A stretch of DNA of 64,000 bases, from the NCBI GenBank assembly GCA_002269645.1, contig NIVC01000023.1:124001-188000 (forward strand). Direction: 5' to 3'. The position numbers were made by a program, and so were the translations under genes. Of this stretch, positions 1 to 64,000 are shown piece by piece. This DNA is from Macrostomum lignano. Lineage: Eukaryota. Position 1 is the first letter of the stretch, and the number at the start of each line of letters is the position of its first letter. The notes below the pieces were generated by a model, which saw only the letters and a list, made by a program, of their open reading frames with translations, had not been told where the DNA came from and made no database searches.

Positions 1-183
1 TATCGTAGAGAGCCCCTTTGTATTATAGCAATTGAAATCCATGAAGGGTTATTATAACTAGCGGCGACTGTGAAATGATACTGGATACTCTAACAGTTTA
101 ATAATGCCGTAGAAAGCCTTATAAATTATTAAAGATACTTTTAAAACAAGCCTTGAGCCAGCACAAAATTTCTAAATTTCCAG

Positions 184-739
184 GCAGATCAAGCGTCTTG
201 ACCTGCCGCCAGCTCTAACCGGCTACCTATTGGCTATATTTGCCGCTTCGAGCCACGCCAGGGCGGCACCGCTAAGCCTCGAACTTGGCAGACTGATTGG
301 CCAGCGCTTGCTTCTAACGCCGGAATCTTTTAACACTGGCGGCACCGCAACCAGGAGCCTGATTGGCTGGCTTCGGCGAGGACTGGTATGTTTTTTTCAT
401 GAAAAATACCTCTAATTGTATTGTTCGGACGATTGTTTAACAGTTTTGTTTAACACTGTCCAGTTAGGCGCGAATTTAAATGCAATTATGAATAATTAAC
501 CAAAAGAATTTATTGATATTGCTCAAGTGTTCATCATTTTATCAAAATTTAATTAAATACTTGCATCTGCAGATAAAATTGTTTACGTTTTTTTCTCTCC
601 ATAGGACTTATTTCACGATGTAGACCGAGAGGTCAAAGGCTCCATCTCTCTGATTGCCTTCCTGGACATTCTGTCTTCCATGCGAGGCATGCCGCTTGAC
701 AATGAAGAGATGTCCAGCCTGCAAAGCGCCTTTGGATTG
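184..739 (+). CDS. Two internal exons (about 184-385 and 605-739) of an EF-hand-containing protein; gene incomplete in this window
   Basis: AG/GT-bounded exons join in phase 0 to give ...LIGWLRRGL|DLFHDVDREVKGSISLIAFLDILSSMRGMPLDNEEMSSLQSAFGL. DVDREVKGSISLIAF resembles a degenerate EF-hand loop plus exiting helix. Start and stop not located. Confidence 0.65.
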
Positions 740-879
740 GTGAGTGTCCAATTATTCAAGGACGCTTACGAATTTTATCGTCAATTGTCTGGATTGGAAG
801 TCCGATTCCGTTTTTTTGACGGGTTAATTTAAGCCACAATAGTCTTTAGTGCAAATCAGATCTGCTTAAGACTTAACTG

Positions 880-1120
880 AAGTATCAAGAAGGGCATGAC
901 TCTACCTGCTGAAGTATCATGTGTAGGATAAACACCCTATTACCTGGGATAAACTATTACCCCAGTCAATGCTGGTACCCATTTTACAGCTGGGTGAACT
1001 CAAGAAACCCAGAGTTAAGTGTTTGCTCAAGGACACAAATTGTTCCAGTGGTTTCGGGAATCGAACCTCCAACCTTGAAGTCGTGAGTCCGATGCTCTAA
1101 ACATTTAGGCTAAAACCCCT
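880..1120 (-). mobile_element. tRNA-derived SINE with a CORE/MIR-like central domain
   Basis: The minus strand has a tRNA-like head with A box (TAGCCTAAATG) and B box (GGTTCGATTCC), followed by GTGTCCTTGAGCAAACACTTAACTC...CTGTAAAATGGG, which resembles the MIR/CORE domain CCTTGGGCAAGTCACTTAAC...CTGTAAAATGGG. Confidence 0.7.
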
Positions 1121-2423
1121 ATAAAGTATCACGGAGGGTGGCACATTTGCATGTACAAATGTGCAAAAAACCCGCTATTTGAATTTCAGAGTGGCGACTC
1201 TGTATCAAAGTTGACCTTCCTCACTCTGCTGCCATTTCTATTGGACACACTCAACAGAATCAAAGCCTGAACTTTTATTGCTATGTGTGGTTGATTACTA
1301 CTTACATATAACTATTTCAACGAGTAGCATGCTGTGAATATATAAAAGATTTTTGGTTTTTTTCTTCATAACAATTTTTTTTGTTATTTTGTTATGCTTA
1401 AAATCGTAAATTAATTACGGTGAATCACTTGAACTTTCTAAAAAATAAAAAACGTTTAACCAAGCGAAATTTGAAATCATATAGTTTGCTAACTGATTGA
1501 TTTTAGCTGAAACTAGATTACTTGACTCAATCACCTTCAGTGTCCTGTGTCTTACTTATTAGCTGTTGTTTTAGATATTAGGAAATTCTTAAGATATTTT
1601 TAACCTCGCTCCGGCGCCTTTGTCTTCGTGCGAAATGTTTTGTTGACAGTAAATTTGGTTTTATTTTAACAGTTGAATCAAAATATATTTCTATTTTTTG
1701 CCAAATGTTTCTGCTTCTGCTTTGCCGTGCGTGTTAAAAAAATTGACCTGTTCTTTTCGATGTTTTTTGTTATTTTTTATTTAATTTTTATATGCGCACT
1801 TGGCGACAGGTTTAATAGTACAGCATGTACTTTCAGAATTTATATTTTGAAGAAACATATGGCTACTATATAGTGAAATAAAACAAATTAAATAGAAATT
1901 ATTCAGCACAAAAGGCAAAGATAATTTATTTAAGTTAGACAATTTAATTGAAGATCAATTTTTTTGCTTTCCCTAATATTAGATAAACAAATAAAGAATT
2001 ATGAGAGATTAATAAACGTAAGCCGAAAGATCCAAAGAAATAAAACAGGAATATTAAGATTTTATCGAAAGTAATTCAGTTTGTAATAACAACACGTTGG
2101 AATGTGGAAACGCTATCTATAAGGACTTTCAAACGTTGTTTCTCTATTACAGTAGTATAACATAATGCAACCGCCGTTAGCGGCCAGCTCTCTGGTAATT
2201 AAAGAAAGTAACAAAAAAATTAATAAAAACAAACCATTTCAATTATTCACCCATACCATACTGTACAACTTAAATTTCAGTGACGGGGAATCTTAGATAA
2301 GCGTCATAGATCTTGCCCCTAACATCCCCAAATATTTTAGAAAACTTGGTCTCGGTGCATATTCGCACTTTAAAAAAACAACTTCAATAAATAACCAAGC
2401 AAAAAAGTACCTTCTGTTCTTCT

Positions 2424-5400
2424 CTAGAAGTCGTCGTCGCTGTCCACCTGTTGCGCAACTTTGCGACCGCCGCCGTGGCCGCCGCCGATGCCGCCCATGC
2501 CTCTGGGCATTCCCGCCGGCGGCCTGGTAGGGTCCTCGGTCGAGTCCAAGCCAGATGAATCTTCATCTTCTTCGTCGAAGTAGGTGGCTTCGCTGCCGGA
2601 TTCGTCGTCTTCGTCGTCGTCTTCGTCGGACAAATCGGCGCCCATGGAGCCGAAATTGCGCTTGGCGCCACCGCCGGCGCCTGGTCGACCACCGGCGGAT
2701 CCGTGCATGCCGCCTGTTGGCGCCTTTGGCCGGCTAATCAGCTCATCTGAGGGAATCGAATTTCCGGGATGGCTTGGCGTAAATGGTGCCCAATACGTCA
2801 AAGATGACGCCCAAAGTGTCAGAGATTCAAGCCCTCAAAGTGTCAGAGATCAGGTCTCAAAGTTTCAGAGATTCAGGCCTCAAAGTGTCAGAGATTCAGG
2901 CCTCAAAGTGTCAGAGATTTAGGCTTCAAAGTGTCAGAGATTCAAGCCCTCAAAGTGTCAGAGATTTAAGCCCTCAAAGTGTCAGAGATTTAAGCCCTCA
3001 AAGTGTCAGAGATTCAAGCCCTCAAAGTGTCAGAGATTCAAGCCTTCAAAGTGTCAGAGATTCAAGCCCTCAAAGTGTCAGAGATTCAGGCCTCAAAGTG
3101 TCAGAGATCAGGTCTCAAAGTGTCAGAGATGCAGGCCCTCAAAGTGTCAGAGATCAGGTCTCAAAGTGTCAGAGATTCAAGCCCTCAAAGTGTCAGAGAT
3201 CAGGTCTCAAAGTGTCAGAGATGCAGGCCCTCAAAGTGTCAGAGATTCAAGCCCTCAAAGTGTCAGAGATTCAAGCCCTCAAAGTGTCAGAGATTCAGGC
3301 CTCAAAGTGTCAGAGATGCAGGCCCTCAAAGTGTCAGAGATGCAGGCTCTTAAAGTGTCAGAGATTCAAGCCCTCAAAGTGTCAGAGATCAGGTCTCAAA
3401 GTGTCAGAGATTCAAGCCCTCAAAGTGTCAGAGATCAGGTCTCAAAGTGTCAGAGATGCAGGCCCTCAAAGTGTCAGAGATTCAAGCCCTCAAAGTGTCA
3501 GAGATCAGGTCTCAAAGTGTCAGAGATTCAAGCCCTCAAAGTGTCAGAGATCAGGTCTCAAAGTGTCAGAGATGCAGGCCCTCAAAGTGTCAGAGATTCA
3601 AGCCCTCAAAGTGTCAGAGATCAGGTCTCAAAGTGTCAGAGATGCAGGCCCTCAAAGTGTCAGAGATTCAAGCCCTCAAAGTGTCAGAGATTCAAGCCCT
3701 CAAAGTGTCAGAGATTCAGGCCTCAAAGTGTCAGAGATGCAGGCCCTCAAAGTGTCAGAGATTCAAGCCCTCAAAGTGTCAGAGATCAGGTCTCAAAGTG
3801 TCAGAGATTCAAGCCCTCAAAGTGTCAGAGATCAGGTCTCAAAGTGTCAGAGATGCAGGCCCTCAAAGTGTCAGAGATTCAAGCCCTCAAAGTGTCAGAG
3901 ATTCAAGCCCTCAAAGTGTCAGAGATGCAGGCCCTCAAAGTGTCAGAGATGCAGGCCCTCAAAGTGTCAGAGATGCAGGCCCTCAAAGTGTCAGAGATGC
4001 AGGCTCTTAAAGTGTCAGAGATTCAAGCCCTCAAAGTGTCAGAGATCAGGTCTCAAAGTGTCAGAGATGCAGGCCCTCAAAGTGTCAGAGATCAGGTCTC
4101 AAAGTGTCAGAGATCAGGTCTCAAAGTGTCAGAGATTCAAGCCCTCAAAGTGTCAGAGATTCAAGCCCTCAAAGTGTCAGAGATTCAAGCCCTCAAAGTG
4201 TCAGAGATCAGGTCTCAAAGTGTCAGAGATCAGGTCTCAAAGTGTCAGAGATGCAGGCCCTCAAAGTGTCAGAGATTCAAGCCCTCAAAGTGTCAGAGAT
4301 TCAGGCCTCAAAGTGTCAGAGATTCAAGCCCTCAAAGTGTCAGAGATTCAAGCTCTCAAAGTGTCAGAGATTCAAGCCCTCAAAGTGTCAGAGATTCAAG
4401 CCCTCAAAGTGTCAGAGATTCAGGCCTCAAAGTGTCAGAGATTCAAGCCCTCAAAGTGTCAGAGATCAGGTCTCAAAGTGTCAGAGATCAGGTCTCAAAG
4501 TGTCACAGATCAGGTCTCAAAGTGTCAGAGATTCAAGCCCTCAAAGTGTCAGAGATTCAAGCCCTCAAAGTGTCAGAGATTCAAGCTCTCAAAGTGTCAG
4601 AGATTCAAGCCCTCAAAGTGTCAAAGATTCAAGCCCCTTAAAGTGTGAGAGATTCAGGCCCTCAAAGTGTCAGAGTTTCAGGCTTCAAAGTGTCAGAGAT
4701 GGCGCCTAAAGGGCCAGAGATGTCGGCCCAAAATTAGAAATTTGGGCTGTCAGACAAGACACTTCAATATGAGTTAATACACTCACTAGCGTTGCTATCC
4801 TCGCTCTCGCTTGACTCAGCCCCGTCGCTGGCAACATCGTCGGACAGTTGATCGTCGAGTCCGGCCTTGGCTTTGCCGCCAGACCGCGGCTTCTTGGCCA
4901 TCTCCTGCCTGGCCGCCGCCTCAGCCGTCCTCTCCAGCTCGGCGGCAGTCTGCTCGCGCTCCGACCGGCAGAATTCTTCGTATTGAGCCTCCAAAAAGCT
5001 GAGATTGCGAAATTTTAATAAATAAATCCGATAGAGTCGGTCGAGTTCCTCTTCGATACGCTCGTATTCGTCCATGTAGGCAGGTCGGACAGCCTGCGCG
5101 TGTGTTCAAATGGTTTTTTAAATCTTATTTTTCGTTTTTTTATAGATACGTCGCTTTTGACCTACTAATAGTAGTGTATCATATTAAATCTAATTTAGAT
5201 GCTCTTCTTCTGATGCTAAACACTGCTGATGCTCCTGCTGTTTTCTATAGTTTGGAGCCACTGATGTATATCGTTTTGAGCCCCTGCTGTCTATAGTTTG
5301 GCGCTACTGATGTCTATGTTTGGCGCCACTGATACCTATAGTTTGGCGCCACTGAAGCATATAGTTTGGCGCCACTGATGCATATAGTTTGGCGCCACTG

Positions 5401-6793
5401 ATGCTTATAATTTTGAGCCACTGATGCTTATAGTTTGGCGCCACTGATGACTATAGTTTGGCGCCACTGATACCTATAGTTTGGCGCCACTGATGACTAT
5501 AGTTTTGAGCCACTGATGCTTATAGTTTGGCGCCACTGATGCCTATAGTTTGGCGCCACTGATGCATATAGTTTGGCGCCACTGATGCATATAGTTTGGC
5601 GCCACTGATGCATATAGTTTGGCGCCACTGATGCATATAGTTTGGCGCCACTGATGACTATAGTTTGGCGCCACTGATGACTATAGTTTGGCGCCACTGA
5701 TACCTATAGTTTGGCGCCACTGATGACTATAGTTTTGAGCCACTGATGCTTATAGTTTGGCGCCACTGATGCCTATAGTTTGGCGCAACAACCTCCACAA
5801 ATTCTAATGATCACCTGCAACGTGCTCAATCGTTTCTGATTTCGTTCCAGCTCGCTTTTCTTCTTATCAATTTTGGCTTGCAAATTCGCCTCGTCGCTTG
5901 CAATGTTCTCCAAAGCTGATTGAGTCTTCTTTAATTCGGCCTCGATAGTTTTGATATTGCCGCGGATGCCCTTCTCAACTTGAGTAGTCTCCAACTGGCG
6001 GGCTAAGGCCAGAGAACGTAAATCTCTGAGGTCAGGCTCCCGGTTCAGCAGGTCGTACAGGGCGGCGCCGCGGGAGGTGATTTCTGACGCGAGTCGTCGG
6101 CATTCTTTGATCTCGTGTGGCTAAAAAGGGATGTTTTAATATGTAAAGAAATAAATTGAATATAATAAAATCTCGGTTTAAAAAAGATCCCTTACATTTT
6201 ATACTTTTAAAAAAATTCTACTTCACAAATAGAACAGTAAAGAACAAATAAATTTGCTTTTCTGAAATTCTAAAATTTTAATAAAGTGAGCATTCGAAAT
6301 AGATCAATACAACACTAGCCCAAAGAAGCAACTGCCCTAAGTACTAAACTTAAATGCACAAAATAAAGTAAAAATAAAAAAGTTTTTAGTTAAAGTTGCT
6401 TACCTTGGCTGCTCCAAGACTCAAAGAGCTTTCATTTTGACTTGTTTCTGAACCAGAATTAATGTTTTTCATTGCCTGATACAACTGGGATGTCATTTTT
6501 AGGAGTTCTTTTACTGCATGACCATCGGCTTGATAAAGCTTCTTCGTGTTTAGCTTGATATGAGCTTTAAGTGCCATACTCTGAGCAACCATTTTAATAA
6601 AAATCACTCGATCTTGTTCGCTGTCGATCTCTTTTGGTATATCCATGCCTGGGTCGAAGCGTTTTGCCAACCAAACGAGGATTTCAGCAACAAGTCGAAA
6701 GTTAGGGGAACGAAAGTTTTCCATGCTGATGAGTCTAGGGTACCCTAGAGCTCTCATCATTTCTGTAAAGCTTCTTATGTCTCTGAATGACAT
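2424..6793 (-). CDS. CLUAP1: Clusterin-associated protein 1 / IFT38, 441 aa; exons 6793-6404, 6120-5815, 5093-4787, 2746-2424
   Basis: [93 protein letters not shown] and the acidic tail ending DSDDDF match the CLUAP1 family. All introns are GT-AG with phases 0,0,1; total 1326 nt. Confidence 0.97.
2812..4700. repeat. Minisatellite of 22-24-bp variant units (core CTCAAAGTGTCAGAGAT) filling CLUAP1 intron 3
   Basis: About 80 tandem units visible directly; source of the spurious 621-aa and 491-aa ORFs. Confidence 0.98.
5222..5786. repeat. 23-bp minisatellite (ATAGTTTGGCGCCACTGATGCAT) in CLUAP1 intron 2
   Basis: Tandem units at a 23-bp period, e.g. 5342 to 5641 = 13 x 23. Confidence 0.97.
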
Positions 6794-7206
6794 AGCCACT
6801 TCGTGTTTCGTACAGTATTCGCGATTGATAGACCCTAACAGAATGCAATGCGCATTCGATAAAAGAACTAAAAAAAACAATGTTAAATGTATGTTTGAGT
6901 CTGTAGACATTCCATTAATTTCAAAAACAAAGAAATACGTTTATATTAAATTTTCTTATTAACCTTAGTTTAGCATATTTTACTGAACTATTATTAACTT
7001 TCAAAATACATTTCATCGCTAGCAAGCTTTGTTTTGTTATAATTTATAAAGTAGAACGGTGCAAATTTTTAAAATTAGAAGAGGGCAGGTTCGGACTGCG
7101 CGCACGTGCGCAATTGCTTGAAGCTTTCTGTGATTGTTTATTAGGACTAAAAATTGTATATTTGTTTTTATCTCCGCTAACGCAAAACCGACTGTGGTAA
7201 TCAGTA
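6794..7206. promoter_or_regulatory. Candidate bidirectional promoter between CLUAP1 and BAG1
   Basis: Divergent start codons are 414 bp apart. A 12-bp perfect palindrome GCGCACGTGCGC (7100-7111) contains an E-box CACGTG in a GC island within AT-rich DNA. Confidence 0.55.
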
Positions 7207-10200
7207 ATGAAGCTTACTATTCTTTATTGTAAGTTAGCCCAGTAGCCCTACGCCGCCTACTGCGCCACACTTTAATTTTAGTAGCCTACTGCTTGTGCTG
7301 GCATACTCAACTTACTGCCGAAACACAGCGGGTATAGAATACAGTGGCGCAGCCATGAATTTTTAAATTGGGACCGCCTTCGGCGTGAGGGTTACTTTGA
7401 AATTAATGTACTGAGTGTAGAAAATTATGTGATATATGACAAGCCTTGCAATCCTTTAGGCTTAATCCATTAGGCCATGGCCATTGGCTGTACCACCAAG
7501 TCTGGCTGAGAATGAATATGCGTAATTTTAACAGTCTCTATGCAACACGCCAACAGTTAAAGGATATAGTCCTATTTAATGCAGTGAGGGTTATTTAAGA
7601 CTAGCCCTAGAAATAGGCATATGTGATAGACATATAGTTTTTTTCTATGTCCTATTTATTCTCTTTTCTTTACTTTTCAGTAAGTAAGAAAACTGCCATT
7701 GAATGCACTGAGGATTCATATGAACTTCTAGCTACAAAGGTTGCGCAAGAAATTGGTGTTCCTATAGAATATCAAAAGTTAATTTATAAAGGTAAACTAG
7801 TTTAATACTTTTGATATTTTAACTCTATTTTTATTCTTTTTTACATTTACATTTTTTTGAATATAAAGGCCTATTTTTGTTCATCTTGTTTGAATTTAGC
7901 ATACTATTTATGAATATATTTGTTGCATAGATTAATTAACCTTATACTAATCATTTTGTGAATTAATAAAAAAATCATTTAAAGCTTATTTACTTTTGTA
8001 GGAAAGTCTTTACACCCAGGTAGCCTAACTGAACAAGGGTTGAAGAATAATGAAAAAGTCATGCTGATTGGCAACAAGGTAAGAGATTTTTTAACATGAT
8101 ATGAGCTAGCCTATTGAATTAATTTTTAAATAAAAAGCCCAGTGTTTTAAATTAGCTATCTTTTTGGTCTATAAATGCAAACCAAAACCAAACCAAACCA
8201 AAAATTATGTTTCAAATAAAGTTATGAAATATAATAAGCCTTAATACCAGAATGAAAAAGGATCTCATTATTCTCAGAGGGTCAAAGAACTTCATCAGTT
8301 GAGGTCAACATGTAATAAGGGCAATTTCTGTGTGATCATTAATACCAATCACTTAGCTTAGGCCCTATATACTTTTACATTGTTTTGTACATTCGTTGTG
8401 TGATTTGATTGTCAATGTGGTGGCAATTAGTGGTGCAACATGGGGGGCAGTGGGGCAGTCCCATACATGCGCAACATTTGGCTGATCTAGCCGGCCGGCT
8501 GGCAAGGGTCCCAACCAAGGTGAGTTGCAAGAATGCCAACCAAAATGGACGTAATACTAATTAGATGACGAGGTATGTAGCCTTAGTAAAAAGTCATAGT
8601 TACTCCTGCCGTTTACCTAAAGTTGCGTTTATCTTTACTTCAGGGTTTCTTTCACAGGTAAGTCGCCTTTTTGGTCAAAAAGTAAGTTGCACGACCAGTG
8701 TAAATCAGGAGGGTTGCGCATGTATCGGCAGTCACCCCTCTCTCAAATGGAAACTAAGGAATACAATCTCGGAATCCCGGGATTAGGCCCAAATCCCAGG
8801 ATTCTTAATCCCGGAATTTTGATTAGGACTGTTTTCCGGGATTCAAAAATCCCATCCCAGGATTGATCATCGGGATCCGGATCCCGTTTTGCAATAACCC
8901 AATCATTCATTCTTGAGTATCAGCAGCTGAGATACTTGTCAGGTGAAAATCATAACCCAGTTGTCCTATTTTGATTTCTTAATCTTTTAAACATGCAAGC
9001 TTGTGAGTAGAATGCTATAGGGCTGCAGGTATACAAAACAGAAGCTGTTAGCAGGTGGTAAGGGCGTTAAAGGTAATAATATAGAACTACTTTAAGCAGT
9101 CCCTACCTTCAAAACTCCCTAGCTGTAGTTAGGATTAGAACAGTGGGACCTTGCTATCAGACCATGACCAAAGCTAACAGTTCTCCATCTATGGCGGGTG
9201 TCCCTGGGACTGGGAGGGTGATGTCTGATCCCCTTCTACCCTGGTATCAGTACCTCGGGCCATAGCTCTGTAAGCCATCATTCCCCAGGTTACATCACAA
9301 TCAACTGTGATTTTCCTGAGCTGATACTGGCATGTAAAAAAGCATGTCTATCATGCCAGCCAGTACATCACACTCCAATTCAGAGCTCACTGTCAGTTTC
9401 TTGTTTGCAAAATATTGTCATTAAAAGCACTTTTCAAAAATCAGATTAGATTAGAAACTTTTGTCCCAATTTGTTAGGGTCCCAGGATTGGCAAAACTCG
9501 GGATTTTGTATTCCCTAGTGGAGACCAGAAAAAAATCAAAGGGGGGACCAATAGATAGAATTTTTTGCCAAAATACAGAGCCACCCCCTCCACCCCCGGG
9601 CCTCTTGGGTCTCCTCAACAAATTTCTGGCTGTGCTACTGGTGGCAATGTAAGCAATCTTAAAAGCCAGTAAAGCTCAGAATGCATGTCAAAGATAACTC
9701 AATTCAATGTACAGACTGTTGGTTCACACCCAACCCATAGTAAAATTAATTTGAGCTACTAATATAGTAAAGCTAACATTTAAGGGGTTTAATATGCGCT
9801 TCGTCTAAATGCATTATCTGATTCTACGACATAAAAAGGACATGGTGTCGTTTAATTCGTGTCAAATATTATTATGCAATTGGCTTTTGTGTAGGCCTAG
9901 GCCAGGCTAGGCTTATCTTTGACTTCGGGGTGGTTGTTGCTCTTATCTAATGCACAATTTACAATAGATACCAGGGCGAGAAAAGTGGGGTCTTCGGTGA
10001 AATTACTCGACATTAGAAGACAAGATCTCGTACATTCAGTTTCAGTTGTGCACTACCCTTTCGGCTAATCACGTGATCACTGTGTGATAAAAGTTATACA
10101 ATCCTGTTTCGTTTAATATAATCCAAGAAGAGAGAACTGAGTCTCAATTAAATTACTCTTCGTTAGATAACAAGATGTACATTCAATTTCAATTGTACAC

Positions 10201-10686
10201 TGCCCGCTCGGCTAATCACGTGATTACAGATAAAACCCGATAAATGTTATACAAGCCGCCTTATTTTAATTTGAATCTTTGATTAAACTGCAGGCAATGG
10301 ACCAGTCCGAGGCTGACGCTCTATCCAGCATCGAGTCAATTGAAAAGTCAATCGCCGACTTAGAAATTCGTCTAGAAATTATCAGAGAAGAATTCTCCGA
10401 CTATTCTCAGGGCTTTGTACCAACAGACTTGCGTCACGTTTTTCTGCGCGCGCTGACTAAACGAGCGGCGTCGATCACTAGCGACGCCGAGTCTTGCCGG
10501 AGCAGCCTCGTAGCTTTGCTAGGCCGGTCTACTAGCGAGTTCGCCAATCGAATCAGAGAGCGGCGTCGGAATTCATTGAAATTATTAGACAGTTTACAGG
10601 CCAAAGCCGAGTCGCTGCTGGCCGACCTGCTTGACGATGATGAGCAGGCCACCAATAGCGAAGCCGAAGACTGCACTCTGGACTGA
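7207..10686 (+). CDS. BAG1: BAG family co-chaperone (ubiquitin-like + BAG domain), 200 aa; exons 7207-7228, 7681-7791, 8002-8078, 10294-10686
   Basis: The spliced UBL domain reads MKLTILYLSKKTAIECTEDSYELLATKVAQEIGVPIEYQKLIYKGKSLHPGSLTEQGLKNNEKVMLIGNK, followed by a helical BAG-like domain (IEKSIADLE...QGFVPTDL...RRRNSLKLLD). Phases 1,1,0 are consistent; 603 nt. Confidence 0.88.
8755..9517. mobile_element. Non-autonomous hAT-type element (MITE) in BAG1 intron 3
   Basis: Imperfect TIRs TAAGGAATACAA... / ...TTGTATTCCCTA, subterminal ATCCCGGGAT-type repeats, and a degenerate 8-bp TSD ATGGAAAC (8747-8754) / GTGGAGAC (9518-9525). Confidence 0.6.
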
Positions 10687-11189
10687 CTTGTTTGGCTATT
10701 TAAATGCCTTGATTGAAATACGCAACCGCCGAGTTCATTCTCTGCACACTATTGATTGATCTTGCTAGATAGACCTTCCAGGTTAGCCATTCTTATTTAA
10801 AGCGCTTAATTTCAGCCTTGTCTTCGTGTAACTAACTAAGCGACTTACTTAACCAAATTACATGATTACAAGTCAAGCCACTGTATCAACACATTACCCA
10901 CTTGCCCAGAGATTTAATCAACAGCATTGAGTCATTCATACCTTACGTTACCTGTCTTTCATTTGTTTAATTATTGAGTTCCTTGTTGCTCATTTTAGTG
11001 CTTTCTTGTCAAATTATTTTTTTTTATTTATCTTGATGCGAGCTCCTAATAATTATATAAAGATGCATTGCAAATGCGCTGTATACTTTTCTATAAGTAA
11101 TTTTCAGGATTAAAATTTACCAAGTATTTTAGTTATGTGTATTGCTACATTCCTGTACTTTGATGTACGGCAAAACTAGTCGTTGTATT

Positions 11190-11785
11190 CCTTTGATCTA
11201 CCGCCAATTCCTCTCAATCCTTTGATCTACCGCCAATCTCTCTCAATCCTTTGATTTACCGCCAATCATTCTCAATCCTTTGATCTACCGCCAATTACTC
11301 TCAATCCTTTGATCTACCGCCAATTACTCTCAATCCTTTGATCTACCGCCAATTCCTCTCAATCCTTTGATCTACCGCCAATCTCTCTCATTCCTTATGA
11401 TCTACCGCCAATTCCTCTCAATCCTTTGATCTACCGCCAATCTCTCTCAATCCTTTGATCTACCGCCAATTACTCTCAATCCTTTGATCTACCGCCAATC
11501 CCTCTCAATCCTTTGATCTACCGCCAATTCCTCTCAATCCTTTGATCTACCGCCAATCTCTCTCAAAGCTCTGATCTACCGCCAATCATTCTCAATCCTT
11601 TGATCTACCGCCAATCCCTCTCAATCCTTTGATCTACCGCCAATTACTCTCAATCCTTTGATCTACCGCCAATCCCTCTCAATCCTTTGATCTACCGCCA
11701 ATTACTCTCAATCCTTTGATCTACCGCCAATCACTCTCAAACCTTTGAGCTACCGCTAATCATTCTTAAAACCTTTGATCTACCC
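11190..11785. repeat. 29-bp minisatellite (CTTTGATCTACCGCCAATTCCTCTCAATC) just upstream of cathepsin L
   Basis: About 20 tandem units, ending about 100 bp before the ATG at 11891. Confidence 0.97.
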
Positions 11786-11890
11786 CCAGATTAGCCAGCT
11801 AATTTATAACAAACTTTCCCCAATGTCACAAGACTGCAATAATTTCGTTTTAATTTCTAGCTGTCAATAAAAAACTGCCTGCTAAAAGAG

Positions 11891-14920
<3,030 letters not shown>

Positions 14921-15060
14921 CTTGCGGCTAGTTGAAATTTTCAGTTCTTTATTCTACTTTATTACCGTATATTGTTTGGTTCCTTATTGGTTTCAAGATT
15001 CATTACGCATAATTCTAATTAGCATGTCATATTTCAGTATGTCATCAGTATGTCACGTTA

Positions 15061-15535
15061 ATCAAAATTAGCATGTCATATTTCTCAATATTAGCAGCTC
15101 ATGTTTATCAAAATTAGCATGTCATATTTCTCAATATTAGCAGGTCATGTTTATCAAAATTAGCATGTCATATTTCTCAATATTAGCAGCTCATGTTTAT
15201 CAAAATTAGCATGTCATATTTCTCAATATTAGCAGGTCATGTTTATCAAAATTAGCATGTCATATTTCTCAATATTAGCAGGTCATGTTTATCAAAATTA
15301 GCATGTCATATTTCTCAATATTAGCAGCTCATGTTTATCAAAATTAGCATGTCATATTTCTCAATATTAGCAGGTCATGTTTATCAAAATTAGCATGTCA
15401 TATTTCTCAATATTAGCAGGTCATGTTTATCAAAATTAGCATGTCATATTTCTCAATATTAGCAGGTCATGTTTATCAAAATTAGCATGTCATATTTCTC
15501 AATATTAGCAGGTCATGTTTATCAAAATTAGCATT
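15061..15535. repeat. 46-bp minisatellite downstream of cathepsin L
   Basis: Unit ATCAAAATTAGCATGTCATATTTCTCAATATTAGCAGGTCATGTTT, about 10 copies. Confidence 0.97.
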
Positions 15536-17094
15536 TCATATGTCAGCAACCGGCAAGCTTGGGCACAGCAGGCAGTATTTACATTGTGCTACCTCGATCA
15601 TTTTTCCAACCAACCAATTGAATCAATAGAAGCGCAGAAGCCAGTGTCAGCTGCTGTCCTCCTATTAATTTTCAATATTCAAACAAAAACGCATTGTGTG
15701 TTTTTCTCTTTCTTTCTCTCTGCTTTTTAGGTAAGACTTTGAAAACATGCGAGACTTTTTTCTTTAAAGCTAGAGTCGGAAAATTACCAAGTCGTATATT
15801 GAAAGAAAGCAAGTCTTCGAAATTCGTCAATCTTCAATGCGCGTGTATACAGCTTAGTAGCAGTGGAGGCTCTAGAAATAGAGGCTTTAAAAGTCCGAAA
15901 TTTTGTTTCCGTGACCAGGAAACTTAAGTTAAGTCACTGGGTAACTTTAATTTAACTGCTAAATAACTCTAATTCGAGGCTTCTAATTACTGCATCAAGT
16001 TGTTGGAACAATATTATACTGTTGCTACAGAGCGGCAGTCAAACCAGTCTCGGGGCTGGAGGCGTTAGGTTTGAGCGCTTTCAATTATAATCTTTCCTAT
16101 GAATCTCGTATGTTGTTATGCAGCCCACATAATTTTTTCTTAGAAATGAGCTGCAGAGGCCCGTAAGTAACGTATATTTATCGTATTGCTGGCGCATTTA
16201 GTTTACTCTGCTGCATATGTTAGTAGTAATCTATGCAACAGAAATCCCAATTTACGTGTTGCAATTCTATGCAACACTCATCCTTTGGAGAACGCATAGC
16301 GCTAAATGGGTTTTTGCCCGACAAGGCTACAAATAATTCGGTTCGAGAAAAATCTGATCTCTCGAGAGAATACTAAACCAGTTTTATAGATTTTACAAGT
16401 TACAAGCTACGGGCTGAATGGCTACAGGTTTTACAAGCTACAAGGAGGATGGTTTCACAAAACTGCTTGAAAATTTCAACCAAAAACTTCACAAGTTGCT
16501 ATTATTTTGAATCGTCTATGGCTAAAAGGTCAACGTCTCTGAGGACAAGTTGACTTGGACACCCCCATGGATGAATAAAAACATGGATTGCTCGTCTGCC
16601 TTAGATTCAGGGGTGTAATTTTGCCTCGCGAAGCCCCCGTTCGCACCGATTGGCTACTTAAGATTTCTTAGTTGTCTATGGTAAAAACGTAAGTTTTATT
16701 CATCCATGGACACTCCATGCAGAGCGTCGGCTATACATGACGCCCCTTGCCCCTGTAGCCAAATGAAAAGTTTGCTCCTGTAGAAAAGTTTGCCCCTGTA
16801 GCCGAATGAAGAAGCTCGAATACTATCAGACGTACAATTCTTGTACATATTTTCCTCTTGTAATCGATCGAAACCTTGACATATGATTTTGCTGTTAGTT
16901 GACACTTCCCAGAGGAAATTGACCCTCGGTCTTAAGCACAATAATATAGTTGAAGTCAATAAGAACTGGAGTTTGGTTAGTGACATTATAATAACGTGGG
17001 CTTTAATAAGAAATTTACCAGCATGAGCAAAAGAAAACAACTTTTCTACTTGTTAGCCCCTAAAAGTCGAATAATCTGTAGTGAGGATCATGTA

Positions 17095-17370
17095 TATTCT
17101 GCCTCTCCGGTGTTGAGGAATGCGGAGCACTTCATCTGTGCCCGGCCCGCCTTACTCAGGACAGGCTCACCTATCTCGGCCCAAACCCGGACCTTTCCAA
17201 CGTTTTCAGGCCCGAGAATCTCTGCCAGCTCGTCCGCTTACCCAAGGGCTACCGGGCGAGCGACCATCCACCTCCTAGGCTCTCCGGAGAGGGACCGCGC
17301 TGCGAACACCGGCACGTGGTCGCCAAAGGGGTGACATACATGTTGATACATGTTGACATTACCAACTTGA
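17095..17370 (+). mobile_element. Probable decayed 3' end of a non-LTR retrotransposon (C-terminal zinc-knuckle region)
   Basis: Joining frames gives CLSGVEE / AEHFIC / CPA..RLTYLGPNPDLSNVFRPENLCQLVR / RATGR. This resembles the C-x2-C...H-x3-C-P...R..LG...FLR.TG tail of RT-RNaseH LINE ORF2 proteins, but it needs several frameshifts. Confidence 0.45.
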
Positions 17371-17641
17371 TGGGCGTCGTCACTGTATCCGGATGCATCA
17401 AAATGAAACAAATGCAAATTATAACAAACAAATGTGAGAATGCAATGCCAACAGCGCCAAATAGTAAATATATTAACAATAATTGTCTCAGAGTTTATTT
17501 TCATTCTGATTAGCTAACTTCTCTCTGAACAAACATACAACAACAACAACTGTTTTATTTCTGAGAGTTCACGTCTCCAATATTTTGGTTGCTGTCTGGC
17601 GTTCCAAGTGCTACTCCGTTCGTTTGTCAGTTGCCGCGCCA

Positions 17642-18147
17642 TCAGATACGGAGCCGAGAGAACACCAGACCGCGCTTTGAAGCCGGTATAGCGTTTCGCA
17701 AAATCAGCTTCAGCAATGAGTCGACTTTCACATCGACGTCCTTTCCGAGGCCAACCGAAGCTAAGGTCGAGAAGCGCTCCTCCGGCTTCTGCTCAACCGC
17801 AGGCGGCGAAGTTGCTGGCCGTTTAGTCAGCTCCTCTTCCATCTGCTCCGGATCGGCTAGCACGGAATGACGGGCTGAAATCGATTTATTTATGGTAGAT
17901 ATTTAGTTTAGATATTTAGTATAGGAGAATCAGACGCTTCAATGAAAGCAGTCGTGCCCATTCCACTGATCCCGCAGCACTGCTACACAGGGTGTCCACA
18001 GCTCCCCTGACTTTCCCATCCTCAGACAGGCATTGTTGCACAGGCCCCAAATTAATGAGCTATCCCAGACTCACGGTGCAGCAGAGTCAGCAGAAGGCAG
18101 AGCAGAGTCAACCAAGTCCAACGCCGATTACCAACTTGAGCGCACAT
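17642..18147 (-). CDS. Putative secreted peptide precursor (prohormone-like), 101 aa; exons 18147-18075, 17874-17642
   Basis: The spliced product is MCAQVGNRRWTWLTLLCLLLTLLHPRHSVLA-DPEQMEEELT-KR-PATSPPAVEQKPEER-FSTLASVGL-GK-DVDVKVDSLLKLILRNAIPAS-KR-GLVFSRLRI*. Donor C|GTGAGT and acceptor TTTCAG| are in phase 1, there is an in-frame stop upstream of the ATG, and AATAAA lies at 17559-17554. Confidence 0.7.
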
Positions 18148-18892
18148 CTTGTCCAGACTGCCCGTTCGTTGAGAAGTTGTTTTGCCTTGTACTGAGCAGA
18201 AAGTGTCGATTTTGAAATAGAAATCTCCCCAGTCGGTGCTTGGTTATATAGACTTCTGTAGGTGGGGGAGGGGGCTGCATCTCCCAGCTGGCGCCTTTTC
18301 TGTGCGCTGGTTCCGCAAACAAGGCAAAGCCCGACGCTGCACCTGCTACTGCCGACGCTCTGCGCAGAAAATTTCTTTGACTTTGAAGAATCTCCAGCCT
18401 CCAAAAGCCTGTGCTAACGCTATTTGATGGCTCAGGTGAGTGAGACCTAAGAGAAAGAAGGAAATTATATTTAGAAATGGACCAACCGGACATCTGTGCG
18501 CAGAAAATTTCCTACCCAAGATCGAGCCAGCGTCCCGGGTCTTTGCGCCACATCTGTATGGAAATTAAACGCCTGGCTCAACAGCGAGTCTTTGCAAACA
18601 TTTTCCAGCATCGTTTGCACCTGCAGCCAGCTGTCTTCCCGGGTTTCCGACTGATTTTGAAGACATCTTCTGGATTAAAAAGAAGCGCTAAGCGGGTTTT
18701 GGCTGACTGCAACAACAGAATACACTAGTAGTAGGGTATAGGAACAGTTTTATTGTATTTTGCGAATAGCTTTAATAAACATATTAACCATTAATATTGT
18801 TGTTGTTATTAACTGGAGATGACAGCAAAATCATCATGAAAACTGATGTCGAACTGTCTGCATTGAGGTGCCGCAACCCTAAGGTGCGCCGT

Positions 18893-19031
18893 AGCCTACA
18901 TTAACTTGGAGCTGAATTGGAATATCGGCTTGGCTCTGCTCTTGCAATTAACGCCCAGCTTGAGGGCCAACCCCCGAGACACAGTGAAGTGTACATTCCT
19001 AACGATAAATAAAGTTAGGGCCGCTGTACAC

Positions 19032-19065
<34 letters not shown>

Positions 19066-19230
19066 ATGACTGCGTACGTATCCGCGCGCTTGTGTGCCTG
19101 CTCAGGGGAGTCTGCGGAATGGGCAGTGATGCCTCTCGCCGGTTGTGTGACAATGTCGCTTAAAGTGCGCCAGGGTGCACGCAGCCTCAGATTAGAAAAA
19201 TCCTACGGATTGCGGCCCCCTCCAATAAAA
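18893..19230 (+). mobile_element. 5'-truncated copy of the tRNA-SINE family seen full-length at 40970-41328; internal (TG)n expansion
   Basis: Body sequence (AAAGTTAGGGCCGCTGTACAC...GTATCCGCGCGCTTGTGTGCCTGCTCAGGG...GTCGCTTAAAGTGCGCCAGGGTGCAC) is shared with 41040-41310. Confidence 0.9.
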
Positions 19231-19283
19231 TTAGACGGTAACAAGTCACTCAATGTTACAAAACAGTCCATACAGGCGGAAGC

Positions 19284-22200
19284 TTAGAACATCTCCACGG
19301 AAGTGAAGAAGTTGACAATAACAAGCACCAGCACCAGTAGAGCCACGTGGCACAGCGCCAGCTTCGGCAGAGACATCAGCAAGTTCAAGCGTTCCCTACG
19401 CCGCAGGTTCACCATCAGTAGGCAGACAAAGACCAGCATCTCTTGTCGGCCATTCTGGATGACTCGCAGCAGCAGTAGAAACACCGTGTGCGACAGTTTT
19501 GTACTGAGCAGCGGTACTATTCTAAATTCGAACATTCGCTGTAAACTCAGTTTAATCTTCCACCAGGCATTGCAAGATTTGGCTCCTTGAATGAAACTTG
19601 TCGGCGAGCTGAGCAGCAGCGGATACACGTCGTATAGGAGCAGCTCCTGGCTAAGGACGTCGTCTACCGCTAATCTGCCAGTTAGAAGACTTTCGTAGAA
19701 GTTTCCGGCACTGCGCATGTAACTTCCGGTGCTGATCAGGATCATTCTTCCGATGGTTAGAGCGGCTTCTTGCAGCGAAATCAAGCTGCTGCAAAATTGG
19801 AAGCGAATTGGACTGACGTTGTTGTTGCTAAGTAACCTGTCGTTGCTAAGTAACTCGTCGTTGCTAAGTAACCTGTCGTTGCTAAGTAACTCGTCGTTGC
19901 TAAGTAACCTGTCGTTGCTAAGTAACTCGTCGTTGCTAAGTAACCTGTCGTTGCTAAGTAACTCGTCGTTGCTAAGTAACCTGTCGTTGCTAAGTAACTC
20001 GTCGTTGCTAAGTAACTCGTCGTTGCTAAGTAACCTGTCGTTGCTAAGTAACTCGTCGTTGCTAAGTAACCTGTCGTTGCTAAGTAACTCGTCGTTGCTA
20101 AGTAACTCGTCGTTGCTAAGTAACCTGTCGTTGCTAAGTAACCTGTCGTTGCTAAGTAACCTGTTGTTGCTAAGTAACTCGTCGTTGCTGAGTAACCTGT
20201 TGTTGCTGAGTAGCCTGTTGTTGCTAATGTAATTAATGTTGCTAAGTAACCTGTTGTTGCTAATGTAATTAATGTTGCTAAGTAACCTGTTGTTGCTAAT
20301 GTAATTAAAATGTTACTAATGTAATTAATGTTGCTTATGTAAAAGCCGGTGCTAATTTAATATAAACCTTTGTTTCGTAAAATAACATTGATATGAAATA
20401 ATTTCACTGTGGAGTTGCCAATAGCAACGCTCTGAACCACATCGAGCTCAATTCACGGAAAATGTTACTCACTTATGCAACGTAAGGCTGAATATCACTT
20501 GAAAATAATAAGCGCACCGATCCAAGATGCAGTGGGACACAATGAGCAGCAGCAGCAGGCGACAGACCATCCTAGTTTTGTTCACCAACAGGCGTCGGAG
20601 ACCGCGCGATAGGGACTGATTGCGAGTTACTATCGCTTGACTATGCTGCAGCAGGACTGACTTCTGGTCGCTGTTGCTAGGGTAAACTATACTGGACACG
20701 AATGTGGCGCACACAGTTGCTAGGGGACCTAGAAGCCGGGGGATTAGGGATAAACAAAATTATAGTTTTGAATTTTGCAGCCTGATGAACGCAGGGACAT
20801 GCTCATTCCCCGTGTGATGGGAACCCCTGTTAGTGGAATCTCTGCGAAGGGGAATCCCTGCAATGAGAATCACTTTAGGGAATCTTTGTGGAGAATCCCT
20901 TTGAGGGGAATCTCTATGAGGGGAATCCCTGTGAGGGGAATTTCTGTGGGGAAATCCCTGCAATGAGAATCAATTTGGGAATTTTGTGGAGAATCCCTGT
21001 GAGGGTAATCCCTGTGCGGAGAATCCCTTTGAAGGAATCCATTTGAGAGGAATCCCTGTGAGGGGAATCCATTTGAGAGGAATCCCTATGAGGTGAGTTC
21101 CTTTGAGGGGAATCCCTGTGAGGGAAATCCCTCTTTGAGGGGAATCCCTCTTTGAGGGGAATCCCTCTGAGGAGAATCTCTTTGAGGGGATTCCCTGTAT
21201 GGGGAATCTTACTGAAGGAAATCCATGCGAGGGGAATGCTTTCGAAGAGAATTCCGCGGGGAAGTTCTGCTAGGGGTGAATTCCTGTGAGATTAGGGTAA
21301 TTCTTCAGCGAGGGAGAATGTTTATTAAAAATGAAAAAAGCCAAACCTAGCGTGCAAATGATCCTAGAACCCAGCACAAAATCCTTATGCGCCAGGTGAT
21401 AGGGCCTGGCACTGGTGAGAAGGCACTGCACAGATCCGATTAGCAGCAGGCTTTGCATCTCTGATTCAGTGAGTTTCGACAGCTGCGGTCGCAGAATGAG
21501 AATGCTGGTTAGCGGCGGTAGCTGGCAGACAGCCACAAGGAATAGGATAGACTCAACAGGGTCCATCAGGAAGTTGTATCTGCATTGTTGACGGTTTTTT
21601 GTAGTTGCTCTTTGTAAAAGAAATTCATTTCTCTGACTCCCTGAGCACAGACAAGAGCCAATGCTGTACGCAGGGCACGCACTCATCCACACAGCTCACA
21701 CTGGGTGTACAGCGACCCCGACTTTCTAATCAGTCAGGGATGTACACTCTGCTCAGCTGTTCTGCCCGTCTTATTAAAGATTTCTAAAATAGTGTTATTC
21801 TCGAAAAAAATGTTTTAGGTGATTATTTTCCATTTTTCTGTATACAATTTAGGAACCTTTTTTAGACTTACCTAAACAGCACCTGAAGCAGGTTAAGATG
21901 CTTTTGAAAGTTAACCAGCCTCAATAGCAGACTGATGGTCAGTATGTACGCCACGTGCAAGATGTTAGTAAAAAACCTATTTGATTCTCTGAGGCTGTCG
22001 TATTTTTTTAATACTGATTCTAGATCGTCTGAGGTCCTGTTGAACACTTCCACAGATCTGCGTGTTGGTTTGATTCTTTTAGATTGGAATTAGTCGATTA
22101 ACAGGTGTCACTATCTACTGTACACTCCAATCAACAGGTATCACTCACTAGTGCACTCTAAAATCAACAGGTATCACTCACTAGTGCACTCTAAAATCAA

Positions 22201-25200
22201 CAGGTATCACTCACTAGTGCACTCTAAAATCAACAGGTATCACTCACTAGTGCACTCTAATCAACAGGCATCACTCACTAGTGCACTCTAATCAACAGGT
22301 ATCACTCACTAGTGCACTCTAATCAACAGGCATCACTCACTAGTGCACTCTAATCAACAGGTATCACTACTCACTAGTGCACTCTAATCAACAGGTATCA
22401 CTCACTAGTGCACTCTAAAATCAACAGGTATCACTACTCACTAGTGCACTCTAATCAACAGGCATCACTCACTAGTGCTCTCTAATCAACAGGCATCACT
22501 CACTAGTGCTCTCTAATCAACAGGCATCACTCACTAGTGCTCTCTAATCAACAGGCATCACTCACTAGTGCACTCTAATCAACAGGCATCACTCACTAGT
22601 GCACTCTAAAATCAACAGGTATCACTACTCACTAGTGCACTCTAATCAACAGGCATCACTCACTAGTGCTCTCTAATCAACAGGCATCACTCACTAGTGC
22701 TCTCTAATCAACAGGCATCACTCACTAGTGCACTCTAATCAACAGGTATCACTACTCACTAGTGCACTCTAATCAACAGGTATCACTACTCACTAGTGCA
22801 CTCTAATCAACAGGTATCACTCACTAGTGCACTCTAAAATCAACAGGTATCACTACTCACTAGTGCACTCTAATCAACAGGCATCACTCACTAGTGCTCT
22901 CTAATCAACAGGTATCACTCACTAGTGCACTCTAAAATCAACAGGTATCACTCACTAGTGCACTCTAAAATCAACAGGTAATCAAGTGTTTATACCTGAT
23001 AGCCTGAAAGAAAAATATTGGCATTTGCCACGCTGTCAAAATCAAATCGTGGATGTTGAGAATTTTATTAATAAACAGTAGAGACACCGCCAGGCACATC
23101 AGGTGGAAGGCCTTGAACCAGAGAACAGATTTTAAACTGGTTGACAGGACGCAGCTTAATAGAAATACGTGTAGAAATGCTGAAAAAACGTTTTAAGAAT
23201 TTAAATTTGACTTTGATAAGATAATACGGAAACAGACTGGCAAATTGAAAACAGACTGGCAAATTGAAAACAGACTGGCAAATTGGAAACAGACTGGCAA
23301 ATTGAAAACAGACTGGCAAATTGAAAACAGACTGGCAGACTGGAAACAGACTGGCAAATTGAAAACAGACTGGCAAATTGAAAACAGACTGGCAGACTGG
23401 AAGCAGACTGGCAGATTGGAAACAGACTAGCAAATTGAAAACAGACTGGCAGACTGGAAGCAGACTGGCAAATTGAAAACAGACTGGCAGATTGGAAACA
23501 GACTGGCAGATTGGAAACAGACTGGCAAATTGGAAACAGACTGGCAGATTGGAAACAGACTGGCAGATTGGAAACAGACTGGCAAATTGGAAACAGACTG
23601 GCAGATTGGAAACAGACTGGCAGATTGGAAACAGACTGGCAAATTGAAAACAGACTGGCAGATTGGAAACAGGCTGGCAGATTGGAAACAGACTGGCAGA
23701 TTGGAAACAGACTGGCAAATTGAAAACAGACTGGCAGATTGAAAACAGACTGGCAGATTGGAAACAGACTGGCAGATTGGAAACAGACTGGCAAATTGAA
23801 AACAGACTGGCAGATTGGAAACAGACTGGCAGATTGGAAACAGGCTGGCAGATTGGAAACAGACTGGCAGATTGGAAACAGACTGGCAAATTGAAAACAG
23901 ACTGGCATATTGAAAACAGACTGGCAGATTGGAAACAGACTGGCAGATTGGAAACAGACTGGCAAATTGAAAACAGACTGGCAGATTGGAAACAGACTGG
24001 CAGATCGGAAGCAGACTGGCAGATTGGAAACAGACTGGCAAATTGGAAACAGACTGGCAGATTGAAAACAGACTGGCAGACTGGAAGCAGACTGGCAGAT
24101 TGGAAGCAGACTGGCAGATTGGCTAATTGTCTCACCAATAAGGAGCTGCCATCGAATCAGCAGTTGTTCCATTCTGGTGTCCACCATGACGCAGATGATG
24201 CAGAGCAGGATCGGGACGCAGTTGCAGACGAGCATGAGCAGACGGCTGCGCAGAAACGACTCAAACAGATAGCAGATGTGGTAGCTTATTGGCTTTGGCC
24301 TGTCTTTGATGGCTGGTGTAATTAATAATCACAAATTTATTAACTAGAATTGTCTTTACTAAACTAAAACAATATTAGTTAACAGGGTCACGTTATTGGC
24401 GCAGTAAGAGGTTATGGCGCCACCTAAAGGACTCAATAAAGAGTGGCGCCACCTGAAGGACTCAATAAAGAATGGCGCTACCTGAAGGACTCAATAAAGA
24501 ATGGCGCTACCTGAAGGACTCAATAAAGAATGGCGCCATCTGAAGGATTCAATAAAGAATGGCGCCACCTGAAGGATTCAATAAAGAATGGCGCCACCTG
24601 AAGGATTCAATAAAGAATGGCGCCACCTGAAGGATTCAATAAAGAATGGCGCCACCTGAAGGATTCAATAAAGAATGGCGCCACCTGAAGGACTCAATAA
24701 AGAATGGCGCCACCTGAAGGACTCAATAAAGAATGGCGCCACCTGAAGGACTCAATAAAGAGTGGCGCCACCCGAAGGTTTCAATAAAGAATGGCGCCAC
24801 CTGAAGGATTCAATAAAGAATGGCGCCACCTGAAGGATTCAATAAAGAATGGCGCCACCTGAAGGACTCAATAAAGAATGGCGCCACCTGAAGGATTCAA
24901 TAAAGTAACGGCGCCACCGGAAGGACCCAATAAAGAATGGCGCCACCTGGAGGGCGTTGATTTTCAAAGAATACAAAATTTTGAGTACGTCGGCTCACAA
25001 TTGGGATCCGTGGTTTGCAGCAGACCATACAAATGCCTAATCCGGCTCATGATATGACACGTTGCCATGGTGATAGTTCGAAGCGCAATAAAGTCGGTGA
25101 ACCGAATAGCTAATTTTCGAATCGAGCTGGCGAGCGCAGTAAAAAACAAGCAGGTAAAACCAAGGATCCCGTAGCAAATGATTTTATTCGGATAAATGGG

Positions 25201-26948
25201 GGAAATTTTTTCACATTTTCGTCCTTTAGGACGGCCTTGCATCCGCATAGAAAAAGCATCTTCGTCACTGAATTTGAGGTACAGGCGGTACAGAAAGGTG
25301 CAAGTTATGAAGGCCAGGATGTAGGGCACCAGCAGGCGTCTGAACAGGTTCGTCAGAGAGCTGCCCAGCTCGCTCAGGCTCAACGTTTCACTGACGGACT
25401 TGCCTGTGTGAGAGTGCGGTTTGATGGCCACAGCTTTTGTATCGTCTTGTTTGAGATCTGAACACACAGAGATACCCTAACTATAGCTATTTTTAGCAGC
25501 TAATTCATTCTCACTGAATTGTCGGATTTACCAGCACCGGGATTTCCCCTGATAGCTATTTTTAGCATCCAGGTATTTACCACTTTCTTCTCGACGATTT
25601 CAATGCGGTTGGGATTCCCTAATTATAGCTATTTTTAGCAGCTAGTTCATTCTCACTGAATTGTCGGATTTACCAGCACCGGGATTTCCGATGATAGCTA
25701 TTTTTAGTACCCAAGATATTTACCACCGTCTTTACGACGATTTCAATGCGATTAGGATTCCCTGGCAATTTGCAATTATAGCTATTTTTAGCAGCTAATT
25801 CGTTCTCACTAAATTGTCGGATTTACTACCACGGGGATTCCCATGATAACTATTTTTAGCATCCAGGTATTTACCACTGTCTTCTCTCGAAGATTTCAAT
25901 ACGATTTGGATTCCCTAATTATATTCGTAGGCGGTCGTAGCTATTTTTAGCAGCTAGCTCAGTGGCCCTGAATCGGTTGTGCCTTAAAGTGCGCCAGGGT
26001 GCACACTGCCCCCTGCTTATGATAAACCCCCTTACTGCAACATTCATAGATATTTTTCGGTGCGAAACATCACAGTTACACCCTGGATAAACCAATTTAC
26101 TGACAAATTACCCTGACATTGTGGCGTTTCCAGCTAACAGATGCAATAGAGAAATCAGTGCTTCGGTGCCACCTGTTAATTCGTCAATGCAGGTGTATCT
26201 GAAAATTAAAGCTATTATCAAAAAATTTCTAAGCCCCCCTCGACCAGCTAGTAATTACCTGTGGCGTCAGCATGCAGACAGCATTTTGCTTTCGCGCAAC
26301 TTCAATTAGCAAATGCGTCAACGAAACAAAACTTTTTGAATGCATATCTGTTGCCAACATAAATAACTAATCATTGATCTTAAGATGAAAAATAATTGGC
26401 TCATAATTTTGAGTTCAAAGAACTGATTAATTTGAAAAGCCAGGAAGAGACTGCTATTTTTTTTATTAGAGGCAGGGGTGGTGTGCATCCTGGCGGACTT
26501 TAATCGACATTGTCACAACCGGCGAGAGGCATTACTGCCCATTCCGCCGACTCCCCTGAGCAGGCACACAAGCGCGCGGATGCGTACGCAGTCACACGCA
26601 CATGCACACACTCACACAGGAGTGTACAGCGGGCTGTTAATTTCGTGTCTTCTTCCCCTAGAAGAAGAGTTGTCCGATTTTTATTCAGGGAACGACTGAA
26701 CTTCCGGTAAATATATCTAGGAATTGACTCAAGGGAACAGCGCTACATCCGGTTCAGCAGAAGGCCGAACTCTCACCTTCGTCGGCAGACCGGAAAGCCT
26801 CCTTAGGCATTCGAGTGAGCGGATGGCCGATTAAGAGCGCCTCCATGGTGCGGCTGGAGAGGTGCGCAGGCCGAGTCTTTGGGTGTCTGACAAAGTTCTC
26901 CAGCTCCTCGGCTCTGAAACTCGCCAGTCGAACAGTCTGGGCATCCAT
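19284..26948 (-). CDS. Orphan multi-pass membrane protein, 731 aa; exons 26948-26777, 25457-24999, 24312-24136, 23179-22996, 22057-21872, 21579-21347, 20728-20473, 19812-19284
   Basis: Eight AG/GT-bounded open exons join with matching phases (1,1,1,2,2,1,2) into a 2196-nt stop-free ORF with about 10-13 hydrophobic segments. Exons 1-4 are conserved in frame in the duplicate copy. No family recognised. Confidence 0.8.
19820..20340. repeat. 18-bp minisatellite (GTCGTTGCTAAGTAACCT / ...ACTC) in intron 7 of the membrane-protein gene
   Basis: 22 exact copies of GTTGCTAAGTAAC, 20 of them at an 18-bp period from 19824 to 20166, plus degenerate units. Confidence 0.97.
20790..21290. repeat. Degenerate GGGGAATCCC-based short-period repeat in intron 6
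   Basis: Dozens of (G)GGAATCC(C) units with variable spacers. Confidence 0.9.
21620..21790 (-). mobile_element. Divergent fragment related to the tRNA-SINE body
   Basis: The minus strand AGTGTACAT..CCT...AAAGT..GG..GCTGTACAC..TGTG...CTGCGTA...GCTCAGGGAGTC aligns by eye to the SINE at 41120-41240. Confidence 0.55.
22115..22980. repeat. 31-35-bp minisatellite (AATCAACAGGTATCACTCACTAGTGCACTCT) in intron 4; contains the proximal duplication breakpoint
   Basis: About 27 copies with nested palindromes CACTAGTG and AGTGCACT; the same array restarts at 30131. Confidence 0.97.
23228..24120. repeat. 19-bp minisatellite (AAACAGACTGGCAGATTGG) in intron 3, copy A
   Basis: About 47 units; source of the 200-356-aa spurious ORFs. 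Confidence 0.98.
24412..24950. repeat. 29-bp minisatellite (ATAAAGAATGGCGCCACCTGAAGGACTCA) in intron 2, copy A
   Basis: About 18 units. Confidence 0.98.
25483..25960. repeat. About 150-bp dimeric tandem repeat (subunits start ATAGCTATTTTTAG) in intron 1, copy A
   Basis: Units start at 25483, 25625, 25778 and 25937 (periods 142-159); shorter version at about 33855-34185 in copy B. Confidence 0.85.
26455..26640 (-). mobile_element. 3' half of the tRNA-SINE (copy A); paralogous copy at about 34548-34730
   Basis: Reverse complement of the SINE 3' body with an A-rich tail (TTTTTTTATTAGAGGCAGGGG). Confidence 0.85.
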
Positions 26949-27619
26949 TATTTCGATTTGTTGAAAGTTTCAATTTTTTTATATATAGTAAATATACAAG
27001 CCAGTTTTTAATATGGGATGAATTCGTTATATAAGCTTAGTCGTGCTGTGCTGTAAATGATTTTTGCTAACATCAATGTCTATGGCCGAAACCTCTGTTA
27101 TTTAAACCTCACTGGCCAGGTGGTTTGTCGTGAGTCATTGATCAATGAACTGGCTTTCTAACTTTCATTCTTCCCTGTCTCAGTTTGAAAACCTCGTAAA
27201 AATAGTTTGGCTTTCATTTAGTATTGATAATTTTTAGAGCTTCCAGGACAGCGCTGTAATCACGTTGAACGATAACGAACATATCTATTGTACTCATAGA
27301 TCGATAGAGACAAACAGGCTTTATTACGAGATATTGCTTTTAATTTCGTGTATATTGTATAAGTCGATATTGCCAACTGATAATTTCTGTTTGAGTCAAA
27401 TAAAAGTGCAAAGGCTGGTATACACGAGGCAAAAAATATAAAAAAGTAGTATAAAAAAAAGATTAAATTGTTGTTTGTTTGTACGAGCGTATTCTATCAT
27501 ATGAATTTATTACATTCGCAATAATTACCCTATTTATCATCGGACACATGTTCGTAAAGATCTACTCGTATGTAGCTTTACACACTAGGGTTACTCTGAC
27601 TAAGCGGGGCCAACATAGT

Positions 27620-27950
27620 AAATCCCTGTCAGTGGAATCCCACTCAGTGAAATCCCCTTCCCGGAAAACCCCCTCAGTAAAATCCCCTTTTTGTGGAATC
27701 CCCCTTGATAGAATCCCCCTCAGTGGAATCCACTTCAGTGGAATCCCCTTCAGGGAAATCCCACTTTTAGTGGAACCTCCCTCTTTGGAAACCCCTCTTT
27801 GTGTAACCCCCCTCAATGGAATCGAATCCCCCTCAATGGAATCCCCTTAGGGAAATCACCTCCAGTGGAATCCCTCTCAGGGAAATCCTCCTCTTAGCGG
27901 AATCCCTCTCACTGGAATCCCCCTCGGTGGAGTCCCCTCAGTGGAACCCA
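27620..27950. repeat. GTGGAATCCCC-based short-period repeat downstream of MEIG1 (copy A; paralogue about 36440-36770)
   Basis: Many GGAATCCC units; same core as 20790-21290. Confidence 0.88.
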
Positions 27951-28256
27951 AGTAAGCTTTACAACTAGTTTACTAAGTTGCAACTACAACTAATTCAAGC
28001 TCCTGTGATTTCGTTTTTGGAGGAGCAACCCCCAACTGCCCTACACTACAGTGCACTGTTCTGCAGACATGTGTATAATGTGTAATGCTTACCAACTATG
28101 GCAAAATAAGTACGGTCCAGAAAAAATAGATATTATAGTTTGTAGTAAAGACAAAACATTGTGCAGTAAAAATCTAAGAAAATTAGAAAATAGAAGAAAA
28201 GTCACACTGAAAATTCGGCAGTTCACCTTTCACGTTCATTTCACATTTAATCAGCT

Positions 28257-28529
28257 TTAGTGGTACAGCTTGCACTGTTGAACTTCTTTGTCAGCGCATT
28301 CTCGAACTTTGTTAAAATAATAGAAACTCCCGTCGCGTCGTTCGAGCTTTTTAATAAAACCGGAGCCGTTCCAGCGTTCTGGATCGCTTCCACGCACAGA
28401 CCGGTACTCCTGGGCGTCCCGGTAGCCGGCCAGCTGGAACCGGTAGGCGTCCTCCACCTGTTCGCTCCAGGCCTTCGGTCGGACACAGGTGGCAGCTGTT
28501 GCTGCTCCATCGGCGGCTGCGGCAGCCAT
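28257..28529 (-). CDS. MEIG1: Meiosis/spermiogenesis-associated protein 1, copy A, 90 aa, intronless CDS
   Basis: [26 protein letters not shown]...[35 protein letters not shown] matches MEIG1 family motifs (KKWSEEIENLYRFQQAGYRD...[21 protein letters not shown]). A splice acceptor TTTCAG lies 7 nt before the ATG. Confidence 0.95.
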
Positions 28530-30715
28530 ATTTAAGCTGAAAAATTATTTGCATTATTAAAGTCTTTTAAAGTTTTGTACATAAGACAGGTATTTATAGT
28601 ACAAAAAAAAACATTAAAATAAAAAATTGCAATTTGAAAAAACTTTGTTTCTTACACATAAGGCAGCTAAAATTACTTTTAATTAATTGGAAAGACATTT
28701 AGAAATTTATCTAATAGCTAAGATACTATTTTTGGTTTTATTACTGTGTCGACAGTGCGTAATAAAATAAACATTAAATAATGTTCCGCAAGAAGATATT
28801 GCAGTAATCTATACGTAGCTCGTACATACAGTAGTCACGTAGTTACTACTACGAGCGCACATTATGATTCAAAGATGCTGCTAAAACTAAAAACAATGAA
28901 ACTCATTTTATAGTTTATCCAAGTTTATTTTAATCGGGATAGATCAAATTTATCATCTGAGTTAACTGATGCTTGTTATTGTTATCGCACAGTCGAAAAT
29001 CCAAGATGCAACACGCAACTGATGCCAGTTAATAAATAATGCTAACACTTGTATGGGGTCGACCGGTCGAGGAATAAAAATTTCAGTATACTTTACCCAG
29101 TAGTATTCAGTCAAAAAGAATTTATAACAACAACGAGAAACAACAATAAGCTTCTTACTGACTACATACTTTGTAAACAATGCCCCCGACATCTAACTGT
29201 ATAACTGTATTGGTATTGATAGATTTTTCCAGAAGAAAATCATTCTGTCGAATGCCTGAGACGTGAAAATTCACTATTCTTACCCAAAAAGAATATTTTT
29301 AAATCTTTTTTTTGAATGAAAAATAAAAATAGAGATAAATGACACGTTGTTGACTGGGATTAGGCTGCACGGTTATATTAATTAAGAATAGGTTATTATA
29401 TAAAGTGAAAGAAAATTTTTATGTCAAAAGTATGCACAGAAACTATTATGTATTACCTATCAAGGATAGTATAAGGAAATAAAAAATAATAAACATGTTT
29501 TTAAATAAAAAAAAATTTTTTTCCTAAAAAGCAATTAAATTGTAGGTATGACGTTTTTAAATTTGTTAAGATGTACAATTTATACGTTTTTTCAAAAGTA
29601 ACACATGTTCCAAGAAAAGAGGCGGAACAGAATTTAAACTAGTGGTAGTGTAGTGTGTCATGGCTAGCTGCTAGCATATAAAAGATGTTAAAGCGGAATC
29701 ACTATGGGCACGAGATTTAAATATATTGATAGTCAATATATATGCTATTTAGCCTATATTGTTCTCTTATCAAAGATTAACTACGAATTCTTATCGTTGT
29801 TTTTACTGTACAGTTTTACTGTGTACAGTACAATAGTACTGTTCTGTCTGTTCAGTACACTATAGTATACTGTACTGTAAAAATGACTGGCTAGGTAGAC
29901 CCTTGCCACTAGCATCATACACGCGTCTAAAAGTTGAGGTCAAGCATAAAAGATTAACTAGCAAATATTTTCGTACAGTGTAACCATCACCATGCCATGG
30001 ATCCTCCCTCACGGCCTCACCCAGTGGGCCAGTGCCCATATACCAAGCCAAAGTATCTAGTCAATCTGGCAACAGGACGATCCAGTAACAGACGATTTGG
30101 CAACAGTCAAAACGGCGACAGTCAATCTGGTGCTCTCTAATCAACAGGCATCACTCACTAGTGCACTCTAATCAACAGGTATCACTCACTAGTGCTCTCT
30201 AATCAACAGGCATCACTCACTAGTGCTCTCTAATCAACAGGCATCACTCACTAGTGCACTCTAATCAACAGGTATCACTACTCACTAGTGCACTCTAATC
30301 AACAGGTATCACTACTCACTAGTGCACTCTAATCAACAGGTATCACTCACTAGTGCACTCTAAAATCAACAGGTATCACTACTCACTAGTGCACTCTAAT
30401 CAACAGGCATCACTCACTAGTGCTCTCTAATCAACAGGTATCACTCACTAGTGCACTCTAAAATCAACAGGTATCATTCACTAGTGCACTCTAAAATCAA
30501 CAGGTATCACTCACTAGTGCAATCTAAAATCAACAGGTATCATTCACTAGTGCACTCTAAAATCAACAGGTATCACTCACTAGTGCACTCTAAAATCAAC
30601 AGGTATCACTCACTAGTGCATTCTAATCAACAGGTATCACTCACTAGTGCACTCTAATCAACAGGTATCACTCACTAGTGCACTCTAAAATCAACAGGTA
30701 ATCAAGTGTTTATAC

Positions 30716-33700
30716 CTGATAGCCTGAAAGAAAAATATTGGCATTTGCCACGCTGTCAAAATCAAATCGTGGATGTTGAGAATTTTATTAATAAACAGTA
30801 GAGACACCGCCAGGCACATCAGGTGGAAGGCCTTGAACCAGAGAACAGATTTTAAACTGGTTGACAGGACGCAGCTTAATAGAAATACGTGTAGAAATGC
30901 TGAAAAAACGTTTTAAGAATTTAAATTTGACTTTGATAAGATAATACGGAAACAGACTGGCAAATTGAAAACAGACTGGCAAATTGAAAACAGACTGGCA
31001 AATTGGAAACAGACTGGCAAATTGAAAACAGACTGGCAGATTGGAAACGGACTGGCAGATTGGAAGCGGACTGGCAGATTGGAAGCGGACTGGCAGATTG
31101 GAAACAGACTGGCAAATTGAAAACAGACTGGCAGATTGGAAACGGACTGGCAGATTGGAAGCGGACTGGCAGATTGGAAGCGGACTGGTAGATTGGAAAC
31201 AGACTGGCAAATTGAAAACAGACTGGCAGATTGGAAGCGGACTGGCAGATTGGAAGCGGACTGGCAGATTGGAAACAGACTGGCAAATTGAAAACAGACT
31301 GGCAGATTGGAAACGGACTGGCAGATTGGAAGCGGACTGGCAGATTGGAAGCGGACTGGTAGATTGGAAACAGACTGGCAAATTGAAAACAGACTGGCAG
31401 ATTGGAAGCGGACTGGCAGATTGGAAGCGGACTGGCAGATTGGAAGCGGACTGGTAGATTGGAAACAGACTGGCAGACTGGAAGCGGACTGGCAGATTGG
31501 AAGCAGACTGGCAGATTGGCTAATTGTCTCACCAATAAGAAGCTGCCATCGAATCAGCAGTTGTTCCATTCTGGTGTCCACCATGACGCAGATGATGCAG
31601 AGCAGGATCGGGACGCAGTTGCAGACGAGCATGAGCAGACGGCTGCGCAGAAACGACTCAAACAGATAGCAGATGTGGTAGCTTATTGACTTTGGCCTGT
31701 TCTTGATGGCTGGTGTAATTAATAATCACAAATTTAGTAACTAGAACAAGCAAGCAAGCAAGCATACAAATATTAGAGATTTAGTATATTTACATTGTCT
31801 TACTAAACTAAAACAATATTAGTTAACAGGGTCACGTTAATGGCGCAGTAAGATGTTATGGCGCCACCTGAAGGACACAATAAAGAATGGCGCCACCTGA
31901 AGGACACAATAAAGAATGGCGCCATCTGAAGGACTTAATAAAGAATGGCGCCACCTGAAGGATTCAATAAAGAATGGCGCCACCTGAAGGACACAATAAA
32001 GAATGGCGCCATCTGAAGGATTCAATAAAGAATGGCGTCATCTGAAGGACTCAATAAAGAATGGCGCCACCTGAAGAAAACAATAAAGAATGGCGCCACC
32101 TGAAGGACTCAATAAAGAATGGCGCCACCTGAAGGTTTCAATAAAGAATGGCGCCACCTGAAGGATTCAATAAAGAATGGCGCCACCTGAAGGACTCAAT
32201 AAAGAATGGCGCCACCTGAAGGACTCAATAAAGAATGGCGCCACCTGAAGGTTTCAATAAAGAATGGCGCCACCTGAAGGACTCAATAAAGAATGGCGCC
32301 ACCTAAAGGACTCAATAAAGAATGGCGCCACCTGAAGGACACAATAAAGAATGGCGCCACCTAAAGGTTTCGATAAAGAATGGCGCCACCTGAAGGACAC
32401 AATAAAGAATGGCGCCACCTGAAGGACCCAATAAATAATGGCGCCACCTGAAGGATTCAATAAAGAATGGCGCCACCTGAAGGAGTCAATAAAGAATGGC
32501 GCCACCTGAAGGATTCAATAAAGAATGGCGCCACCTGAAGGACTCAATAAAGAATGGCGCCACCTGAAGGTTTCAATAAAGAATGGCGCCACCTGAAGGA
32601 CCCAATAAATAATGGCGCCACCTGAAGGATTCAATAAAGAATGGCGCCACCTGAAGGAGTCAATAAAGAATGGCGCCACCTGAAGGATTCAATAAAGAAT
32701 GGCGCCACCTGAAGGACTCAATAAATAATGGCGCCACCTGAAGGTTTCAATAAAGAATGGCGCCACCTGAAGGTTTCAATAAAGAATGGCGCCACCTAAA
32801 GGACTCAATAAAGAATGGCGCCACCTAAAGGACTCAATAAAAAATGGCGCCACCTAAAGGACTCAATAAAGAATGGCGCCACCTGAAGGTTTCAATAAAG
32901 AATGGCGCCACCTGAAGGACTCAATAAAGAATGGCGCCACCTGAAGGACTCAATAAAGAATGGCGCCACCTAAAGGACTCAATAAAGAATGGCGCCACCT
33001 GAAGGACACAATAAAGAATGGCGCCACCTGAAGGACACAATAAAGAATGGCGCCACCTGAAGGACTCAATAAAGAATGGCGCCACCTGAAGGACTCAATA
33101 AAGAATGGCGCCACCTGAAGGACACAATAAAGAATGGCGCCACCTGAAGGACACAATAAAGAATGGCGCCACCTAAAGGACTCAATAAAGAATGGCGCCG
33201 CCTGAAGGACTCAATAAAAAATGGCGCCACCTGAAGGACTCAATAAAGAATGGCGCCGCCTGAAGGACTCAATAAAGAATGGCGCCACCTGAAGGATTCA
33301 ATAAAGAATGGCGCCACCTGGAGGGCGTTGATTTTCAAAGAATACAAAATTTTGAGTACGTCAGCTCACAATTGGGATCCGTGGTTTGCAGCAGACCATA
33401 CAAATGCCTAATCCGGCTCATGATATGACACGTTGCCATGGTGATAGTTCGAAGCGCAATAAAGTCGGTGAACCGAACAGCTAATTTTCGAATCGAGCTG
33501 GCGAGCGCAGTCAAAAACAAGCAGGTAAAACCAAGGATCCCGTAGCAAATGATTTTATGCGGATAAATGGGGGGAATTTTTTCACATTTTCGTCCTTTAG
33601 GCACCGGACCGCCTCGCATCCGCATAGACAAAGCATCTTCGTCACTGAATTTGAGGTACAGGCGGTACAGAAAGGTGCAAGTTATGAATGCCAGGATGTA

Positions 33701-35793
33701 GGGCACCAGCAGGCGTCTGAACAGGTTCATCAGAGAGCTGCCCAGCTCGCTCAGGCTCAACGTTTCACTGACGGACTTGCCTGTGTGAGAGTGTGGTTTG
33801 ATGGCCACAGCTTTTGCACCGTCTTGTTTGAGATCTGAACATACAGAGATACCCTAACTATATCTATTTTTAGCAGCTAGTTTATTCTCACGAAATTGTC
33901 GGATTTACCAGCACCCGGGATTTCCCATGATAGCTATTTTTAGTACCCAAGATATTTACCACCGTCTTTACGACGAGTTCAATGCGATTAGGATTCCCTA
34001 GCAATTAGCAATTATAGCTATTTTAGCAGCTAATTCATTCTCACTAAATTGTCGGATTTACCACCACGGGGATTCCCATGATAACTATTTTTAGCATCCA
34101 GGTATTTACCACTGTCTTCTCTCGAAGATTTCAATACGATTTGGATTCCCTAATTATACCCGTAGCTATTTTTAGCAGCTAGCTCAGTGGCCCTGAATCG
34201 GTTGTGCGACAATGTCGCTTAAAGTGCTCCAGGACCCCCTTACTGCAACATTCATAGATATTTTTGGGAGCGAAACGTCACAGTAACACCCTGGACAAAC
34301 CAATTTACTGACAAATTACTAGGAATTACTACTAAATTAGCTAGGAATTACCTGTGGCGTCAGCATGCAGACAGAATTTTGCTTTCGCGTAACTTTAATT
34401 AGCAAATGCGTCAACGAAACTAAACTTTTTGAATGCATATCTGTTGCCAATTCATACATAACTAATCATTGATCTTAGGATGAAAAATAAGGCTCATAAT
34501 TTTGAGTTCAAAGAACTGATTAATTTGAAATGCCAGGAAGAGACTGCTATTTTTTATTAGAGGCAGGGGCCGTTGTGTGCACCCTGGCGCACTTTAAGCG
34601 ATATTGTCACAACCGGCAAGAGGCATTGCTGTCCATTCTGCAGACTCCCCTGAGCAGGCACACAAGCGCGCGGATACGTACGCAGTTATACGCACAGGCA
34701 CACACTCACACAGGAGTGTACAGCGGCTGCCGTTCCCCTAGGAGAATAGTTGTCCGATTTTTATTCAGGGAACGACTGAACTTCCGGTAAATATATCTAG
34801 GAATGGACTCAAGGGAACGACTGAACTTCCGGTAAATATATCTAGGAATGGACTCAAGGGAACGACTGAACTTCCGGTAAATATTTCTAGGAATGGACTC
34901 AAGGGAACGACTGAACTTCCGGTAAATATTTCTAGGAATGGACTCAAGGGAACGACTGAACTTCCGGTAAATATTTCTAGGAATGGACTCAAGGGAACGA
35001 CTGAACTTCCGGTAAATATTTCTAGGAATGGACTCAAGGGAACGACTGAACTTCCGGTAAATATTTCTAGGAATGGACTCAAGGGAACGACTGAACTTCC
35101 GGTAAATATATCTAGGAATGGACTCAAGGGAACGACTGAACTTCCGGTAAATATATCTAGGAATGGACTCAAGGGAACGACTGAACTTCCGGTAAATATT
35201 TCTAGGAATGGACTCAAGGGAACGACTGAACTTCCGGTAAATATTTCTAGGAATGGACTCAAGGGAACGACTGAACTTCCGGTAAATATTTCTAGGAATG
35301 GACTCAAGGGAACGACTGAACTTCCGGTAAATATTTCTAGGAATGGACTCAAGGGAACGACTGAACTTCCGGTAAATATTTCTAGGAATGGACTCAAGGG
35401 AACGACTGAACTTCCGGTAAATATATCTAGGAATGGACTCAAGGGAACGACTGAACTTCCGGTAAATATTTCTAGGAATGGACTCAAGGGAACGACTGAA
35501 CTTCCGGTAAATATTTCTAGGAATGGACTCAAGGGAACGACTGAACTTCCGGTAAATATATCTAGGAATGGACTCAAGGGAACAGCGCTACATCCGGTTC
35601 AGCAGAAGGCCGAACTCTCACCTTCGTCGGCAGACCGGAAAGCCTCCTTAGGCATTCGAGCGAGCGGATGGCCGATTAAGAGCGCCTCCATGGTGCGGCT
35701 GGAGAGGTGCGCAGGCCGAGTCTTTGGGTGTCTGACATAGTTTTCCAGCTCCTTGGCTCTGAAACTCGCCAGTCGAACAGTCTGGGCATCCAT
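30716..35793 (-). CDS. Duplicate exons 1-4 of the orphan membrane-protein gene (35793-35622, 33834-33370, 31709-31533, 30899-30716); no private 3' exons
   Basis: All four exons are open with intact AG/GT sites and the same phases as copy A; one in-frame 6-nt insertion in exon 2. Confidence 0.75.
30948..31520. repeat. 19-bp minisatellite, copy B
   Basis: About 30 units, enriched for the AAGCGGACTGG variant that is absent from copy A. Confidence 0.97.
31855..33320. repeat. 29-bp minisatellite, copy B (expanded)
   Basis: About 50 units versus about 18 in copy A. Confidence 0.98.
34771..35580. repeat. 45-bp minisatellite, 18 copies, present only in copy B
   Basis: Unit AACGACTGAACTTCCGGTAAATATTTCTAGGAATGGACTCAAGGG; 810 bp = 18 x 45. 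A single monomer is at 26691-26735 in copy A. Confidence 0.98.
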
Positions 35794-37081
35794 TATTTCG
35801 ATTTGTTGAAAGTTTCAATTTTTTATATAGTAAATATACAAGCCAGTTTTTAATATGGGATGAATCCGTTAAATAAGCTTAGTCGTGCTGTAAATGATTT
35901 TTTGCTAACATCAATGTCTATGGCCGAAACCTCTGTTATTTAAACCACACTGGCCAGGTAGTTTGTCGTGAGTCATTGATCAATGAGCTTTCTAACTTTC
36001 ATTCTTCGCTGTCTCAGTTTGAAAACCTCGTAAAAATTGTTTGGCTTTCATTTAGTATTGATAATTTTTAGAGCTTCCAGGACAGCGCTGTAATCACGTT
36101 GAACGATAACGAACATATCTATTGTACTCATAGATCGATAGAGACAAAAAGGCTTTATTACGAGATATCGCTTTTAAGTACGTGTTTATTGTATAAGTCG
36201 ATCGATATTGCCAACTGATTATTTCTGTCTGAGTCAAATAAAAGTGCAAAAGCTGGTATGGTATAGACGAGGCAAAAAATATGTTACGAGCTAAGTATAA
36301 AAAAGAATAATATATTACATTGTTGTTTGTTTGTACTATGAGCGTATTATGTCATATGAGCTCATTACATTCGCAATAATTACCCTATGTTCGTAAAGAT
36401 CTACTCGTATGTAGCTTTACACACTAGGGTTACTCTGACTACGCGGGGCCAACATAGTAAATCCCTGTCAGTGGAATCCCACTCAGTGGAATCCCCTTCC
36501 GGGAAAACCCCCTCAGTAAAATCCTCTCTTTGTGGAATCCCCCTTGATAGAATCCCCCTCAGTGGAATCCCCTTCAGGGAAATCCCACTTTTTGTGGAAC
36601 CTCCCTCTTTGGAAACCCCTCTTTGTGTAACCCCCCTCAATGGAATCGAATCCCCCTCAATGGAATCCCCTTAGGGAAATCACCTCCAGTGGAATCCCTC
36701 TCAGGGAAATCCTCCTCTTAGCGGAATCCCTCTCACTGGAATCCCCCTCGGTGGAGTCCCCTCAGTGGAACCCAAGTAAGCTTTACAACTAGTTTACTAA
36801 GTTGCAACTACAACTAATTCAAGCTCCTGTGATTTCGTTTTTGGAGGAGCAACCCCCAACTGCCCTACACTACAGTGCACTGTTCTGCAGACATGTGTAT
36901 ATGGATAATGCTTACCAACTATGGCAAATAAGTATGGTCCAGAAAAAATAGATATTATATAGTTTGTAGTAAAGACAAAACATTGTGCTGTAAAAATCTA
37001 AGAAAATTTAGAAAATAGAAGAAAAGTCTCACTAAAAATTCGGCAGTTCACCTTTCACGTTCATTTCACATTTAATCAGCT

Positions 37082-37354
37082 TTAGTGGTACAGCTTGCAC
37101 TGTTGAACTTCTTTGTCAGCGCATTCTCGAACTTTGTTAAAATAATAGAAACTCCCGTCGCGTCGTTCGAGCTTTTTAATAAAACCGGAGCCGTTCCAGC
37201 GTTCTGGATCGCTTCCACGCACAGACCGGTACTCCTGGGCGTCCCGGTAGCCGGCCAACTGGAACCGGTAGGCGTCCTCCACCTGTTCGCTCCAGGCCTT
37301 CGGTCGGACACAGGTGGCAGCTGTTGCTGCTCCATCGGCGGCTGCGGCGGCCAT
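37082..37354 (-). CDS. MEIG1: Meiosis/spermiogenesis-associated protein 1, copy B, 90 aa
   Basis: Protein identical to copy A; two synonymous differences (CTG/TTG and GCT/GCC). Confidence 0.95.
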
Positions 37355-40300
37355 ATTTAAGCTGTAAAAAAATTTGCATTATTAAAGTCTTTTAAAGTTT
37401 TGTACATAAGACAGGTATTTATAGTACAGAAAAAAACATTAAAATAAAAAATTGCAATTTGAAAAAACTTTGTTTCTTACACATTAAGGCAGCTAAACTT
37501 TTAATTAATTGGAAAGACATTTAGAAATTTATCTAATAGCTAAGATACAATTTTTGGTTTTATTACTGTGTCGACAGTGCGTATTTGGTTTTTTGTTAAA
37601 TAATGTTCTGCAAGAAGATATTGCAGTAATCTATACGTACATCCAGTAGTCACTTCTACGAGCGCACATTATGATTCAAAGATGCTGCTAGTACTAAAAA
37701 CAATGAAACTCATTTTATAGTTTATCCAAGTTTATTTTAATCGGGATAGATCAAATTTATCATCTGAGTTAACTGATGCTTGTTATTGTTATCGCATCAG
37801 TCGAAAATCCAAGATGCAACACGCAACTGATGCCAGTTAATAAATAATGCTAACACTTGTATGGGGTCGAAGAATAAAAGTTCCAGTATACTTTACCCAG
37901 TAGTAATCAGTCAAAAAGAATTCCTAACAACAACGAGAAACAACAATAAGCTTCTTACTGACTACATACTTTGTAAACAATGCCCCCGACAACTAACTGT
38001 ATTGGTATTGATCGATTTTTCCAGAAGATGATCATTCTGTTGAATGCCTGAGACGTGAAAATTCACTATTCTTACCTAAAAAGAATATTTTTGAATCTTT
38101 TTTTGAATGAAAAATAAAAAAGAGATAAATGACAAGTTGTTGACTGGGATTAAGGCTGCACGGTTATATTAATTAAGAATAGGTTATTATATAAAGTGAA
38201 AGAAAATTTTTATGTCAAAAGTATGCACAGAAACTATTATGTATTACCTATCAAAAATATTATAAGAAAATGAAAACTAATAAACATGTTTTTAAAGAAA
38301 AAAACATTGTTTTACTATAAAAGCAATTAAATTGTAGGTATGACGTTTTTAACTTTGTTAAGATGTACAATTTATACGTTTTTTTTAAAAAGTCCACATG
38401 TTCCAAGAAAAGAGGCGGAACAGAATTTAAACTAGTGTAGTGTAGTGTGTTAGTTATGCTAGCATATAAAGATGTTAAAGCGGAAGCACTATGGGCACGA
38501 GATTTAAATATATTGATAGTCAATATATATGCTATATAGCCTATATTGCTCCCTTATCAAAGATTAACTACGAAGTCTTATCGTTGTTTTTACTGTACAG
38601 TTTTACAGTGTACAGTACAATGTACTGTTCTGTCTGTTCAGTACACTATAGTATACTGTACTGTAAAAATGACTGGTTACGTAGCCCCTGCCACTAGCAT
38701 CATACACGCGTCTAAAAGTTGAGGTCAAGCATAAAAGATTAACTAGCAAATATTTTCGTACATTGTAACCATGGATCCTCCCTCACCCAGTGGGCCAGTG
38801 CCCATATACCAAGCCAAGGTATCTAGGCCTAGTCAATATGGCAACAGGACGATCCAGTAACAGACGATCTGGCAACAGTCAAAACGGCGACAGTCAATCT
38901 GGCAAAAAATTGTAGCAAAGAGCTAATACATGTAAATGGCTATTGTTATTTAAACAGATTAGAAAGAGCGGCATAGTTCTAGTTTACTTCGTTATAGTCC
39001 AACCCCCCTACCCTTGAATAGAGGACGAAATAATTTAATGCAGTAAATTAGAACTATGCCACTGCCGAAAGAGCTTCGGTTGTTATAATTATTAGGCCTA
39101 TAATTGCTATTATTGTTATTAGTTATTATTTTTTATTAGAATGAATGCAAAAATAGTTCCATGAATTGGAATTTACTGGGGTCAAAATGCACAGATTTCA
39201 ACCAACTATTAATAGCTTGTTTTCTTATAATGATTATGCATGTACACATGATATACATGTATTGCTTAAAAATGGGAAACTAGATTAAATTGATGCATTC
39301 TTTATTTTCATTAAAAGCCACACACTAGTTTTTCATCTGCAGATACATTATTACATTAAAATGCATTTGATGTGTCATGGCCTAAACTTAAACTGTTAGA
39401 ATATGGATATAATGTAGGGCCTATTGTTTTTTAGAAAAGATATTAGTTGTTCTAAGTAAGTTATCTACATATAAAAAAAAATAGAGTTCATGTTAAATTT
39501 TGTTTGTATCTAAAATCCATAAAATACAATAAGGCCTACAAAATTTGTTGTTAGATTGTCTATTGTAGATTTTTTATTAGGCCTATTGTTAGATTGTCTG
39601 TCACCGGATCATCTTGTTGTTGTCCTTAGATTGTTTGGAAGCCTATACCAATCCTCTATCCCAGGGTGTAGGCCTACCTATTTTATATATCATGTGTATA
39701 GATTACTGGGTTTTTCAAAGTTAGAAATCCAGTTGCCAGCTGGCCTTGGGGCTCAAAATCCAGTTGCCAATGGCTATTTTTGGTTGCCTATTGGCAACTA
39801 GCCAAATTTAGACAAATTCTAAAGGATGGATATTTCTAAGGCTACATTTGAAAAGCAGAAATTATTTCTCTTAACTGAGAAAAATTCTCTTACTTTTGCT
39901 ATCTTTTCTGCAAATATTAACAAACTAATAATTTCATCATATCAATTTATATGGCACTTTTATTATACTTACAAAATCATTTTTTGAAATAGTCAACTGG
40001 CACAAAGAAAATGAAGTTGCCAGATTGGCCCCTGATGCCTAAAATTCTGTTGCTAATGAAATTTTCAAGGGGCCAAAAACCCATATTGCCTCAAAAGTGC
40101 ATGTGCAAAACAAAAAATATTGACCAAGAAAGATACACTGAATAGCAGATTTTTTTGCTAAAAAAGTGTGTATATTTTTGGATTTAAGATGTTAAAAGGC
40201 CTAGAGGCACCAATTCTAGCATAAATATCTCTCCCTACAATGAGTAGCAATATTTTATAAGTAGAAATAAGTAATAGTCTTTATAGGGGATGAGTAGTAG

Positions 40301-40839
40301 AGCCTATTAAGTATTTGAGTACCTAAGCCTTATCTAGAAATAAGTAGTCATAGAACCATATATTGAATACTTGTACTCCTATTCCATTCAAGAAATCAAT
40401 GAGAAAGAAAATTGCCATGTATTCTTGTCTTATAATCATTGCAGTATTAAGCAGCACAGTTGCAACAAAATAGCTGACCTATGCTAGTCTTGTAGGCAAG
40501 GCATGTTATAGGTAGAAAGTGTTCTATAAAGACACTTTTTTCATATAAAAAGCAATGAGAAATTTTTCCATTTAACCTTCTATGGCTTGTCATTATCTGG
40601 CTGTTTCTATTGGCAACACACATACATGTAAGTTGCTATTGGACGGAATAGTAGTCATATGACTGTTCTCAGCCAATAGCAACTTATATGTGTGTGTTGC
40701 CAATAGAAATGGCCAAGTGATTTGAAGTTTCTTATAATAATATAATCAAATATCATATTAGAAAATAGGCCTAATATATGTTGTAGGTTTCTTTGTTTCC
40801 TTATTCTACTCTCACTAATGCCACTAAGTTGTTGTAGTA

Positions 40840-41434
40840 CTATACCTTTTCACATTCAATTTTGATCAAAGTCTAGTTCTAAAAAAACTAGCAGAAATTC
40901 AATTCAGACTGAGGAAAATTTTGTCTATGGCTAAACCTTACTTTGGTTAGAATGTTTTGAGCTAGGGTTGGGGGCCGTAGCCCAGCGGTAGCGCAGCTGC
41001 TCTGGTGTGCCGCGACCCAGGCTCGATTCCAAGTGCAGCCACATTAATTTGGGGCTGAATTGGAATCTTGGCTTGGCTCGCTTGTGCAATTAACGGCCTT
41101 GAGAGCCAACCCCCCAAGGCGCAGTGAAGTGTACATGCCTAACAATTGATAAAGTTAGGGCCGCTGTACACTCCTGTGTGAGTGTGTGCCTGCGTAACGT
41201 ATCCGCGCGCTTGTATGCCTGCTCAGGGAAGTCGCGGAATGGGCAGTAATGCCTCTCGCCAGTTGTGTGCCTATGTCGCTTAAAGTGCACCAGGGTGCAC
41301 ACAACCCCCCTGCCTATAATAAAAAAAATTTGAGCTAGGGTTAGACTTGGCCCAAGTCTAAATTGTCTGAATTGAATTTCTGCTAGTTTTTTTAGAACTG
41401 GACTTTGATCAAAATTGAATGTGAAAAGGTATAG
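40840..41434. mobile_element. Foldback MITE with about 70-bp TIRs and TA flanks (Tc1/mariner-type), interrupted by a SINE
   Basis: 40838-40909 and 41365-41436 are reverse complements with one mismatch. The element starts CTATACC and ends GGTATAG, with TA on both sides. Confidence 0.8.
40970..41328 (+). mobile_element. Full-length tRNA-derived SINE, 359 bp
   Basis: A box TAGCCCAGCGG, B box GGCTCGATTCC, an A-rich tail and a perfect 14-bp TSD TTTGAGCTAGGGTT (40956-40969 and 41329-41342). Confidence 0.93.
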
Positions 41435-41875
41435 TATAATCCTTTCTATAAAAAATCCCACCCCTTGTCACCAAGTTGTAATGGGGTTTCTCTTCTATGG
41501 CCATTATGCTGCTATAGGCCAAGTCATCTTTTCTACTTATAATTCTATGCTTAATTTCCTAATTCTTTACTGAATAAGTATGGGCAATTGTCTATACAAT
41601 TTACCCTTGATAGCTTCAGTGCCTGCGCAGCAAGACACTTGGTTTGAAGTTTCCTCAGCATTCATGGTTTGAATTCAAGATGGCCCAATGCCAAAATTAA
41701 TTTTAAGGTGCCATGACACATGCTATGCCATAATAACCTAGTTAAATTGTAGATAATGAGCAGATGACTTGTTTCTTTTATGTAATAAAGTACTTGGCTA
41801 GGTTATATTATTCTGGCAAATCATTTTCTAGAATTAACATAGTATTTGTAAATATTATAATCCTCTGATGCAAAT

Positions 41876-44800
41876 ATGACACTGACTGGGTTGCTCGGAT
41901 CAATGTTGCTATTGGTATTAGCTATGCCACTCCAAATGGCACTGGCTCAGTACTGGTGGAACTGGGAGGCTGTGTTGCAGGGATTTATGACGCCTTACTT
42001 CACTCCTGTGCCGAACTCTCGGTTCACCCACACTCCCTACATTACTTCGTTGTCGCCAAATGAATACGACGTTATTGTGAATGTGCCTAAGGCTGGTATG
42101 GGCGCTTATATTGGCCACTCAGGCTGGGTTGACTATGATTACACCTGGACTCAGTGGCCCGCGCCTAAAGGTCGTTTTGTCAATTATTTCCTTGGCATTC
42201 CGTATGCCGCTCCGCCTGTTAATGACCAGAGATTTCGGATTCCCAGGCCTGCGTTTTTGGATGTCAGGTTTGTTAGTTTCTTATATTCTTTATATTCTCA
42301 TAATATGTAATATGTAATATGTACAATCGGCAAGTCGTGTGGCAATGTAACTTTGAGGGTAGATGCGGTTTCATCAGTGGACACAGCAGAGGGCAGAAGC
42401 GGTCCCACCAGTAGAGACACAGCAGAGGGCAGAAGCGGTTACATCAGGGGACACAGCAGAGGGCAGAAGCGGTCCCACCAGTAGAGACACAGCAGAGGGC
42501 AGAAGCGGTTACATCAGGGGACACTGCAGAGGGCAGAAGCGGTCCCACCAGTAGAGACACAGCAGAGGGCAGAAGCGGTTACATCAGGGGACACTGCAGA
42601 GGGCAGAAGCGGTCCCACCAGTAGAGACACAGCAGAGGGCAGAAGCGGTTACATCAGGGGACACAGCAGAGGGCAGAAGCGGTTACATCAGGGGACACTG
42701 CAGAGGGCAGAAGCGGTTACATCAGGGGACACAGCAGAGGGCAGAAGCGGGTTCATCAGTGGACACAGCAAAGGGCAGAAGCCAGACACAGAGTGGACAC
42801 AGCAGAGGGCAGAAGCGGGTCTCATCAGTGGACACAGCAGAGGGCAGAAGCGGGTCTCATCAGTGGACACAGCAGAGGGCAGAAGCGGGTCTCATCAGTG
42901 GACACAGCAGAGGGCAGAAGCGGGTCTCATCAGGGGACACAGCAGAGGGCAGAAGCCAGACACAGAGTGGACACAGCAGAGGGCAGAGGCGGGTTTCACC
43001 GATGCCCCATCCACCATCGCCAGGCACGCGTGGCAGGCCAAGCGCTACAGGTCGGCCTGCATGCAGAACCCGGCCTACATGCAGGAACGCATACCAGGGT
43101 TCAACGATTTCAACGAAGACTGCCTATATCTGAACCTGTTCTATCCTAACAACACATACGAGCCGCAGACTATGCTGTATCCTGTGCTAATATTTATTCA
43201 CGGCGGCGACTTCGCTCACGGTAGCGCTCACCTGTATCCGGGACACGCATTGGCCAGCCAGGGAGCCGTAGTCGTCACCTTCAATTATCGATTGGGCGTT
43301 TTCGGCTTCCTTAGTACCGGCGATTTTGCTTCGACTGGCAACTATGGACTGTGGGATCAGATTGAGGCTATGAAATGGGTTAGGGATAATATCAGGTGAG
43401 ATTTGTGTGCGATATCATTTAATCCAATTCAAATTCGTGCCTCAGGATTCTTAATCCCATTCGAACTCGAGTCTCAGGATTCTTAATCCCATTCGAACTC
43501 GAGTCTCAGGATTCTTAATCCCATTCGAAATCGAGTCTCATGATTCTTAATCCCATTCGAAAACGAGTCTCATGATTCTTAATCCCATTCGAAAACGAGT
43601 CTCAGGATTCTTAATCCCATTCGAAATCGAGTCTCATGATTCTTAATCCCATTCGAAAACGAGTCTCATGATTCTTAATCCCATTCGAACTCGAGTCTCA
43701 TGATTCTTAATCCCATTCGAACTCGAGTCTCATGATTCTTAATCCCATTCGAACTCGAGTCTCAGGATTCTTAATCCCATTCGAACTCGAGTCTCAGGAT
43801 TCTTAATCCCATTCGAAATCGAGTCTCAGGATTTTTAATCCCATTCGAACTCGAGTCTCAGGATTCTTAATCCCATTCGAACTCGAGTCTCATGATTCTT
43901 AATCCCATTCGAACTCGAGTCTCAGGATTCTTAATCCCATTCGAAATCGAGTCTCATGATTCTTAATCCCATTCGAACTCGAGTCTCAGGATTCTTAATC
44001 CCATTCGAACTCGAGTCTCAGGATTCTTAATCCCATTCGAACTCGAGTCTCAGGATTCTTAATCCCATTCGAGATCAAGTCTCAGGATTCTTAATAGTAC
44101 AAACTATTCGAACTCGCATTTGTTTTGCAGATACTTCCGCGGCGATCCGAGCTCAGTAACGCTAACCGGCGAAGGCAGCGGTGCAGACTCTGTTGGCATC
44201 CATCTGGTGTCACCGGTGTCCAGGGAGCTGGGCCTGTTCCACCGGGTGGCCTTGATGTCCGGCAGCGATCTTGGCGCTTGGAGCGTTGCTAACCCGTTGC
44301 TAGTGAGAACAATGGACTACGCTAAGGAGTTGGCTAAGCGTCTTGGCTGCAGCACTAGGGACACCTACTATATGGTGTACTGTATTCGGTGAGACTGTTT
44401 TTTCAACTAACCGCATGCTTTTATGTACGAATGGTAGCTGGTCTACTCGTATGCGTCTAGAAAGTAATTATCGTTTGAAAAAATCCACATTTGAGAGGTG
44501 CAACTCTACTTCAGCCATTGGAATAATAGTCTCTGACTACTTTATCGCCCTAAATTACTAGAAAATTCCTTTGCTCCTGTTTAAAGAATCTCCCCTGAAC
44601 CCTTCTAAGAATCGCCTCTAATCCCTTCTAAGAATCATCTCTAATACTTTCTAAGAATCGCCTCTTATACTTTCTAAGAATCGCCTCTGATTCTTTCTAA
44701 GAAGCGTCCTTGAATAAAGCCTATTTCCCATCCCCAACAACCGCCAGCTACCTGCACCCGGACTCGGCTGCAATGCTCAGTGCAGCCTCCGCCGTGAAGC

Positions 44801-47709
44801 CTCATCACCCGGCCTCGCCCTACGTGTGGACACCTGTAGTAGACGGCGAGGTCGGCCTCATACCGCGCGAGCCCGTAGTGGAAAGATCCCAGGGCCGGTT
44901 TGCTGCCCCGCCAGCTATTATGGGATTCACTCACGACGAGCTGGCTAAAGATGCGGATAGAAGGCTGCGGGAATGGGGCATCACCCCGCTGAGCTCTGGT
45001 GCGGATTTCACCGACAGCGATTTTGCCAAGGCGATTGAAAAATTTCTAGACTATTTGAAGGTGAGCAGTTTCTGTGTGTCCTTTTTTATTTCCTCTCTCT
45101 TGTCTCCTCTGTCCCCCTCTCTCCTCTCTCCCCTCTCCTGTCTCCTCTCTCCCCTCTCCTGTCTCCTCTCTCCCCTCTCCTCTCTCCTCTCCCCCCTCTC
45201 CTGTCTCCTCTCTCCCCTCTCCTGTCTCCTCTCTCCTCCTCTCTCTTGTCTCCTCTCTCCCCTCTCCTGTCTCCTCTCTCCTCCTCTCTCTTGTCTCCTC
45301 TCTCCTCCTCTCTCTTGTCTCCTCTCTCCCCTCTCCTGTCTCCTCTCTCCTCCTCTCTCTTGTCTCCTCTCTCCCCTCTCCTGTCTCCTCTCTCCTCCTC
45401 TCTCTTGTCTCCTCTCTCCTCCTCTCTCTTGTCTCCTCTCTCCTCCTCTCTCCTGTCTCCTCTCTCCCCTCTCCTGTCTCCTCTCTCCCCTCTCCTGTCT
45501 TCTCTCTCCTGTCTTCTCTCTCTTGTCTCCTATCTCCCCCTCTCCTGTCTCATCTCTCCCTCTCTCTCTCTCTCCTGTCTCCTCTCTCCCTCTCTCTCTC
45601 TCTCCTGTCTCCTCTCTTCCAATCTCCTGTCTCCTCTCTCCCCTCTCCTGTCTCCTCTCTCCCCTCTCCTGTCTCCTCTCTCCTCCTCTCTCTTGTCTCC
45701 TCTCTCCTCCTCTCTCTTGTCTCCTCTCTCCTCCTCTCTCCTGTCTCCTCTCTCCCCTCTCCTGTCTCCTCTCTCCCCTCTCCTGTCTTCTCTCTCCTCC
45801 TCTCTCTTGTCTCCTCTCTCCTCCTCTCTCTTGTCTCCTCTCTCCTCTCTCTTGTCTCCTCTGCATCCCTCTCTCTTGTCTCCTCTCTCCCCCTCTCCTG
45901 TCTCCTATCCCCCCTCTCCTGTCTCCTCTCTCCCTCTCCTGTCTTCTCTCTCCTCCTCTCTCCTGTCTCCTCTCTCCCCTCTCCTGTCTCCTCTCTCCTC
46001 CTCTCTCTTGTCTCCTCTCTCCTCCTCTCTCTTGTCTCCTCTCTCCTCCTCTCTCTTGTCTCCTCTCTCCCCTCTCCTGTCTCCTCTCTCCCCTCTCCTG
46101 TCTTCTCTCTCCTGTCTTCTCTCTCTTGTCTCCTATCTCCCCCTCTCCTGTCTCCTCTCTCCTCCTCTCTCTTGTCTCCTCTCTCCTCCTCTCTCTTGTC
46201 TCCTCTCTCCTCCTCTCTCCTGTCTCCTCTCTCCCCTCTCCTGTCTCCTCTCTCCCCTCTCCTGTCTTCTCTCTCCTGTCTTCTCTCTCTTGTCTCCTAT
46301 CTCCCCCTCTCCTGTCTCATCTCTCCCTCTCTCTCTCTCTCTCTCCTGTCTCCTCTCTCCCTCTCTCTCTCTCTCCTGTCTCCTCTCTTCCAATCTCCTG
46401 TCTCCTCTCTCCCCCTCTCCTGTCTCCTCTCTCCTCTCTCTTGTCTCCTCTGCATCCCTCTCTCTTGTCTCCTCTCTCCCCCTCTCCTGTCTCCTATCCC
46501 CCCTCTCCTGTCTCCTCTCTCCCTCTCCTGTCTCCTCTCTCCCCGTCTCTCCTGTCTCCTCTCTCCCCGTCTCTCCTGTCTCCTCTCCCTCTCACTCCTG
46601 TCTCCTCTCTCCCAATCTCCTGTCTCCTCTCTCCCCGTCTCTCCTGTCTCATCTCTCCCCTCTCCTGTCTCCTCTCTCCCCGTCTCTCCTGTCTCATCTC
46701 TCCCCTCTCCTGTCTCCTCTCTCCCCCTCTCCTGTTTCATCTCTCCCCTCTCCTGTCTTGTGTCTCCCTCTTTCTCTCTCCTGTCTCCCCTCTCTCCATC
46801 TCTTCTGCCTCCTCTCTTCACTCCTGTCTTCTCTCCCCCGTCTAATGTCTGCAAAAATCCCCTAGTGTTTTAAATAATCCCTTTCATGATTGGCGCACAA
46901 TCCCCTCGCCGCAGGTGCGCCACATGAATGACACATACGAAGAGGTGTTCTTCCGCTACAACTGGTGGAGCCAGCCGGACAACATGACAGCCAGGCGGGA
47001 ACAGTTCATAGCCCTAATCTCGGACTGGGGCGTGAGGTCCGGTCTGGACTACGCTATCAAGATGCACTCGCAGCGGCAGCCAATCACGTACGCTTACGAA
47101 TTCGCCTATCGCGGCTTGAACGACAGCACGCCAAAGCCGTTTGGCATTTATCAGGGCACCACCAGTCAGTTCCTGTTCGGTTTGCCATTCATGAACACGA
47201 GCTGGTGGCGAGAATTGCTAACGCCTCAACCGCCGCCCACACTGTTCCCCTGGGATCGAATCCTGGATTATAATATGAGCGAATTTGTTATGCAGATGTG
47301 GGTTAATTTTATGCGCTACGAGAATCCAACACCGTATGAGAATAGAAACTTCTCCTGGCTGCCCTATACTCTCCATGAGCAGAGCTATGCTCACCTGTTT
47401 ATCAATGCATCTAATCGGAGAGCCTACCGGCCGAACCAGATGGCATTCTGGCGCCAGAGATATGAACTCGTGGCTGAACCAATCGAACCTGTGCCCACTG
47501 AGTTTCCTTATCCATTGTACGAAGCTCAGATAGCAACCTATGTGCTCGGTATTGTATTGTTTATCTGCCTGATAGCGCTTGTTGGCATTATCGTCTTGCT
47601 AGTTCGGACACAGCGCTACGATCCGGACACGTACGTGCCGCCCGAGGACGCTTTCTCGGACGCTTTTAGGCAAGACTTTATTTCTGCAAAAAATGAAAGT
47701 CAAATCTAA
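41876..47709 (+). CDS. Type I membrane carboxylesterase-fold protein, catalytically inactive (neuroligin-like), 709 aa; exons 41876-42267, 43024-43395, 44131-44388, 44748-45060, 46915-47709
   Basis: Signal peptide; FLGIPYAAPP, NEDCLYLN, VLIFIHGG, TFNYRLGVFGFL, GNYGLWDQ and WTPVVDG motifs. The nucleophile elbow is GEGSG rather than GESAG, and the His motif reads GIYQG. TM helix IATYVLGIVLFICLIALVGIIVLLV; C-terminus ESQI. Phases 2,2,2,0; 2130 nt. Confidence 0.92.
42370..42990. repeat. 32-35-bp variant minisatellite (GACACAGCAGAGGGCAGAAGCGG...) in intron 1 of the esterase-like gene
   Basis: About 18 units with alternating variants. Confidence 0.96.
43441..44095. repeat. 32-bp minisatellite (CAGGATTCTTAATCCCATTCGAACTCGAGTCT) in intron 2
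   Basis: About 20 units. Confidence 0.98.
45085..46840. repeat. 1.75-kb CT-rich polypyrimidine/polypurine low-complexity array in intron 4
   Basis: CTCTCCTGTCTCCTCTCTCC-type units with very few A residues on the + strand; produces stop-free pseudo-ORFs. Confidence 0.97.
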
Positions 47710-48206
47710 TTTAATCATTTGATGTCTTTATTACACTACTTTAAACCAACTGCAACAGTAGTGCTAATCGATTTTGCTATGGATATTTATCAAAACTGGT
47801 AAAATAATACGATTTTGTGGCAATTTAATTTCAACCTTATTTAACAAAAAAATCTGTTCTTTTAATTAAATACAGTCATATTTTTCTGCTATAGCCATTA
47901 TATCCATAGTTGTATCAAGTTAAAATGTAGGCATGAATTTTTTCTCTTTAATTTTATTAAAATTGGCTTTCATTAAATTGCTTTATTGTAAATAATTGTT
48001 TTAATTATTAAAATGGTTTAAGCACGATTCAAACAGTAGCTTTTATGCTTTCCTAGTTTTCAGTTTTTAATACATTCCACAAAAAAGTGGTTATGTAGCA
48101 TTGTTTCGCACTTGGAGTTCTTGCGGTTCATGTCGGTTATGTCATCGTATTTTTTTACTTGCAGTGTGTTGTACTTTCTTCTGTTGCTGTGCCACTGCCG
48201 CCCTAT

Positions 48207-48640
48207 CAGATCCTCAGTTGCTGGGCCAGCCTCCCAGAGTGTCAGTTGCTGGGCCAGCCTCCCAGAGTGTCAGTTGCTGGGCCAGCCTCCCAGAGTGTCA
48301 GTTGCTGGGCCAGCCTCCCAGAGTGTCAGTTGCTGAGCCAGCCTCCCAGAGTGTCAGTTGCTGGGCCAGCCTCCCAGATCCTCAGTTGCTGGGCCAGCCT
48401 TCCGGATCCTCAGTTGCTGGGCCAGCCTTCCGGATCCTCAGTTCTGGGCCAGCCTCCCAGATCATCAGTTGCTGAGCCAGCTTCCCAGATCCTCAGTTCT
48501 GGGCCAGCCTTCCGGATCCTCAGTTGCTGGGCCAGCCTTCCGGATCCTCAGTTCTGGGCCAGCCTCCCAGATCCTCAGTTGCTGGGCCAGCCTCCCATAT
48601 CCTCAGTTGCTGGGCCAGCCTCCCGGATCGATGGTTGCTG
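48207..48640. repeat. About 28-bp minisatellite (CAGTTGCTGGGCCAGCCTCCCAGAGTGT and variants)
   Basis: About 16 units in two variant blocks. Confidence 0.96.
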
Positions 48641-49079
48641 GGCCAGTATCATTTGATGCGGTGTTTATATTTATTAAAATATGGAACTTTGGTATTAGCT
48701 GTGTATAACAACATTCCCATGGAGTTCATTCCACACGGACTTATCCATAAAATTTATTACATATCAACTGATTTAGCGTATTTCGCTGTTACATTCCAAT
48801 AAAATGACAACAATCCAAGCTTCATTGCTTTTTTATTTACTGGCTCTGCTCGTTACCAATCCAGATATGGTTATAATGTTACTCTCTGGGTGTTAATATA
48901 ACTATGTGTCTTCGTTACATTTTTATCCTAAGTATGTGTGTAAATTTTTTCATTGTAAATGTACTTCTGTAATTTCGTATGCCTTAATAAATACACTTGC
49001 TTGCAGCTGTTATTTATTAATGCTAATGTTTAAAAAATAGTTTGTCCTTTTCTCTCCGAAATAGTTTTTTTAGAAACGA

Positions 49080-49675
49080 GGATTAATCGGAGAATAGTTA
49101 TTAATCTGAGGATAATTATTAATCTGAGAATAATTATTAATCTAAGGATGAGTATTAATCTGAGGATAATTATTAATCTGAGGATAATTATTAATCTGAG
49201 GATAACTATTAATCTAGGGATAATTATTAATCTGAGGATAATTATTAATCTGAGGATAGTTATTAATCTGAGGATAATTATTAATCTGAGGATAATTATT
49301 ACTCTGAGAATAATTATTACTCTGAGGATAATTATTAATCTGGGGATAATTATTAATCTGAGGATAATTATTAATCTGGGGATAATTATTAATCTGGGGA
49401 TAATTATTAATCTGAGGATAATTATTAATCTAGGGATAATTATTAATCTGGGGATAATTATTAATCTGAGGGTAATTATTAATCTGGGGATAATTATTAA
49501 TCTGAGGATAATTATTAATCTAGGGATAATTATTAATCTAGGGATAATTATTAATCTGTGGATAATTATTAATCTGAGGATATTATTCTCGGGAAAACTA
49601 TTAATCTGAGGATATTATTATTCTGGGGAAAATTACTAATCAGAGGATAATTATTAATCAGAGGATAATTATTTA
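49080..49675. repeat. 18-bp AT-rich minisatellite (ATAATTATTAATCTGAGG) immediately upstream of MRPL32
   Basis: About 30 units ending about 50 bp before the ORF. Confidence 0.97.
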
Positions 49676-49727
49676 AGTCAGTCTAACTATACGATGAAAG
49701 TTTATAAAATCTATAAATTACTAAACA

Positions 49728-50207
49728 ATGTCACCTAATGGCATAAACTTGCATGCCCCAGCAATGTCCCTACCAGGATTAGCTCGCGCCAGATTTGCAC
49801 TGACTAGTTTAATAAACCAGCTGTCAATCAGATTCTTTCCGCCATCGTTTAGTCCAGCCCTGGCTGCTGTAACGGACTCTCCCTGTGCCCAGCATCCGCT
49901 GCCAGTTATTAATCTCAAAGACGAGCAAATTCGTCTGGCTGTGCCGAAACGACGGCGAACAATCGAAACTCGAGCTACCAGGCGAATCACGCGGTTTGCT
50001 AACATTGTTGTGCCGATGATGGCTACTGCTAGGGTGGTGTCCTGTCCCAGCTGTGGGAACAGGCACGAGCGTGGCGTGCTGTGCCCGCTCTGTTATGAGC
50101 GAATCCGGGATGGCACTGATCAACAGAACGGCAGTGTCGGTTGCGAGTCTGATGGAACGGCAGCACCGCATTCTAGCGCTGACACCGTTTCTGGAAGCAA
50201 AAACTAA
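49728..50207 (+). CDS. MRPL32: Mitochondrial ribosomal protein bL32m, intronless
   Basis: Presequence-like N-terminus, LAVPKRRRTIETRATRR motif and zinc ligands CPSCG...LCPLCYERIR. The start could be 49728 or 49764. Confidence 0.88.
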   Translation: MSPNGINLHAPAMSLPGLARARFALTSLINQLSIRFFPPSFSPALAAVTDSPCAQHPLPVINLKDEQIRLAVPKRRRTIETRATRRITRFANIVVPMMATARVVSCPSCGNRHERGVLCPLCYERIRDGTDQQNGSVGCESDGTAAPHSSADTVSGSKN

Positions 50208-50329
50208 AGACCCATTTTATATGCGTTCTGTTGCATTCATATCTGCTTTGTTATACTGGTTGTAAAATAAAATAAACAGCATATTTGGGTTTTAAAGGTT
50301 GATTTGTAAGATTATCACAGATTATTCAC

Positions 50330-50505
50330 TGAGACTATATGATTACTGCAGTTAGAACAAAGACTGTAGGTTATAGATCACCGAGACTATATGATTAGTG
50401 CAGTTAGAACAAAGACTGTAGGTTATAGATCACCGAGACTATATGATTAGTGCTGTTAGAACAAAGACTAGGTTATAAATCACTGAGACTATGATTAGTG
50501 CAGTT
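50330..50505. repeat. 52-bp tandem repeat, about 3.5 copies
   Basis: GAGACTATATGATT units start at 50331, 50383, 50435 and 50485. Confidence 0.9.
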
Positions 50506-51064
50506 AGAAGATTATATCTTAAACGTGCATGCCCTTCAATGGATCAGTACAAAGACTACTTCATCAAATGCTGTAATTGTAACAAAAGTGCAGTCCAAAT
50601 TCGGCAAATTAAGTACAAGAGTGGGCTATTTTTAATGATAGAAAAATTAATTTTTATAGCATTTTGTCATCTTCAAGTATATTATATTATATTGCATGAT
50701 TTCATTGCTGTTAAAGTCATATTTAATTAATAATTATAATTTCTTATGAAATGGCCGAAACAAATTTGCGCGATGATTATGAGCTGTCTTTTGCGCTCCT
50801 AGGAATTAAACAGAAAACTGTCTTCTCTTCAATATATTTATTCAATTTAGTAAAAATGACATTATGACAGTATCGCATCGCAGTAATGAATTCGTAGGAA
50901 AATTATGCTAGCATTATTGGAATTTTGATAACTTACTTTTAAATCTGTTCAGGTTAAAAGAGTTAAAGAGCTTAGACTTTTATTGTACACTAATTTGTGC
51001 ATTTGTACTTTTTGAATATAATTTAGTCATTTTTTACAAGCTAAGTACCTGCGCTGAAAGAGAA

Positions 51065-51560
51065 ATGGCTTCAGGGAACTGGTGTCGAAAGGGAACTGGT
51101 GCCAAAGGGAACTGGTGCTGAAAGGGAACTAGTGCCAAAGGGAACTGGTGCTGAAAGGGAACTGGTGCTGAAAGGGAACTGGTGCCAAAGGGAACTGGTG
51201 CTGAAAGGGAACTGGTGCCAAAGGGAACTGGTGCCAAAAAGGGAACTGGCGCTAAAGGCAACTATAGCATCAATGGAACTGGCGCCATAGGAAACTGGTG
51301 CCAAAGAGAACTGGTGCCAAAGGGAACTGGTGCCAAAAAGGGAACTGGCGCTAAAGGCAACTATAGCATCAATGGAACTGGCGCCATAGGAAACTGGCGC
51401 CAAAGGACGTGCCAAAGGGATTTGGCGCAAAAAAGATCTGGCGCCAAAAGGGAACTGGTGCCATAGAGAACTGGCGCCAAAAGGGGACTGGCGCCATAGA
51501 CTGGCGCCAAAAGGGAACTGGCGCCATAAAGAACTGGCGCCAAAAGGGAATCGGAGCCAA
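51065..51560. repeat. Degenerate AAGGGAACTGGTGCCA/GGCGCCA minisatellite
   Basis: Repeated 16-20-bp units with a higher-order duplication around 51215-51395. Confidence 0.92.
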
Positions 51561-51647
51561 ACAAAAGGAAGGTCGGCAGCAATGAAAAAGTGAAATAAAT
51601 GCTAGCATTTGGCTTTAGATAAGCCCTGTTAGAACTAAGAGAACTCA

Positions 51648-52031
51648 TCAGTCCTGCGACCAGCGCTTCCTGGGATCCCTGGGTGCTCCGTTCCTCCAGG
51701 AGAAGCGCAGTAGCGCCCAGCTGGCCCGCAGCCGCTTGTCCAGCTGGAACATGAGCAGCAGGATCGGCGGCGCGGTCAGGCAGAAGCCAGTCGCCACCAC
51801 GACCGGGTACCAGTCGAAACAGCTGGCACCGCGGGCGCTCGAGCAGACGTCCAAGAATGTTGGGAAAGTGATCAGAGTCCAGAATAGGACCACACCGGCT
51901 GATGTGTGACGCAGAGTTCTGGACACCTGCTCCCTGCTGCGTCTGTAGTCCAGGTACATCTGCAGCTGTCTGTCAGTGCTGTCCTTCAGTTGCTGCTGAG
52001 AGTCTTTCAATCCGCTGAATGAGACGCTCAT
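51648..52031 (-). CDS. Putative small two-TM protein, 127 aa (or terminal exon of a longer gene)
   Basis: GC-rich ORF with ACAATGA start context and two hydrophobic segments (AGVVLFWTLITFPTFLDVC; WYPVVVATGFCLTAPPILLLMF); an acceptor TTTGCTAG lies upstream. No family recognised. Confidence 0.55.
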   Translation of the reverse strand: MSVSFSGLKDSQQQLKDSTDRQLQMYLDYRRSREQVSRTLRHTSAGVVLFWTLITFPTFLDVCSSARGASCFDWYPVVVATGFCLTAPPILLLMFQLDKRLRASWALLRFSWRNGAPRDPRKRWSQD

Positions 52032-52454
52032 TGTTGCTGTTGTATTGCTTGCCCTGGGGACTGATATTAACCTAGCAAAACTTTTGGCGAAAAACTTGAA
52101 GAATGTGCTGTTTAAATATATTTCTTATATAACTCTACGTAGGTAGGTAGGTAGGAGGTACGTACGTAGGTAGATATAGCTCTTTTGACATTGTGCTTTT
52201 CGTTGCTTTTCTGCCTCATATCTTACTCAGTGATTACAAAAATGAACGCTCTTTGCTTGGCTCTGCTTTTATTCTAAGCCTGCTTGCGATAAGACTGACC
52301 GGTGTCTGCTCTGTCTGTCAGGTTGCTGGGATGGGCATTGGGTGAGCTCTGCTCATGCCATTTTTGTATTGTGCGTTACCTGTAACTGGCTGTACATGTG
52401 TGCAGAGCCTGTGTTCTGCCGTCTGTTTACTGGTTTAGTTGTAGGAATGTTATA

Positions 52455-52765
52455 GTGTCTGTCTGTATCTCTGTGTGTCTGTATCTCTGTGTGTCTGTAT
52501 CTCTGTGTGTCTGTGTCTGTCTGTTTGTGTCTGTCTGTATCTCTGTGTGTCTGCGTCTGTCTGTATCTGTCTGTCTGTGTCTGTCTGTATCTCTGTCTGT
52601 CTGTGTCTGTCTGTATCTCTATGTGTCTGTGTCTGTCCGCCTGTCTGAGTCTGTCTATTTTTATGTGTTTGTCTGCCTGTGTCTGTCCATCTGTCTGTCT
52701 GTCTGTCTGTCTGTCTGTGTGTCTGTCTGTCTATCTGTCTGTGTCTCTGTGTCTGTCTGTCTGAC

Positions 52766-52806
<41 letters not shown>

Positions 52807-53006
52807 GCCTGCCTGTGTGTGTGTGTCTGTCTGTGTGTCTATCTGTCTATGTGTCTGTCTGTCCGTCTGTCTGTCTGTCTGTCTGTGTCTCTGTGTCTGC
52901 CTGTCTGTGTCTGTCTGTCTGTCTGACTGTCTGTCTGTCTGTCTGTCTGCCTGCCTGTGTGTGTGTGTCTGTCTGTGTATCTATCTGTCTATGTGTCTGT
53001 CTGTCC

Positions 53007-53040
<34 letters not shown>

Positions 53041-53190
53041 GTCTCTGTGTCTGCCTGTCTGTGTCTGTCTGTCTGTCTGTCTGTGTGTGTGTCTGTCTAT
53101 CCGCCTGTCTGTCTGTCTGTCTGTCTGTCTGCCTGTCTGCCTGTCTGTCTGCCCGCCTGTCTGTCTGTCTGCCTGTGTATCTGCCTGTCG
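52455..53190. repeat. Compound (GTCT)n/(GT)n microsatellite
   Basis: Visible directly; gives C/L/S/V pseudo-ORFs. Confidence 0.97.
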
Positions 53191-54084
53191 CAGACAAAGT
53201 GATTTCACATCATCTGTATAAAACATAAGTAGCGAGAAGGCAATGAGAGGGCACGTAGCAATGATGCGTGGGCGTTCCCATTGTGAGATAGCTGACGTCA
53301 ATGCTCGCTAGCGATCTGTATTGTTCTCTGCTCACCAGGCATATCCTCAGTCTGTAGCTGAAGCCTCTATTCAAGTGCATACTTTTATTGTCATCTTTAA
53401 AAACCCTAAATTGAGCTATAGAATCAATACCGGTATTCTGTGCTAAAGTTAAAATATGATTTAAGAAAGTGCATTGTGAGACACCATATAACTAGAGCCA
53501 GACGGATCGGGAAAGAGTAGACTAATCAATTTTACTTAATCTGCTGCTCAATCAGTTATTATATATCAGGGCCTTACAAGTAGTTGCCAAGGCTATACAG
53601 CTCGTATGTATAATACTTGCACAGGTATAGTGTAGTATGCCCATGCATTATTGTTAGCGGCGCACTTATTGTTCAAAGTTTTTTTATTAAATAATTCATC
53701 TCTACCGGCTCTGGCTAGCCCCATTGTGGCAGTCTGCACGGCCCACGCTGGGGAACAATGGGGCACAGCTGAAGCAGTGTCGGCAGGGCTAGGGGAACAG
53801 ACGTGACTGCCTTTTATTTGAAGTTGAAGATCCGGTGTCTTTGTATAGTGGCCGCCAGATGGGGGAAGTGAGGCGCTACTATACGTGATGCCGTACAATA
53901 ATAATAGTGCTTCAAAATCACTCCGTAGCAACTGTAGAAACAGATTTCCCTATTGACTGTAATCGATTCTGAGGCTTGAATCAGTCAATTATATGATAAT
54001 ACATCAATTTTTATGAAACTTGTGGGTCCTGAGGTCATATGAAACTTGGTTTTACACTTATAGAGGGTCATGGCGGGTTTCTGT

Positions 54085-54217
54085 TAGAGGCAGGAAGCTA
54101 TTCCGTTGACACAAGCGCGCGGATACGTACGCAGTCATACGCACATGCCAACTGCACTTGGAATCGAACCTGGGCCGCTGGCACATGAAAGCGCCGTGCT
54201 AGACCACCTGGTCATAG
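54085..54217 (-). mobile_element. Internally deleted tRNA-SINE copy with a tRNA-Glu-like head
   Basis: The minus strand GACCAGGTGGTCTAGCACGGCGCTTTCATGTGCCAGCGGCCCAGGTTCGATTCCAAGTGCAG is joined directly to SINE body GTATGACTGCGTACGTATCCGCGCGCTTGTG. Confidence 0.75.
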
Positions 54218-54614
54218 TGTTGAGGGTACTAGAACACTATTCAATAGTTGCATTCGCCTGCACTACTCACTAGTAGGTCCAGTATTATACCCACTCATCG
54301 CTTAACTTCATTGGCCTGCATGCGGCCCTAAATTATATCTGACCAATCCCATGCACCCCTGAATAGAGTCTGTACTAGATAGACCATAAAACTGCTTGCC
54401 AAAAATACACTGCAACAATGCTGCCCATTTATATTTTGAGTAGCCTCAGCTGCTGCACCAACTTGAGCCTCTGAACACAGATATTGGCGCTGTTGTTCAC
54501 TAATTAGGGAAATTCTATCAAAATTCGAAATTCTAGGAGAATTTTCACACGGGTAAGTAATCATGTTTACCATTTTGTGCAGTAATTATATGAGTTACTT
54601 CTGACAGTGAGAGA

Positions 54615-55955
54615 TTGTGGCCTTCCCTCTGTCACACAGCAATGAGATGTCAATTCTTACGGTAGTGACTCTCCTCTGTCACACAGCAATGAGATGCCAT
54701 TCTTACAGTAGTGGCTCCTCTCTGTCACACAGCAATGAGATGCCATTCTTACGGTAGTGGCTCCTCTCTGTCACACAGCAATGAGATGCCATTCTTACAG
54801 TAGTGGCTCCTCTCTGTCACACAGCAATGAGATGCCATTCTTACAGTAGTGACTCCTCTCTGTCACACAGCAATGAGATGCCATTCTTACGGTAGTGACT
54901 CCTCTCTGTCACACAGCAATGAGATCCCATTCTTACGGTAGTGACTCCTCTCTGTCACACAGCAATGAGATGCCATTCTTACGGTAGTGACTCCTCTCTG
55001 TCACACAGCAATGAGATCCCATTCTTACGGTAGTGACTCCTCTCTGTCACACAGCAATGAGATGCCATTCTTACGGTAGTGACTCCTCTCTGTCACACAG
55101 CAATGAGATGCCATTCTTACGGTAGTGACTCCTCTCTGTCACACAGCAATGAGATGTCAATTCTTACGGTAGTGACTCCTCTCTGTCACACAGCAATGAG
55201 ATCCCATTCTTACGGTAGTGACTCCTCTCTGTCACACAGCAATGAGATGCCATTCTTACGGTAGTGACTCCTCTCTGTCACACAGCAATGAGATGCCATT
55301 CTTACAGTAGTGACTCCTCTCTGTCACACAGCAATGAGATGCCATTCTTACGGTAGTGACTCCTCTCTGTCACACAGCAATGAGATGCCATTCTTACGGT
55401 AGTGACTCCTCTCTGTCACACAGCAATGAGATGTCAATTCTTACGGTAGTGACTCCTCTCTGTCACACAGCAATGAGATGCCATTCTTACGGTAGTGACT
55501 CCTCTCTGTCACACAGCAATGAGATGCCATTCTTACGGTAGTGACTCCTCTCTGTCACACAGCAATGAGATGCCATTCTTACGGTAGTGACTCCTCTCTG
55601 TCACACAGCAATGAGATGCCATTCTTACGGTAGTGACTCCTCTCTGTCACACAGCAATGAGATGCCATTCTTACGGTAGTGACTCCTCTCTGTCACACAG
55701 CAATGAGATGCCATTCTTACGGTAGTGACTCCTCTCTGTCACACAGCAATGAGATGCCATTCTTACGGTAGTGACTCCTCTCTGTCACACAGCAATGAGA
55801 TCCCATTCTTACGGTAGTGACTCCTCTCTGTCACACAGCAATGAGATGCCATTCTTACGGTAGTGACTCCTCTCTGTCACACAGCAATGAGATGCCATTC
55901 TTACGGTAGTGACTCCTCTCTGTCACACAGCAGTGAGATGCCATTCTTACAGTAG
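54615..55955. repeat. 46-bp minisatellite (GACTCCTCTCTGTCACACAGCAATGAGATGCCATTCTTACGGTAGT)
   Basis: About 29 highly homogeneous units. Confidence 0.98.
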
Positions 55956-56290
55956 TGACTCCCTCCCGTCTGTCACATGAGTGGTCTATTGTCTCGGAAA
56001 GAAATTTTAGAGCTGTTTTGAACTAACATTTCCGTTTGATAGCAGCGAGTATAAAGAATTCCAGCTCACTGCACTGCTTACTCAAGTGATGTTTGATCTT
56101 GTCAATATCAGAGCAAGTACTGAATTCTGTCAGTCAGTTTAAACTGTCGGCCCCTGGGTTTAGTCGTCTGTTTATTCAAATGTCAATTGTTGACGGCATG
56201 CTTTAACTACTGCTTCTTCTATATTTTCTTATATTTTCAATCTTTTTCTACTTGTCTACAAATCTAGCTACCCACCTTAAATACCTACAT

Positions 56291-56750
56291 CAGAGGTTGG
56301 CTGACTCCGGCCCGCGGGTCACATGCGGCCCCTTGAAGCCTCTCTATCCGGCCGTCGTGTCCTCTGAAAGTTCACAATAGCCATCCAGACCGCTCAATGT
56401 TTGTGTCTTTTCTCAGCTCCATCCCTTCTCTCCTCTCTCCTCTCTCTCCAATCTACTCTCTCCCCTCCCCTCTACTCTCTCCCCTCTCCTCTTCCCTCTC
56501 TTCTCTCACCTCTCTTCTCTCTCCTCTCTCCACCCTCTCCCCTCTCCTCTCCCCTCTCTCCACTCCACTCTCTCCCCTCTCCCCTCTCTCCCCTCTCTCC
56601 CCTCTTCCCTTTCTCCCTTCTCTTCTTTTTCTCTCGTCTTCTCTTCTCTTCTCTCATTTATTCTCTCTCCTTTCCACTCTCATATTACCAGCAGCCATGA
56701 GCTGGATTTTTTATCCGCCCCTTGAGGTAAAAAAGTTTGCCGACCCCTGA
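56291..56750. mobile_element. Non-autonomous hAT (Charlie/MER58-like) element containing a CT-rich tract
   Basis: The right end GTTTGCCGACCCCTG is the reverse complement of CAGGGGTCGGCAAAC; the left end is CAGAGGTTGGCTGACTCCGGCCCGCGGG. 8-bp TSD ACCTACAT/ACCTACAC. Confidence 0.8.
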
Positions 56751-56759
56751 CCTACACGT

Positions 56760-57170
56760 TTGTCTATTAATTTTTACCTTCTAATCTGCTTTAAAACGTA
56801 CCTAGCTTCCTTAAATCCTTATATTTACCTTACTAATTATTTAAATACTCTACCTACCTACCTAGTTACCTCCTGTCTACCCACATAGTTATCTAACTAC
56901 CAGAGTATCGAGTTACCTATCTATCTGACATACCTTGGTTACCTGGCTACTTTAGCTCGTACTAATCTATCTACCTAACTAATCTACCTACCTATCTACT
57001 AATCTACCTATCAATCAATCTACGCACCCACAAATCTACCTACCTACCTACTAATTTACCTACCAATCAATCTATGTATATGTACCAACTGATCTACCTA
57101 CCTATCTTCCAATCCACCTACCAATCTATTTACCTACACTCAAGGGATCCACCTACCTACCTACCTGGTA
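56760..57170. repeat. Degenerate (CTAC/CTAT)n tract
   Basis: Visible directly. Confidence 0.85.
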
Positions 57171-57568
57171 GTTAATTTTTCTTTCTAACATTTCTTAATC
57201 CTCATCCATCAAATCCCGTCCCTTCGAGTCCCAGCTCCCTGTTCTCCATCATTAATGCTAATTAACCACTACTCCACTCGCATCCTTTCCCACCCCGCTG
57301 GTAGGCAGCGGGGGTCCCGGACTTTCTCCCCTCTCCCATTCTCACCCCTCCTCTCAAATCCTTCCTTTGTTTTCATAGCTTCATTTTTGAGCCTATCTGC
57401 CTGTCTGTCTGTTTGCACAAGTGTCCTTTCCCATCCACTTTCCCCGCGGGTGACTGACACAAACTCACTCACGGGATTTCCATAGCTACACTGAGGAAAA
57501 AAGTATGCATATCTCCTATATCGACTCCCTTACTACCGTGACAGGACTGGCTAGCCAAGAAGATCGGA

Positions 57569-60500
57569 ATGGTTGCTGCCCCCGTTGCTAGGCAGTTGCT
57601 ATCCGTTGCAGCGGCAATTCTCATTGTCCAATTGTCCGCTGCATCCCCGACAACGGGTATTGCAGCTTCATCAACGAAAAGCCATGGCTGCTCGGATGTA
57701 TCTGGTAGAACTGCTCGTCTCAATTCAATGGTTTTAGCTAGCGAGTGTAAGTGCCTCTGAGTATTGGCTGCTTGTGCCTGAGAATGTTCTCAATGTTTGT
57801 ATTATAGACTCTGGAATGCTGTTTGAGTTCTATATGTTATTGCTTTTGGGAGCATTGATGTTCTTATACAGTTATCTGAAATCTTGCAATGCCAGGTGCT
57901 ATGATGCTCATTCTAGATAGTCATTCTAGATGGCCACTCCAGATCGTCACTTCAGATGGTCACTCTACGAGTAGATGGTGACTCCAGATGGTCACTCCAG
58001 ATGGTCACTCCAGATGGTCACTCCAGATGGTCACTCCAGATGGTCACTCTAGATGGCCACTCCAGATGGTCACTCAAGTAGATGATCACTCCAGATAGTC
58101 ACTCTAGTATCATTCCAGGTGGTCACAATAGAGTCACACTAGATAGTTACTCAAGTAGATGGTGACTCCAGATGGTCACTCCAGATGGTCACTCCAGATG
58201 GTCACTCCAGATGGTCACTCCAGATGGTCACTCCAGATGGTCACTCCAGATGGTCACTCCAGATGGTCACTCTAGATGGCCACTCCAGATGGTCACTCAA
58301 GTAGATGATCACTCCAGATAGTCACTCTAGTATCATTCCAGGTGGTCACAATAGAGTCACACTAGATAGTTACTCAAGTAGATGGTGACTCCAGATGGTC
58401 ACTCTAGATGGCCACTCCAGATGGTCACTCAAGTAGATGATCACTCCAGACAGTCACTCTAGTATCACTCCAGGTGGTCACAATAGATAGTCACACCAGA
58501 TAGTTACTCAAGTAGATGGTGACTCGAGGTCGAGCAAATGATCACTCCAGATCAGTCACTCCAGATCAATCACACCAAAGAGTCACTCCATCCGTTCCAC
58601 CGTAAACTTTGTTCGCATTCGCAGATGTGGGCGGTTCCCTGATGCCCTACACCAGAGCCACCGTGACCATAGACGGTGTGCCGGGACTGCACCAGGGCAC
58701 AGGTCCAGAATTTGTCGGATCAACAGAGCAGCTGACTGGAGACAAAGCTGCAGGCTCCGATGCTTTCCCACTGTTATTGAATCTCTCGGGTCTGAGATGC
58801 CTGTGCACTTACAGCTCTGTTGGAGCTTTTAGCAACTGTTCCGAGTAAGTAGCGAGATGAAGGGACAAGAGATGAAGGGACTAGAGATGAAGGGACAAGA
58901 GATGAAGGGACAAGAGATGAAGGGACAAGAGATGAAGGGACAAGAGATGAAGGGACTAGAGATGAAGGGACAAAGATGAAGGGACGAAGATAAAGGGACA
59001 AAGATGAAGGGACAAAGATGAAGGGACAAAGATGAAGGGACAAAGATGAAGGGACAAAGATGAAGGGACAAAGATGAAGGGACGACGATAAAGGGACAAA
59101 GATGAAGGGACAAAGATGAAGGGACAAAGATGAAGGGACAAAGATGAAGGGACGACGATAAAGGGACAAAGATGAAGGGACGAAGATAAAGGGACAAAGA
59201 TGAAGGGACGAAGATAAAGGGACAAAGATAAAGGGACAAAGATGAAGGGACGACGATAAAGGGACAGAGATGAAGGGACAAAGATGAAGGGACGAAGATA
59301 AAGGGACAAAGATAAAGGGACAAAGATGAAGGGACGAAGATAAAGGGACAGAGATGAAGGGACAAAGATGAAGGGACGAAGATAAAGGGACGACGATAAA
59401 GGGACAAAGATAAAGGGACAAAGATGAAGGGACGAAGATAAAGGGACGAAAGATATAGGGACAGAGATGAAGGCACAGAGATGAAGGGACATGCTTTAAC
59501 TTGCAAGAAATTGGACAAACTAAATTGCAGTTTTTCCACTCCGGAACCGCCTTGGCCAGCCGCTGACAATTGTCAGTGGCATCTGACAAGCGGCGGTCAG
59601 CTAGTTGAAACTGACATCTCTAACCAAAATTTCACCTGCTTGGATCGGGCGACAACGTCCGTGAGCAATCCGGATCAGTTTTGGCCGAAAGTTTCGTCGG
59701 TCAACAATGATTTTGGATTCGACAACACTCTGTTTATAAAGTACAGCTACTCCGCTGTGCAGTGTAAGATCGTCAATGAGTCTGTTTTGCTTCAATATCG
59801 AGTCAGTAAGCTTGGAGATCTAGTGATTAGGGTTGGAGATCTAGTGATTAGGGTTGGAGATCTAGTGATTAGGGTTGGAGATCTAGTGATTAGGGTTGGA
59901 GATCTAGTGATTAGGGTTGGAGATCTAGTGATTAGGGTTGGAGATCTAGTGATTAGGGTTGGAGATCTAGTGATTAGGGTTGGAGATCTAGTGATTAGGG
60001 TTGGAGATCTAGTGATTAGGGTTGGAGATCTAGTGATTAGGGTTGGAGATCTAGTGATTAGGGTTGGAGATCTAGTGATTAGGGTTGGAGATCTAGTCAT
60101 TAGGGTTGGAGATCTAGTGATTAGGGTTGGAGATCTAGTCATTAGGGTTGGAGATCTAGTGATTAGGGTTGGAGATCTAGTCATTAGGGTTGGAGATCTA
60201 GTGATTAGGGTTGGAGATCTAGTCATTAGGGTTGGAGATCTAGTGATTAGGGTTGGAGATCTAGTCATTAGGGTTGGAGATCTAGTGATTAGGGTTGGAG
60301 ATTTAGTCATTAGGGTTGGAGATCTAGTCAGTAAGTTTGGAGATCTAGTCATTAAGGTTGGAGATCTAGTCATTAAGATCAGAGATCTAGTCATTAAGGT
60401 TGGAGATCTAGTCATTGGGGTTGGAGATCTAGTCAGTAAGTTTGGAGATCTAGTCAGTAAGTTTGGAGATCTAGTCATTAAGGTTGGTGATCTAGTCATT

Positions 60501-62457
60501 GGGGTTGGAGATCTAGTCATTGGGGTTGGAGATCTAGTCATTGGGGTTGGAGATCTAGTCATTGGGGTTGGAGATCTAGTTAGTAAGAGCATAATTGTTA
60601 TATAATAAGTCTCATAAGTTATCTCCGGCATCAAGTAAATTAACGAAGACAGCTTGTCAGTACTACCAAAGATTAATATATTTATCATTCATATTTTTCT
60701 ACAGACTTCAATGGCAGCCGTCATTTGGCATTCCTAGCCGACGCTATCATCAATAGTCTATGGCCTGTCCGTATCAGCGTCCTGCGCCAACAGAGCGAAG
60801 GGGAGAGAGGCGGAAGCGGCGGCCAGGGGCGAGTGCTGATCTATAGGAAATATTTTGGCTGGTCAGGGCACTGCCTACACGAGTGTCGGGCTGTGTACCG
60901 GGCGGGCTCCAGCTACCGGACTGTGGAGCAGAGTTGCACCGAGTAAGCGAAAGTGACAGATCGTTTGGAGAGAAGATGGCTGACAGATTAGAATTGAGTA
61001 TAAGTGTGACAGATAGATTAGAAGTGAGAATATTACGTGAAAGACAGATTAGAGTGATAATAAGTGTGACAGACAGATTAGAAGTGAGAATAAGTGTGAC
61101 AGACAGATTAGAAGTGAGAATAAGTGTGACAGACAGATTAGAAGTGAGAATAAGTGTGACAGACAGATTAGAAGTGAGAATAAGTGTGACAGACAGATTA
61201 GAAGTGAGAATAAGTGTGACAGACAGATTAGAAGTGAGAATAAGTGTCACAGACAGATTAGAAGTGAGAATAAGTTTGACAGACAGATTAGACGTGAGAA
61301 TAAGTGTGACAGACAGATTAGAAGTGAGAATAAGTGTGACAGACAGATTAGGAAGTGAGAATAAATGACAGGCAGGTTGGGAGTGAGAACCGGCGTATGT
61401 ATCTGATGCACATATTCTCAGACTTCAACAACTGACACCTGTCTCATTCAGGCTGGTCAGCGCTCAGACTGAAGCTCATACTGCATCTGAGTGCGTCTGG
61501 ACATTCGCAGTGGACTGCAAGCCGGTGCTGGTGAGGGCTGACAATAGAAGCTTGGCCTGTACGAACCGGCAGAATGAAGAAGAAGAGTCTACTGATTTAG
61601 CTGGGACCAGGTGAGTTCTGTGGGAGATGAGTGAGTGAAGGGGTGTGATTAGAGAAGGGAGAGGGGGGATTAGAGAGGGGAGAGGGATGAGATTAGAGAG
61701 GGGTGAGGGAGTGAGATCAGAGAAGGGAGAGGGATGGAAATTAGAGAAGGGAGCTCAAGGAGTGAGATTAGAGAAGGAGGACAAAGGGAGATCAGAGAAG
61801 GGAGAGGTAAGAGAGGGAGATTAGAGAAGGGAGGGGTAAGAGAGGGAGATTAGAGAATAGAGAGGCAAGAGAGGGAGATTAGAGAATGGAGAGGTGAAAA
61901 ATTGAGATTAGAAAAGGAAGAGAGGAGAGAGATTAGAGAAGGGAGAGGTGAGAGAGGGAGATTAGAGAAGGGAGAGGTGAGAGAGGGAGATTAGAGAAGG
62001 GAGAGGTGAGAGAGGGAGATTAGAGAAGTGAGAGGTGAGAGTAGGAGATTAGAAAACGGAGAGGTGAGAGAGGGAGATTAGACAGGAGAATTTACACCCT
62101 GCAGATTCTCAGAGAGCACATTGCACACTTCTTTCGTTAAACCGCAAATTCTCAAATTTAAAAACAAACTTCAGCCCTGCAAATCCTACAACTTCAACCG
62201 CGTACATGGAACCTGAGACTTCAACTGCGAGCATTGAGGCCACTGCTCACTGGCCAGACGACAATGTCACCGACTTTGTCACACCTTCACCGAGTTCTGA
62301 TTGGTCGAACGAGACTCAAAGCTACATTACGCTGAGACTTTTTGGCGGTGGAACAGCGCTATCCCCAAACTTGCAGCTTCTTTTCATCAGCAAAATCTTA
62401 GTTGCCATGCTTGCTGTGTACGAATATAACTTGTTTATTGATTTTGCTTTCATTTGA
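57569..62457 (+). CDS. Orphan secreted/surface glycoprotein with C-terminal hydrophobic (GPI-like) tail, 460 aa in the shortest model; exons 57569-57746, 58625-58844, 59531-59805, 60705-60942, 61422-61610, 62175-62457
   Basis: Signal peptide ([17 protein letters not shown]), Cys-containing modules, about 8 N-x-S/T sites, an S/T/P-rich stalk and the terminal segment [28 protein letters not shown]. Phases 1,2,1,2,2 are consistent; 1383 nt. The last acceptor could alternatively be at 62115. Confidence 0.8.
57935..58570. repeat. 13-bp minisatellite (GATGGTCACTCCA) with a higher-order block repeated three times, intron 1
   Basis: Block CTCAAGTAGATGATCACT... recurs at about 58073, 58296 and 58428. 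Confidence 0.95.
58855..59490. repeat. 14-bp purine-rich minisatellite (AGATGAAGGGACAA), intron 2
   Basis: About 45 units. Confidence 0.97.
59802..60590 (+). repeat. 21-bp minisatellite (GTGATTAGGGTTGGAGATCTA) at the exon 3 donor; open in the exon reading frame
   Basis: About 37 units; translates as (VIRVGDL)n without a stop in frame with exon 3. Confidence 0.98.
60985..61365. repeat. 30-bp minisatellite (GACAGACAGATTAGAAGTGAGAATAAGTGT), intron 4
   Basis: About 12 units. Confidence 0.97.
61625..62085. repeat. About 29-bp GA-rich degenerate repeat, intron 5
   Basis: GATTAGAGAAGGGAGAGGTGAGAGAGGGA-type units. Confidence 0.92.
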
Positions 62458-62884
62458 GCACCTGGCCATTTCTAGGAAACTTTAATGTTGTGCGCAGTCT
62501 TTCATCCTGAAATACCATGGATTGTTATGATTGTGTAACATCGTAAAATATATTTAGTCTACAAGTGTTTTGGTGAAATTCCATATGCCTTAAAAACTGC
62601 TTCCCAAAAATTAGATCTGTTACACCTATTTTTCCTGACTTGCTTAACTTTTCTCCGAATTTAAATCCATGCGAAAATTTGGAAAGTTTTAACTTTCGTT
62701 TAATTAAATAAACAAATAAAACAAATAATTTAAATAATTAAATAAACAAACTGCGGATCAAATTGAATGTTTTTGAAGTAAAATTTATCATGAATGATTT
62801 AAACTGACGAGCTACTATAAGTAGAAATAAACAAAAAACTTACTTTAAGTGCATTTTTTAAAAGGTGCCCATTTTAGATGGTTT

Positions 62885-63090
62885 TCGATGATGCTGGCTA
62901 ATGTCAGATGATGCTGGGTGATGCTGGGTGATGCTGGATTATGACGGATGATGCTGGGTGATGCCGGATGATGCTTCGTGATGCTGGATGATGCCGGATG
63001 ATGCTGGGTGATGCCGGATAATGCTGGGTGATGCTGAATGATGCTGTGTAATGCTGAATGATGCTGGGTGATGCTGGGTGATGCTAGATA
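62885..63090. repeat. 10-13-bp GATGCTGGGTGAT/GATGCCGGAT repeat
   Basis: Visible directly. Confidence 0.9.
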
Positions 63091-63534
63091 ATCTGATATT
63101 TAAAGAAAACATCTGGTTCATTATATGATGCAATAAAAGCTACGCTTGAGAACTGGAGGCTAAAAGAATAAATATTTTTTATGCCCTATTTTTCGAAAAT
63201 TGTTGACAAGCCAGGTAATAAGTTTTTTTCGTACTATTATCTTCCTTGAACTTGAGCTGGAAAAGGTCAACATATTCGTGTCACTGCTCCATCAAAATCG
63301 TGCTCAAGAGGTGAGCACAAAAGCTAGGAACACTCCAAGCTAGGTTAGTTGAAACCGTATTGAGTGCATTTTGTTGTTTTATGGGCCGAGCATTTCTATA
63401 AAAACCGCCTACGCTGGTAGGCTGACCTTTGAGCTGGACTTTCGCGCGAATGCTTTCAGTCAAGTGCTTCAGAATGCTTCAGGCATGAAGGGTCAAGTTT
63501 AGGAAAAAGTTATTTCTATTGGCTGTTGCTGAGG

Positions 63535-64000
63535 GGATGCCCTTTGGGGGCGCTTTGGGTGGCGCCTTGGGTAGCGCTTTTAGTGGCGCTCTGGGGGCGC
63601 TTTTAGTGGCGCTTTGGGTGGCGCTTTGGGTGGCGCTTTAGGTGGCCCCTTGTGGGTGCTTTTGTGGTGCTTTGGGTGGCGCTTTGGGTGGCGCTCTGGG
63701 GGGGGGGGGCGCTTTGGGGGCGCTTTGGGTGGCGCTTTGGGTGACGCTTTGGGTGGCGCTCTGGGGGCGCTTTGGGTGGCGCTTTGGGTGACGCTTTGGG
63801 TGGCGCTCTGGGGGGGCGCTTTGGGTGGCGCTTTGGGTGACGCTTTGGGTGGCGCTCTGGGGGGCACTTTGGGTGGCGCTCTGGGGGGCGCTTTGGGTGG
63901 CGCTTTGGGGGGCGCTTTGGGTGGCGCTTTGGGTGACGCTTTGGGTGGCGCTCTGGGGGGCGCTTTGGGTGGCGCTTTGGGTGACGCTTTGGATGGCGCT
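63535..64000. repeat. 12-bp G-rich minisatellite (TTTGGGTGGCGC), runs off the window end
   Basis: About 35 units visible. Confidence 0.96.

What the first reader, a model, noticed from the sequence alone, without database searches (positions are those of the whole stretch)
17642..18147. Unannotated neuropeptide-precursor-like gene missed by the ORF track
Seen: splicing a 73-nt exon (hydrophobic signal) to a 233-nt exon gives a 101-aa protein. It has a signal peptide ending V-L-A, an acidic spacer, two KR sites and a GK site. Established: KR dibasic cleavage and Gly-Lys amidation signals define prohormones. Inference: candidate products are FSTLASVGL-amide, DVDVKVDSLLKLILRNAIPAS and GLVFSRL(RI). 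The last loosely recalls GL-x-x-x-RL myomodulin-type peptides, but I cannot assign a family, so this may be a new peptide family.
Basis: partly seen in the sequence, partly recalled or inferred. Interest (0 to 1): 0.72.

Follow-up and report, generated by a model that had tools for sequence, protein, structure and literature searches.

The report
Small orphan secreted-protein gene, flatworm
The two-exon gene is real and encodes a 101-residue secreted protein of the flatworm Macrostomum lignano that is already in UniProt under a misleading name, but nothing shows that it makes a neuropeptide.

Summary
On the minus strand, 18147-18075 (73 nt) joined to 17874-17642 (233 nt) across a 200-nt GTGAGT...TTTCAG intron gives a 101-aa ORF. 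It has a signal-peptide-like N-terminus (predicted cut SVLA31|D32), an acidic spacer, K42R43, G68K69 and K91R92.

The protein is 100% identical to UniProt A0A1I8GHD1 of Macrostomum lignano, so a public gene model already exists. Its name, "Endoplasmin", is not supported. A second, chimeric model uses the same splice junction.

The gene looks real. It has canonical splice sites and a TATA box. The ATG is the only one between the TATA box and the coding start. AATAAA follows the stop, and the frame is the best of six by codon usage. It is the only locus of this type in the window.

The prohormone reading is not demonstrated:
- Dibasic and G-K/R counts are what the composition gives by chance (P = 0.61 and 0.44).
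- There is no G-K/R-K/R amidation site and no repeated peptide.
- K42R43 is followed by Pro.
- FSTLASVGL-amide would need two non-consensus monobasic cuts.
- An exhaustive search of 1.84 billion representative proteins found no relative.

The only suggestive point is ...KR-GLVFSRL-RI at the C-terminus. It weakly recalls the planarian peptides GYHFFRL and GLRLMRL-amide (hhalign probability 1.5%), and it lacks the amidation Gly.

Verdict: an orphan secretory pro-peptide-like gene, with tissue and function unknown.

The parts
18245..18250 (-). TATA box (TATATA, within TATATAACC), about 95 nt upstream of the ATG
   Evidence: It is the only TATAWA in 17400-18400 on this strand.
18148..18215 (-). 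Inferred 5' UTR. The TSS is not mapped. It holds no upstream ATG, and the start context is GACAAGATGT (A at -3). An acceptor-like site, TCTGCTCAG|TAC, lies at about 18192.
   Evidence: no other ATG between 18260 and 18140. (the chimeric model P0002 starts an exon at about 18192).
18075..18147 (-). Exon 1 coding part, 73 nt, residues 1-24 plus the first base of codon 25: the n- and h-regions of the signal peptide
17875..18074 (-). Intron, 200 nt, phase 1, GTGAGT donor and TTTCAG acceptor, GC 0.455 against 0.55-0.57 in the exons
17642..17874 (-). Exon 2 coding part, 233 nt including the TGA stop (17642-17644), residues 25-101
17855..17874 (-). End of the signal-peptide coding region (c-region PRHSVLA). 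Predicted signal peptidase cut is after A31, before D32.
   Evidence: -3/-1 rule; heuristic only, SignalP not available
17819..17824 (-). K42R43 dibasic site, followed by Pro44 and so probably a poor convertase substrate
   Evidence: for the sequence. The P1' Pro rule is from general knowledge, not tested here.
17741..17746 (-). G68K69, followed by Asp. It is monobasic and non-consensus.
17672..17677 (-). K91R92, the one canonical dibasic site
17645..17671 (-). C-terminal nonapeptide GLVFSRLRI (residues 93-101), the most plausible released peptide if the protein is processed
17554..17559 (-). AATAAA poly(A) signal, 83 nt after the stop. A second one lies at 17494-17499.

Best explanation
A real, compact two-exon gene of the flatworm Macrostomum lignano encodes a 101-aa lineage-restricted (orphan) secretory pre-protein.

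Shown:
- The exon-intron structure, and its identity to an existing public model.
- The absence of any recognisable domain or relative.

Inferred:
- The N-terminal 31 residues act as a cleavable signal peptide and send the protein into the ER.
- The 70-aa Cys-free product has a disordered acidic, Pro-rich half (32-58) and a basic, partly helical half (59-101, net +5).
- It does not fold into a domain, so it is most likely handled as a small pro-peptide.
- The single canonical convertase site, K91R92, would release the C-terminal nonapeptide GLVFSRLRI and leave a fragment of 47-59 residues.

Whether this happens in neurons (regulated secretion) or in a gland is unknown.
For: - Gene structure.
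- 100% identity over 101 aa to UniProt A0A1I8GHD1 (M. lignano). The same 18075/17874 junction is used in a second model, A0A1I8I1G0.
- The proposed frame is best of six by local codon usage, LLR -1 against -27 to -50 bits.
- It is the only locus of this architecture in the window, with 0.07 expected per 64 kb in nulls.
- Exon GC is 0.55-0.57 against 0.455 in the intron.
- Signal-peptide anatomy and charge asymmetry.
- AlphaFold2 on the single sequence gives mean pLDDT 55.6, with residues 24-68 coil and helices at 8-23, 69-86 and 92-98, so no folded domain.
- No Pfam family and no PDB relative.
- The motif [KR][KR]G....RL[KRG] occurs in only 1.5e-4 of shuffles. It mirrors the MS-confirmed planarian peptides KR.GYHFFRL.KK/RK and KR.GLRLMRLa.GKR. 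The motif was chosen post hoc.
Against: - There is no transcript, peptide or expression evidence to hand. The public models may be ab initio predictions.
- No orthologue or paralogue was available, so there is no evidence of purifying selection.
- Cleavage-site counts are at chance.
- There is no amidation signal in canonical form and no repeated peptides.
- The signal peptide was judged by heuristics, not by SignalP.
- The acceptor-like site at about 18192, used by the second model, means the transcript could start further upstream or be trans-spliced. The TATA-promoter inference is therefore soft.
Confidence: 0.5

Rival explanations
1. It is a bona fide neuropeptide prohormone founding a new, Macrostomum-restricted peptide family. 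It would be expressed in neurons, packed into dense-core vesicles and cut by PC2-type convertases into bioactive peptides (GLVFSRLRI or GLVFSRL, perhaps others).
For: - It meets the operational prohormone criteria of Collins et al. 2010: signal sequence, basic sites, fewer than 200 aa, and no similarity to non-neuropeptide genes.
- The mature part is Cys-free and disordered.
- It has an acidic spacer after the signal peptide, as in Smed-spp-4.
- The C-terminal KR-G-x-x-F-x-R-L-R resembles the planarian and schistosome peptide (G/A)YHFFRL and GLRLMRL-amide.
Against: - Site counts are at chance.
- There is no G-dibasic amidation site. Amidated planarian peptides are almost always followed by GKR, GR-end or G-end.
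- There are no paracopies.
- K42R43 is followed by Pro.
- The hhalign probability against the FRL family is 1.5%, and blastp-short E-values are 0.1-0.3 against only six sequences.
- Orphan secreted proteins are common in non-neural glands of this species. Of 76 prostate-limited transcripts, 31 had no BLAST hit, and 38 of 65 translated products had a signal peptide (PMC5977470). The prior is therefore modest.
Confidence: 0.2
2. It is an exocrine or gland-derived secreted product, such as a seminal-fluid or prostate protein, an adhesive or rhabdite-gland protein, or a host-defence peptide. It would have an anionic pro-piece and a cationic C-terminal half and would act outside the body or in the mating partner.
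For: - Signal peptide, then an acidic piece (net -4), then a cationic half (net +5). I recognise this layout from memory as typical of antimicrobial-peptide precursors; that was not checked here.
- Predicted helix at 69-86.
- A TATA-type compact gene.
- Orphan secreted transcripts are abundant in M. lignano glands.
Against: - Amphipathicity is not unusual: maximum hydrophobic moment 0.54, P = 0.17 against shuffles.
- The sequence was not found in the supplements held for the prostate-transcript paper.
- There are no expression data.
Confidence: 0.2
3. It is not a functional protein-coding gene. It would be a gene-prediction artefact or a young de novo ORF on a transcribed, possibly non-coding, locus in a very repeat-rich region.
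For: - There is no homologue in about 15 billion proteins.
- Both UniProt entries are automatic models. One is plainly chimeric, running antisense through a cathepsin gene, and the other carries a wrong name.
- The window is packed with minisatellites that create long spurious ORFs.
Against: - The locus has a strong GTGAGT donor and TTTCAG acceptor, a single ATG after the TATA box with A at -3, and AATAAA 83 nt after the stop.
- It has a textbook signal peptide.
- The frame has the best codon usage of six.
- Such a combination is expected 0.07 times per 64 kb.
- The gene lies in a unique, non-repeated island.
Confidence: 0.15
4. It is a fragment or relative of endoplasmin (GRP94/HSP90B1), as the UniProt name says.
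For: - The name given by UniRef for A0A1I8GHD1.
- A signal peptide followed by an acidic stretch, as at the N-terminus of GRP94.
Against:
- blastp gives E = 0.17 over the signal-plus-acidic stretch only.
- There is no Pfam HATPase_c or HSP90 hit, no PDB hit and no KDEL.
- The exhaustive phmmer search finds no HSP90-family protein.
Confidence: 0.01

Closest known systems
Planarian 'FRL-containing' prohormones Smed-spp-18, spp-19 and grh-1 (schistosome npp-28). The MS-confirmed peptide is (G/A)YHFFRL, non-amidated.
   Same: Both are short secreted precursors. Both have a heptapeptide that starts with Gly right after K-R, has Phe at position 4, ends in R-L and is followed by a basic residue: KRGLVFSRLR against KRGYHFFRLR, 7 of 10 identical. 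The peptide is non-amidated.
   Different: The conserved YHFF core is absent. In the FRL family the peptide sits near the N-terminus and is followed by a conserved two-Cys C-terminal domain. Here the peptide is at the extreme C-terminus and the mature protein has no Cys. hhalign probability is 1.5%.
Flatworm RL/RM-amide (myomodulin-like) prohormones, e.g. Smed-spp-4 and Sm-npp-14 (GLRLMRL-amide, GLRNMRM-amide) and mpl-1/2 (AVRLMRL-amide)
   Same: Both have a signal peptide, then an acidic spacer, then K-R, then G-L-x-x-x-R-L at the very C-terminus of a short precursor (spp-4 ends KKR-GLRLMRLG). GLVFSRL matches GLRLMRL at 4 of 7 positions.
   Different: The residue after R-L is Arg (CGT), not the Gly needed for amidation. 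There is a single copy rather than repeats. The M-R-L/M core is absent. The alignment needs a gap, with E = 0.1-0.3 against six sequences.
Orphan small secreted proteins of M. lignano glands, e.g. the prostate-limited Mlig-pro transcripts (PMC5977470)
   Same: Same species. Both have a signal peptide, no BLAST homologues and no domains.
   Different: No expression data link this gene to any gland. It was not found in the supplementary text of that paper.
Endoplasmin / GRP94 (the name attached to the UniProt entry)
   Same: Only a signal peptide followed by an acidic stretch.
   Different: No HSP90 or HATPase domain, no KDEL and no significant similarity.

Membership tests
Neuropeptide prohormone (operational criteria of Collins et al. 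2010, PMC2953531) | N-terminal signal sequence | tested here: met
   The n, h and c regions are present, with a -3/-1 site SVLA31|D32. AlphaFold2 gives a helix at 8-23. This is a heuristic test. SignalP was not available.
Neuropeptide prohormone (operational criteria of Collins et al. 2010, PMC2953531) | Basic cleavage sites that flank predicted or MS-confirmed peptides | tested here: inconclusive
   K42R43 (followed by Pro) and K91R92 exist. Their number equals the chance expectation for this composition (mean 1.9, P = 0.61). No MS data were available.
Neuropeptide prohormone (operational criteria of Collins et al. 2010, PMC2953531) | Precursor shorter than 200 aa and not similar to genes annotated as something else | tested here: met
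   The precursor is 101 aa. It has no Pfam, PDB or sequence relative. The 'Endoplasmin' label is not borne out.
Neuropeptide prohormone (operational criteria of Collins et al. 2010, PMC2953531) | cDNA-verified transcript, expression in neurons or endocrine cells, and peptides detected and dependent on pc2 | not testable with these tools
   No M. lignano transcriptome, expression atlas or peptidome is reachable. Exact-product look-ups found no contigs.
Myomodulin-like / flatworm RL-RM-amide family | Peptides ending in -R-L or -R-M followed by Gly plus a basic site (or Gly at the precursor end), giving a C-terminal amide | tested here: not met
   GLVFSRL is followed by R-I-stop, with no Gly. The pattern [KR][KR].{4,12}R[LMF]G[KR] is absent.
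Myomodulin-like / flatworm RL-RM-amide family | Several related peptide copies per precursor | tested here: not met
   There is only one GL...RL segment and no internal repeat in the 101 aa.
FRL-containing family (spp-18, spp-19, grh-1, npp-28) | (G/A)YHFFRL-type peptide after K-R, with a conserved Y/F-H-x-F-R-L core | tested here: not met
   GLVFSRL shares G, F4, R and L (4 of 7) but lacks the Y-H and F-R-L core.
FRL-containing family (spp-18, spp-19, grh-1, npp-28) | Conserved C-terminal domain with two Cys after the peptide | tested here: not met
   The alignment shows invariant C40 and C61 in the family. The candidate's mature part has no Cys. hhalign probability is 1.5%.
Endoplasmin / GRP94 (HSP90 family) | HATPase_c and HSP90 domains, and a C-terminal KDEL | tested here: not met
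   There is no Pfam hit, no HSP90 exon in the window, the protein ends in RLRI, and phmmer finds no HSP90 relative.
Cationic amphipathic host-defence peptide precursors | Anionic pro-piece, then a dibasic site, then a cationic peptide with significant helical amphipathicity | tested here: inconclusive
   The charge layout fits (-4 then +5). The maximum hydrophobic moment of 0.54 is not unusual (P = 0.17).

The most novel reading that the evidence does not exclude
The gene founds a Macrostomum-restricted neuropeptide family. Its active product would be the non-amidated C-terminal peptide GLVFSRL(RI), a far-diverged derivative of the flatworm RL/FRL peptides that lost (or never had) the amidation Gly. 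This would show how short-peptide families turn over in an early-branching rhabditophoran flatworm.
Probability: 0.15. Interest if true: 0.45.

Novelty: new member of a known kind. Interest (0 to 1): 0.25.

Why it matters
If this is a true neuropeptide gene, it would add one lineage-specific member to the poorly catalogued peptide complement of Macrostomum lignano, a regeneration and sexual-selection model. It would also give a testable peptide, GLVFSRLRI.

As it stands, the practical value is small:
- It shows that a spliced small secreted-protein gene escapes an unspliced ORF track.
- It shows that the public name "Endoplasmin" for A0A1I8GHD1 is unfounded.
- It shows that A0A1I8I1G0 is a chimeric model.
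- It is a reminder that "signal peptide plus a few KR sites" is not evidence for a prohormone when basic residues make up 17% of the sequence.

Tried and rejected
1. Endoplasmin identity (the UniProt name). Rejected. There are no HSP90 exons in the window. There are no Pfam or PDB hits.
2. Homologue searches. The word-indexed search and the exhaustive phmmer search over 1.84 billion representatives returned only the protein itself.
3. Exact-product look-ups for the 101-aa protein and for the 73-aa and 66-aa exon-2 ORFs. Nothing is on record, so no allelic, homeologous or orthologous DNA could be compared and no dN/dS could be computed.
4. Reaching M. lignano RL-amide precursors through Smed-spp-4. 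Only spp-4 itself came back.
5. Literature. No paper holds the peptide strings or the accessions. McVeigh 2009 (PMC2749192) is not held, and the search for Koziol 2016 did not return the paper itself. The supplements of Collins 2010 and Weber 2018 do not contain the strings.
6. Antimicrobial-like amphipathic helix. The hydrophobic moment is not significant.
7. A third exon through the alternative donor CTG|GTGTTC used by model P0002. It leads into the antisense strand of the cathepsin gene and a tandem array, so it was rejected as a chimeric prediction.
8. A resemblance of FSTLASVGL-amide to buccalin / allatostatin-A type ...GL-amides. I recalled this from memory only, so it is a lead and not a test. 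I did not pursue it, because both flanks are non-consensus monobasic sites.
9. AlphaFold2 on the single sequence gave low confidence (pLDDT 55.6), so no fold search was run.

Full report
**What is in the sequence**

On the minus strand an ATG at 18147 opens a 73-nt coding exon that ends at a consensus donor (CACC|GTGAGT). After a 200-nt intron ending ...ATTTCAG|, a 233-nt exon continues in frame to a TGA at 17644-17642.

Other gene signals:
- A TATATA box lies at 18250-18245.
- No other ATG lies between it and the start codon, whose context has A at -3.
- AATAAA signals lie 83 nt (17559-17554) and 143 nt (17499-17494) after the stop.
- Exon GC is 0.55-0.57 against 0.455 in the intron.

**Whose gene it is**

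The 101-aa product is 100% identical over its full length to UniProt A0A1I8GHD1 of the free-living flatworm Macrostomum lignano. So the window is M. lignano genomic DNA, and the gene model already exists publicly. It is "unannotated" only for the scan's unspliced ORF track.

A second UniProt entry, A0A1I8I1G0 (519 aa), contains residues 1-95 with the same 18075/17874 junction. When mapped onto the window it runs from 20726 to 13170 on the minus strand. It uses an alternative donor after K-R-G-L and ends in the antisense strand of a cathepsin gene and a tandem array, so it is a chimeric prediction.

**Is the gene more than chance?**

- With a codon table taken from the neighbouring cathepsin-L-like gene (295 codons), the proposed frame scores -1 bit. 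The other five frames score -27 to -50 bits.
- I ran a mechanical scan of both strands. It looked for an ATG, a signal-like N-terminus, a GTRAGT donor, a pyrimidine-rich YAG acceptor and a spliced ORF of at least 100 aa. It finds this locus and nothing else. Thirty first-order Markov windows gave 0.07 hits per 64 kb. The criteria were set post hoc, so this is only moderate evidence.
- The locus lies in a unique island between minisatellite arrays and is not repeated in the window.

I take the gene as real with about 80-85% confidence. The missing piece is transcript evidence, which I could not reach.

**The protein**

- Residues 1-31 have the anatomy of a cleavable signal peptide: n-region MCAQVGNRR, h-region WTWLTLLCLLLTLL, c-region HPRHSVLA, with Val at -3 and Ala at -1.
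- The 70-aa mature part has no Cys.
- Residues 32-58 are acidic and Pro-rich (net -4). Residues 59-101 are basic (net +5).
- AlphaFold2 on the single sequence gives low confidence (mean pLDDT 55.6). It predicts coil for 24-68 and helices at 69-86 and 92-98, so no folded domain.
- There is no Pfam family and no relative among solved structures.
- An exhaustive HMMER pass over 1.84 billion representative proteins returns only the query. That collection appears to hold known flatworm prohormones: the related word-indexed collection contains Smed-SPP-4.

**The "Endoplasmin" label**

The label is unfounded. The window contains no HSP90-type exon.

**Testing the prohormone signature**

But basic residues make up 12 of the 70 mature residues. 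In 100,000 shuffles of the mature sequence:
- The mean number of dibasic pairs is 1.9; 2 are observed (P = 0.61).
- G-[KR] occurs at least once in 44% of shuffles.
- Both conditions together hold in 25%.
- Two K-R pairs specifically occur in 8%.

There is no G-[KR]-[KR] site.

In the planarian reference peptidome (Collins et al. 2010, PMC2953531, Tables S2 and S3), MS-confirmed peptides are nearly always bounded by KR, KK or KKR. Amidated ones are followed by GKR, GR-end or G-end. I saw one low-scoring exception, FDPIMYa.GK in SPP-16.

Against that background:
- FSTLASVGL-amide needs a monobasic cut after E-E-R58, which has no basic residue at P4, P6 or P8. It also needs a G-K|D cut. Both are non-consensus.
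- K42R43 is followed by Pro. General knowledge of convertase specificity says this is disfavoured, though I did not test it here.
- The one canonical site is K91R92. It would release GLVFSRLRI.

**The one suggestive feature**

The C-terminus ...AIPAS-KR-GLVFSRL-RI recalls two MS-confirmed planarian peptide types:
- KR.GYHFFRL.KK/RK from SPP-18 and SPP-19 (non-amidated; conserved as AYHFFRL in schistosomes).
- KR.GLRLMRLa.GKR from SPP-4, whose precursor also ends with this peptide.

KRGLVFSRLR against KRGYHFFRLR is 7 of 10 identical. The motif [KR][KR]G....RL[KRG] appears in only 1.5e-4 of shuffles. However, the motif was defined after looking, and there are many peptide families one could have matched. 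The blastp-short E-values are 0.1-0.3 against only six sequences, and hhalign against the FRL-family alignment gives probability 1.5% over 10 columns.

The defining features of both families fail. There is no Gly for amidation and there are no repeats, which rules out the RL-amides. There is no YHFF core and no two-Cys C-terminal domain, which rules out the FRL family. It may work like such a precursor, but it cannot be filed as a member.

**How it most likely works**

Shown:
- The gene structure.
- Identity to a public model.
- Orphan status.
- The lack of a folded domain.

Inferred: co-translational ER entry and signal-peptide removal after A31. The product is a Cys-free, largely disordered 70-aa polypeptide with an anionic N-half and a cationic C-half. 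Such products are usually matured by proteolysis rather than used as folded proteins. The expected cut is at K91R92, giving GLVFSRLRI plus a longer N-terminal fragment.

My rough estimates, which overlap:
- Neuropeptide or hormone precursor: about 0.2.
- Exocrine or defence product: about 0.2.
- Non-functional or artefactual ORF: about 0.15.
- The umbrella statement, a real orphan secretory pro-peptide-like gene: about 0.5.

The base rate argues against jumping to "neuropeptide". In M. lignano, 31 of 76 prostate-limited transcripts had no BLAST hit, and 38 of 65 translated products had a signal peptide (PMC5977470).

**Novelty and score**

This is an uncharacterised member of a familiar kind, a small lineage-specific secreted peptide precursor. 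It is already present as an automatic, misnamed model in UniProt. The claim of a new neuropeptide family is not excluded but has no positive support beyond a weak, post hoc motif. Interest is 0.25.

- RNA-seq junction reads.
- Macrostomum transcriptomes.
- In situ or single-cell expression.
- Peptidomics.

Noticed in passing
window 11891-14920 (+): A cathepsin-L-like papain-family cysteine protease gene lies convergent with the candidate gene. It has a signal-peptide exon at 11891-12118 and Peptidase_C1 exons at about 13200-13310, 13779-14093 and 14700-14920 (Pfam E-values 1e-16 to 2e-31). Minisatellite arrays fill its introns (12466-13046, 13464-13708, 14243-14648).
   Followed up: partly
window 1-64000: The window is extremely rich in minisatellites, with 95 TRF rows. 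Examples are 2812-4700 (24 nt x 80), 31858-33324 (29 nt x 50), 54627-55962 (46 nt x 29) and the CT-rich array at 45091-46835. Most of the long ORFs in the mechanical ORF list, such as 2783-4648 and 44710-46845, are reading-frame artefacts of these arrays.
   Followed up: partly
window 22100-27946 and 30130-36774: The same series of arrays occurs twice. It consists of a 31-nt unit, a 19-nt unit (GGAAACAGACTGGCAGATT), a 29-nt unit (ATGGCGCCACCTGAAGGACTCAATAAAGA) and a 15-nt AATCCC... array. This suggests a segmental duplication of about 6-7 kb.
   Followed up: no
window 20726-13170 (-): UniProt A0A1I8I1G0 (519 aa, named 'Cadherin_2 domain-containing protein') maps here as a chimeric model. It joins junk ORFs upstream (20726-20475, 19787-19356), the candidate's two exons, and the antisense strand of the cathepsin gene plus a tandem array (14129-13170). 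The matching long ORF in the window, 13254-14291 (-), has no Pfam hit.
   Followed up: yes
window 17642-18147 (-): The public name 'Endoplasmin' for A0A1I8GHD1 has no support from sequence comparison and looks like an automatic-annotation error.
   Followed up: yes
window 6386-6910 (-): An exon-sized ORF has a strong match to Clusterin-associated protein 1 (Cluap1, Pfam E = 6.6e-52). Cluap1 is, as I recall, the intraflagellar-transport protein IFT38.
   Followed up: no
window 49728-50207 (+) and 41876-42310 (+): One ORF has a ribosomal L32p match (E = 5.7e-5, above the gathering score), possibly mitochondrial ribosomal protein L32. Another ORF has a short carboxylesterase-family match (E = 4.6e-6, just below the gathering score).
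   Followed up: no
window 18893-19186: An interspersed repeat about 750 bp upstream of the candidate's ATG has copies at 41037-41306, 34574-34727 and 26483-26632 (82-87% identity).
   Followed up: no
window about 18186-18200 (-): An acceptor-like site, TCTGCTCAG|TACAAG, lies 45 nt upstream of the ATG and is used by the chimeric model. It could be a cis- or trans-splice acceptor, in which case the TATA box at 18250-18245 would not mark the only transcript start.
   Followed up: no
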